Assembly (NCBI RefSeq): GCF_000179635.2
Contig: NC_014833.1
Span: 1,590,001 to 1,622,000, forward strand
DNA: 32,000 bases
Origin: Ruminococcus albus 7 = DSM 20455
GTDB lineage: Bacteria > Bacillota > Clostridia > Oscillospirales > Ruminococcaceae
Reading direction: 5' to 3'
Numbering within the stretch: position 1 is the stretch's first letter; each line of letters starts with the position of its first letter. Position numbers and translations under genes: made by a program. Below the pieces are notes generated by a model. It saw nothing but the letters and a program-made list of their open reading frames with translations. It made no database searches and had not been told where the DNA came from. Shown in pieces: positions 1-32,000 of the stretch.

Positions 1-261
1 CTTTTAGATGATCTAATTAATGACCTTGAAAAGCGATACTCGGTTTTATTGAAACGAAGCGATGAAGCAAATATTCGTTTCCCGCGTCCACAGGAAGACG
101 TATTAAAAAGTCGTTTAGAATATGAACAGTGGTATAATGAAGCTCGCGAAAGGGTTCAGACATTTCTTGAAGATGAAGAAATACACAAGCAGACAATGGA
201 AGAACTTGAAAGGCGAAAAGAACATAACCTTGAATTGCTCAGAAAATACAAGATTATTTAA
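1..261 (+). CDS. Hypothetical protein, 3' end only (gene starts upstream of window); paralog of 311..1672
   Basis: The frame is open from base 1 to TAA 259-261. The last ~85 aa (LLDDLINDLEKRY...EDEEIHKQTMEELERRKEHNLELLRKYKII) are near-identical to the C-terminus of the next gene. Confidence 0.6.
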   Translation, partial: LLDDLINDLEKRYSVLLKRSDEANIRFPRPQEDVLKSRLEYEQWYNEARERVQTFLEDEEIHKQTMEELERRKEHNLELLRKYKII

Positions 262-310
262 TGAAAAATCGTTGACAAATAAAATTATACAAGCATTACA
301 GGAGAAATAT

Positions 311-1672
311 ATGGGAAACTTTTCAAATACAGTGCATTTTAAGATAGGTGACAAAGAAAAATTTGTCAAAGGTATCAATGCATATATGAAAAAGAAAGGC
401 TTTGTGCCATGTGATGACGATGAAGCCGTGAAAACTTATATCATTGCGTTATCTGTTGATCAGCAGTGGTCAACTCTTGCTGATATGGACAGCAGTGATG
501 AATCAAGAGCGCTTTTTAATGATGCCAAGGCTGTTTCAAAAAGCATGAAACTTCCGTGTATTACCGAGGAAGTAACAGACAGCGATATCGCAGTACTTGA
601 ACTCTTTGACAAAACAGGAGAGAGTTCAGACAGGATCGTTGTGGGCGATGGTGAGATCTACGGCATGGGAAATAATGAAATAAAGCCCGAATGCTGGGAA
701 CCGCTGCTGAATAACAAAGCAGATATCGAAAAACTCATTGAGTTAATCGGTGAAAGTGATCTCATGGCTGATGAAAGACTTAGCATGATATCATCGCTTT
801 TCGGCGTGGATATGCTAGCTGATAGTGATGAACTCGGCATAAGAAATGACGAAAGTATATTAAGACTCAGTTTTAAAAAGGCTGAAGAAAAAAAGCCGAC
901 GTTAAACACTTTGTTTACTCAGATCTACGGTGAGGCACTTGAACCATTAGGATTTAAAAAGCCAAAAGTTCGTATGCCGTTATACGTTCGTGTTATCAAC
1001 GATGAGATCATACATATTGTAGGTATCCATGATATGAAAAATCAGCTGGTACCCTTTGGTGCGATCGCCACTGTTTACCGCAAAGATCTTTGTATTGACC
1101 GTACATTCCGACAAAACGAAACATGGTATAAAGATCTATGGGATTTCTATCATGAGTGGCATATAGCTGACGAACCATTTGATAAGGGCGGTTTTGACTA
1201 TTATAATGATCTTATGCCTTTATCAGACGCCGTTCAGAATTCATTTAATGCAACTATGACATGGATACTCCCTGTTCTTGATAATGTTAAAACGCTCAAA
1301 GATGTAGCAGATTATAATGAATGTATGTTTAAAAATCATATTACGGTTATTTCATTGCCAATAAATGAATCTCTTGCTGCGCCATATAGTGATACTGTGA
1401 TCAAGTATATTTTAGATGATCCGTTGTCTGATCTTGAAAAACGGTACTCTACTGCATTGAAAAAGATTGATGAATCAAATAAAAGATACAATTTTTCACA
1501 GGAAAAAATAACACAAGATCGTTTAGAATATGAACAACGATATAATGAATCTCGTCAAAGAGTGAAAACTTTTCTTGAAGATGAAGAAATACATAAGCAG
1601 ACAATGGAAGAACTTGAAAGGAGAAAAGAGCATAACCTTGAATTACTCAGGAAATACAAGATTATTTACTGA
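311..1672 (+). CDS. Hypothetical protein (453 aa), charged coiled-coil-like C-terminal tail; function unknown
   Basis: AGGAGA lies 7 nt upstream of ATG 311. The track ORF start at 122 would overlap the stop of the upstream paralog. The frame is long and uninterrupted. I recognise no catalytic motif. Confidence 0.7.
   Translation: MGNFSNTVHFKIGDKEKFVKGINAYMKKKGFVPCDDDEAVKTYIIALSVDQQWSTLADMDSSDESRALFNDAKAVSKSMKLPCITEEVTDSDIAVLELFDKTGESSDRIVVGDGEIYGMGNNEIKPECWEPLLNNKADIEKLIELIGESDLMADERLSMISSLFGVDMLADSDELGIRNDESILRLSFKKAEEKKPTLNTLFTQIYGEALEPLGFKKPKVRMPLYVRVINDEIIHIVGIHDMKNQLVPFGAIATVYRKDLCIDRTFRQNETWYKDLWDFYHEWHIADEPFDKGGFDYYNDLMPLSDAVQNSFNATMTWILPVLDNVKTLKDVADYNECMFKNHITVISLPINESLAAPYSDTVIKYILDDPLSDLEKRYSTALKKIDESNKRYNFSQEKITQDRLEYEQRYNESRQRVKTFLEDEEIHKQTMEELERRKEHNLELLRKYKIIY
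1411..1672 (+). repeat. Direct repeat (~260 bp, roughly 85% identical by eye) of 1..261; the shared 3' ends of the tandem paralogs
   Basis: By hand alignment, attttagatgatcc...gaagatgaagaaatacataagcagacaatggaagaacttgaaagg...aaatacaagattattta matches 1..261 with scattered substitutions. Confidence 0.85.
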
Positions 1673-1761
1673 AATATAACGGCGTTGCTACAAGCGGAAG
1701 TGTTCTTTCTTTTGAAGACGCGATTAATGGAGATGAATCAGGTGAAACAGCTCAGATCTAT

Positions 1762-2376
1762 ATGGATTTCCTTTTTGCTGATGATATTGCTGTAAAGCGC
1801 TATTATCTCAAACAGTACCTTTATAAGATCACTGGTTCAGAAAATATTGATCCAAACAGCAGAGGCGGAAATATCGATGCAAGAGACCTTCACATGGTCG
1901 AGCAGTTTATGGGAAGAACATTCGTTGATGTTGACGGCGAAAATCCAAACGCGCCTGCAGCAATTCTTAAACAGATATGCAACCGAATCGAAAACATCTA
2001 TTATTGTATTCTTAGCTGTCAAACAGAATTTAACAGGTACAGGCAGAAAATGGTAAATGGTGACAAACTTGATATTACACCATTAACAACTGACATAAGA
2101 GAAATGATTGCTTGCGGTGATTCGGAAGTTAATCTGCTTATATATAATCTTGGTGTTTATCTGCGTGTTTACGATCGCAGATGCAACACTCACTATTTTA
2201 AAGAATTCCAGACATTCTGTAATACCCTTTCTGATGAATATGCAGCTCTTGCAGAAATCTCAGGTTCAGAATCATTTTCCTATATTGGTACAGATGGTGT
2301 AAATAGTTTTGACGGTATAGCAAAAGTAAATTACCTAATTGTCGGGAGTTTTTTTGATGAAAAAAATATGTCATAA
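1762..2376 (+). CDS. Hypothetical protein (204 aa)
   Basis: This is the first ATG in a frame open from 1642. There is no clear RBS and no recognisable motif. Confidence 0.5.
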   Translation: MDFLFADDIAVKRYYLKQYLYKITGSENIDPNSRGGNIDARDLHMVEQFMGRTFVDVDGENPNAPAAILKQICNRIENIYYCILSCQTEFNRYRQKMVNGDKLDITPLTTDIREMIACGDSEVNLLIYNLGVYLRVYDRRCNTHYFKEFQTFCNTLSDEYAALAEISGSESFSYIGTDGVNSFDGIAKVNYLIVGSFFDEKNMS

Positions 2377-2568
2377 ACACACATATGCCGTTTTAAACGT
2401 ATCTGTCCAGAACAGCCGATCATATCAAGCCAAGTCATGACTTGAAAAAACAATAAAATACTTATAGGCAATCGGCTAATACATATAAATAGAAAGAGGT
2501 GTTTAAATTGACCAACGAATATCTCCACAGAAAAAATCCAGTAATACCACGGAAGGAGAAAACCATAC

Positions 2569-3846
2569 TTGATAAAATTCTTCGATATATTCGCAGGAAT
2601 CGGCGGTTTCCGCTCAGGCCTTGAGAAAGTAGGGGGCTTTGAGTGTGTCGGTTACTGCGAATGCGATAAGTTTGCAAAACAGGCTTATGAAGCCTTATAC
2701 GACACGCGGAAGGAGCTGTATTTTGATGATGCCAGAAAAATCGACCCAGAAGAACTGCCGGATATCGACCTTATTTGTGGAGGATTCCCTTGCCAGAGCT
2801 TTTCAATCGCTGGAAAGCGGCGAGGATTTGACGACGTCCGAGGAACTCTATTCTTTGAAATTGCCAGAATCGCTGCCGTTAAAAGACCTCGTTATCTGCT
2901 CATGGAGAATGTCCCCGGCTTACTGTCACATGACCAAGGCAGGACGTTTGAGATCATACTCCAGACGCTGGATGAACTGGGGTACGATGTCGCATGGCAG
3001 GTGCTTAACAGCGCAGATTTCGGTGTCCCCCAAGCCAGAAAAAGAGTGTTCATTATCGGATTTCTTAGAGGTGAATGTTCCGGCAGAGTATTGTCTTTCA
3101 CAGACGCAAACCCAAAAACTCTTATCAAACGCATACCCGGACGAGAAGGATGCAGAGTCTATTCTCCCGAAGGACTAAGCATAACGCTTACAGGCAATGC
3201 AGGCGGTTTCGGCGGAAGATCCGGTCTCTATGAAATACTTGGCCTGCCGATAAAGTCCCTTACAAAGACAGGTTATCAGATAGCTGTGCCGGGAGACAGC
3301 ATCGACCTTGCTTATGCAGATATGAACAGCCGCAGAGGACGTGTCGGTCACGATATAGCACATACTGTCACACCATCTGCAACTCAGGGATTCTACTCTG
3401 TGAAATGCATTGACCTCAACCCCGAACCTGCAATTACCGAACTTGCGAGGTGCATAACCGCAAGACAGAATAATGGAATGAGTACCCATAAGGGTGAGAA
3501 ATCAGCAGCTCTGCTTCTGGAAAAGCCGATCCCTGTGCTGACACCGATGAAAGAAAAAGTAAGACAGCAGGGCAGACGATTCAAGGATCCCGATGACCCC
3601 ATGTTCACAATAACTGTGACAGACAGAAACGGTGTGATGTACAACGGTCTTATCCGTAAACTTATGCCTCTTGAATGCTGGAGACTGCAGGGTTTTACAG
3701 ACGAGCAGTTCAGTAAGGTCAAGGCGGCAGGCATCTCAAATGCACAATTATACAAACAAGCCGGCAATGCGGTGACAGTTAATGTCATCGCAGCGCTGGC
3801 TTTATTTATTTTAGAAATCGATAAGGAGGTAAATCGAAATGAATGA
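2569..3846 (+). CDS. DNA (cytosine-5)-methyltransferase, orphan (no endonuclease partner in window)
   Basis: TTG start lies 10 nt after GGAAGGAG. C5-MTase motifs are present in order: I FDIFAGIGGF, IV GGFPCQSFS, VI ENV, VIII QARKRVFIIG, X GNAV. Confidence 0.95.
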   Translation: MIKFFDIFAGIGGFRSGLEKVGGFECVGYCECDKFAKQAYEALYDTRKELYFDDARKIDPEELPDIDLICGGFPCQSFSIAGKRRGFDDVRGTLFFEIARIAAVKRPRYLLMENVPGLLSHDQGRTFEIILQTLDELGYDVAWQVLNSADFGVPQARKRVFIIGFLRGECSGRVLSFTDANPKTLIKRIPGREGCRVYSPEGLSITLTGNAGGFGGRSGLYEILGLPIKSLTKTGYQIAVPGDSIDLAYADMNSRRGRVGHDIAHTVTPSATQGFYSVKCIDLNPEPAITELARCITARQNNGMSTHKGEKSAALLLEKPIPVLTPMKEKVRQQGRRFKDPDDPMFTITVTDRNGVMYNGLIRKLMPLECWRLQGFTDEQFSKVKAAGISNAQLYKQAGNAVTVNVIAALALFILEIDKEVNRNE

Positions 3847-4609
3847 TATAATGACTTTTGTAAATGAAGACTTCGGCTCGGTGAGGACAGTCAGCATTAA
3901 CGGCGAGCCGTGGCTGGTGGGCAAGGATATAGCATTAATGCTTGGTTACAGCAATCCTCATAAAGCGATAAGAGACCATGTTGACGATGAGGACAAAGGG
4001 GTGAACGAATCGGTCACCCCCGGTGGAAGGCAGAGGACAATAGTAATAAACGAAAGTGGTTTTTACTGCCTTGTGCTTTCAAGCAAACTTCCGAGTGCTA
4101 AAAAGATCAAGCGTTGGGTCACATCTGAGATCCTCCCAACGATTCGTAAAACAGGCGGTTATGTCAATGATGCAGATAAATTCGTAAACACTTATCTGCC
4201 CTTTGCTGATGAACCGACAAAGGAGCTGTTCAAGATACAGTTTGAGTATATCGGTCAGCTGAATGAACGTATTCGCCGTGATGAACCTAAGGTCAGATTT
4301 GCAGACCATGTGTCCGAAACAGCAGACCTCATCGACATGAACGAAATGGCAAAGATATGTGCGGATCACGGTATACGCATAGGACGCACAAGGCTGTTCA
4401 GGTGGCTGAGGTCAAAGGGTATCCTGATGGACGGAAATCTGCCTTATCAGGAGTATATAGAACGCGGTTATTTCAGAGTAAAAGAAAGCGTGTTCAACAG
4501 GGGCGGCGAGCTGAAGATCTATCGTCAGACATACCTTACAGGCAAGGGACAGCAGTATGTTCTTGGAAGGCTGATAAGAGAAAATGAAACGGAGGTGCTT
4601 GATGCCTAA
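3839..4609 (+). CDS. BRO-N / KilAC-domain antirepressor-like protein
   Basis: AAGGAGG RBS; the start overlaps the dcm-like stop by 8 nt. The N-terminus FGSVRTVSINGEPWLVGKDIALMLGYSNPHKAIRDHVDDEDKG is Bro-N-like. The C-terminus MNEMAKICADHGIRIGRTRLFRWLRSKGIL...PYQEYIERGYF is KilAC/ANT-like. Confidence 0.85.
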   Translation: MNDIMTFVNEDFGSVRTVSINGEPWLVGKDIALMLGYSNPHKAIRDHVDDEDKGVNESVTPGGRQRTIVINESGFYCLVLSSKLPSAKKIKRWVTSEILPTIRKTGGYVNDADKFVNTYLPFADEPTKELFKIQFEYIGQLNERIRRDEPKVRFADHVSETADLIDMNEMAKICADHGIRIGRTRLFRWLRSKGILMDGNLPYQEYIERGYFRVKESVFNRGGELKIYRQTYLTGKGQQYVLGRLIRENETEVLDA

Positions 4610-5498
4610 TCATATTACTAACCGAATAAAGCTTAGCGGAGAAGATGCAGATGTTCACAAACTCATGGAAGAAATCAAAAACGATGAATTCGGATTGGGA
4701 ACGATAGATTTTGAAAAAGTCATATCCATGCCGGATAACATCTACAGAGGAAGTATAGGAGAAGCCGAAGAAAAACTCTATGGTAAAAACAACTGGTACG
4801 ACTGGAGTTTGGCAAACTGGGGTACAAAATGGAATGCATACGGTTACTATGAAGGCGAAGACTATTCATGCAATAAAGATAGTCTTCGCTTTCTTTCTGC
4901 CTGGTCAGCACCACACCCTGTTATCCAAAAGCTGTCCGAAATGTTTCCATGCGTGAAGATCGAACATAAGTGGGCTGATGAGGACATAGGTGTGAACTGC
5001 GGGCGCCGTACCTATTATAACGGCGAGAGGATAGAGGAATACTATCCGGATTACGGAAAAGAAAGCATAGAGTTCGCCGCAAAAGTTATGGAAATTCAGC
5101 TTGAGGAAGACTGTTGTCTTTATCTGAACGCCTCGGAAACAGGATATATCAACATCGAATATGACGATGGATACGAGCTTATTGAACTGTTTGGCAAGCC
5201 CGCACTGTTCACAAATGAGAGGATAACAGACGCAGATATCCCTAAAGGAATGTGCTGCTATCATCTGAGACACGGTGATGATGGAGATATCTGTGCTATA
5301 GAAAAGCGTGTTTCTGTAAACCATGCAGGTTCTGTGGTAACAAAAGATCCTGTAGATTTTGGCAAACAAGGTCGTATCACCTTTACAGAAGATACTTCAC
5401 CCAATTTCATCGGTGAGACTATGTCACTGTATGAATTCAGGGAATATAAACCGAAACAGTCGGAAGATGAAAACATTGGAATGGAGTTGAAACAATGA
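4602..5498 (+). CDS. ICE polyvalent-protein-type domain protein (DUF1281/Api92-like N-domain; C-terminal region resembling LPD28)
   Basis: GGAGG RBS precedes ATG 4602 (MPNHITNRIKLSG...NWYDWSLANWGTKWNAYG). The track start 4584 lies inside the upstream gene. The family assignment is from memory of the MPNW...NWGTKWN signature. Confidence 0.6.
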   Translation: MPNHITNRIKLSGEDADVHKLMEEIKNDEFGLGTIDFEKVISMPDNIYRGSIGEAEEKLYGKNNWYDWSLANWGTKWNAYGYYEGEDYSCNKDSLRFLSAWSAPHPVIQKLSEMFPCVKIEHKWADEDIGVNCGRRTYYNGERIEEYYPDYGKESIEFAAKVMEIQLEEDCCLYLNASETGYINIEYDDGYELIELFGKPALFTNERITDADIPKGMCCYHLRHGDDGDICAIEKRVSVNHAGSVVTKDPVDFGKQGRITFTEDTSPNFIGETMSLYEFREYKPKQSEDENIGMELKQ

Positions 5499-6082
5499 GT
5501 ATTGAAATTATAGAAGCTGAAAAGCTGCGTACAATGTCAGAGGATGAGGGACTTATCCTGCAGGGCTGCGGCGGTGAGCTGAAGGAATGGCTTAACGGGA
5601 TAAATGATATGCTGACAGATCAAGGAATACTTCAGAAAGGCAGCAGATTTGAGGATATCTCTGTCTTTCAGCATGACAGCTGTACCTGTATACTGTTTCC
5701 TTTTAAGGGCGTAGATATTGACATCGGTAAGCTTGCTATGTGGCGCTTGCAGACTCACGCTCAGTTCGGCGGCACCTGGCTTTCCGACTATGTCCCGAAC
5801 CGACTAGGCGGATTCGTGACCGAGGAACACAGTCAGGAAAGCCCCAAACCAAGATGTCCGCTTATTGGTGCTGACGGAAATATTTTCAATCTTATAGGGA
5901 TCGAAGCAAGAACTCTCAGAAGAAATGGAATGAGTAATGAAGCAAAGGAGATGTCTGAACGTGTTACAAACTCGGGCAGCTATAATGAAGCGCTGAGTAT
6001 TATCGGAGAGTATGTGGATATATGCTCGGAGGATGAAATGGAAGAAGAGACAATAGATATCGAAGGAGGAATGTCAGAATGA
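5495..6082 (+). CDS. Hypothetical ICE-associated protein (195 aa)
   Basis: ATGA stop/start overlap with the upstream gene (translational coupling). The C-terminal CPLIGADGNIFNLIGIEARTLRRNGMSNEAKEMSERV...SYNEALSIIGEYV segment looks like a domain I have seen in mobile-element polyvalent proteins, but I cannot name it. Confidence 0.55.
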   Translation: MSIEIIEAEKLRTMSEDEGLILQGCGGELKEWLNGINDMLTDQGILQKGSRFEDISVFQHDSCTCILFPFKGVDIDIGKLAMWRLQTHAQFGGTWLSDYVPNRLGGFVTEEHSQESPKPRCPLIGADGNIFNLIGIEARTLRRNGMSNEAKEMSERVTNSGSYNEALSIIGEYVDICSEDEMEEETIDIEGGMSE

Positions 6083-6225
6083 CAATGTTGTTTGTTGGAA
6101 TGATCATCGGTGGTATAATCGGACTGCTTATTGGTGGATTTTCAACTGCTTGGTATGATGCAAGTAAGGAGATCGCAAGACTGAATCGTGAGCGCAGAGA
6201 AGAAAAGAATAATATAAGCAGATAA
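6079..6225 (+). CDS. Small single-pass membrane protein (48 aa), not on ORF track
   Basis: ATGA overlap with the stop of 5495..6082. Translation is MTMLFVGMIIGGIIGLLIGGFSTAWYDASKEIARLNRERREEKNNISR: one glycine-zipper TM helix plus a basic tail. A terminator hairpin follows. Confidence 0.4.
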   Translation: MTMLFVGMIIGGIIGLLIGGFSTAWYDASKEIARLNRERREEKNNISR

Positions 6226-6236
6226 AAAAACATAGT

Positions 6237-6275
6237 CGTTTTGCCGATGGCGGCAAAGCGGCTTTTCTCTTTTTC
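6237..6275 (+). terminator. Rho-independent terminator candidate
   Basis: cgttttgccg-atgg-cggcaaagcg forms a 10-bp stem (one G:U) followed by gcttttctcttttt. Confidence 0.55.
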
Positions 6276-6305
6276 GTCATCGGCAATGATGACGGAAAGG
6301 AAAAA

Positions 6306-7349
6306 ATGAGTAATCAGCATTACGGCGGCTGTGACCCTCCCATTCCGTGGATAGGCGGGAAATCGGTTCTTATCCCGGTAATAAGGAGAATAATGCCCGA
6401 CTATCCGAAGAAGTATGTTGAGGCGTTCGGCGGCGGAGGTGCGCTGACCTTTTCGGGAAAGATAGCACCTATACAGATATATAATGACTTCAACCAGCAT
6501 CTCGTTAATTTCATGAGAACACTGAAATCAAGAGCTGATGAACTGATCAGCAGGCTGACAGGTGTATACAATGCAGATGGCAGTTTAAGAGAGGATCTTG
6601 TCAAAGAGTATTTTTTGAATGCAAGAGATCAGTTTATAATATCATCAAAGGTGTTTTATCATGGTGAAGATTTTGAAGACTTCTATGAACAGATAAAGAA
6701 GATCATCAATTCAGCACAGACCCATGATGAAAAGCTCCATAAACTGTGGCTTGCAGGCGAAATAATAAAAGAGTACGATGACCGTACAAAAGACCCTAAG
6801 CTTTGGGACGCTGTAAATTTCTATATACTTATGAAATGCAGCTATTCAGCAACTGGGACTAGCTGGGCTATAAAGCCTGTTAATTATGAGTCGGTAATAA
6901 ATCTTCTCAACGGTGCTTTTCGTATGCTTCAAAACGTCATCATCGAACATAAGGACTGCATCGACCTTATAAGATTTCACGATGCACCGGGAACGTTTTT
7001 CTACTGTGACCCGCCTTACTATATGGCGGAAGACCTGTATAACGGTGTTCCGCTGTTTGGAGATGATAAGCACAAACAGCTTCATGACACGCTTCTGAAC
7101 TGTGAAAGCAAGGTGCTGCTGTCCTACAATGACTGCCACTTTATAGATGAGCTGTACTGCGAGGACAAGTGGTTTAAGATGCGTGTAGCAAGACCCAACA
7201 GTATGATCCTGCATAACGAACCGGGTGCGCTGTACAATGAATTCCTCATAGCAAACTATGACATTTTCAGCCTATATAATAACGGGGTGCAAACAACATT
7301 TTTCAATGACTACGAACCTATTGACAATGAAGGGAGAATTGTTTTATGA
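6306..7349 (+). CDS. DNA N6-adenine methyltransferase, D12 (Dam-like) class, orphan
   Basis: The N-terminus PIPWIGGKSVLIPVIRRIMP...YVEAFGGGGAL carries the AdoMet motif. The catalytic motif FFYCDPPYY (DPPY) is present. Confidence 0.9.
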   Translation: MSNQHYGGCDPPIPWIGGKSVLIPVIRRIMPDYPKKYVEAFGGGGALTFSGKIAPIQIYNDFNQHLVNFMRTLKSRADELISRLTGVYNADGSLREDLVKEYFLNARDQFIISSKVFYHGEDFEDFYEQIKKIINSAQTHDEKLHKLWLAGEIIKEYDDRTKDPKLWDAVNFYILMKCSYSATGTSWAIKPVNYESVINLLNGAFRMLQNVIIEHKDCIDLIRFHDAPGTFFYCDPPYYMAEDLYNGVPLFGDDKHKQLHDTLLNCESKVLLSYNDCHFIDELYCEDKWFKMRVARPNSMILHNEPGALYNEFLIANYDIFSLYNNGVQTTFFNDYEPIDNEGRIVL

Positions 7350-7633
7350 ATAAGATCATTACAGGAACAGTAATATCAGTAAATGGAAAGTTTTCTTTTT
7401 CGGGACTTTATGATGCACAGGGCACTCCTGTCTGCATCAGCCTTGAAAAGAATGATGACGATATAATACTTGCAGTCGTAAAAGAGCCGGAAGAACATAA
7501 GAAAGACAGAACTGCCGACTGCGGGATATCCGAAGAAGAGATAGACAGGACTTGTCAGGCACAGGATAACTGCGATGATTGCCCGCTGTTTGACTATTGC
7601 ATGGAGGTTTATGCAGATGAATACGATAAATGA
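7346..7633 (+). CDS. Hypothetical protein (95 aa), Cys-rich acidic C-terminus
   Basis: ATGA overlap with the methyltransferase stop. The sequence contains CQAQDNCDDCPLFDYC. No family is recognised. Confidence 0.5.
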   Translation: MNKIITGTVISVNGKFSFSGLYDAQGTPVCISLEKNDDDIILAVVKEPEEHKKDRTADCGISEEEIDRTCQAQDNCDDCPLFDYCMEVYADEYDK

Positions 7634-8633
7634 AATGCTTGGTGAAAAGCACTGTGAACAGCATAGCGAACCACAGGACTATGAGGACAAGCTCCTTATT
7701 ATCAAGCCCGAAAAGCTAAAGGAGCAGTACCGTAACCCAGTAGTCCAGTATTTTTATGCCACAAGCGGATTTGGCTGTAATCCGATAAACGGAGAAAAGA
7801 AAGTGTTCGGACATTTCCTTGCCGACGGGATGAAAGAACAGCTTTACCGCAGTGATTTTGTAGGTGTTGCTGACAAAAATCAGCTTCCGTCATGGGCAAC
7901 CAGAAGGCTTGAGATACTTGAAAAGCCAAAGATGAAGATCCGTGTTTTTCAGCTGAAAAACGGCAGTGACAACCTTTTTATGAACCATGATCATACTATG
8001 TCACATGGAGATATACAGGCAGAGAAATATATGCAGGTCTATGGCGGTGAAGTACTTGCAGACAGTCTGGAAGAAGTGTTCACAATCGGCAATACAGATC
8101 AGCCGCCCGGATATTTTGGACGTTCTCTTTCGGTCAGTGACGTTATCCAGGTATGCGAGGGTAAGGAAAAGGGGTTCTATTTTGTTGACAGCTTCGGATT
8201 CAAAAAGACAGAGGATTTCGATATCGAAAAGACAGACCACAAAAAAATGATGAAGATACTTGTGCTCGAAAATGACAGACAGCCCTATACAGCCGAGATC
8301 AGACGAGAGATCCATGCAATGCAGAGTGTGGTAGGAGGCTGTATAGAGCCTGTGTATTTTGAACCGAAGGGTGATGCACTCTGCTGGTGCAATGATGAGT
8401 TCCTGCTGAACGGATCCGCCCCAAATCGTAAGATAGGGGAAGTACTTGTTCACGGTACATGTTATATTTCGGGTGACAGTGTGAACGAGTATGGTGAGTA
8501 TGACTCCTGTTCACTAACAGACGAGCAGATCGAAAGGTATAAAGAGATGTTCCCGCAGTCTGTCATATGTCTGGTCAAAGCAGAAGATATGGCAGAAAAT
8601 GAATCGGAGTGCTTAACGCAGAATATGGATTGA
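7617..8633 (+). CDS. YodL-like + DUF3846 domain protein (ICE polyvalent-protein module)
   Basis: GGAGG lies 9 nt before ATG 7617 (MNTINEML). The YodL-type segment is IRVFQLK...YMQVYGGEV...LEEVFTIGN...PPGYFGRSLSVSDVIQV...FYFVDSFGF. The DUF3846-type segment is MKILVLENDRQPYTAEIRREIHAMQSVVGGCIEPVY...CNDEFLLNGSAPNR. Confidence 0.75.
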   Translation: MNTINEMLGEKHCEQHSEPQDYEDKLLIIKPEKLKEQYRNPVVQYFYATSGFGCNPINGEKKVFGHFLADGMKEQLYRSDFVGVADKNQLPSWATRRLEILEKPKMKIRVFQLKNGSDNLFMNHDHTMSHGDIQAEKYMQVYGGEVLADSLEEVFTIGNTDQPPGYFGRSLSVSDVIQVCEGKEKGFYFVDSFGFKKTEDFDIEKTDHKKMMKILVLENDRQPYTAEIRREIHAMQSVVGGCIEPVYFEPKGDALCWCNDEFLLNGSAPNRKIGEVLVHGTCYISGDSVNEYGEYDSCSLTDEQIERYKEMFPQSVICLVKAEDMAENESECLTQNMD

Positions 8634-8646
8634 AAGGAATGATAAT

Positions 8647-9012
8647 ATGAAGATAAATGCCAATATAAACAGGATCATAGACAAGCCGGATTCGAGCATC
8701 AAAGCCTTTGCATCAGCAAGTTTTGACGGTTATTTCGCGGTTCACGGCATAAAGGTATGCGAGGGTGAAAAGGGATTGTTCATATCAATGCCCTCGACCT
8801 CCTATTCCAATCAGAATGGAGAAAAGAAGTATCCGGACATATTTCACCCTATAACAAAAGGAGCAAGAGAAGCGCTGAATACAGCTGTAATTAGAGCGTA
8901 TAACTCTGCACTTGCACAGTCTCAGGAATCAGACATAGAAGTGCAGGATACTCCTGATGAAGAAACAGCAGAACAAAGCATTTATGATCACGATCCGAAG
9001 ATGCCTTTGTAA
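8647..9012 (+). CDS. SpoVG-family protein (mobile-element paralog)
   Basis: IKAFASASFDGYFAVHGIKVCEGEKGLFISMPS...YPDIFHPITKGAREALNTAV parallels the B. subtilis SpoVG pattern (AIASITLD..FVVHDIRVI.G..GLFVAMPS...DIAHPI). Confidence 0.85.
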   Translation: MKINANINRIIDKPDSSIKAFASASFDGYFAVHGIKVCEGEKGLFISMPSTSYSNQNGEKKYPDIFHPITKGAREALNTAVIRAYNSALAQSQESDIEVQDTPDEETAEQSIYDHDPKMPL

Positions 9013-9061
9013 AAAACAAGCTGGGAAATCAGTCGAAAAGGTAGAACTTTACAAAAAAGCC

Positions 9062-9090
9062 TTGACAAAAGGAAGCGTATGTAGTATCGT
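9062..9090 (+). promoter_or_regulatory. Possible sigma-A promoter for the surface-protein operon
   Basis: TTGACA (9062-9067), a 17-nt spacer, then TATCGT (9085-9090). The -10 element is weak. Confidence 0.3.
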
Positions 9091-9116
9091 AGTGCTAGAA
9101 GAGAGGAGCTGATAGC

Positions 9117-10025
9117 ATGAAAAAAGCAATGCTCATAACTATATTCGCTGTCCTGCTGACAGGGTGCGGCAGCACAGGAACGGAAAATGCTGATGCAGAA
9201 ACCAAGGCGGTAAGCCAAGTGACAATGACTTCACACGTTACAACATCTTCCGATTCTGAAATAGAAACTGTTCCTGCTGAAACTACCGATACGACTATAA
9301 AAGAAGTAAGCACAACAGTATCCGATATATTATCAGCAAAAAAGACTACTGCCAATAGTGCAAAGAGTAACAGCACTTCAAATAAGCAGACCGATAAAAC
9401 AGTAAAAACTCAGTCTCAGACTTCAAGACAGATCTCATCGCAGAATCAAACTCAGAACGAAACAGGATCAAAGGACACGGAGAACAGATCCTCAGCTACT
9501 ACAACTGTTCAAACCACTCCTGCGCTTAAAACTACAACTACCACCACATTAACAACAACCACAGTAACGAAAACTGTCACCGAGCAGATCACCGAAGCTA
9601 TCCCCGAAGAACCTGTTATAGATGAACGTTCCGCAATCGAAAGATGGCTGCATAACTTCGGAGATGCCAATGATAAAAGCTATTATGTAAGTATAGGTCA
9701 GGGTCTCCCTAACGATGGCTCCGACTACAGCAAAGCACAGGCTGTATATGATCATATGCAGAACAGTTTTTACGGTGAAAGAAACTGTGTATATATGTCC
9801 AGTGTAACCTATGCACTTTGTCAGGGCATAGGACTGGAATGCGGATACGCACTGATCAGTGACTGGTACAATCACTGTGCAAATACAGTAAATATAGACG
9901 GTACATGGTATGTGCTGGATACTCAGGCTTCGGGATTCTTATGCGGCGACCTCGGATACACAAGTATTCTGGATGAATATGAAGAATCGCTTGGGATAAC
10001 ACTAAGCGAAGACGATCACGATTAG
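9117..10025 (+). CDS. Lipoprotein with Thr/Ser-rich linker and C-terminal transglutaminase-like cysteine-peptidase domain
   Basis: Signal peptide plus lipobox (FAVLLTGCGS). The linker is low-complexity (TTTTTLTTTTVTKT). The C-terminus NCVYMSS...GIGLECGY...NHCANTVNIDGTWYVLDT fits the Cys...His...Asp transglutaminase-core pattern. Confidence 0.75.
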   Translation: MKKAMLITIFAVLLTGCGSTGTENADAETKAVSQVTMTSHVTTSSDSEIETVPAETTDTTIKEVSTTVSDILSAKKTTANSAKSNSTSNKQTDKTVKTQSQTSRQISSQNQTQNETGSKDTENRSSATTTVQTTPALKTTTTTTLTTTTVTKTVTEQITEAIPEEPVIDERSAIERWLHNFGDANDKSYYVSIGQGLPNDGSDYSKAQAVYDHMQNSFYGERNCVYMSSVTYALCQGIGLECGYALISDWYNHCANTVNIDGTWYVLDTQASGFLCGDLGYTSILDEYEESLGITLSEDDHD

Positions 10026-10037
10026 AAAGGAAAAACT

Positions 10038-13000
10038 ATGATCAAAAATAAAATATTAAAGCGTATCGGCGCAGGGTTCTTGTCAGGACTCTGCGCTTTT
10101 TCTATGCTCGGGAGTTCGTTCTCTGATTCTTTCACAGCGAAAGCTGAAAGCATAAAAGAACCTTCTTTCCCGTCAGTTGACACGGTGGTTGCTCAGGCGG
10201 CTACTCTTCTTGGAACACGCTATGGCTACGGATTTAAAGGCTATTCGGGTGTATATTATAAAGGATCTTATTCACCTCTTTCAGAAGAGTGGATAAGAGA
10301 ACAGGGTATAGACTGCTCAGGTCTTATCTATTATACACTCACACATTTAGGCTATTCCACTTCCGGATTTTCATGGAACAATCCTGTTCCTGTAGATACT
10401 ATGCACTGGCTCACGCTTAACGATAACTGTACAGTCACATACGGCGGGGTGACATCAAAGATAGATGTCGAAAAGGAAAACATCGCTACAAGTAAGCGTC
10501 CTTATTGGGAATGTGCAGACGGTTCAACGATAACTCCGGGTTCTGTGGTCATCGCAAAAAATAATTATGGAGAAGATCATTCATGGATATATATGGGTGA
10601 GTTTGACAACAGAAATGAAGTCGTAAATTATCTTAAGAACATCGGTGTAAGGGAGTCTCTCATAAACAAAAATACTGTTGGTGACGGAAAAGGCGATGGC
10701 GGCAGACACTGGAGGATCGAGGCAAGCGGCAGTGAAGGTGTTGTTATAAACAACAAGACCGACGGTAAATCTACTTCCGCACTGAATATGTTCGGTTTCA
10801 GAATAACTTCACGTGATGTCAGCTTTGAAATAGACAAGTATGCAACAGACGGCACTCTTGTAGGCAGATCATCGGTAGACGGAAGTTCTGCAGTTTACGG
10901 AATCTATTCGGATAAGACCTGTAAGAATAAAGTGGCAGAGCTGACGATCGGTGCAAAGGGAAACGGTGCCGTAAAACTTCCTAACGGAACATACTATGCC
11001 AAGGAATTAAAAGCCCCTGCCGGCTATGCACTGGATAATACCGTATATACAATTAAACCCGGTAAAAATGTAGTTACCGAGGATTTCAAATACGGCAAGA
11101 TCATTATAAACAAGACAGCTGAGGATGGCATCATCGGCGGTCGTGAATTCAAGGTAACATGGAGCGAAAACGGCAAAACCAAGAGTAAAACTGCTAGGAC
11201 AGATGACAGCGGTGTCGCCAAGTTTGCTAATCTCAAGATCTATGATCTGGCTAACGGCAAGCCCATATCGTATAATGTTTCCGAGATAAACGTTGAAACA
11301 AGATATGAGACACCGAAAGCCCAGAACGTTACACTTACAGACGGCGATGCAGATTTTACAGTAGTAACTAAATTCAAAAATGAAACAAAGAAAGGCAGTA
11401 TACGCATAAACAAGCAGTCAGAGGATAACCAGAACGGTGACAGAACATTCGTTATAACAGGCAATGGTCAGACCTATACCATAAAGACCGCTTCAAACGG
11501 TATTGCCGAACTGACAGATATCCCTGTGTATGATAAGAACAACAATAAGATCACCTATACAATAAGTGAGAAAGATGTACCTGTCAGATATGTTACTCCT
11601 GCGAACCAGACTGCTACACTCACTGCCGATAAGACAACGACCAAAGTGTTTGAGAACAAGCTGAAAAAGTTTACGGCAGAGGTGACCAAGGTTGACAGAG
11701 AGACCGAACATCCTCAGGGAGATGCAACGCTTCAGGGTGCTGTTTACGGAATCTATAAGAACGGCGAGCTGGTAGATCAGTATACTACCGATAAAAACGG
11801 TCACTTTAAAACAAAGGAGTACCCATGCGGCAATTATACGATCAAGGAGATCAAGCCCTCAATGGGATATACTCTTGATACGACCGAGTACAATGTCGGT
11901 GCAGAGGAAAAGAACTACACTTCAGAGCATAATACAGTCGAAATGAAAGTATTCGAATCCCCCATCAAAGGTGACTTTTCACTTCTCAAGCACAGCGACA
12001 AGGACGATAATGGAATAGAGAACCTTGAAGCAGGCGCTGAATTCGATGTTTACCTCAAGAGCGCAGGCAGTTATGATAATGCCAGCGATACCGAGCGTGA
12101 CCATCTTGTTACAGACTTAAGCGGTCAGGCTAAGAGCAAAAAACTGCCCTACGGCGTGTATATCCTTCGTCAGACAAAAACTGTCAACGATGCGGAGATG
12201 ACTGCTGACATTGAGATAAATATAAGCAAGAATGATCAGTCCTATGAATACACTCTAAATAACAAGCCCTTTGAAAGCTATGTAAAGATCGTAAAGCGTG
12301 ATGCTGAATCAGGCAATAATATCGCTCTTGCAGGGGCAGGATTCGAGATATACAACAGTGCAGATGAGAAGATAGTGCTTGGAAGTACTTCCGTATATTA
12401 CACCAATGATGAAGGCTATCTTATCACTCCCGAAATGCTTGGATACGGCAGCTATAAGCTTGTTGAGGTGAAGGCTCCCGAGGGTTATGTTCTTGACAGC
12501 ACTCCTGTTGAATTCAGTGTAAACAGAGCAAACAGTTCCAAGGAAAATGCAGTCACTGTTGTTATAGTAGATAAATCCGATGCACCCCAGAAAGGCAGGA
12601 TAAGCGTACACAAGCAGGGCGATATATTCAGCGGAGTGACTTCTCTAGGCACTGTACTGTCGCAAGATGAGGACGGTGCTGTATACGAGGAAGGATATAC
12701 TACCTATACTCCTTGCTTCGATACAGGTTACCTTGAGGGTGCTGAGTTTGAGATAACTGCTGCTGAAGATATAATAACACCTGACGGCACAGTCCACGCA
12801 AAGGCGGGTGATCTTGTGGGTAAGATGACCACCGATGAGAACGGTTTTGCTCAGTCCAATCTGCTATATCTCGGAAAATACAATATAACTGAGACAAAGG
12901 CTCCTTACGGATATGTAAAGAACAATGAGACCAAGACAGCAGAGCTGACCTATGCGGGTCAGTATGTAGATGTATGCAGCACTGCCGACACATCCTTTAT

Positions 13001-14639
13001 AAATGGTTATCAGGGGGTAAATATCCATCTTACAAAATTCATGGAACATGACAGCATATATAATGTTGGCGGTAACGAAGATGCTTCAAGAGTTGAGTTC
13101 GGTCTGTTTGCAGACGAAGAGATAGTATCAAGAAGCGGTGCGGCTATTCCCAAGGACGGTCTCATATCAGTTGTTTCTGTAGGTGAGGATATGACAGCCC
13201 GATTTGATGTTAAACTCCCCTTTGGCAGATACTATGTTCAGGAGATATCAACTGATGAAAAGTATATTATCAGCGGTGAAAAGCATATCGTGACCTTTGA
13301 ATACGCAGGTCAGGACAACTATACAGTAGATATAGATGCAGGTGAATTTGTAAATGACCTTAAGAGAGGTTCTGTACAAGGCATAAAGGTCAATGAGCTT
13401 GACGAGCCTCTTGCAGATGCTCTGTTTGGTCTTTTCAGCGCAGACTGTGAGTTCTTTGACAGAGATAACGCAATAGAAACAGCACGTTCAGATGAAAACG
13501 GACATTTCAGCATCACAGGGATCCCATACGGATCATATATCCTTGCGGAAATCGCATCTCCCGACGGATATGTTTTGAGCAATGAAAGACACGGTGTTCT
13601 CATTGACGAAGATGGCGATGAGGTATTCATCACTGCTGTAAACAAGGAAACAGAGCTTCATGTTTCCAAGAAGGATATTTACGGAAACGAACTCTCGGGT
13701 GCTGCAATGCAGATCCTTGACAGCGAAGGAATAGTTTTCGATGAATGGATATCCGACGGCACCGAGCATATCGTCAGCGGCATTCCTGCTGGCAGCTACG
13801 TTCTTCATGAAACAGCAGCTCCTGTCGGCTTTGTTATAGCCGCGGATATAGCCTTCACCATAGACGAATATAACAAGGTCACTGTTGAGGATATATCTGC
13901 TTTAGCGAGTGATGAAAACGGTATCCCTGCCATTATCATGACAGATAACTCAACAAAGGTTGAGTTCACAAAGACAGATATCACAGGTGAAAGAGAACTC
14001 GAAGGAGCTAAACTTCAGGTCATTGACAAGGACGGGAACATCATTGATGAATGGATATCTTCAAATATATCTCATGTCATTGAGGGCATGCTGATCGCAG
14101 GAGAAGAGTATATCCTTCATGAAGAAATAAGTCCAGACGGTTACGTGACCGCTGAAGACATTACTTTCACAGTATCTGATGATGGAAAGATGGATAAGGT
14201 CACAATGAAAGATGATACCACAAAGGTACGCATCTCAAAGCGTGACATAACAACCAATGAAGAACTGCCCGGTGCGACACTTATTATAATGGATGAGAAT
14301 GGAAACACTGTCGAGGAATGGGTATCCACAAATGAAGGACATTTTATAGAGGGAAAACTTGTCGCAGGCAAGATCTACACTCTTCGTGAGATAACTGCAC
14401 CTGATGGCTATGAAGTGGCTAATGATGTTCAGTTTACCGTTAACGAGGATGGTTCTGTGACGGAAGTAGTCATGTATGATAAAAAGAAGTCAAGTCCAAA
14501 GATCCCGTCAAGCCATAATCCTCATACGGGAAGTATATATGGAAATTCTCTGATCAACAAGTCGCTTGCTGCAATGGCTGTATGTGTTCTTATCATGGTG
14601 ATCACAAAGAAAAAGAATAAGAAGGAGGACGATGAATGA
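10038..14639 (+). CDS. Giant cell-wall-anchored surface protein: signal peptide, NlpC/P60 hydrolase domain, many Cna-B/SpaA-type repeats, NPHTG sorting-like signal
   Basis: NlpC/P60 motifs are GIDCSGLIYYTL (Cys) and DHSWIYMG (His). There are more than 10 repeats with the Y.L.E..AP.GY.L signature. The C-terminus is NPHTG, then a hydrophobic stretch (SLAAMAVCVLIMVIT), then KKKNKKEDDE. Confidence 0.9.
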   Translation: MIKNKILKRIGAGFLSGLCAFSMLGSSFSDSFTAKAESIKEPSFPSVDTVVAQAATLLGTRYGYGFKGYSGVYYKGSYSPLSEEWIREQGIDCSGLIYYTLTHLGYSTSGFSWNNPVPVDTMHWLTLNDNCTVTYGGVTSKIDVEKENIATSKRPYWECADGSTITPGSVVIAKNNYGEDHSWIYMGEFDNRNEVVNYLKNIGVRESLINKNTVGDGKGDGGRHWRIEASGSEGVVINNKTDGKSTSALNMFGFRITSRDVSFEIDKYATDGTLVGRSSVDGSSAVYGIYSDKTCKNKVAELTIGAKGNGAVKLPNGTYYAKELKAPAGYALDNTVYTIKPGKNVVTEDFKYGKIIINKTAEDGIIGGREFKVTWSENGKTKSKTARTDDSGVAKFANLKIYDLANGKPISYNVSEINVETRYETPKAQNVTLTDGDADFTVVTKFKNETKKGSIRINKQSEDNQNGDRTFVITGNGQTYTIKTASNGIAELTDIPVYDKNNNKITYTISEKDVPVRYVTPANQTATLTADKTTTKVFENKLKKFTAEVTKVDRETEHPQGDATLQGAVYGIYKNGELVDQYTTDKNGHFKTKEYPCGNYTIKEIKPSMGYTLDTTEYNVGAEEKNYTSEHNTVEMKVFESPIKGDFSLLKHSDKDDNGIENLEAGAEFDVYLKSAGSYDNASDTERDHLVTDLSGQAKSKKLPYGVYILRQTKTVNDAEMTADIEINISKNDQSYEYTLNNKPFESYVKIVKRDAESGNNIALAGAGFEIYNSADEKIVLGSTSVYYTNDEGYLITPEMLGYGSYKLVEVKAPEGYVLDSTPVEFSVNRANSSKENAVTVVIVDKSDAPQKGRISVHKQGDIFSGVTSLGTVLSQDEDGAVYEEGYTTYTPCFDTGYLEGAEFEITAAEDIITPDGTVHAKAGDLVGKMTTDENGFAQSNLLYLGKYNITETKAPYGYVKNNETKTAELTYAGQYVDVCSTADTSFINGYQGVNIHLTKFMEHDSIYNVGGNEDASRVEFGLFADEEIVSRSGAAIPKDGLISVVSVGEDMTARFDVKLPFGRYYVQEISTDEKYIISGEKHIVTFEYAGQDNYTVDIDAGEFVNDLKRGSVQGIKVNELDEPLADALFGLFSADCEFFDRDNAIETARSDENGHFSITGIPYGSYILAEIASPDGYVLSNERHGVLIDEDGDEVFITAVNKETELHVSKKDIYGNELSGAAMQILDSEGIVFDEWISDGTEHIVSGIPAGSYVLHETAAPVGFVIAADIAFTIDEYNKVTVEDISALASDENGIPAIIMTDNSTKVEFTKTDITGERELEGAKLQVIDKDGNIIDEWISSNISHVIEGMLIAGEEYILHEEISPDGYVTAEDITFTVSDDGKMDKVTMKDDTTKVRISKRDITTNEELPGATLIIMDENGNTVEEWVSTNEGHFIEGKLVAGKIYTLREITAPDGYEVANDVQFTVNEDGSVTEVVMYDKKKSSPKIPSSHNPHTGSIYGNSLINKSLAAMAVCVLIMVITKKKNKKEDDE
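13650..14480 (+). repeat. Three tandem ~88-100-aa domain repeats inside the surface-protein gene
   Basis: The units share K.DI.G.EL.GA.L.I.D..G....EW.S....H.I.G....G.Y.L.E...P.GY......I.FT. They start at about 13650, 13950 and 14215 and have diverged at DNA level. Confidence 0.7.
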
Positions 14640-14758
14640 AAAAGGTGATTATAGTCTTAGCGGTCGTAATAGCGGTCGCTTTTATTATGGGCGGAACATG
14701 GTGGCTCATAAGTTCGGGTGCATACAGGAATATTGACTGGAGCGCGTTAGTGGTCTGA
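14636..14758 (+). CDS. Small membrane protein (40 aa), not on ORF track
   Basis: ATGA overlap with the surface-protein stop. Translation is MKKVIIVLAVVIAVAFIMGGTWWLISSGAYRNIDWSALVV, a single TM helix. Confidence 0.4.
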   Translation: MKKVIIVLAVVIAVAFIMGGTWWLISSGAYRNIDWSALVV

Positions 14759-14773
14759 TGAAAGGATGATCAA

Positions 14774-15094
14774 ATGAAAAGAAGAAAGATACTCGCATTT
14801 ATTTGTACAGCGCTGACAGCAGCGTATTTGTTTGCAGTACCCGCAAGCGCAAGTGTATCCGATGCAGTAACATCGACATGGACAACAGCAAAAATACAGA
14901 TACAGGCGGTGGTAGATAATGTTGTTTTTCCTGCTATCGACGTCATACTGGCAGTTTTGCTGTTTGTTAAGATCGGTGCAGCATATCTGGATTACCGCAA
15001 GCATGGACAGCTTGAATGGACTCCTATAGCAATAATCTTCGGAGGACTTCTGTTCTCATTGACTGCTCCGCTGTATATCTGGACAATAATATAA
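14774..15094 (+). CDS. T4SS pilin-like small membrane protein (VirB2/TrbC-type topology; possibly Maff2-like)
   Basis: Signal peptide (AVPASASV) followed by two hydrophobic helices separated by YLDYRKHGQLE. Position is upstream of the coupling-protein block. The family name is uncertain. Confidence 0.5.
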   Translation: MKRRKILAFICTALTAAYLFAVPASASVSDAVTSTWTTAKIQIQAVVDNVVFPAIDVILAVLLFVKIGAAYLDYRKHGQLEWTPIAIIFGGLLFSLTAPLYIWTII

Positions 15095-15118
15095 CAGCAT
15101 AACATCGAATCATATTTT

Positions 15119-15152
15119 GGAGCATCGAAAATCGGTGCTCCTTTATTATTTT
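15119..15152 (+). terminator. Rho-independent terminator
   Basis: ggagcatcg-aaaat-cggtgctcc forms a 9-bp stem (one G:U) followed by tttattatttt. Confidence 0.6.
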
Positions 15153-15169
15153 CAAAGGAGGAAATAAAA

Positions 15170-15901
15170 GTGAAGAAACATTTTTCAGTAGTCATAGCCG
15201 CTGTTTTGGTATTGTCTCTGTCTGCCTGCGGAACGCTGGCACCGCCGCAGAGAGCGGAAATGACTTCAACAGCTACAACGACAGCAGAAGCCACGACTGC
15301 ACCGATAGATATCAGTGAACCTGCAGTTACGACAAAACCGGAAATATCCGAAAAAGAAAAGAAAGAACTTGAAAACAACGTATTCATGACAGAGTTTTTC
15401 AATTCATCTATCACTTTTATCGACAGATCGGATATAGCTAAGGAGACCCTGAAAGCATTCAGTTTTGAGCATAACGAACTGACCAACAATGGATCGGAAA
15501 GAATTTCTCTGAGCAGTGAAAGCGGCAGCGGTATCATAGATATGACTTGCATAGATATAACTTCAAGTGATCTTGACTGTGATCTCGGATATATGATGGA
15601 TTCGGTCGGTGATTATTACTACAGCCTGACAAAGAGCTCTATGCGGGGAGTCACAGATGATGACTTCAATACCAATTACCGAATGATAAACACTGTAGTA
15701 TCTAAAGCAAAATACCAACAGTACGGCTCAATGCAGAGATCTGACGGAATGACAATGCAGTTCGGATATGCCGAAACTTGTGCAGCACTTGTGGATAACA
15801 AGCTGATGGTAGTATCAGGTCAGTTTGTGTCAACGGATATGATGGACAGACAGGCTTTTTCGAGACTTATGACATCATTCAGAGAGAAAATTTCATTCTA
15901 G
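15170..15901 (+). CDS. Lipoprotein, function unknown (ICE conserved-position gene)
   Basis: GTG start lies 8 nt after AAGGAGG. Lipobox is LSLSACGT. A Thr/Ala-rich linker follows. Confidence 0.7.
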   Translation: MKKHFSVVIAAVLVLSLSACGTLAPPQRAEMTSTATTTAEATTAPIDISEPAVTTKPEISEKEKKELENNVFMTEFFNSSITFIDRSDIAKETLKAFSFEHNELTNNGSERISLSSESGSGIIDMTCIDITSSDLDCDLGYMMDSVGDYYYSLTKSSMRGVTDDDFNTNYRMINTVVSKAKYQQYGSMQRSDGMTMQFGYAETCAALVDNKLMVVSGQFVSTDMMDRQAFSRLMTSFREKISF

Positions 15902-15909
15902 GAGGACGT

Positions 15910-16194
15910 ATGAAAGTAAAAGTTATAGGGATACCTCTGTCTGAAGAAGAAATAGAGGAATACAAGAAATATGTGCGTAACAAACACCCCGAAGACAAAA
16001 TCGAAGAACTTGTAATCGAATCGGATGGTGAATATGTGGACCTGACCTGCTATACACGTGCTCTTCCGTTTGAACGAATCCGCAGGATAACAGGATATCT
16101 TGTGGGTTCTCTTGACCGATTCAATGATGCAAAAAGAGCCGAAGTTGCGGACAGGCTGTCACACGATACAGAGCCGTTTGTTCAGGAAATGTGA
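15910..16194 (+). CDS. Small protein (94 aa) whose C-terminal half resembles the glycyl-radical tail of anaerobic ribonucleotide reductase NrdD
   Basis: AGGAGG RBS. ERIRRITGYLVGSLDRFNDAKRAEVADRLSH compares with the NrdD C-terminal pattern RR.CGYLG.....FN.GK..E...R.KH, which I recall from memory. Confidence 0.6.
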   Translation: MKVKVIGIPLSEEEIEEYKKYVRNKHPEDKIEELVIESDGEYVDLTCYTRALPFERIRRITGYLVGSLDRFNDAKRAEVADRLSHDTEPFVQEM

Positions 16195-16203
16195 GGTGAT
16201 GCT

Positions 16204-17604
16204 ATGCCATATATCCCATTTACAGACGAGCAGAAAGTGCTTGCCAACACAGTAGATCTTGAAAGATTTCTTGCTATGAGAGGTGAACATCTTGAACGTG
16301 CAGGCAGGTCTTCAAAGCTTATATATACAGACGGTTCTGGTAAACATGACAGCATCATGATAAACGGTTCAAAGTGGTATGATCATAAGCGGCAGATCGG
16401 AGGCGGTGCAATAAAGTTCATGCAGGAGTTCTACGGCATGGATTTTGTACAGGCTGTTCAGGAATTGATCGGTGTGACTGTATCGCCCATAGTACACAAC
16501 AAAAATGAATACGTTCCGAAGAAAGAAAAGAAAGCATTTATTCTGCCGTCGAAGAACAACACTATGCACCGAGTTTACGCCTATCTTATAAAACAGAGGT
16601 TTATAAGAGCCGATGTTATCACTCACTTTGCAAAAGCAGGAACTATCTATGAAGATGATAAACATCACAATGCAGTGTTCGTAGGGATCGATGAAGCCGG
16701 TGTTCCAAAACAAGCTTCAAAACGAGGAACTTCCACTTACGGTGATCCGTTCAAGATGACCGTAGAGGGATCTGACACAAAATACAGCTTTGCTCACTAT
16801 GGTACATCAGGCAGACTATACGTTTTTGAAGCCCCGATAGATATGCTGTCATATATCACGCTTCACCCGGAAGACTGGCAGAAACACAGCTATATCGCTA
16901 TGAATGGTGTGTATGAGAGCGCTGTGCTTCATGCTCTGGGATCGCACGAAAACATTGAGCATATCGTACTGTGTACCGATAATGATGAGGGCGGCATTGA
17001 TGGTGCAGAGCGTATTCGGGATATTCTGAATGAAAGCGGCTTTTTGAATATTACAAGGCTATTTCCTGACTATAAAGACTGGAATGAAGACCTGAAAGCC
17101 AAAAATGGACAGCAAGCCCTTCCTGGTGAAAATCATAGACGTAAAGCTTTATACTATGGATATGTCGAACAGTTGAAATACCTACGCTGTCGTCCGGATA
17201 AGCTGTCCGAACAGCTGAAGATCTCGTTTAGGAACGGTCAAACCAAATACCTTGCCGAGTATGCGCTTGCAGGCTCGGCTTTTTTTATGCGTGTCAAAGA
17301 TGAACCACAGGGATTTCAGAATTTGCAGAAAAGACTGATAAAATCATATCGGGCTTACAAAGATAAAGGCAAGTATGTTTCAAAAAAGCGGGATATGACA
17401 AGCAAATACAATGAAGTCATGCGTGATCTGCGTAAAACTGCAAGGACAGAAGAACAGTCCATAGCTACGGCAAAAATGCTTTATGAGCTTGCTGACTTTG
17501 CAGTGCGTACTGCAGTTGAAGAAGCCTGCGATAAACCTGTAAAGGAGCAGACTAAATGTGAGGATGAGGATATAGAATTATCACCGCAGGCAGGATTTGG
17601 ATGA
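16204..17604 (+). CDS. DUF3991 + Toprim domain protein (ICE primase/topoisomerase-like)
   Basis: Toprim acidic motifs are LYVFEAPIDMLSY and IVLCTDNDEGGIDGAERI. The N-terminal region is of the type seen with DUF3991 in Firmicutes ICEs. Confidence 0.8.
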   Translation: MPYIPFTDEQKVLANTVDLERFLAMRGEHLERAGRSSKLIYTDGSGKHDSIMINGSKWYDHKRQIGGGAIKFMQEFYGMDFVQAVQELIGVTVSPIVHNKNEYVPKKEKKAFILPSKNNTMHRVYAYLIKQRFIRADVITHFAKAGTIYEDDKHHNAVFVGIDEAGVPKQASKRGTSTYGDPFKMTVEGSDTKYSFAHYGTSGRLYVFEAPIDMLSYITLHPEDWQKHSYIAMNGVYESAVLHALGSHENIEHIVLCTDNDEGGIDGAERIRDILNESGFLNITRLFPDYKDWNEDLKAKNGQQALPGENHRRKALYYGYVEQLKYLRCRPDKLSEQLKISFRNGQTKYLAEYALAGSAFFMRVKDEPQGFQNLQKRLIKSYRAYKDKGKYVSKKRDMTSKYNEVMRDLRKTARTEEQSIATAKMLYELADFAVRTAVEEACDKPVKEQTKCEDEDIELSPQAGFG

Positions 17605-17700
17605 TGCGTCATATGTCCTGCGTCATCATTTCATAAGAAGAAGTTATAAATATAATTATTTATATTATAGCGAAAAGAAGAATGATATGGGAGTGATAGA

Positions 17701-19482
17701 TTGAATGAACATCAGATGATAACGATAGGGCTGATGGCGGCTGCATTTATCATATTTTATGTTGTAATTAATGTTCTGGATAACAAGAACATCAACAGGA
17801 TAAAAAGCAAAACAGTAGGTGACGGACAGCATGGAACAGCCAGATGGGCGACCAAGCCTGAGATCAGACGAACTTTTTCTTCTTCGCCATTTGCTCCCGA
17901 AGACTGGAGACAAGGCAAAAACTTGCCGTCTGTTCAGGGAACAGTCGTCGCCTGCAGGGGTGGAAAGCATACGACTGCACTTGTAGATACAGGAGATGTA
18001 CACACCCTGATGATAGGCGCGGCAGGTGTAGGTAAAACCGCGTATTTTCTGTATCCGAATATTGAGTTTGCCTGCGCCTCAGGTATGAGTTTTTTATCGA
18101 CCGATACAAAAGGCGATGTTGCCCGAAACTACGGCAGGATAGCACGTGACTGCTATGGCTACAATGTGTCTGTAATCGACCTGAGAAATCCGACCAGAAG
18201 TGATGAAAACAATATCCTGCACCTTGTAAACAAATATATGGACATCTATCTGAACGACCGCACCAACTTGTCAGCAAAGGCGAAAGCAGAAAAATACGCT
18301 AAGATAACAGCCAAGACTATAATCAATATCGGCGGCGGTGACAGTGCAAACTACGGACAGAATGCTTTCTTCTACGATGCCGCCGAAGGACTGCTGGGTT
18401 CGGTAATACTTCTGCTTGCTGAATTCGGAGAAAAGAATGAACGGCATATAGTATCCGTGTTCAAGCTTATACAGGATCTTATCTCCAAACCGCCTGCCAA
18501 AACAGCCAAGTACAAGCCTAAGATGTATTTTACAACACTTATGGAAAAACTTCCCTCTGAACACAAAGCCAAGTGGCTTGCGGGAGCAGCGCTGAACAGT
18601 GCAGATCAGTCTATGATGTCTGTTATGAGTACGGCTTTATCAAGGCTCAACAGCTTTCTCGACTCTGAGATGGAGCAGATACTCTGTTTTGGAACAGCTA
18701 TAGATGCAGAGGTCTTCTGCCGTGAAAAATCGGCAATATTCATCATACTTCCGGAGGAAGATCAAAGCAAGTATTTCATGGTGTCATTGCTTATACAGCA
18801 GCTTTATCGTGAGATACTCACCATAGCCGATGAGAACGGCGGTACGCTTACGGACCGAGTCATGTTTTACTGTGATGAATTTGGAACATTTCCGAAAATA
18901 GAGGGCGCAGAAGCAATGTTCTCTGCAGGACGATCAAGAAAGATCTCTATCGTAGCGATCATACAGTCATTTGCACAGCTTGAACAGAAATATGGAAAAG
19001 AGGGTATGGAGATCATAACCGACAACACTCAGCTGACAGTGTTCGGCGGATTTGCACCAAACTCTCAGTCTGCGGAAGTGCTGTCCAAGGCTCTTGGTGA
19101 GCAGACTGTTCAAAGCGGATCAGTATCGCTGGGCAAAGAGCGATCGCAGTCAATACAAATGATGGGCAGACCGCTTATGACGGTCGATGAGCTGAAAAGT
19201 ATGCCCAAGGGACAGTTCATCGTAATGAAAACGGGTACACACCCGATGAAAAGCAAACTTAAACTATATTTCAAGTGGGGCATCAGGTTTGGCGAGCCGT
19301 TCCTGCTTGAGGACAGAGGTGCCAGACGTGTGGACTATGCCGAAAGAGACAGACTTATATCTGCAGTTGAGCAAAAATATCCGCAGAAAACACCGATGCG
19401 GTCAGAACCTGCAGATAATGGATTTATACCAATGGATACAGATTTCGCATCAAAGACTAAAGCAAATGTAAGGACTGAATAA
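17701..19482 (+). CDS. Type IV coupling protein (VirD4/TraG family)
   Basis: TTG start lies 7 nt after GGGAG. There is an N-terminal TM helix. GTARWAT is present; Walker A is MIGAAGVGKT; the Walker B-like segment is VMFYCDEFGT. At 593 aa it is typical of Gram-positive T4CPs. Confidence 0.9.
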   Translation: MNEHQMITIGLMAAAFIIFYVVINVLDNKNINRIKSKTVGDGQHGTARWATKPEIRRTFSSSPFAPEDWRQGKNLPSVQGTVVACRGGKHTTALVDTGDVHTLMIGAAGVGKTAYFLYPNIEFACASGMSFLSTDTKGDVARNYGRIARDCYGYNVSVIDLRNPTRSDENNILHLVNKYMDIYLNDRTNLSAKAKAEKYAKITAKTIINIGGGDSANYGQNAFFYDAAEGLLGSVILLLAEFGEKNERHIVSVFKLIQDLISKPPAKTAKYKPKMYFTTLMEKLPSEHKAKWLAGAALNSADQSMMSVMSTALSRLNSFLDSEMEQILCFGTAIDAEVFCREKSAIFIILPEEDQSKYFMVSLLIQQLYREILTIADENGGTLTDRVMFYCDEFGTFPKIEGAEAMFSAGRSRKISIVAIIQSFAQLEQKYGKEGMEIITDNTQLTVFGGFAPNSQSAEVLSKALGEQTVQSGSVSLGKERSQSIQMMGRPLMTVDELKSMPKGQFIVMKTGTHPMKSKLKLYFKWGIRFGEPFLLEDRGARRVDYAERDRLISAVEQKYPQKTPMRSEPADNGFIPMDTDFASKTKANVRTE

Positions 19483-19497
19483 GGGGGGATCCATAAT

Positions 19498-19767
19498 TTG
19501 ATAGTAGCAAGAAGGATTTATGATACAGACCTTCCTCATCGTGCGATAACTGTTTTTTGTTATCTTTGTGACAGGTCAAATAAAAAAGGCGAATGTTTCC
19601 CGTCATCACGAACCATAGCCAAAGATCTGAATATTAGCCGAAGGACTGTGTTTCGAGCTCTTAATGACCTTGAAAAAGAAGGATTTATAAAGAGAAAAGG
19701 CAGGCACAGGACAAGCGGCGGCAGATCTTCAAATCTGTATGTGCTGGAGGTGAAGCCCGATGTTTGA
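19498..19767 (+). CDS. Winged helix-turn-helix protein (replication-initiator/DnaD-like HTH common in ICEs)
   Basis: TTG start lies 9 nt after AAGGGGGG. The sequence contains FPSSRTIAKDLNISRRTVFRALNDLEKEGFIKR. Confidence 0.65.
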   Translation: MIVARRIYDTDLPHRAITVFCYLCDRSNKKGECFPSSRTIAKDLNISRRTVFRALNDLEKEGFIKRKGRHRTSGGRSSNLYVLEVKPDV

Positions 19768-20686
19768 ATGGATAGGTGATGTGATAGATTGGATCGGTGA
19801 AGGGATATCTTCACTTTGGGACAGCACGGTAGGAGCGGCAGCAGATGCTATAACGGTGACAGTCTGGGATATGATGTTCAAGTGGCTGTTTGAAACGATA
19901 TACGGAGCTATAGCCGGTCTTTTCAAATTTATAAACAGCACAACTAATGACATATTTACTCTTTCATGGGTAAAAACCTTTATTGCATTATTTAATGCGA
20001 TGGGCTGGATGCTGTTTATCTGTGGATTTATAGTAGCAGTATTTGATTGTGCTGTAGCCTACGAGAACGGTTCCGCCAACATCAAGAATACGGCTATAAA
20101 CATCTTTAAAGGCTTTATGGCAGCATCACTTGTCACAGTGGTACCGCCGAAACTGTATGCTACCTGCACAAGCTTGCAAGGTTCTTTCGCCCTGGACCTT
20201 ATGGGCAATTTTGTCAGTGACACCATCTCTACCATTAGTGATACGGCACAAGCAGTAGTAATAGAAATAGCTATGGAAGTATCTCTTCTGAATCTGCTGT
20301 TCATAATACTGTTTGGCTACTGCACGGTCAAGGTAGTTTTGGCAAACATCAAGCGCGGCGGTATACTGCTTTGTCAAATCGCAGTCGGAAGTCTGTATAT
20401 GTTCGGAGTGCCCAGAGGGTATACCGATGGTTTCTACAACTGGTGCAGGCAGGTCATTGCTACCTGTCTTACTGCATTTTTACAGACCACGATCTTATAT
20501 ATTGGTCTGCTTACCTATACAGAACACGCTCTTATTGCAGTAGGTCTGTGTTTATCAGCGAATGAAGTTCCGAGGGTAGCTCAGATGTACGGACTTGATA
20601 CTAGCGTTAAAGTCAATGTTACAAACGTAAGTCAGAGCGTCAATATGGGCGGTAAAGTCATGGGACTTATGAGAGGTACAAGATAA
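19760..20686 (+). CDS. Polytopic membrane protein, VirB6/TrbL-like T4SS channel component
   Basis: The start overlaps the upstream gene by 8 nt. There are at least 6 hydrophobic helices. It sits between the coupling protein and the PrgI/VirB4 genes, as in Clostridial ICEs. Confidence 0.7.
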   Translation: MFEWIGDVIDWIGEGISSLWDSTVGAAADAITVTVWDMMFKWLFETIYGAIAGLFKFINSTTNDIFTLSWVKTFIALFNAMGWMLFICGFIVAVFDCAVAYENGSANIKNTAINIFKGFMAASLVTVVPPKLYATCTSLQGSFALDLMGNFVSDTISTISDTAQAVVIEIAMEVSLLNLLFIILFGYCTVKVVLANIKRGGILLCQIAVGSLYMFGVPRGYTDGFYNWCRQVIATCLTAFLQTTILYIGLLTYTEHALIAVGLCLSANEVPRVAQMYGLDTSVKVNVTNVSQSVNMGGKVMGLMRGTR

Positions 20687-20710
20687 TATATTTCGGTAAG
20701 GAGTGGTAGT

Positions 20711-20986
20711 ATAAAAACGTATATCTATCCCGAAAACCTCAGAGCCAACGTAAAGCTATGGTTCTGGAATGTTCGGGATTTTATCATCATAAGCGGCGGA
20801 GTAATAGTATCGGTCATGGTATTTGCAAACTTCTGGAATATCCTGCCTGCAGCCGCAACTCTGTGCTATGCTTTTCTAAGCCTTCGGGCTGACGAAACAT
20901 CGGTCATGGATTATATCTTAAATGCCTTTCGGTTTTTCTGTGTTTCACAGCAGGAGTTCCGCTGGCAGAAAAGGAGTGAGAACTGA
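20711..20986 (+). CDS. PrgI-like small T4SS membrane protein, no canonical start codon
   Basis: The frame is open from 20687 to TGA 20984-86. It encodes IKTYIYPENLRANVKLWFWNVRDFIIISGGVIVSVMVF...FRWQKRSEN (two TM helices). AAGGAG (20698-20703) lies 7 nt upstream of ATA 20711. The first in-frame ATG is deep inside TM1. Confidence 0.5.
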   Translation: MKTYIYPENLRANVKLWFWNVRDFIIISGGVIVSVMVFANFWNILPAAATLCYAFLSLRADETSVMDYILNAFRFFCVSQQEFRWQKRSEN

Positions 20987-21220
20987 TTGTCAAAAAAGAG
21001 AAAAAACGGCGTTCAGGCACTTATCGGCCTTGAACGCTTTACTCGATACGGAGTAAAAACTGATAAAGCTGAGATCGTTATGTTTGCAGTCGAACCGACT
21101 AATATCTCCGTGCTTTCTGCGTCAAATATAGATACAAAGATCCACAGCCTGATGCTTGTTCTGTCGGTCATACCTGACCTTGAACTTATCGCTTCAGACA
21201 GTGCCGAACGTTTTGACGAT
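20987..21220 (+). pseudogene. VirB4-like T4SS ATPase, N-terminal ~78 codons only
   Basis: TTG start follows directly after the PrgI-like stop. GVQALIGLERFTRYGVKTDKAEIVMFAVEPTNISVLSASNIDTKIHSLMLVLSVIPDLELIASDSAERFDD matches the conserved N-terminus of Firmicutes VirB4/CD1110-type ATPases. The frame then runs into unrelated sequence and stops at 21268. No Walker motifs follow. Confidence 0.75.
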
Positions 21221-21221
21221 A

Positions 21222-22277
21222 GGTTACACTCCTTTAGAGGATCTGAAACTAAACAACAAATCAGATAAAGATACAGACGGCGACGGTATCCCCGATTATC
21301 TTGAATTATCTGAATATGATCTTGGCACATTTGACAATACTACCGGAGACTATAAACCGGCTAATTACGGTCATTATTTTAATTTGGCTTCAAATATTGG
21401 CATTCTTGTAAGCGGTTCAGTCGGCGATAAAATAATGAATACCTATACCTCGTCATTCCGTTCACATCCATTTAATAGGAATAGCGATGATGATGACTAT
21501 ACAGATGATGAGGATGGTACACCTGAAGAAGAGAATGAAGATCTGATTGAAATATTATCATTGGTTGATAATACGTGCATGTGGGAGTCAGGCTGGTTTA
21601 AGGAATACTATGAATCAAAAGGTAAAAAATGCAGAATTCGCTATTTTAATGGATATGATACATTTATTCTACAGTGGAATCGTATAGGTGGCAGCGATGA
21701 TGGTTCCTACGACTATTACTACAATGTAACTGATGTTATTTTAATATCACATGGAAACCCTGGTTATTTTCTTCTTGGTAACAATGTGGCTCTTACTTCT
21801 AAAAACACCAGAGACGGTGTAAATTTTCATCGAATCGAAGACATCGATGACTGTAGACAATTCGATAATTTAGAAATGATGATATGCTCTAGCGATTGTG
21901 TTCCTGATGAAGATGGTTATACTAAAAGCACCGCAGAAGCGTTCTTTGACCATTTTCGCAGCATAAACAGAGTATTCGCATTTGATTGCACTAGTTGCCT
22001 TGTAAGTGGTTATGACTATCCGGTTTGGGCAGGAGCTGTCATGTATTTTCCAGTCATACCTTATGTCCCACCTCTTGAACCAAGTTTAAATGATCCACAA
22101 ATGCTAATTTGTTTGAGCACTTCGAGCTGTAAAGGTCAGGTTTTATATGAACGAGGTAAGGATAAAAATAGTGACTTGTACGATGGGTTAGATGATGTTC
22201 AAATAGAAGTCTATTATACGAAAATGTATACAACCGGTTATGGTGCAGAATTAGGAGAAATTCATATGGATCCAGCT
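21222..22277 (+). pseudogene. 3' portion of a secreted/polymorphic protein gene (no start, fused out of frame to the virB4 stub), part 1
   Basis: The frame begins mid-protein (GYTPLEDLKLNNKSDKDTDGDGIPDYLE, a thrombospondin-type-3-like Ca-binding repeat). The ATG at 21156 lies inside the virB4 remnant and has no RBS. The frame is interrupted at 22277 by the IS-like element. Confidence 0.65.
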
Positions 22278-22646
22278 TGTGTATGCCGTTTCGTCAGAGC
22301 CATCTGCACGGACTTTGAGAGCCACTTTCACGGAGTAAAGAGCCACTTGTGATAAACGCCATTCTCGAACTAGGTTCGTTCGCATTTATTCCACAGTCCA
22401 CTTGACAGCAAGCCTCTATGAGTGCGGTAGTCCGGCAGCACAGGCAGGCAGCCACGAGGGCTGCTGCCTGGCCACCAGCCTACCACACTCATACTCACTG
22501 TCAAGCGGCTTTTGCGGTGTATATACCGCTCCGACTACCACAGCTGCACGGACATTTTGCCCACGCTTGCCGCAGACTGCCCACGGGCACTGCACGGCAA
22601 AATATGATATACTTGATATGGCACGTCAATGACGTGACTACATATC
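22278..22646. repeat. Left inverted arm of the IS-like element (GC-rich, contains 3 AGAGCCA sub-repeats and an extra 105-nt hairpin)
   Basis: The reverse complement aligns by eye with 23741..24001. AGAGCCA copies start at 22296, 22317 and 22339, a period of about 21-22 bp. Confidence 0.8.
22401..22505. other. Long imperfect GC-rich hairpin present only in the left arm
   Basis: Paired blocks are cttgacag/ctgtcaag, tatgagtg/cactcata, ggtag/ctacc and ggcaggcagcc/ggctgctgcc around the loop acgag. Confidence 0.7.
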
Positions 22647-22661
22647 AAGGAGGTCTATCAT

Positions 22662-23165
22662 ATGGTGGACTACAAAGAGATACTCAGGCTTACCAGTATT
22701 ATTCAGGGACAGGGGACCATTCCGAGAGATGAGTCAGACCGAAATATCAGTTATAACAAGGCTTCTATCCCGACGTATAAACTCGTTAAGGAAAACGACT
22801 TTATTATGCATCTTCGTCCGTTCGAATGGGGACTGGAGATTGCTACAAGGGAAGGCATTGTCAGCCCTGCATACACGATTTTGAGAAACAAGGTTGAACT
22901 GGTTCCAGAGTTCTATCGGTATTATTTCAGGTCTTCAAGCTTTATTGTGGAAAAGCTGACAGGGATTACCGAAGGTATCCGTGATGGACGTTCCATCAAT
23001 ATGGATGACTTCTGGCTCTTAGAGATTCCTTACCCGTCTATTCCAGAACAGAGAAAAATCGGTCAGTTCATGGACCTGATAAACAGGCAGATACAGATTG
23101 AAAAGGATAAGCTGCAAGCCATCAAGTTGGTAAAGAAAGGTCTGCTTCAGCAGATGTTTGTGTGA
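22662..23165 (+). pseudogene. Chimeric ORF: IS21-IstA-like first ~13 codons fused to the C-terminal half of a type I restriction specificity subunit (HsdS)
   Basis: From about codon 20 the sequence is a typical HsdS target-recognition domain plus conserved tail: GIVSPAYTIL...EFYRYYFRSSSF...IPYPSIPEQRKIGQFMDLINRQIQIEKDKLQAIKLVKKGLLQQMFV. The N-terminal TRD is missing, and no hsdM or hsdR is nearby. Confidence 0.7.
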
Positions 23166-23174
23166 GGTAATGGC

Positions 23175-23471
23175 ATGAGGAATACAACGACCTTCAAAGA
23201 ATTGATACAAGCATTGCTGGACGGAGCCACAGAAGGCATCTCAGCCACAAAGACTCTACGAATCGTCGGAGACCAGCTCATTCACTATAACACACCGATT
23301 GCAGAACGGTTTGACGGCAAGGTGTTAGTAAACAATTCACGATATTCACTTACCACGGGACAGCTTCAGAAACAAATCCGAAGCATGGTTCCCGAAGAAC
23401 AGCAGGTGATAGTAAAGCGTGTGCCTGTTAACTACAATGGTTTGTTGCGTGATTTTGTAGAAAGCAGGTGA
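23175..23471 (+). CDS. Hypothetical protein (98 aa), cargo of the IS-like element
   Basis: GAGG-type RBS (tgaggtaatggc ATG). Translation is compact and looks globular (LRIVGDQLIHYNTPIAERFDGKVLVNNSRYSLTTGQLQKQI). I cannot name a family. Confidence 0.45.
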   Translation: MRNTTTFKELIQALLDGATEGISATKTLRIVGDQLIHYNTPIAERFDGKVLVNNSRYSLTTGQLQKQIRSMVPEEQQVIVKRVPVNYNGLLRDFVESR

Positions 23472-23475
23472 TGGT

Positions 23476-23715
23476 ATGCCGAGACAGAAGAAAGACGGAG
23501 TTAATATCAACTACTTCATCCGCCGAGATGTCAAAGAGAAGCTGGATGCGTACTGTGAAGACGTCGGACAGAAGGCGATAATAAGGCTGATACAACGAAA
23601 TAAAACCAACCACAGGTTTATTGTCTTTTTTGAAAAAAGGTGTATCATAATATTAAATATAATTTCGGCGGTGTTACGCTGCGTATCGTATCAGCTACCA
23701 GATCGTTCAACATAG
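23476..23715 (+). CDS. Ribbon-helix-helix-like N-terminus running into probable IS remnant sequence (possibly chimeric/pseudogene)
   Basis: MPRQKKDGVNINYFIRRDVKEKLDAYCEDVGQ matches the RHH beta-strand plus helix-1 pattern. The tail (..CVSYQLPDRST) may be a remnant of an IstB C-terminus. This is uncertain. Confidence 0.3.
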   Translation: MPRQKKDGVNINYFIRRDVKEKLDAYCEDVGQKAIIRLIQRNKTNHRFIVFFEKRCIIILNIISAVLRCVSYQLPDRST

Positions 23716-23740
23716 CTCACGCACCAAAGTGGTCAGCAGT

Positions 23741-24001
23741 GATATGTAGTCACGTCATTGACGTGCCATATCAAGTATATCCATATTTTGACGGGCATTG
23801 CCCGTGGGCAGTCAGCGGCGAGGTGTGGCAAGTTATCCGTGCAGTTGTGGCAGTGTGGGCGGGATATACATGCGGCATAAAAGCTCACTCCGTCATGCAG
23901 ATTATCGAAGTGGCTCTCATGTCTGGCAAGGTGGCTCTCAAACAGCGGCAGACTGGCTCTGAAACACCGTGCAGGTGGTTCTCACACGCCGGCGTATACA
24001 C
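23741..24001. repeat. Right inverted arm of the IS-like element (4 TGGCTCT/TGGTTCT sub-repeats)
   Basis: Copies are at 23911, 23932, 23954 and 23976, the same 21-22 bp period. The inner 40 nt (gatatgtagtcacgtcattgacgtgccatatcaagtatat) is almost identical to the reverse complement of 22607..22646. Confidence 0.8.
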
Positions 24002-24083
24002 AGCTTCGAAATTTTTCATTGAACCTAATGAATTTGGCTTTGATCCAGTATTCTACGACGAATATTTATCAAGCCAGAATTAA
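24002..24083 (+). pseudogene. Last ~26 codons of the interrupted secreted-protein gene, part 2
   Basis: Deleting 22278..24005 joins ...GEIHMDPA to SKFFIEPNEFGFDPVFYDEYLSSQN* in frame. The removed length is 1728 nt, which is 3 x 576. Confidence 0.65.
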
Positions 24084-24133
24084 TAACAGAAATACAGATT
24101 ATCTGATCTTGATAAAAGATAATATGTACAGAA

Positions 24134-24168
24134 AAGACTGACTGTTCTGAACAATCGGTCTTTTCTTA
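24134..24168 (+). terminator. Rho-independent terminator candidate for the interrupted gene
   Basis: aagactga...tcggtctt forms an 8-bp stem (one G:U) followed by ttctta. Confidence 0.4.
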
Positions 24169-24516
24169 TACTCTTTTATTGCAGTGTTATGCGCTTGAAT
24201 AGAATTTTGGATGTAACCGTCGATTCCTTTGCACCTACCATTCCGAAATCTACAAGTAGATTATAGCTTGTATTTTCTGAACCAGGGAAGTTATTAGGAA
24301 CATTTGAATACTTTAGTCTAACATATGTCTTAGTAATAACACCATTTGAAGTGATATGCTTGTTTTATATTTTCTACCTTATGTACAATTGACTATGTGA
24401 TAGATTAAACAAACTGATGAAAAGAGGAGTAACTAACTTTGATTTCAGTGGAAATAAAGTTGATTATAGATGATAAATAAATCTATTTCTTTAATGTAGA
24501 ACCGGGATGAAATCAA

Positions 24517-24545
24517 TTGACTTTCTTGCCAAAATATGATATAGT
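24517..24545 (+). promoter_or_regulatory. Sigma-A-type promoter for the 24607..27400 operon
   Basis: TTGACT (24517-22), a 17-nt spacer, then TATAGT (24540-45), about 60 nt upstream of the start codon. Confidence 0.55.
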
Positions 24546-24606
24546 ATTAATATGAATAATTGTAATTTGTCACATTGCGAATTTTGATTATTTGTTTAGG
24601 GGTGAT

Positions 24607-26058
24607 ATGATGTTAATAAGACGCATTCTGTTTAACAGGCTAATATCGTTGATGTTAGTTGTCTCGATTTTGCTTATGACCGTTGGTTGCTCTAATGCAC
24701 CGCCAACTCCTACTATTTCAGATGCAAATCCGCAGACGGTTACGGAGAACATTGAGGTTGAAAACATTATTACAGAGGATATACTCCATGAGTTTATCAC
24801 AACTGAGGTCTATTTGCAGGAATTTGTCATAGCCGAAGATAAAATTACAGAGTTGTTGCTGGAAGAAGATATGATCGATGAAGTAACAATGTGTAAGACT
24901 ATCTATGTACCTCAAGAACATCTTGAAGACTTTTCTGAGAACAGCCAAACAGCGCAAATATTTGGTGATGGAGTTGATATTAAATCAGTACTAACAAAAG
25001 TAGCGATAGGTACTGGTGTAATTGTCACACTTGCTGTTGTAAAAAAAGTTGGTGTTCCTAAGCCAATCGCCAGCCTTGTTGTAGCCGCTGCTGATGAATC
25101 TCTTCAGTTTGCAAAATCAGGTGCTGTGGTCGGAACAGTGTTTGGAGCTTTTACTGGTGCTGGCAATGAAATCGATGAGACTGGACGAATAGCTGCTGTA
25201 ACCGGGTTTGCATTGGCTACTGTTGGAATGATTGTATCAATTGTTTCTTTGGTCGGTGCAATTCCTTCCGGTGGAACATCGAGCGTGGGTGTCGCAGAAG
25301 GAGTACACTTAGCTTGGGCAGGTGTGAAAGTTCTGCTCGCAACGGCAGGAATGGTATATACCACAAAAGATACTATCAAAGCATTTACATCTACTGATGC
25401 CGCCGATATTGATTGGAACAATATTGATTGGGAAAAAGTAGGAGTTTCAGCAGCTCAAAAAGCAGTTGAAAATGGTGCGGACGGCTATATGTGGGGAGCT
25501 ATATACGGAGCAATTGACGGCACAATAGAAGAATATTATCATAAGTATAGCACACCATACACCAAATATAATGATCGTTTGAAGCAAGTTCCTAAAGATG
25601 GCAAAAAAGGAAAATGGACAGGAAAAAGGGGCGAATCGGATTTTGTCCTTAACGAACCAATAGAGCTTCCAGACGGAACAAAAATTACAAAAGTTACATA
25701 TCAGAATGCAGTACCGGATTTTTCTCCCTATGCTAAAGCAGAGGTGAAAATACCGAGAATGACCGATAAACGATTAGGAACAGGCGGCAACTATGAACAA
25801 GCTGACCAAGCTCTTGCTGAATATTGGACAAAGATTAAGTATAACTTCGATGCAGTGAACAATGTCACTACATACGAATTTACAGCTAATGCATCTAAAA
25901 CATCAGTCGATCAGGAATGTGTTATCCAGTTTGTCCCGAACGCAGTTGGTGAAGTTCCGATGACACTTGTATTCGATGATAATGTTGATCCTTCATATGA
26001 TAAACAGAGTACTCTGATATTTGTAGAGAAAAAAGAAGAAAAGACGGAGGAAGAGTAA
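24607..26058 (+). CDS. Membrane-anchored polymorphic-toxin-like protein: signal/lipobox-like N-terminus, Gly-rich hydrophobic central region, N-terminal half of an HNH/EndoVII-type nuclease toxin domain, unrelated acidic tail
   Basis: AGGGG RBS precedes ATG 24607/24610. The lipobox-like segment is LLMTVGCS. WTGKRGESDFVLNEPIELPDGTKITKVTYQNAVPDFSPYAKAEVKIPRMTDKRLGTGGNYEQADQALAEYW matches the pre-catalytic half of LXG/colicin-DNase-like toxins as I remember them. No ..TWH(H/E)...H.GG catalytic half follows. Confidence 0.65.
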   Translation: MMLIRRILFNRLISLMLVVSILLMTVGCSNAPPTPTISDANPQTVTENIEVENIITEDILHEFITTEVYLQEFVIAEDKITELLLEEDMIDEVTMCKTIYVPQEHLEDFSENSQTAQIFGDGVDIKSVLTKVAIGTGVIVTLAVVKKVGVPKPIASLVVAAADESLQFAKSGAVVGTVFGAFTGAGNEIDETGRIAAVTGFALATVGMIVSIVSLVGAIPSGGTSSVGVAEGVHLAWAGVKVLLATAGMVYTTKDTIKAFTSTDAADIDWNNIDWEKVGVSAAQKAVENGADGYMWGAIYGAIDGTIEEYYHKYSTPYTKYNDRLKQVPKDGKKGKWTGKRGESDFVLNEPIELPDGTKITKVTYQNAVPDFSPYAKAEVKIPRMTDKRLGTGGNYEQADQALAEYWTKIKYNFDAVNNVTTYEFTANASKTSVDQECVIQFVPNAVGEVPMTLVFDDNVDPSYDKQSTLIFVEKKEEKTEEE

Positions 26059-26633
26059 TGACAGGCTATTGGATCAGGCACAGAGCCTTATTATCAATAA
26101 TCCTGAGTGCTGTCATTGCTGTAGTAGCCGGACTGTTGTTTGTGTTCCCGTTTATTTCTCAGATTGCGGATAACTATAATTCGCAGAGCGTTTATAAAAA
26201 CACAAATATTGACTTTATCGCTCCTGAGCCGTCTTTTGAGCAGATAAGCGAATTGCCTGGGAGCAATGGGATTGATAAGGTGTTCCCCTTCTTTCTGACT
26301 AAAACTGCTGTAAACGCAGGCGGTAATTCGAGGACAACAACAGTTCTGCTGAGTGACCGCTTTGAAAACGTCGATATTACGATAGCTTGTAATTTTCGCA
26401 GGCTTGTAATGCTCGGATTTGAGAAGAAAAAGCTGAATCAAGCGTATCATAGTTATATATGTAGGTCAGGAGTCATTACTATAATATTCGCTTTTGCCCT
26501 ATCAAGCATAGTATTCCTATTCGCTGATATTACAGCTATTAGAATAATACTTGTAATATGGATACCGTTGATCGAGCTGATAACACTATTTACAGCGGCT
26601 ACAATAATCAATAGACGGTTATGGAGGAAATAA
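26058..26633 (+). CDS. Shortened FtsX-like ABC permease (191 aa; apparent in-frame internal deletion)
   Basis: The TAATG overlaps the upstream stop. The order is TM1, the start of an extracytoplasmic domain, then directly an FtsX-type cytoplasmic loop (RRLVMLGFEKKKLNQAY) and two TM helices. Normal FtsX/MacB permeases are about 2-4 times longer. Confidence 0.55.
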   Translation: MTGYWIRHRALLSIILSAVIAVVAGLLFVFPFISQIADNYNSQSVYKNTNIDFIAPEPSFEQISELPGSNGIDKVFPFFLTKTAVNAGGNSRTTTVLLSDRFENVDITIACNFRRLVMLGFEKKKLNQAYHSYICRSGVITIIFAFALSSIVFLFADITAIRIILVIWIPLIELITLFTAATIINRRLWRK

Positions 26634-26635
26634 TC

Positions 26636-27400
26636 ATGGAAAGCATTATCAGCATAAATAACCTATCAATACAGCTCAAACAACGGGTGTTGATGCAGAA
26701 CATTTCCTTTGATGTCGGCAGCGGTGAAGTAGTTTTGCTATCAGGCGAAAATGGTATCGGCAAAAGCTCAATCTTGAAAAGCATTATGCGTTTGGAAACA
26801 GAGGGCAAGAAAATAGGCGGAGAGATCATTCACCATAGCTTCGGAAATATCATGGCGTTAGATGATACTGAACTCCAGCGGTATCGTTCGAGTATTGCAT
26901 ACATACCACAGAAAGATGAATATTCCGAAATGGGACGCATACAGGTAAGAGATGTCATCAGTAACAGCGGTGAAGCTCATTCTGAAAGCTACATGAGCTA
27001 TTCAGAGGTCAATGACCTTATTGACGAATGGCTTCCACGCCGAGGAGATAACAGCAGAATTTTTGATGCCAAGTCTCGCCCTGGCAAATTCAGCGGTGGT
27101 GAGCAACGGCTTCTCCAAGTATTCTCTGTCATTGCAACCCGTTCAGATTCGGATTTGCTGATTATAGACGAACCGCTTAACAACCTTGACTTTGTAAACG
27201 CAAGGCATATAAGCAATCTTATCAATAAGGTTATCCACGAGAATCCGAAGATGGGCGTTTTAATGATAAGTCATTGCAGGATATTCCCGTTTATCACACG
27301 GGAACTGAAATTGACTGCTGACGGGATAAGTGAGGTTTCTAAACCATATACCTGTCATAGTTGTTTTGGTGAGCCTGATGAAAACGGATTTTATACGTAA
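26636..27400 (+). CDS. ABC transporter ATP-binding protein
   Basis: GGAGG lies 8 nt before ATG 26636. Motifs: Walker A GENGIGKSS, Q-loop YIPQ, signature FSGGEQRL, Walker B LLIIDEPLNNLD, H-loop ISHC. Confidence 0.9.
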   Translation: MESIISINNLSIQLKQRVLMQNISFDVGSGEVVLLSGENGIGKSSILKSIMRLETEGKKIGGEIIHHSFGNIMALDDTELQRYRSSIAYIPQKDEYSEMGRIQVRDVISNSGEAHSESYMSYSEVNDLIDEWLPRRGDNSRIFDAKSRPGKFSGGEQRLLQVFSVIATRSDSDLLIIDEPLNNLDFVNARHISNLINKVIHENPKMGVLMISHCRIFPFITRELKLTADGISEVSKPYTCHSCFGEPDENGFYT

Positions 27401-27409
27401 TACATACGA

Positions 27410-27452
27410 AAACAGGCAGATACCATAATAATGAAGTATCCGCCTGTTTTTT
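27410..27452 (+). terminator. Rho-independent terminator after the ABC ATPase gene
   Basis: aaacaggc-a-gatac ... gtatc-c-gcctgttt forms an 8+5 bp interrupted stem followed by a T-tract. Confidence 0.6.
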
Positions 27453-27504
27453 AATAGCTCGATGTAAAGATCTTGAGGGCAATATTATAAAGGATGAATG
27501 GTAT

Positions 27505-27747
27505 ATGACCACTCGTATCAATATCAGAAATCTGCCCAATGTTCATCACATCTGGTTCTACATAGACTCTGAGGGCAAAGTTATTTTGCACAGACCTAAC
27601 ACATCTATGGCTATCGCATTCGGAAGAAAGGGCGACAAGCTGTATGCTTATGACAAAAACGGCGAACCCCTTGATGGATTATACACCGGCAGCTCATACT
27701 TCTGGCGTTTTGATAACGGCGAGCTTATTGATACAAACTGCTTCTGA
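27505..27747 (+). CDS. Small cytoplasmic protein (80 aa), unknown function
   Basis: AAGGA RBS, no signal peptide. GDKLYAYDKNGEPLDGLYTGSSYFWRFDNGEL is reminiscent of cell-wall-binding/YG-type repeats. A strong terminator follows. Confidence 0.5.
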   Translation: MTTRINIRNLPNVHHIWFYIDSEGKVILHRPNTSMAIAFGRKGDKLYAYDKNGEPLDGLYTGSSYFWRFDNGELIDTNCF

Positions 27748-27790
27748 TAAAAGTTCGATACGCGAAGATCGGACTTGATTCCCCAAATAC

Positions 27791-27836
27791 GGATCGTGTA
27801 CGGGATAATATCCCTGCACGGTCCTTTTTATTTTTA
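27791..27836 (+). terminator. Rho-independent terminator
   Basis: ggatcgtgtacggg-ataatat-ccctgcacggtcc forms a ~13-bp stem with one bulge followed by tttttattttt. Confidence 0.7.
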
Positions 27837-27885
27837 AAGTATATTTCCACTCACTCCGATTTTTCTACCGCTCACTCTCAAAAAA

Positions 27886-27914
27886 CTGACTTTCCTGCCA
27901 CGGTGTGCTATACT
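27886..27914 (+). promoter_or_regulatory. Promoter for the lectin-peptidase gene (~170-nt leader)
   Basis: CTGACT (27886-91), a 17-nt spacer, then TATACT (27909-14). It shares the block TGACTTTCYTGCCA with the promoter at 24517. Confidence 0.5.
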
Positions 27915-28087
27915 TCAAGTACAGTCAAACAACGAGATGCAACAAACTAAAATCCGTAATTTCCAAGCAGAGCATTTGGGTAATTCACTTGATTATCAGT
28001 TCGTTCTGAACAGGAAAAAATATCGGATTTTGTAAACTGCATTTGAGTTGGAACCTAAAATTTTAAAATCTGAAAGGAAGAAACAAA

Positions 28088-29107
28088 ATGAAAACAAACA
28101 ACGTAACAGGAACAATGAAGAAGGTCATCAGCACTTTGGCAGCAACAGGCTGTATGTTCTCAATGGCAGCTGCTATACCCGCAAACAGCACAATTGGTAG
28201 TGCTGTACTTGGTAACGCAGTCGTTGCAGACGCAGCAGTTATCAGCGTAAACACAGTTGTTGACGCAAAGAACGGCAACGCAGATCTGGTACAGGGTAAA
28301 TTCTATAAATCACCTTCTCAGAATTATGTACTTGTGTTCCAAAACGACGGCAACCTCGTTATTTATCATTACAACAAGACCACTGATAAGGCATACTCAC
28401 CTATCTGGAGCTCTCAGACCGAGAACAGAGGCGGTACAAAGTGCGTTCTTCAGGGTGACGGCAACTTTGTTATCTACAGATCCGACGGAAAGCCTATCTG
28501 GAACACTCAGACAAACGGCAAAAAGGGCGCTTATCTTACAATAAGCGATGAGGGCGAGATCAAGATCACTTCCAGAAATTATAACTATGCTACCACATGG
28601 TCAAGCAAAAATAACCACGGTTACAGTATCAATCAAGGTCCGATTATAACAGATCCTGTAGACGGTCAGCTCTCTCCACATTTCCACTCAAGAGAATTTG
28701 CCTGCGATTGCGGTAATACCCATACAATTGATCAGAACCTCATCAACAAGCTGGAGCAGCTCTATACCAAACTGAACTGTTCAAAGATCATCGTAAACTC
28801 CGGTTACCGTGATCCTAATTGTTCTGTTGCAGTTGGCGGCGGTTACGATGATGCACATACCCGCGGTTTGGCAGCAGATGTCGTTTGCTATGACAAAAAC
28901 GGCAATGTGATCCCTTGCTTAACAGTTGCATGGGCAGCAGAACAGATCGGATTCACAGGCATAGGTCTGATGTACGGCGGTGCGATCCACCTTGATGTCC
29001 GCACTACCAGCAACTATAAAAACGGTCATTGGTTCGGCGATGAAAGAAAAGAATACAAAAATGACTATATTTCTACTTTCAAAAACTACGTACCACACAA
29101 AGCTTGA
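28088..29107 (+). CDS. Secreted bulb-type (MMBL) lectin domain fused to a peptidase M15 (D-Ala-D-Ala/cell-wall zinc peptidase) domain; lectin-like bacteriocin candidate
   Basis: AAAGGAAG RBS and a Sec-type signal (MKKVISTLAATGCMFSMAAAIPANS). There are two exact QxDxNxVxY motifs (FQNDGNLVIY, LQGDGNFVIY) plus a degenerate third. M15 motifs are SGYRDPNCSVAVGGGYDDAHTRGLAADV and GGAIHLDV. Confidence 0.85.
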   Translation: MKTNNVTGTMKKVISTLAATGCMFSMAAAIPANSTIGSAVLGNAVVADAAVISVNTVVDAKNGNADLVQGKFYKSPSQNYVLVFQNDGNLVIYHYNKTTDKAYSPIWSSQTENRGGTKCVLQGDGNFVIYRSDGKPIWNTQTNGKKGAYLTISDEGEIKITSRNYNYATTWSSKNNHGYSINQGPIITDPVDGQLSPHFHSREFACDCGNTHTIDQNLINKLEQLYTKLNCSKIIVNSGYRDPNCSVAVGGGYDDAHTRGLAADVVCYDKNGNVIPCLTVAWAAEQIGFTGIGLMYGGAIHLDVRTTSNYKNGHWFGDERKEYKNDYISTFKNYVPHKA

Positions 29108-29175
29108 TTAATTGCATGAATACATAAAGGAAAAGACAGGTACTTCAATAGTAAGCGTCAACCGCTAACATATGC

Positions 29176-29209
29176 TATCAAAGAAACAGGCTCACCAAGG
29201 TGAGCCTGT
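29176..29209 (-). terminator. Terminator hairpin downstream of tnpC
   Basis: acaggctcac-caag-gtgagcctgt forms a perfect 10-bp stem. On the minus strand it is followed by ttctttgat. Confidence 0.55.
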
Positions 29210-29216
29210 CTGAATA

Positions 29217-30749
29217 TCATATAGTGAATGGAAGGAGAATTGTTCCTGCCGGCTGTGAGAACAGCTCTGTCAGATACTGCTCTGTGTTCAGCCCGTTAGC
29301 CTGAGCCGTTGCAACGATTGAATACAGCGCTGCGCTTGCTTTCGCACCGTTCGCCGTATTGCTGTGCATCCAGTTCTTTCTGCCAACAGCAAAGGGCCTT
29401 ATGGCATTTTCGGCACGGTTATTGTCTATCGGAACATTCCCGTTTTCCAGAAACGTGTATAGATACGGTTTTTCATTCAGCGCATAAGCTACTGCCTTGG
29501 CAAGAGCACTCTTTCCGCTGACCTGAAGCGTTTCAAGCCACGCAAAGAAAGCATCGAGCAAAGGCTTGACCTTTGCCAGACGCTGCTCATATCTTTTCTC
29601 AGCCGTCATGCCTGACAGCAGGTTTTCTTCATGGTATATCCGCTCAAAGTATCTGACCGCTTCTGCTGCAATCGACGTTTCCTGTGCAGACTTATCCTTA
29701 GGCAGTGCATTGACGAAATACCTTCGGGCATGAGTCATGCAGCCACAGTGCTTTACACCAGTAACCACATGATATCCGCTGTATCCGTCACGCACCAGAT
29801 ATCCGTCAAAGCCTTTCAGAAACGCCTGTGCATTCTTTCCCTTGCGGGTAGGCTTGTAGTCGAAAATGACGATGCTGCGGTCATTCATCTTTCCATTGCA
29901 GTATACCCACATCTTCGATTCAGCCGTTGCCTTCCTGCCTTCCTCATGCAACACCTGTATGCGTGTCTCGTCTGCATGGACGACGTCTCCGCAAAGCAAC
30001 AGCCTGTGCATTTCCTGCACTATCGGCATACACCACTTCTCAGCTGCTGTACATACCCAGTTAGACATGGTAGCTTTCAGCAGAGGGATATGCTTTGATG
30101 CAAGATCTTTCTCCTGACGATGCAGCGGAACGGCCTTTGCATATTTTTCATAGATGATGTGCGCCAGCAGTTCCGGTGAACAGAAGCTGCCTGGTATCAT
30201 AGGCTTAGGGTACTCAGCACGGCGGATATTGCAGCGCTCGATGTCTTCAGAATGATCTGCATCGTTCTCAGGCTTTTCGCCGCACTCAGGGCATTTGTAG
30301 GTATACACGATATGTCTGCGGACATGGAACTTTGCAGGCGTGTAGACAAGTTCGTCATACGCCTTTTCCTGACCTATCTCCTTCATTTCAGAACCGCAGT
30401 TCTCACAAACGGGATGATCTTCCTTATGCTCGACTATCTCGAAATCCATTGTTTCCATCCAGTCATCGTGAGTACGCTTCTTTCTGCGTTTATGCTCAGG
30501 GACTGTGACTGACTCAGCTATGTTCTGTGTCTGCGGCTTCTCTTCCTCCGGAAACAGAGAGAGCTGTGTGCAGTTATCCAGTATGACAGAGCTTTGCTCG
30601 GTCTTGCGTCCGAACACCTGTTTTTTGAGCCAAGTCAGCTGTTCCTGTACAAAGGCAAGCTCTTCTTCAAGCACGGCAACTCTTGAACGGAGCGCAGCAT
30701 TTTCCTGTGCCATTGTCATGTCATTTTTTACTGAATTCAGCTCAGACAT
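29217..30749 (-). CDS. tnpC: IS66-family transposase TnpC
   Basis: GGAGGGAG RBS precedes the ATG giving MSELNSVKND, so the track start at 30779 is probably too early. The N-terminal leucine-zipper-like segment is LEEELAFVQEQLTWLKKQVFGRKTEQ. Zinc-finger motifs are CENCGSEM and CPECG. The DDE region looks typical of IS66. Confidence 0.9.
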   Translation of the reverse strand: MSELNSVKNDMTMAQENAALRSRVAVLEEELAFVQEQLTWLKKQVFGRKTEQSSVILDNCTQLSLFPEEEKPQTQNIAESVTVPEHKRRKKRTHDDWMETMDFEIVEHKEDHPVCENCGSEMKEIGQEKAYDELVYTPAKFHVRRHIVYTYKCPECGEKPENDADHSEDIERCNIRRAEYPKPMIPGSFCSPELLAHIIYEKYAKAVPLHRQEKDLASKHIPLLKATMSNWVCTAAEKWCMPIVQEMHRLLLCGDVVHADETRIQVLHEEGRKATAESKMWVYCNGKMNDRSIVIFDYKPTRKGKNAQAFLKGFDGYLVRDGYSGYHVVTGVKHCGCMTHARRYFVNALPKDKSAQETSIAAEAVRYFERIYHEENLLSGMTAEKRYEQRLAKVKPLLDAFFAWLETLQVSGKSALAKAVAYALNEKPYLYTFLENGNVPIDNNRAENAIRPFAVGRKNWMHSNTANGAKASAALYSIVATAQANGLNTEQYLTELFSQPAGTILLPFTI

Positions 30750-30841
30750 ACTGCTCCCTCCGTTCCTTAAACTATACATATATTATACCACAATACAAGC
30801 GAAAAAGCAAGGAAAATAGGCAAATTCTCCTTGCTTTTCGT

Positions 30842-31198
30842 TCAATAGATAAGCCCTGGTTGACCGTCTCTGATCGCTTTCGGCTGATCGATCGTCAGGC
30901 CTTCAAGCAGCCATCTTGTCTGCTGAGGTGTCAGCAGTTTTGCCTCGGTTTCATTGCGAGGCCATTGAAACTGACCGTTGTCTAAGCGCTTGTACAACAA
31001 AAGAAATCCGTCTCGCTCCCACAGGAGACCTTTTATGCGGTCACGTCGTCTGCCGCAGAACAGAAAGAGAGCGCTGCTGAACGGATCGAGTCTGAGCTGC
31101 CCCTGTATTATCATGGCAAGTCCATCAATGGAACGGCGCAGATCGGTGTAACCGGTGACGAGGTAGACCTGCTGATTTGAAGAAAGATCGTTCAGCAT
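30842..31198 (-). CDS. tnpB: IS66 Orf2 (TnpB) accessory protein
   Basis: VYLVTGYTDLRRSIDGLAMIIQGQLRLDPFSSALFLFCGRRRDRIKGLLWERDGFLLLYKRL is the hallmark IS66 TnpB sequence. Confidence 0.9.
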   Translation of the reverse strand: MLNDLSSNQQVYLVTGYTDLRRSIDGLAMIIQGQLRLDPFSSALFLFCGRRRDRIKGLLWERDGFLLLYKRLDNGQFQWPRNETEAKLLTPQQTRWLLEGLTIDQPKAIRDGQPGLIY

Positions 31199-31515
31199 AG
31201 GGCTTTCACCAGAGAGAGGAGAGTTTCGGGATCGATGTCTGACGGCAACGAGATCTGAAGATCATTTTTACCTATGTGGATCTCTGACTGACACTGCTGC
31301 TGCGGAATGTTGAGAGGAACTATGGCCGGAGCTTCAACGAACTGTTCACGGATCTTTTTCAGCCGGCAGTAGTAAGTGTTCGGCTTGATGCCGTTTTCTT
31401 CACACCACTGCTTTATGGTCAGGCCGCTTGCCTGCTGTGCTTTGATAAGTTCCGACCATTCCTGCAGGCGTACTGCCTGTCTGATCGTTGCGATCTCTGT
31501 TGTTTTATTCTGCAT
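31192..31515 (-). CDS. tnpA: IS66 Orf1 (TnpA) HTH accessory protein
   Basis: GGGAGG RBS precedes the ATG giving MQNKTTEIATIRQAV. The stop overlaps the tnpB start by 7 nt, as is usual in IS66. Confidence 0.8.
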   Translation of the reverse strand: MQNKTTEIATIRQAVRLQEWSELIKAQQASGLTIKQWCEENGIKPNTYYCRLKKIREQFVEAPAIVPLNIPQQQCQSEIHIGKNDLQISLPSDIDPETLLSLVKALC

Positions 31516-31858
31516 AATGATACCTCCCGTGTCCAACGGACTCTAATTTACTACATGGAGCTTTTTGAAGTTTTTTGGAATGTCCAATTTACTACATCAA
31601 GTTTCTTGGAGTTTATTATACATCATTGGACAACGGGAGGGAAGACGCGGGATATTTTACTCTTACTTTTGGATAATATTCAATTTACGTTACTAACCCA
31701 TTATCAAAACGAATATCGCTTGAGTTAGTTTGTGAATTGTTATACATGGTTATCCCTTTAACACACCACAGATAATTTACAATGCTGTCCAAATAAACAG
31801 ACCTCAAAACTCAGAAAATATAGTATAATAGTGACAGAAACCGAAGGGAGCTGTCGCT

Positions 31859-32000
31859 ATGTCAAAAAGATTTCCGAAACCTGAGATCACACTTGATGGG
31901 ATATACTCAAAGTTCGCAGATGAAAGCTTTTGCAAGGATTTTCTGCTTGATATCCGCTTTGAAAAGGGCTTTGCCTGCCCGTTTTGCGGTGGCTCTGAGT
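31859..32000 (+). CDS. IS1595-family transposase, N-terminal zinc-ribbon region (runs off window)
   Basis: MSKRFPKPEITLDGIYSKFADESFCKDFLLDIRFEKGFACPFCGGSE fits the F..E..C..YL...RW..GF.CP.CG pattern of IS1595/ISXO2-like transposases. GGGAG RBS. A TATAAT lies at 31824-29. Confidence 0.65.
   Translation, partial: MSKRFPKPEITLDGIYSKFADESFCKDFLLDIRFEKGFACPFCGGSE

Follow-up and report, generated by a model that had tools for sequence, protein, structure and literature searches.

A candidate stand-alone glycyl-radical domain for class III ribonucleotide reductase, encoded in a conjugative element of Ruminococcus albus 7

A small gene carried by a conjugative element in R. albus 7 encodes a 94-residue protein that probably is an autonomous NrdD-type glycyl-radical domain acting as a protein cofactor for the host class III ribonucleotide reductase (RNR); from the comparisons presented here, the probability of this reading is put at roughly two in three. 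The homology of its C-terminal part to the tail of NrdD in Pfam and structure comparisons, the siting of relatives between nrdD and nrdG, and the existence of conserved partner NrdD proteins that lack a radical glycine of their own together suggest a radical module that acts in trans on class III RNR. The gene and its neighbors are listed in Table 1, with positions counted along the window, that is, the whole stretch of 32,000 nucleotides that was analyzed.

Table 1. Features of the window around the small gene
Feature	Position	Strand	Basis and remarks
Terminator-like hairpin	15119..15141	+	Consensus scan: 10-bp stem, 6 GC pairs, T-rich tail; pattern match only
Upstream gene, 243 aa, lipoprotein-like N terminus	15170..15901	+	ORF list; stop 8 nt before the small-gene ATG
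Shine-Dalgarno-like AGGAGG	15900..15905	+	Read from the sequence; 4 nt 5' of the ATG; partly within the upstream stop codon
NrdD-type glycyl-radical-domain protein, stand-alone, 94 aa (small gene)	15910..16194	+	ORF list, sequence, Pfam; stop codon included
N-terminal domain, aa 1-49	15910..16056	+	Predicted strand-helix-strand-strand, family specific (AlphaFold, alignment)
Glycyl-radical module, aa 50-86 (ALPFERIRRITGYLVGSLDRFNDAKRAEVADRLSHD)	16057..16167	+	Homology to the final ~36 NrdD residues
Gly62 GGA codon, predicted radical glycine	16093..16095	+	Aligned to P. copri NrdD Gly711; invariant in the family alignment
DUF3991 + Toprim protein, 466 aa	16204..17604	+	Pfam DUF3991 1.7e-21, Toprim_2 8e-21; starts 9 nt past the small-gene stop
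Type IV coupling protein (VirD4/TraG type), 593 aa	17701..19482	+	Pfam T4SS-DNA_transf 2.9e-46, TraG-D_C 1.8e-29

The small protein and its NrdD-type tail

The small gene starts with ATG, and its product contains PFERIRRITGYLVGSLDRFNDAKRAEVADRLSH, followed by DTEPFVQEM. The first of these stretches had been given in the first-pass annotation as the end of the protein; it is present, but it lies near the C terminus and not at it. The protein holds a single cysteine (C47) and no CxxC pair, so that the Zn-ribbon, which in NrdD binds Zn with four cysteines ahead of the radical loop, is missing, as had been noted in the first pass.

Residues 47 to 85 match the Pfam profile NRDD (PF13597) with 27.9 bits (E = 1.3e-6), above the gathering score of 26.2. 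This match is confined to positions 527 to 562, the last 36 of the 562 positions of the profile, and the part of NrdD that comprises the ten-stranded alpha/beta barrel and the finger-loop cysteine (profile positions 1 to 526) found no match in the 94-residue protein. The NCBIfam equivalogs for NrdD (TIGR02487 and NF005497) also match in the tail only, with E values of 8e-11 to 3e-7 and scores of 29 to 41 bits that fall far under the whole-protein cutoffs of 326 to 764. The only solved structure matched in a search of the PDB was that of NrdD from Prevotella copri (8p23), with an E value of 7e-5 for the single sequence and 3.1e-10 for the family profile. Gly62, Tyr63, and Arg70 of the small protein are aligned to Gly711, Tyr712, and Arg719 of P. 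copri NrdD, where Gly711 is the radical site (residue 715 of the 8p23 chain, which has 743 residues versus 739 owing to 4 extra residues at the N terminus) and where Tyr712 and Arg719 connect the radical loop with the substrate and the flap (PMC11226230). Comparison of the family with NrdD C termini by hhalign aligned a tail of 40 residues only, with a probability of 99.8% and an E value of 2.7e-29, which indicates that the N-terminal domain is no recognizable derivative of the NrdD Zn-ribbon. The Pfam profile Gly_radical (PF01228) gave no match to the protein even at E ≤ 10. Judged by sequence, the 94-residue protein is genuinely homologous to the glycyl-radical tail of NrdD, with the predicted functional residues retained. 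The initial recognition of an NrdD-type tail is thereby upheld: the match to the NrdD C terminus is significant, and the Pfam, 8p23, and hhalign comparisons agree.

The alignment of 35 diverse homologues reveals an invariant core, R56-I-R-R-I-T-G-Y-L-V-G66, together with R70, N72, K75, E78, R82, and H85, and the tail consensus of the family is essentially identical to that of NrdD. Gly62, the residue on whose conservation the earlier proposal depended, is therefore invariant in this set. The N-terminal half contributes three further invariant residues (E14, Y18, and G40). In the AlphaFold model, residues 1 to 50 have a pLDDT of about 80 and form strands at 2-7, 31-38, and 43-49 and a helix at 12-25. 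The radical region, modeled alone, has a pLDDT of 44 to 56, as expected for a loop that is normally housed within a barrel. Comparison of the model with the PDB by Foldseek retrieved nothing at E ≤ 0.001 (best E, 0.38), and the N-terminal domain is unclassified, with no recognizable relatives in the PDB fold search, in Pfam, or in the profile comparison.

Stand-alone members of the family range from 53 to 140 aa, and RIRRITGYLVG is invariant among those aligned. The variants of 53 to 54 aa consist of the glycyl-radical domain (GRD) only, without the N-terminal domain and its E14, Y18, and G40. A search of 5.8 billion proteins returned 5,546 matches at E ≤ 0.001, the best 120 of which are all between 73 and 119 aa in length, and a profile search of representatives at 50% identity returned 2,709 clusters at E ≤ 0.001 (1,714 at E ≤ 1e-10); nearly all of the best 150 of these 2,709 clusters are 56 to 143 aa long. 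Pattern scans confirmed at least 597 loci in GTDB representative genomes, where the hosts are chiefly Ruminococcus, Oscillospiraceae, and other Clostridia, and at least 570 loci among IMG/VR viral contigs. A stand-alone ORF bearing the motif was present in all 160 loci retrieved (80 from genomes and 80 from viral contigs).

Relatives in nrd operons and NrdD proteins without a radical glycine

Chromosomal relatives of the small gene are found within nrd operons. In the L015 lineage the order is nrdD (779 aa), small gene (94 aa), nrdG, and nrdR, and the same nrdD-small-nrdG-nrdR order was found, with differing flanking genes, for six of six relatives of the L015 small protein, and hence in all seven lineages examined. 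One of these six relatives, P0282 (89 aa), which accompanies the L170-type NrdD, has entries in 329 blocks of the collection.

Two kinds of NrdD accompany these small genes. A canonical NrdD lies beside the small gene in five lineages (L015, L175-177, L178, L179/180, and L181/182), and here the small protein and the neighboring NrdD have identical or nearly identical tails. The two tails co-vary from lineage to lineage (GTVDRFNNGK, GTVDRFNDGK, and GTLDRFNDGK), and in L015 they agree at 31 of 32 compared positions, with DNA that differs at 12 of 96. The second kind of NrdD, which is without the radical glycine, adjoins the small gene in two operon lineages (L170-172 and L173/174) and in three further loci. 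In L170-172, represented by three independent assemblies, the NrdD ends in CPHCGRKEHESDIKCSERLKRFVTHGECASLESF(E), which contains ERLKRFVTHGE; the NrdD end of L173/174 features TERIKRIRNYTYKDEN, which contains ERIKRIRNY; and that of L183 terminates in SERILRIRR, with a small gene of 90 aa that begins 6 nt downstream and lies directly upstream of nrdG. At the NrdD ends of L170-172, L173/174, and L183, the radical motif is absent in every reading frame. The assembly of Subdoligranulum variabile presents one intact NrdD of 759 aa ending in ELRKLYPGTFTYCGCE, then a 53-aa ORF made of the radical module only, and then nrdG. GRD-only versions of 53 to 54 aa are present in L003, directly upstream of nrdG, and in L185.

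The Pfam NRDD profile is split between the two polypeptides. In S. variabile, NrdD covers profile positions 2 to 531 and the 53-aa ORF covers 533 to 562; in L170, NrdD covers 1 to 538 and the small gene covers 533 to 562. The canonical NrdD of L015 spans positions 1 to 562. Between L170 and L171, the glycine-less NrdD core shows 47 synonymous and 2 nonsynonymous differences, and dN/dS among the three L170-172 contigs is 0.01 to 0.06. For the glycine-less NrdD of L173 versus the canonical one of L015, dN/dS is 0.10, not higher than the 0.18 to 0.19 of canonical pairs. By these substitution patterns, one glycine-less NrdD core is under strong purifying selection. Among the 120 database NrdD C termini nearest to that of L170, the canonical motif is present in 73 and absent from 47, a split that is indicative only, as most of the 120 are partial proteins; the named motif-less NrdDs belong to Oscillospiraceae, Butyricicoccus, and Anaerovoracaceae. 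Some glycine-less NrdD fragments in the database may be frameshift artifacts of long reads, and L184 and L185, which are long-read contigs with nrdD in several ORFs, were not counted as firm glycine-less cases.

A split of the glycine-less NrdDs by a frameshift, an intron, or an intein was considered and rejected, as the motif occurs in no frame; the small genes also possess start codons of their own and encode an additional N-terminal domain.

The proposal of a spare part in the manner of GrcA, made in the first pass, gains from this comparative genomics, both through the siting between nrdD and nrdG and through the glycine-less partners, but it needs amendment, because in some genomes the small protein is apparently the sole radical-bearing part. 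An alternative is that the small protein is an obligate subunit and no spare at all: the host NrdD itself would be glycine-less, the small protein family would be the normal source of the radical, and the element would carry an additional or substitute allele, kept for dosage, for compatibility with a new host, or by selfish retention, and not a device for oxygen repair. The occurrence of a glycine-less NrdD with an adjacent small gene in at least five lineages favors such a subunit, as do the 47 motif-less termini, Oscillospiraceae and Butyricicoccus among them, and the genomes of the R. flavefaciens group, in which a chromosomal copy is located away from nrdD. It is nevertheless unlikely, given that in five operon lineages the NrdD beside the small gene retains a canonical tail; with that tail available in cis the small protein would be redundant there, which fits a spare or a booster.

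The conjugative element and other genomic settings

The small gene in the window sits in a conjugative element. The order of genes is DUF3852, the 243-aa ORF, the small gene, DUF3991-Toprim, the VirD4-type coupling protein, an HTH gene, and TrbL, so that its original assignment to an ICE transfer region holds, with DUF3991-Toprim, the coupling protein, and TrbL adjoining in order. Besides DUF3852, the upstream genes encode a surface protein of 1,533 aa (SpaA/Cna_B), SpoVG, YodL/DUF3846, LPD28 and Bro/ANT proteins, and methylases of the C5 and D12 types. The hairpin of Table 1 probably marks where the transcription unit containing the small gene begins; the four genes after it are the 243-aa ORF, the small gene, DUF3991-Toprim, and the coupling protein. 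The 243-aa ORF has no Pfam or PADLOC match and is kept at the same position in the related elements L004-L006, L010, L011, and L016.

Three related elements, 91 to 92% identical to the window from about 5907 or 6646 to 21221, carry the small gene at the same position. Compared with its orthologue in related ICEs, the small gene shows 30.5 synonymous and 10.5 nonsynonymous differences (pN/pS 0.10), and the radical module alone shows 16 and 2, a pattern by which the ICE copy is judged to be under purifying selection. At 21221 the ICE of the window is interrupted; this copy may thus sit on a defective element, and expression of the small gene here is uncertain for this reason. The operon position is the sole basis for linking the small gene to conjugative transfer, and nothing ties its function to transfer itself. 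No nrdD, nrdG, other radical-SAM gene, or barrel-type glycyl-radical enzyme (GRE) was found among the window ORFs scanned, and adjacency to nrdD or nrdG is true of the chromosomal relatives but not of the ICE copy in the window.

The family as a whole is not restricted to ICEs. A context like that of the window was found in 4 of the 80 genome loci (L010, L011, L016, and L081), and most copies are chromosomal or lie in prophages. In 41 of the 80 viral contigs the gene is near tail or lysis genes, and its typical viral position is between the tail-fiber genes and an XhlA-holin-amidase cassette, a classic site for accessory genes. Matches in PLSDB were full-length NrdD genes and not small genes, many of them on chromosome-like records, with the exception of a Subdoligranulum record. 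In an annotated phage collection, matches over the full length of the small protein came from two human-gut contigs that carry no annotation, and the full NrdDs of C. difficile phages were matched as well. Longer fusion proteins (P0215, P0126, P0270, and others) present domain hints that are weak and below threshold.

Accessory sites of this kind, in an ICE transfer operon and in the interval between tail-fiber and lysis genes of phages, would also suit a decoy or inhibitor, in which the free tail titrates NrdG or plugs the NrdD barrel and so throttles host dNTP synthesis or replication during transfer, or excludes rival phages. Rare fusions with weak matches to conflict systems (DUF3849 and AcrIC5-like, both under the gathering score) are in line with this. 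Such a role is improbable, first because family members are found in core nrdD-nrdG-nrdR operons and partner glycine-less NrdDs that are under purifying selection, a siting and a partnership that imply a positive role, and second because the ICE copy retains all residues of the canonical tail, including Tyr63, Arg70, and the C-terminal DR..H, which are of importance within the barrel only and which a decoy for the activase would not need.

Clustering of the 1,424 flanking ORFs of the 160 loci revealed no universal neighbor, the largest cluster being represented in 23 loci. A rubrerythrin gene lies 25 to 82 nt downstream on the same strand in 10 Ruminococcus-type loci, including those of R. flavefaciens ATCC 19208 and FD-1. 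A divergent regulator of the Crp/Fnr type is present in 8 of these 10 loci, and BacA lies beyond it in most of them. Five genome loci have SAM synthetase directly downstream. The rubrerythrin and Crp/Fnr neighbors point to a link with oxygen stress.

It is very improbable that the tail serves a different glycyl-radical enzyme, or an ICE-encoded protein, in place of NrdD. The high diversity of neighbors between loci and an N-terminal domain without recognizable relatives would leave room for another partner, but the neighbors that do recur at fixed positions are nrdD and nrdG in the operon lineages, plus rubrerythrin in the 10 Ruminococcus-type loci. Moreover, the scanned ORFs of the window include neither a barrel-type GRE nor a radical-SAM activase, and the consensus of the tail is essentially that of NrdD, with PF01228 unmatched. 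An inert remnant, that is, a functionless 3' fragment of nrdD captured by the element, would account for a match limited to the last 36 profile positions of NrdD but is hardly credible for a gene with its own start codon and Shine-Dalgarno box, whose product has a separate N-terminal domain that is conserved, whose homologues of comparable size number in the thousands (2,709 clusters), and whose pN/pS versus the ICE orthologue is 0.10. A pseudogene reading was likewise rejected on the conservation and the distinct N-terminal domain.

Proposed mechanism and comparison with known systems

As a protein cofactor for class III RNR, the small protein would work as follows. NrdG, the radical-SAM activase of the host, would act on the small protein in its free form and remove a hydrogen from Gly62, and the RIRRITGYLVG loop would then enter the NrdD barrel, where it would replace a cis tail that is missing, cleaved by oxygen, or displaced. 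Gly62 would be positioned beside the finger-loop cysteine, with Tyr63 and Arg70 making the contacts made by Tyr712 and Arg719 in P. copri NrdD, and the radical would move between Gly62 and this cysteine during nucleotide reduction. The N-terminal domain, being family specific, would probably aid docking or activation. Exchange of the tail is physically plausible, since the GRD of P. copri NrdD is reported to be highly mobile and even invisible in some states (PMC11226230).

The role would vary with the partner. With a canonical NrdD the small protein would be a spare or a booster for an oxygen-labile tail, whereas a glycine-less NrdD would depend on it as the only radical subunit. Expressed along with the transfer proteins, the ICE copy would provide an extra supply of the oxygen-labile radical part, so that dNTP synthesis could continue in a strict anaerobe; the rubrerythrin and Crp/Fnr neighborhood in Ruminococcus fits such a role in oxygen stress. 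A wider generalization, to which we give only slightly better than even odds, is that many gut Clostridia possess a two-piece anaerobic RNR with the radical glycine on a separate and exchangeable protein of 50 to 100 aa, a spare in some lineages and the sole radical subunit in others, and that the copies on phages and ICEs secure or seize host dNTP synthesis.

The Zn-ribbon of NrdD is reportedly required for radical generation, as judged by mutagenesis of the T4 enzyme. Its absence from the small protein counts against a model in which the radical acts in trans; the glycine-less NrdDs, by their alignment, do retain the Zn-ribbon in the large subunit.

Several known systems resemble the one proposed. 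GrcA (YfiD) of Escherichia coli is likewise small and stand-alone, with an N-terminal region and a C-terminal copy of the radical loop of its parent enzyme. The grcA gene is regulated by FNR, and a Crp/Fnr-family regulator adjoins the small gene in 9 of the 80 genome loci, most of which are of the Ruminococcus type. GrcA is activated by the activase of its parent enzyme and replaces the oxygen-cleaved tail in trans (PMC13450708, PMC8683613). The present protein differs from GrcA in being derived from NrdD and not from pyruvate formate-lyase, with PF01228 unmatched; in having an N-terminal part that is predicted to be folded, whereas the N terminus of YfiD is disordered (PMC13450708); and in that some of its NrdD partners have lost their own glycine entirely, a loss for which no pyruvate formate-lyase counterpart was found in the literature consulted. 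Most likely, to judge from the sequence comparisons, the small protein combines a GrcA-like function with an origin from NrdD and a new N-terminal domain.

Y06I (vs.6) of phage T4 is also an autonomous glycyl-radical protein on a mobile element that can rescue a host enzyme, and T4 thus provides a precedent for phages and ICEs that carry such genes. Y06I is of the pyruvate formate-lyase type and is a spare part for that enzyme, on which it acts (references in PMC13450708 and PMC8683613; PMC1524935), whereas the present family is of the NrdD type. With the C-terminal domain of NrdD itself (P. copri 8P23, T4, and T. maritima) the family shares the loop and the helix that follows it, ITGYLVG..DR.N..K..E..DR..H, but it lacks a barrel, an ATP-cone, and a Zn site, and its radical module stands as a polypeptide of its own. 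NrdB of class I RNR is a conceptual analogue, in which the radical for the barrel is on a separate, exchangeable polypeptide; it differs in fold and chemistry, with a metallocofactor and tyrosyl radical in place of a glycyl radical installed by a radical-SAM enzyme.

A 2026 review states that spare parts are known for formate lyases only and leaves it to future work to establish whether other GREs have them (PMC13450708), and a 2021 study of YfiD makes the same statement (PMC8683613). Full-text literature searches, which cover part of the journals, turned up neither a spare part of the NrdD type nor an NrdD split in two. If true, the two-piece reading would make this the first glycyl-radical enzyme besides pyruvate formate-lyase with a spare-part or split system, and confirmation would mean that class III RNR in some bacteria is a core with a detachable radical subunit and not a single catalytic chain with an activase. 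The family is a concrete and immediately testable spare-part candidate for class III RNR, for which the glycine-less NrdDs constitute a natural complementation experiment, and it suggests a route by which strict gut anaerobes may sustain dNTP synthesis after short exposure to oxygen.

The survey also brings to light an accessory gene that is widespread among the prophages and ICEs of Ruminococcus and Oscillospiraceae. No curated family for small NrdD-type radical proteins was found in Pfam, NCBIfam, PHROGs, or PADLOC; in PHROGs the 94-residue protein has tail matches to NrdD families only, and in PADLOC it has none. A different established function, which had been named in the first pass as a possibility to check, was not found for the family. 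Its genes are currently labeled as hypothetical or are misnamed as full anaerobic RNRs.

NrdD tails and minimal radical modules

Besides NrdD proteins with a canonical C terminus, two groups have altered ends. In the first, NrdDs of Butyricicoccus and Oscillospiraceae (P0408, P0409, P0422, P0423, P0426, P0431, P0434, P0463, P0470, P0480, P0497, and P0503), the canonical tail is replaced by ...KL.KLG.YK..N..T[IL]GY[HT]G[DN]P.EE.DR.PN..., which keeps the GY and EE.DR elements but has lost RxRR and the usual spacing. This tail may be a decayed remnant or a radical loop that has diverged yet still functions. Proteins P0398, P0415, and P0460 form a closely related subgroup, which reads ...CGYCGD....

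The second group, which carries a CP.C[HR]R variant of the Zn ribbon (P0433, P0440, P0453, P0468, P0483, P0488, P0490, P0499, and locus L184), ends at the position of the radical glycine or a few residues from it, with C-terminal ends such as GFERIRRIK and GFERIRRITFTAN, among others. In L184, the sole locus read for this group, no copy of the small gene lies adjacent to nrdD; there, nrdD is in fragments on a long-read contig, and the arrangement is therefore possibly an artifact.

Two ORFs of 53 to 54 aa, one in Subdoligranulum variabile (L003) and one on a long-read contig (L185), encode only the radical module and lack the N-terminal domain, and each is preceded by a glycine-less NrdD. They represent a second type of stand-alone module, a minimal one.

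Coordinates of the features described in this part
Feature	Location	Strand	Remarks
Radical-module-only ORF	L003:7962-8123		Subdoligranulum variabile
Radical-module-only ORF	L185:4846-5010
MAG locus with family member	L009:8853-10330		109-aa protein
Small gene	window 15910-16194	+
Small gene, orthologue	L005:10001-10285
RelB/ParE pair	L005:8573-9186; L006:8573-9186		related ICEs
Site corresponding to RelB/ParE pair	window 15094-15118		pair absent
ICE break	window 20987-22352		from comparison with related ICEs
Unrelated DNA beyond break	window 21221-32000		from comparison with related ICEs
Three co-directional genes	window 24592-27400		488, 191, and 259 aa
IS66 family element, complete-looking	window 29217-31536	-	520-aa DDE transposase, TnpB (IS66 Orf2), third small ORF

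Fusions and a further mobile context of the small protein

In rare cases the whole small protein is joined to N-terminal regions without known function, as in P0215 (535 aa), P0126 (236 aa), P0270 (254 aa), and P0182 and P0229 (both approximately 205 aa). These fusions gave weak, sub-threshold matches to DUF3849 and to an AcrIC5-like domain.

The MAG locus L009 is another mobile context for the family. There, the 3′ end of a reverse transcriptase (RVT_1) gene overlaps the family member, a DUF3850/ASCH gene comes next, and the surroundings contain small unknown ORFs.

History of the small gene and the break in the ICE

The small gene and its orthologue in the related ICE L005 share approximately 85% DNA identity (pS of approximately 0.5); the ICE backbone around them is 91 to 92% identical. 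The history of the small gene may be partly its own, with recombination with another copy as one example. In two of the related ICEs, L005 and L006, DUF3852 and the 243-aa gene are separated by a RelB/ParE toxin-antitoxin pair. This pair has no counterpart in the window or in L004, so the site immediately upstream of the operon of the small gene is a hotspot for indels.

The identity of 91 to 92% between the window and the related ICEs ends at 21220/21221, within a gene that encodes 193 aa in those elements and of which the window keeps only residues 1 to 78. The genes that come next in the related ICEs, for a VirB4-like ATPase and HipA, are absent from the window. The DNA past 21221 is unrelated and contains an unknown ORF of 398 aa, a fragment of a type I S subunit, genes for an ABC ATPase and an M15 peptidase, and an IS66 element. 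The break could reflect a truncated ICE, a recombinant ICE, or an assembly join, and the IS66 element may be connected with it.

The last product of the three co-directional genes is an ABC/AAA_21-type ATPase with PADLOC matches to mad3, AriA, and PtuA-like ATPases (best E value, 3.4e-16), and the two genes upstream of it gave no matches. Together, the three may form a small defense or abortive-infection cassette.

Follow-up and report, generated by a model that had tools for sequence, protein, structure and literature searches.

The window, a 32,000-nucleotide stretch of Ruminococcus albus 7 DNA, contains a reading frame that breaks off into about 1.7 kb of inverted repeats and gene fragments and then resumes, which raises the question of what was inserted there, and whether it came as one element or as several. 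The original prediction was that of a single insertion sequence (IS) with giant multi-repeat arms, belonging to the IS21 family, non-autonomous and flanked by a target duplication. The family, the lack of autonomy and the duplication (of 5 bp) were all borne out, but the locus carries two independent insertions, each with its own duplication. We can say with high confidence that positions 22278-24000 consist of two transposase-less IS21-family derivatives, one nested within the other: a 365-bp MITE that splits a gene and that holds a 1.35-kb cassette with a scrap of a restriction-modification (R-M) operon.

IS21-family elements (of the IS21, IS100, IS408 or IS5376 type) encode an IstA DDE transposase and an IstB AAA+ helper. 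They have TGT...ACA tips, several subterminal repeats per end at about two helical turns from one another and a 5-bp target duplication, the range in the family being 4-8 bp. Both elements of the window resemble the family in having TGT...ACA termini, multiple spaced subterminal words in both inverted repeats and short target duplications, with three different 5-bp duplications seen altogether (CAGCT and ATGAT at MITE sites, TGCGG at the cassette), whereas neither of them encodes IstA or IstB: they hold only istA codons 1-13 and are therefore non-autonomous. Tn7-like or Mu-like ends were considered and rejected, since the autonomous elements with matching ends code for IstA and IstB.

The interrupted gene and its MITE

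The interrupted gene belongs to an ICE remnant. Its 5' part lies at 21156..22277 on the + strand (with an open frame from 21156 on) and its last 27 codons at 24001-24083. Excision had been predicted to restore a continuous frame and it does so: the joined flanks form one 399-codon ORF, in which ...EIHMDPA is followed by SKFFIEPNEF... up to the stop codon. An empty-site allele was also sought in relatives and found, as an uninterrupted homologue on contig C46 of genome G005 spans the insertion site (57% identity, tblastn alignment); a paralogous remnant at C2:154851-154982 likewise spans it. Alignment with two other copies of the MITE then fixed the outer boundaries: because these copies are flanked by ATGAT, the tips are TGT...ACA and the duplicated target is CAGCT (22273..22277 on the left and 24001-24005 on the right), so that the flanking direct repeat is real while its reading as AGCT(T) was wrong.

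Without its insert, the MITE (22278-24000) is 365 bp long and has the termini that had been claimed, TGTGTATGCCG…CGGCGTATACA. Its left 240 bp (22278..22517, + strand) display AGAGCCA at 22296, 22318 and 22339 and contain a 105-nt GC-rich hairpin (22401-22505), and its right 130 bp (23871..24000, + strand) carry the words on the minus strand, as AGAGCCA at 23911-23917, 23932-23938 and 23954-23960 and as the variant AGAACCA at 23976-23982. Counted from the tips, the words are found at 19, 41 and 62 nt on the left and at 19 (AGAACCA), 41, 63 and 84 nt on the right, in line with the three to four AGAGCCA(C) repeats per end, spaced by 21-22 bp, that had been described. Six of the ten exact AGAGCCA matches in the window fall within these two subterminal blocks.

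Two intact copies of this MITE (C1:1698998-1699364 and C1:2240284-2240649; 99-100% identical) join the left ~240 bp straight to the right 130 bp. The genome contains three copies at two independent sites, all non-coding and 365-367 bp long; two of the three have common flanks, and an uninterrupted homologue of the second target exists at C1:2836023-2835706. The outer element is thus like other MITEs in being small and non-coding and in having IS-type inverted ends, a target duplication, empty sites and several copies, but it differs from them by its low copy number, by its unusually long internal GC-rich hairpin and by the absence of a near-identical autonomous partner in the genome. The search for an IS with almost the same ends as the MITE gave at best a 2.77-kb IS of genome G015, whose ends are 77-85% alike.

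A cassette bounded by two left ends

Where the intact MITE copies show a single TGCGG, the window shows TGCGG (22513..22517), 1353 bp, and TGCGG again (23871-23875). This duplication was made by the inner element, a non-autonomous IS21-family cassette (22518..23870, + strand; TGTATATACCGC...GGGATATACA) with words of the form (C/T)T(G/A)CC(C/A)(A/C)(C/A) at 18, 40 and 60 nt from each tip, and with termini and a word layout that agree with those of native IS copies. Inner and outer words differ (CTGCCACA-type versus AGAGCCAC) and match different parent ISs. In the host genome, the outer and inner parts of each arm matched separate loci independently, so that each of the "260-370-bp arms" of the original prediction is one half of the MITE plus a 130-bp arm of the second, inserted element. 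The arms are indeed GC-rich (0.51-0.55, versus 0.33-0.37 in the flanks), and they match no described RNA family, since an Rfam scan of 21500-24800 (E<=1) returned zero matches.

The left arm (22518..22661, + strand) comprises an IRL with three subterminal words, an istA leader with a 42-nt palindrome (22606-22647) that folds at -23.9 kcal/mol (z -4.7), and an RBS. It is 98.6% identical to C1:1635911-1636052, 89.6% identical to the IRL at C3:171613-171470 and 92-93% identical to the left ends of ISs in genomes G032 and G033. The right arm (23740..23870, - strand) is a second, inverted IRL with a palindrome at 23740-23781 that adjoins an IS66 fragment, and it has neither RBS nor istA; it is 94.7% identical to the IRL at C3:171484-171613 and 87% identical to the left arm of the same cassette, a difference of 13% that leaves the joint origin of the two arms uncertain. 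The two palindromes form a perfect 42-nt inverted pair, as had been noted for 40 nt, but the RBS that was thought to accompany both is present only 3' of the left one. Each 130-bp arm corresponds to the left end of a second IS21 variant, with its IRL and the palindrome of its istA leader.

The parents of this variant are at hand. The genome's own parent, at C3:165360-171613, shares the IRL, the palindrome and the RBS, and MVDYKEILRLTS is the start of its istA. Genomes G032 and G033 contain intact 2.8-kb ISs encoding an IstA of 514 aa (rve, Mu-transpos_C_2) and an IstB of 255 aa (IstB_IS21, 2e-44), in which ~85 bp are common to IRL and IRR and only the IRL has the palindrome. Domain matches were obtained for the parent in G032 and for the IS in G015 with MITE-like ends (rve 2e-9 and 8e-8, Mu-transpos_C_2 1e-15, IstB_IS21 2e-44 and 8e-45), and these autonomous parents have istA (HTH, rve, Mu-transpos_C_2) followed by an overlapping istB, as in the rest of the family. 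Native right ends have only their outer ~85 bp in common with the cassette arm and lack the palindrome. The claim that both ends had stayed intact is thus wrong for the cassette, which has two left ends in place of an IRL plus an IRR.

Mobile insertion cassettes (MICs) are exemplified by MIC231 of Bacillus cereus in the accounts cited here (PMC3281130, PMC3129680). Like these, the cassette has IS-type ends around a non-transposase passenger, and its target duplication shows that it moved as a unit. It differs from them in being of the IS21 family (MIC231 is IS231/IS4), in having mostly gene fragments as passengers and both ends derived from left ends, and in being single-copy. Tn10, Tn5 and other composite transposons move by means of the outer ends of their two inverted ISs, and a composite transposon, in which the outer IRLs of two inverted ISs bracketed captured DNA, is the likely ancestor of the cassette. 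Unlike in Tn10 or Tn5, neither of the flanking ISs is complete: 130-183 bp of each are left, and no istA or istB is found in the cassette.

Exact-junction scans for the istA/hsdS and IS66/IRL junctions detected no second cassette in collections of genome and metagenome contigs, identical short contigs and GCA_000621285.1 being from the same strain (100% identity), and blastn searches with the whole element gave no match in plasmid and phage collections. With a single known copy, the case for mobility of the cassette rests on one target duplication. The cassette is still a natural example of an element that is bounded by two left ends and yet flanked by a clean 5-bp duplication.

Cargo from the end of a type I R-M operon

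Although the cargo had been described as scrambled, it is a contiguous and collinear 0.9-kb operon tail followed by two small IS scraps. The tail (22697..23606, + strand) consists of the hsdS 3' end, orf98 and an RHH gene, with 90% nucleotide identity to L036 4523-5408, plus 5471-5508; the natural order of such an operon is hsdR-hsdM-hsdS-orf98-RHH67. Two features of the original prediction were correct here, namely a genuine istA start in the first 13 codons, and a frame switch into the C-terminal part of a type I HsdS, followed by 98-aa and RHH-like ORFs. The resulting chimeric ORF of 167 aa (22662..23165, + strand) fuses istA codons 1-13, which are identical to the first codons of the istA N-terminal fragment (210 aa) at C3:170837-171469 and to those of the IstA (514 aa) found in relatives, to HsdS residues about 243-398, with TAT microhomology at the junction (22697-22699). 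Its HsdS part, which covers part of TRD2 and the C-terminal conserved region, matched Pfam Methylase_S (4e-6) and PHROG 2668 and is 96.8% identical to residues 243-398 of a 398-aa HsdS.

The next gene, orf98 (23175..23471, + strand), is small, conserved and intact, and its product has a DUF8033-like fold. It retains all 12 residues that are invariant among 34 homologues, and its predicted structure (pLDDT 90) resembles phage DUF8033-type proteins (TM 0.72-0.80); a fold search of the PDB gave nothing significant and tblastn found no orf98 in plasmids. In type I R-M operons, orf98 usually occupies the penultimate position. The RHH gene (23476..23715, + strand) is broken: compared with the 67-aa RHH of L036, it has lost helix 2 through an out-of-frame deletion of 62 bp between CAGA(A/C)GGC repeats, after which the frame continues into junk sequence. 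Weak RepB-RCR_reg / RepA matches cover residues 3-45 only, and neither for this gene nor for orf98 did NCBIfam or PHROGs return an informative match. The cargo points to a conserved, uncharacterised pair of genes, a DUF8033-like orf98 and an RHH gene, as the tail of some type I R-M operons.

The two scraps lie downstream. A 15-codon istA fragment of a distant IS21 group (HNIKYNFGGVTLRIV; 23646..23690, + strand) was recognised by a nucleotide match (28 nt at 93% to C1:2838188 and C2:173434) and by blastx (to IstA residues 205-218); it is all that blastx recovered from 23560-23760, and the IstB tail that had been suspected is absent. The 46-bp IS66 scrap (23691..23736, - strand) comes from the junction of orf1 and orf2 in the IS66-family element that the genome carries in high copy number, and is 87% identical to about 24 copies.

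When 60 relatives were searched with the cassette, only the IS ends were found and never the cargo. The genome contains no other hsdS and no related hsdM, and it has no cognate R-M system. A phase-variable hsdS shufflon or a functional type I R-M locus was rejected on these grounds, and also because the inverted repeats are IS ends that lie outside coding sequence.

History, alternatives and mobility

In the history that we propose, the 365-bp MITE, whose AGAGCCA(C) words are presumed IstA-binding sites, inserted into the ICE-remnant gene and duplicated CAGCT. The 1353-bp cassette entered the middle of a MITE copy, duplicating TGCGG, either before or after that event. The cassette, with left ends of a sister IS21 variant in inverted orientation on its two sides, was probably assembled elsewhere, in a replicon with a type I R-M operon, its IRL/IRL structure probably resulting from two inverted IS copies that underwent internal deletions. 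It still has the istA leader, the RBS and the first 13 codons, which run in frame into the truncated hsdS, together with the intact orf98, the frameshifted RHH gene and the two small IS scraps. Both elements may have moved by the normal IS21 route, with the IstA transposase and its AAA+ helper IstB provided in trans, with cuts at the TGT/ACA tips and with a target cut staggered by 5 bp.

Could a single 1.72-kb IS21 derivative, with 260-370-bp arms from one parent and transposase genes swapped for defence fragments, account for the same region? Its outer termini, flanking duplication and frame restoration are all real, and IS21-type repeated words are found in both layers of each arm. But two other loci carry the outer parts alone, as an element of 365 bp, the inner part comes with a separate pair of tips and a separate 5-bp duplication, and the words of the two layers point to different parents; alignment with the intact MITE copies refutes this model, to which we give next to no credence. 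It is also very improbable that the inner segment is a non-mobile inverted duplication or scar, for instance from two IS21 insertions into the MITE followed by in-place deletions, with a coincidental TGCGG. The arms are just 87% alike and each is closest to a different IS copy, the IS scraps on the right side are typical of in-place decay, and one copy is known, all of which would suit a scar; against it, an exact 5-bp duplication sits right at both TGT/ACA tips in a MITE that is otherwise perfectly continuous, and the R-M fragment has no source in the host genome, so that it cannot be resident DNA caught between two IS21 insertions in a 365-bp MITE.

A further idea is that the cargo is functional and kept by selection, the istA RBS driving IstA(1-13)-HsdS' and orf98, which would act in defence or anti-defence, perhaps as a decoy or a half-specificity subunit. 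The in-frame fusion behind an intact RBS, the invariant residues and confidently predicted fold of orf98 and the position of its family at type I R-M operon ends speak for this idea, which we nevertheless find very unlikely: the HsdS piece lacks the first ~30 TRD residues, the genome offers it neither an HsdM nor an HsdR partner, the neighbouring RHH gene is frameshifted, the only promoter candidates are weak consensus matches (5, versus 3.6±2.0 expected in shuffles) and the cassette is single-copy. We see a slim chance that the IRL/IRL cassette is a working IS21-family MIC ferrying an expressed orf98, and perhaps the IstA-HsdS' chimera, between replicons. If so, IstA could synapse two left ends and IS21 would serve to carry accessory genes of defence or anti-defence.

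The nested pair is otherwise ordinary IS debris of known kinds, a MITE and a mobile insertion cassette, and nothing here alters current understanding. All closely related istA copies in the genome are split after about residue 210 by a ~3.47-kb recombinase-trio (RIT) insert, so that both elements are presumably immobile now and probably stranded in the host genome; with no intact closely related istA left, trans-mobilisation there is unlikely. For annotation, the lesson is that two stacked non-autonomous elements inactivated an ICE-remnant gene, at a place where automatic pipelines would annotate a bogus 167-aa "HsdS" and a 79-aa ORF. The locus also enlarges a set of sister IS21 variants in which IstA N-termini and subterminal words (CTGCCACA, GAACCGCA, AGAGCCAC) differ together, which makes this set handy for probing end recognition.

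Two nested insertions in a host gene

When positions 22274-24006, originally predicted to be a single non-autonomous insertion sequence with long inverted arms, were used as a query against the whole genome, the matches resolved into layers, as confirmed by BLAST. Query bases 4-244 and 1598-1727 directly adjoin at C1:1698997-1699364 and C1:2240284-2240649 on contig C1 of the same genome (99-100% identity), and bases 245-427 and 1467-1599 have independent matches at four other loci. Aligning the three outer copies showed that they are 365-367 bp long and run from TGTGTATGCCG to CGGCGTATACA (at 22278 and 24000 in the window), the window copy lying between CAGCT repeats (22273-22277 and 24001-24005) and both others between ATGAT. 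In the window copy, a 1,353-bp segment (22518-23870) sits between two TGCGG repeats, where intact copies have a single TGCGG at the same point. Since each layer has its own TGT...ACA tips and its own 5-bp duplication, and intact copies have one TGCGG, one insertion is nested within another. The single-element reading thus fails, as outer copies exist alone elsewhere and the inner segment is complete with tips and duplication. The features behind it are nonetheless real, the termini, duplication and frame restoration all being visible in the sequence and the joined flanks; alignment with the ATGAT-flanked copies sets the predicted 4-5 bp duplication at 5 bp, CAGCT.

Joining the flanks minus one CAGCT restores a 399-codon ORF ending in ...EIHMDPASKFFIEPNEFGFDPVFYDEYLSSQN. 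The proposed search for an empty site succeeded: a homologue in a relative (G005), 57% identical in the tblastn alignment, crosses the insertion site uninterrupted, and a degraded paralogue at C2:154851-154982 likewise extends across it. The gene table places VirD4/TraG-like and TrbL-like genes upstream of the interrupted gene, in keeping with an ICE remnant. The two other outer copies share a left flank of at least 200 bp and a right flank of 121 bp, and therefore represent one insertion that was duplicated later; an uninterrupted homologue of their target lies at C1:2836023-2835706.

The outer element is a MITE of IS21 type, without any ORF. It carries AGAGCCA(C) words, presumed IstA-binding sites, 19/41/62 nt from its left tip and 19 (AGAACCA)/41/63/84 nt from its right tip; the 32-kb window has ten exact AGAGCCA matches, six of them in these two subterminal blocks. 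Its ends are 85% and 77% like those of a 2.77-kb IS in a relative (G015) encoding IstA (523 aa) and IstB (263 aa), and the only other match to this type of end in the MITE's own genome is a solo end at C2:367870. The original assignment to the IS21 family was correct, given the layout of the words and the IstA/IstB genes in the G015 and G032 parents. A 105-nt GC-rich hairpin (22401-22505), present in all three copies, belongs to the MITE body; it lies in just one arm of the window element because the inner element inserted off-centre. Elsewhere in the genus (G008:C36:14152-14297 and G022:C1:1295255-1295331), this hairpin region also has matches of 75-82% identity that lack IS21-type ends; the MITE may have picked it up as a separate small repeat.

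These structures fit recognised categories of IS derivatives, namely MITEs, mobile insertion cassettes and intercalated ISs (PMC3129680; PMC3281130). The nested pair adds one more case to kinds already described, and its general interest is low. It can help annotation and offers natural material to study how IS21 ends are recognised.

An inner element with two left ends

The left arm of the inner element (22518-22661) comprises a tip, words at 18/40/60, a 42-nt palindrome (22606-22647), AAGGAGG and an ATG; it is the left end of an IS21 variant together with that variant's istA leader. One copy of this variant, starting MVDYKEILRLTSMGYS..., lies in the same genome at C3:165360-171613, and relatives carry intact or nearly intact 2.8-kb copies (G032:C244, with an IstA of 514 aa and an IstB of 255 aa, and G033:C113). 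In these native copies, the likeness between the left and right inverted ends (IRL and IRR) is limited to about 85 bp and the palindrome occurs on the left side only, upstream of istA. The inner right arm (23740-23870) also has the palindrome (23740-23781) and in BLAST shares 94.7% identity with the C3 IRL versus 87% with its own left arm; it is therefore another left end, diverged and inverted. Because all three words are common to IRL and IRR, an element of this IRL/IRL type would be expected to serve as a transposition substrate. As RNA, the palindrome is predicted to fold strongly (-23.9 kcal/mol, z -4.7) and abuts the Shine-Dalgarno sequence; it may dampen translation from read-through transcripts or serve as an operator.

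The nearest relative of the cassette left arm (98%) is a solo left end with the first ~56 istA codons, ending abruptly, at C1:1635911-1636220, 22 kb from the cassette and 14 kb past the window end.

A captured type I restriction-modification operon tail

The first 13 codons do correspond to an istA start, matching the C3:165360-171613 copy: istA homology stops at 22699, after codon 13, and natural hsdS homology starts at 22697, with TAT microhomology at the junction. The hsdS C-terminal part, 98-aa ORF and RHH-like ORF of the original prediction are all present in that order, and the cargo is not scrambled, since 22697-23582 is collinear (90% identity) with a metagenomic contig, L036, ordered hsdR-hsdM-hsdS (398 aa)-orf98-RHH (67 aa) and adjoining Tn554-like recombinase genes. 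A Butyrivibrio-type contig has the same operon tail. The cassette HsdS piece covers residues ~243-398, lacking the start of TRD2, and in the RHH gene an out-of-frame deletion has removed 62 bp between CAGA(A/C)GGC repeats. Past the operon end lie ~40 bp of AT-rich DNA, 15 istA codons from a distant IS21 group (23646-23690) and, in reverse orientation, a 46-bp scrap of an IS66 orf1/orf2 junction found by BLAST (23691-23736). The suggested IstB tail is absent, with no IstB-related sequence in 23560-23760. As this genome contains neither another hsdS nor a related hsdM, the cargo was acquired elsewhere and came in with the cassette.

The IS66 scrap adjoins the right arm of the cassette, and the IS66-family element that it comes from has about 24 copies in this genome (e.g. 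C1:156597-156642).

The intact orf98 (23175-23471, 98 aa) keeps 12 of 12 residues invariant in its family (34 homologues). Its confident model (pLDDT 90) resembles phage DUF8033-type proteins (TM 0.72-0.80), and a fold search gave no PDB match. Related genes follow type I hsdR/hsdS in another lineage, or lie beside other R-M or prophage genes. The two genes, orf98 and RHH, may form a pair with an as yet uncharacterised accessory or regulatory role in type I R-M operons.

At the end of type I R-M operons, orf98 is repeatedly the gene behind hsdS or hsdM, and a 62-67-aa RHH gene usually comes next (L036 5001-5505; L037 5001-5505; L077 4001-4450).

Since the operon adjoins a Tn554-like recombinase set, the complete source-type R-M operon is in its turn probably carried by a site-specific mobile element. 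The neighbours of the source-type operons are a DUF6262 gene and genes for large tyrosine recombinases (L036 5672-10297; L037 5565-10297), of 637 and 781 aa in L036; L037 also includes the first part of a third one (456 aa).

Present mobility

The cassette is known from this strain alone: both GCA_000621285.1 and several Logan contigs of ~1 kb match it at 100% identity, and neither cassette junction had a match in the genome and metagenome collections. All closely related istA genes of this genome (C3:171469, C3:115218 and C1:938515) are interrupted past roughly residue 210 by inserts of ~3.47 kb. In two different IS21 istA groups, every copy but C3:104952-103438 has such an insert, and its position in the gene does not vary (after ...VPDNL / CDNL); the inserts lie at C3:167511-170734, C3:115848-119313, C1:934420-937885, C1:2838229-2841726 and C2:169896-173393, and in the single copy examined, C3:167511-170734, the insert encodes three tyrosine recombinases. 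Since the only contiguous istA belongs to a 36%-identical IS21 copy (C3:104952-103438), both the MITE and the cassette are probably stranded in this genome.

The IS21 copy at C3:165360-171613 is a hybrid: its left end and the N-terminal part of its istA are of the CTGCCACA-word variant, and the C-terminal part of istA, the istB and the right end (with TGCGGTTC words) are 98% identical to the GAACCGCA-word variant. Such a mosaic points to an exchange between variants by recombination, perhaps via the shared recombinase-trio insert.

Follow-up and report, generated by a model that had tools for sequence, protein, structure and literature searches.

The open reading frame at 28088-29107 on the forward strand of the window (the whole 32,000-nt stretch of the Ruminococcus albus 7 genome analysed here) is almost certainly albB, the gene encoding the bacteriocin albusin B. 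Taken as a whole, our data make it very likely that this protein is a lectin-targeted, M15-type cell-wall cutter, expressed from a promoter with a LytTR-type operator. An exact-sequence look-up of the 339-residue product returned ADU21929.1, WP_013498098.1, AAL73547.1 and UniRef100_Q8VPZ8, and the UniProt name of Q8VPZ8 is "Bacteriocin", from Ruminococcus albus. The strain itself is identified by two further products of the window: ADU21918.1 corresponds to the TrbL-like ORF at 19760 and ADU21930.1 to the transposase of IS66 (R. albus ATCC 27210 / DSM 20455, i.e. strain 7). An earlier note on this DNA, made from the letters alone, had proposed a lectin::M15 fusion acting as a bacteriocin, which the identity to the deposited proteins bears out; it had also pointed to albusin B of R. 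albus 7, and here the identity goes further than the claim, since the ORF is albusin B itself.

Albusin B was described in 2004 by Chen, Stevenson & Weimer, and its purification from culture supernatant and its inhibition of Ruminococcus flavefaciens are both on record in the literature. Later papers name albB (AF469209) of R. albus 7 as the gene for albusin B, a 32-kDa class III bacteriocin (PMC5205609), and give the domain layout as B-lectin plus peptidase M15 (PF08291) and the activity as directed against R. flavefaciens, another species (PMC6240691). Yeast expressing albusin B has also been fed to broiler chickens. From names, organism and mass, we infer that AAL73547.1 is the product of AF469209, and the Pfam layout of the ORF product agrees with the layout in print. 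The mature product from A50 comprises 290 residues with a computed mass of 32,167 Da, which fits the value of approximately 32 kDa in the literature; the abstract of the original description is said to give 32,168 Da. The 339-residue sequence, the organism, the mature size of approximately 32 kDa and the domain layout are thus all those of albusin B (AF469209; Q8VPZ8). Albusin B, the gene behind it, its antibacterial action and its arrangement in two domains were all known beforehand, so the novelty implied by the earlier note falls away while the biology stands. What the strain 7 window adds is genomic context only, namely the IS66 insertion into the terminator, the truncation of the upstream gene and the conserved operator (Table 1).

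Table 1. Features of the albB locus of R. albus 7, in window coordinates
Feature	Position	Strand	Basis
Upstream gene remnant	27475..27747	+	blastn against L002 and L006 begins at 27475
Candidate LytTR-type operator: two 9-bp direct repeats with 12-bp spacer, TCACTCCGA-N12-TCACTCTCA	27851..27880	+	
Promoter-like site: CTGACT, 17-nt spacer, extended -10 TGcTATACT (27906-27914)	27886..27914	+	Scan, conservation
5' leader, approximately 170 nt	27915..28087	+	Alignment: first 25 nt invariant, middle variable
Signal/leader peptide, aa 1-49	28088..28234	+	Sequence features; mature mass 32,167 Da
Single MMBL (B-lectin) domain, about aa 62-175	28271..28612	+	Pfam, NCBIfam, phmmer, Foldseek, motifs
Interdomain linker	28613..28675	+	Disordered in model; recombination breakpoint at about nt 28629 relative to lectin-M23 paralogue
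Peptidase_M15_3 / LAS-fold zinc peptidase, aa 197-339, with stop codon	28676..29107	+	Pfam, alignment, AF2, Foldseek
albB intrinsic terminator, left arm and loop, cut by IS66	29133..29150	+	Comparison with intact allele L006
IS66-family element	29151..31536	-	Begins GTAAGCG; Pfam DDE_Tnp_IS66, zf-IS66, TnpB_IS66
IS66 transposase ORF	29217-30779	-	ADU21930.1
TnpB-like ORF of IS66	30842-31198	-	Pfam TnpB_IS66
Third IS66 ORF	31192-31536	-	Sub-threshold HTH_Tnp_1 match only

The features that the earlier note had read from the translation, namely a Sec signal, two perfect bulb-lectin motifs with a degenerate third, and a complete M15 zinc peptidase signature, were all located. The signal peptide is long, with the n-region MKTNNVTGTMKK, the hydrophobic stretch VISTLAATGCMFSMAAAI and an unusually extended c-region, in which 19 residues separate the hydrophobic core from the putative processing site; cleavage is predicted after A-D-A and before A (residues 47-50, i.e. 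between A49 and A50). This leader peptide is kept in paralogues with other domains. Within the lectin domain, the intact QxDxNxVxY motifs are QNDGNLVIY (aa 85-93) and QGDGNFVIY (aa 122-130), and the degenerate motif is SDEGEIKIT (approximately aa 153-161). The Pfam B_lectin profile (PF01453) scores 31.2 bits, marginally below its gathering cut-off of 32.4, so that of the two Pfam searches proposed in the earlier note only that with the peptidase profile clears its threshold. Despite this sub-threshold score the lectin assignment is unambiguous and secure. A phmmer search of PDB sequences matched pyocin L2 (E=4.7e-21), pyocin L1 (1.4e-17) and putidacin L1 (5.7e-16), together with many plant bulb lectins. 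The AF2 model of the mature protein (pLDDT 86.9) matches MMBL lectins (probability 1.00) and LlpA in Foldseek, and the domain combines the beta-prism II fold with the QxDxNxVxY motifs. The NCBIfam model LLB_putidacin (NF033557) gave a partial match of 97.9 bits against a cut-off of 275, spanning profile positions 142-237 of 274 and hence one of the two lectin halves of the putidacin L1 model; albusin B, with a single lectin domain, falls outside the LlpA/putidacin L1 family as defined by tandem MMBL domains and a score of at least 275. Disorder in the model (pLDDT < 50) is confined to mature residues 133-143, in the linker.

The C-terminal half matches Pfam Peptidase_M15_3 (PF08291) with 46.5 bits (E=4.7e-12; gathering score 23.2) over aa 197-303, covering the full profile from 1 to 108. 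Its key residues are SGYR at 238-241, H257-x6-D264 (HTRGLAAD) and H301-L-D303. Across 37 family members S238, G239, Y240, R241, H257, H301 and D303 are invariant, and D264 is nearly so. The AF2 model of this domain (pLDDT 90.2) adopts the LAS / hedgehog-DD-peptidase fold, and Foldseek placed 1LBU at the top, followed by LysECD7, LysB4 and ChiX, with hedgehog N-domains and VanX also among the matches. When a family profile was searched against PDB sequences, 1LBU (E=5.9e-05) was the sole solved structure detectable. As judged from the predicted structure, the domain is matched best by the zinc DD-peptidase 1LBU and by L-Ala-D-Glu endolysins. The former, the Zn D-Ala-D-Ala carboxypeptidase of Streptomyces albus G (MEROPS M15A), has the SG(Y/F)R...VGG...H-x6-D block in common with albusin B, but the two are just 26% identical over 122 aligned columns, and albusin B carries a lectin domain in place of PG_binding_1. 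The pairing of the catalytic domain with PG_binding_1 in 1LBU is also that of an R. albus paralogue, P0016.

Full-length lectin-M15 relatives, at 72-73% identity, are confined to Ruminococcus and comprise R. albus 8 (L001), SY3-type strains and MAGs. The modules also turn up in other arrangements. In P0006 and P0027 Peptidase_M23 is joined to the albusin B leader and lectin (89-92% identity), and in P0016 and many others PG_binding_1 is combined with the leader and the M15 domain (72%). Longer family forms (P0007, P0008) possess an extra C-terminal domain. The same exchange is visible in the DNA: blastn aligns 27475-28629 with the lectin-M23 locus L002 at 96% identity, the match ending at the interdomain linker, and the metagenomic contig L010 is a mosaic in which an M15 core of the strain 7 type is combined with a lectin and a tail of the SY3 type. 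Module swapping ties both halves to peptidoglycan, which points to the N-terminal module as a wall-targeting domain and to the C-terminal module as a peptidoglycan hydrolase. These comparative data thus support lectin targeting and peptidoglycan cleavage as the probable activities of albusin B.

The upstream region is conserved along with the leader peptide. The earlier note had assigned albB a promoter of its own and a long leader, and the promoter-like site in Table 1, which would give a leader of approximately 170 nt, is kept in all relatives; a promoter scan alone did not rise above chance. The -10 element and the 25 nt that follow it (27915-27939) are invariant across relatives, and a 28-nt promoter core is exact in six loci and five metagenome contigs. 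The genes 3' of this core encode lectin-M15, lectin-M23 and PG_binding_1-M15 proteins, and an albB-type promoter also drives a protein with PG_binding_1 and a SleB-like Hydrolase_2 domain. The two 9-bp repeats, with a period of 21 bp, end 5 nt ahead of the -35-like hexamer, are invariant in an alignment of six divergent loci and recur in all related loci; the pair has one exact match in the window, where 0.02 would be expected by chance. The PlnC/PlnD sites of LytTR-regulated bacteriocin promoters have the arrangement seen at 27851-27880, a pair of 9-bp repeats with a 12-bp spacer immediately ahead of the -35 element (PMC2714321). The conserved promoter with its 9-12-9 operator probably drives albB expression, and a ribosome binding site, GAAAGGA, lies at approximately 28072-28079. 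Rfam searches at gathering thresholds gave no match in the whole window, and 27400-28300 produced chance-level hits only (E of at least 0.055); a known RNA or riboswitch in the leader was thus set aside. A 32-codon upstream ORF with its ATG at 27937, picked out by eye, was likewise discarded for want of conservation, the SY3-type leader having a stop after two codons.

A possible link to LytTR control also comes from the genes downstream of albB in its relatives. In R. albus 8, MAG RUI259 and one metagenome contig, the albusin-family gene is followed by three convergent genes, which encode a 147-159-residue protein, an AgrC-like GHKL histidine kinase and a LytTR response regulator; the regulator of R. 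albus 8 is EGC04137.1. Three more assemblies have the same four-gene order, as judged by consecutive accessions, and in L006, which carries an albusin B allele of 99% identity, the tail of the locus contains the 3' end of the same 147-residue gene. Moreover, at both divergent loci the 21-bp-spaced repeat recurs ahead of the 147-residue gene and of the regulator-kinase operon. Synteny and motif together suggest that the albusin genes may be under LytTR control; a literature search found no paper tying R. albus to such control of albusin. In strain 7 the two-component system lies outside the window and IS66 intervenes after albB, and the insertion may have parted albB from the LytTR two-component genes found beside it in relatives. 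The earlier note had seen no immunity partner. This holds within the window, but the relatives have conserved downstream neighbors, which IS66 has displaced here. The 147-residue neighbor was considered as a recognizable immunity protein and rejected, having weak matches only to GyrI-like and DUF5085 families and no sequence relative in the PDB. No FemABX-like or other dedicated immunity gene was found in the window or in L001, L002, L007 and L009.

Combining these observations, we tentatively view albusin B as one member of a co-regulated, modular family of secreted R. albus peptidoglycan hydrolases, a reading that we hold to be plausible though a little short of probable. Its members would have in common a LytTR-type promoter, 5' leader and signal peptide, would have recombined at the linker, so as to pair B-lectin or PG_binding_1 as the targeting module with M15, M23 or SleB-like Hydrolase_2 as the warhead, and would answer to the neighboring AgrC-like kinase and LytTR regulator, from which IS66 would have cut off albB in strain 7. 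The searched literature contains no report of a modular, co-regulated albusin family.

Both flanks of albB have been altered in strain 7. Upstream, ORF 27505-27747 represents the last 80 residues of an 805-residue LRR_5 protein that is intact in L002 (3025-5442; blastp 98.75% over 80 aa; Pfam LRR_5). Homology starts at 27475 and the LRR gene is reduced to its tail, and the albB locus is thus truncated on the left at 27475. Downstream, the terminator hairpin of the intact allele L006 (99% protein identity) reads GACAGGTACTTCAATAAAGTGCCTGTCTTTTATT. Homology to L006 ends at 29150, and strain 7 switches to GTAAGCG... at 29151, in the terminator loop, in keeping with the earlier placement of an IS66 element 43 bp past the stop codon. 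The right arm of the terminator is absent from the 32,000-nt window, which implies that the insertion runs past position 32000, and a search for inverted repeats marking the far end of IS66 found no convincing terminal repeat in the window. The description of albB as the only intact cargo of the region was overstated, as the ABC ATPase ORF at 26621-27400 has a full ABC_tran domain. An ABC transporter at 24592-27400 was considered as an export or immunity partner for albB; it was rejected because the albB-locus homology begins at 27475 and the transporter is next to the gene in no relative.

From these data a mechanism can be proposed. Albusin B would be exported by the Sec pathway and then cleaved between A49 and A50, after which its lectin domain would bind a carbohydrate on the Gram-positive envelope of the target, whether a wall polysaccharide or a glycoprotein. 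The tethered M15 domain would then weaken the wall by cutting a peptide bond, either in the stem or in the cross-link of the peptidoglycan. The producer may be spared by lacking the lectin receptor or by a different wall chemistry, rather than by a linked immunity gene. Class III bacteriolysins such as lysostaphin, zoocin A and enterolysin A are likewise large, secreted proteins that pair a wall-targeting module with a LAS-type/M23 zinc peptidase. The logic proposed for albusin B is the same, and R. albus paralogues use M23 too; however, the order is reversed in albusin B, with the targeting module N-terminal, and this module is a lectin instead of an SH3b-type domain. Unlike the lysostaphin/zoocin type, the albusin-family members examined have no FemABX-like immunity gene beside them. 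A further parallel is the Mycobacterium smegmatis protein MSL (B-lectin + LysM, 4OIT), which like albusin B is a bacterial protein joining a single MMBL domain to a peptidoglycan-related module (PMC6465234), although in MSL the partner is a binding domain, LysM, rather than a hydrolase, and the protein is not known to act in antagonism. For albusin B, neither muralytic activity nor the binding of sugars is demonstrated by any experiment in the accessible literature (PMC6465234).

The lectin also invites comparison with the LlpA bacteriocins of Pseudomonas (putidacin L1, pyocin L1/L2), which have the MMBL fold and the QxDxNxVxY sugar-binding motifs in common with albusin B, provide the best sequence and structure matches to its residues 61-175 and are also without a linked immunity gene. 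Albusin B might accordingly kill as they do, with the lectin alone toxic through an essential surface protein and the M15 domain accessory or inactive, and its lectin is indeed closest to the C-terminal domains of pyocin L1/L2 and putidacin L1. We regard this as highly improbable. LlpA proteins require a tandem MMBL pair, possess no enzyme domain and act at the Gram-negative outer membrane (LlpA literature), whereas albusin B has one lectin domain joined to a zinc peptidase and a Gram-positive target, in agreement with its low LLB_putidacin score. Conservation in the M15 domain extends to every catalytic and metal residue, and the paralogues swap out the lectin while keeping a hydrolase. Alternatively, albusin B could be mainly a housekeeping or stress autolysin that serves in wall remodeling or daughter-cell separation and, as a secreted peptidoglycan hydrolase, inhibits R. 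flavefaciens as a side effect; several R. albus paralogues pair the same leader with the ordinary wall-binding PG_binding_1. Such a role would also suit the lack of a linked immunity gene and the very low transcription of the R. albus bacteriocin gene in gnotobiotic sheep (PMC8092306), a result that leaves the ecological role of albusin B uncertain. Nevertheless, an autolysin seems unlikely: the activity in print is against another species (PMC6240691), the lectin is of the type used by LlpA bacteriocins, the LytTR system alongside the gene in relatives is the usual regulator type at bacteriocin loci, and the family is patchy, recombining and located near mobile DNA, as is typical of antagonism genes.

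Mobile DNA could itself be the source of the gene, either as a prophage endolysin or as the peptidoglycan hydrolase of a conjugative element's type IV secretion system. M15_3 domains are common in phage endolysins, GH25+M15_3 proteins being one example, and PHROG endolysin family 894 matches the albusin B domain with E=6.5e-25. A conjugative element fills most of the window (methylases, antirepressor, SpaA adhesin, Toprim, TraG/VirD4 and TrbL), and its conjugation genes, the last two among them, lie at 16-21 kb. A phage origin was rejected, as a tblastn search of 50,697 phage records matched the M15 domain only, at less than 40% identity; a scan of viral contigs found no relative of albusin B, so that none of the phage records and viral contigs searched carries the full architecture. 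The earlier note had allowed that homologues might always sit inside prophage lysis cassettes, which would make the protein an endolysin, but the neighborhoods examined instead contain dockerin glycoside hydrolases, type III CRISPR systems, LRR/DUF285 surface proteins, xylanases, IS elements and two-component systems, with no holin or phage structural gene in any of the four homologue neighborhoods. The Sec signal of albusin B also counts against a mobile-element lysin. A plasmid origin was discarded as well: megablast of 27000-31600 against PLSDB gave no match, and the window is chromosomal. Homology to the albB loci of other strains is limited to 27475-29150, and albB is therefore not part of the conjugative element; orthologous loci are without conjugation genes. 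A mobile-element lysin is thus scarcely credible, and a lectin-targeted, wall-cutting bacteriocin remains the reading that we prefer.

For albusin B itself, the module-swap pattern yields a testable prediction, namely that the lectin targets and the zinc peptidase kills. For R. albus more broadly, the common LytTR-type promoter and the neighboring two-component system suggest how this organism may turn on its wall-degrading weapons, a switch that bears on competition between the fiber-degrading bacteria of the rumen.

The genes of the albusin family share a conserved promoter cassette, which is present at four relative loci with coordinates listed in the table and is also found in L010–L014. 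The genes behind this cassette encode lectin-M15, lectin-M23, PG_binding_1-M15 and PG_binding_1-Hydrolase_2 proteins. Downstream of albusin-family genes, relatives have a conserved set of three genes, coding for a GyrI-like/DUF5085 protein (147-159 aa), a GHKL kinase resembling AgrC, and a regulator of the LytTR type. Ahead of the 147-aa gene, and also ahead of the operon that holds the regulator, stand the same 21-bp-spaced repeats as in the albusin promoter cassette.

The albB leader contains an upstream ORF that begins at an invariant ATG. Its peptide shows no conservation among relatives when alignment A1 of six divergent upstream regions is inspected by eye, and in the SY3-type leader (alleles like that of R. 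albus strain SY3) a stop codon follows after two codons; the 32-codon ORF is therefore probably non-coding. The leader peptide of albB itself is unusually long, at about 49 aa (window 28088-28234), and is conserved across paralogues, at the N-termini of P0002, P0003, the lectin-M23 proteins P0006 and P0027, the PG_binding_1-M15 protein P0016, and the L013 ORF. The common segment, ...ST(I)G..(I/V)(F/L)GN(A/S)(I/V)VA(D/S)A↓A, lies between the hydrophobic core and the inferred cleavage site (arrow). It may act as a pro-segment, or the leader may be processed a second time.

Features of the window and of related loci
Feature	Location	Detail
Conjugative-element-like region	1-21000	C5 and N6 DNA methylases, Bro-N/ANT antirepressor, LPD28, YodL/DUF3846, SpoVG, DUF3852, Toprim protein
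SpaA-repeat adhesin	10038-14639	1533 aa
TraG/VirD4	17701-19482	
TrbL	19760-20686	
Type I restriction S subunit	22662-23165	167-aa fragment
ABC ATPase	26621-27400 (within 24592-27400)	full domain
Conserved promoter cassette	27851-27939	9-12-9 bp direct repeats, extended -10 element, 25 invariant leader nucleotides
Promoter cassette, relatives	L001 (R. albus 8) 9755-9839; L002 (related MAG) 5545-5629; L007 9777-9860; L009 9832-9915	
Upstream ORF, albB leader	27937-28035	32 codons; begins at invariant ATG; by eye, alignment A1
ORF beginning MSKRFPKPEITLDG...CPFCGGSE	31859-32000	runs past window end
Downstream trio, relatives	L001 11287-13914 (minus strand); L002 7037-9685; L011 5058-7685	

A region resembling a conjugative element takes up most of the window. 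Two ORFs of 488 and 191 aa ahead of the ABC ATPase are without a Pfam match and may be a broken permease. Upstream of albB, at 27475-27747, lies the remnant of a gene for an LRR_5 protein: its ORF keeps just the last 80 residues, whereas a related MAG has the whole protein of 805 aa. The point of truncation, 27475, adjoins a palindrome (27409-27450), where miRNA matches on both strands were dismissed as spurious. On the other side of the gene (29133-29157), IS66 has inserted into the albB intrinsic terminator, splitting its loop; the element begins at 29151 with GTAAGCG, and the window does not contain the hairpin's right arm. The ORF at the window's end resembles the N-terminal zinc ribbon of a further, putative transposase, and this resemblance suggests that insertion sequences are stacked downstream of albB.

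The metagenomic contig L010 carries a mosaic albusin allele (135-1154). Its leader, lectin and C-terminal tail are of the SY3 type, but the M15 core between them is of the strain 7 type. This mosaic points to recombination within the albusin family.
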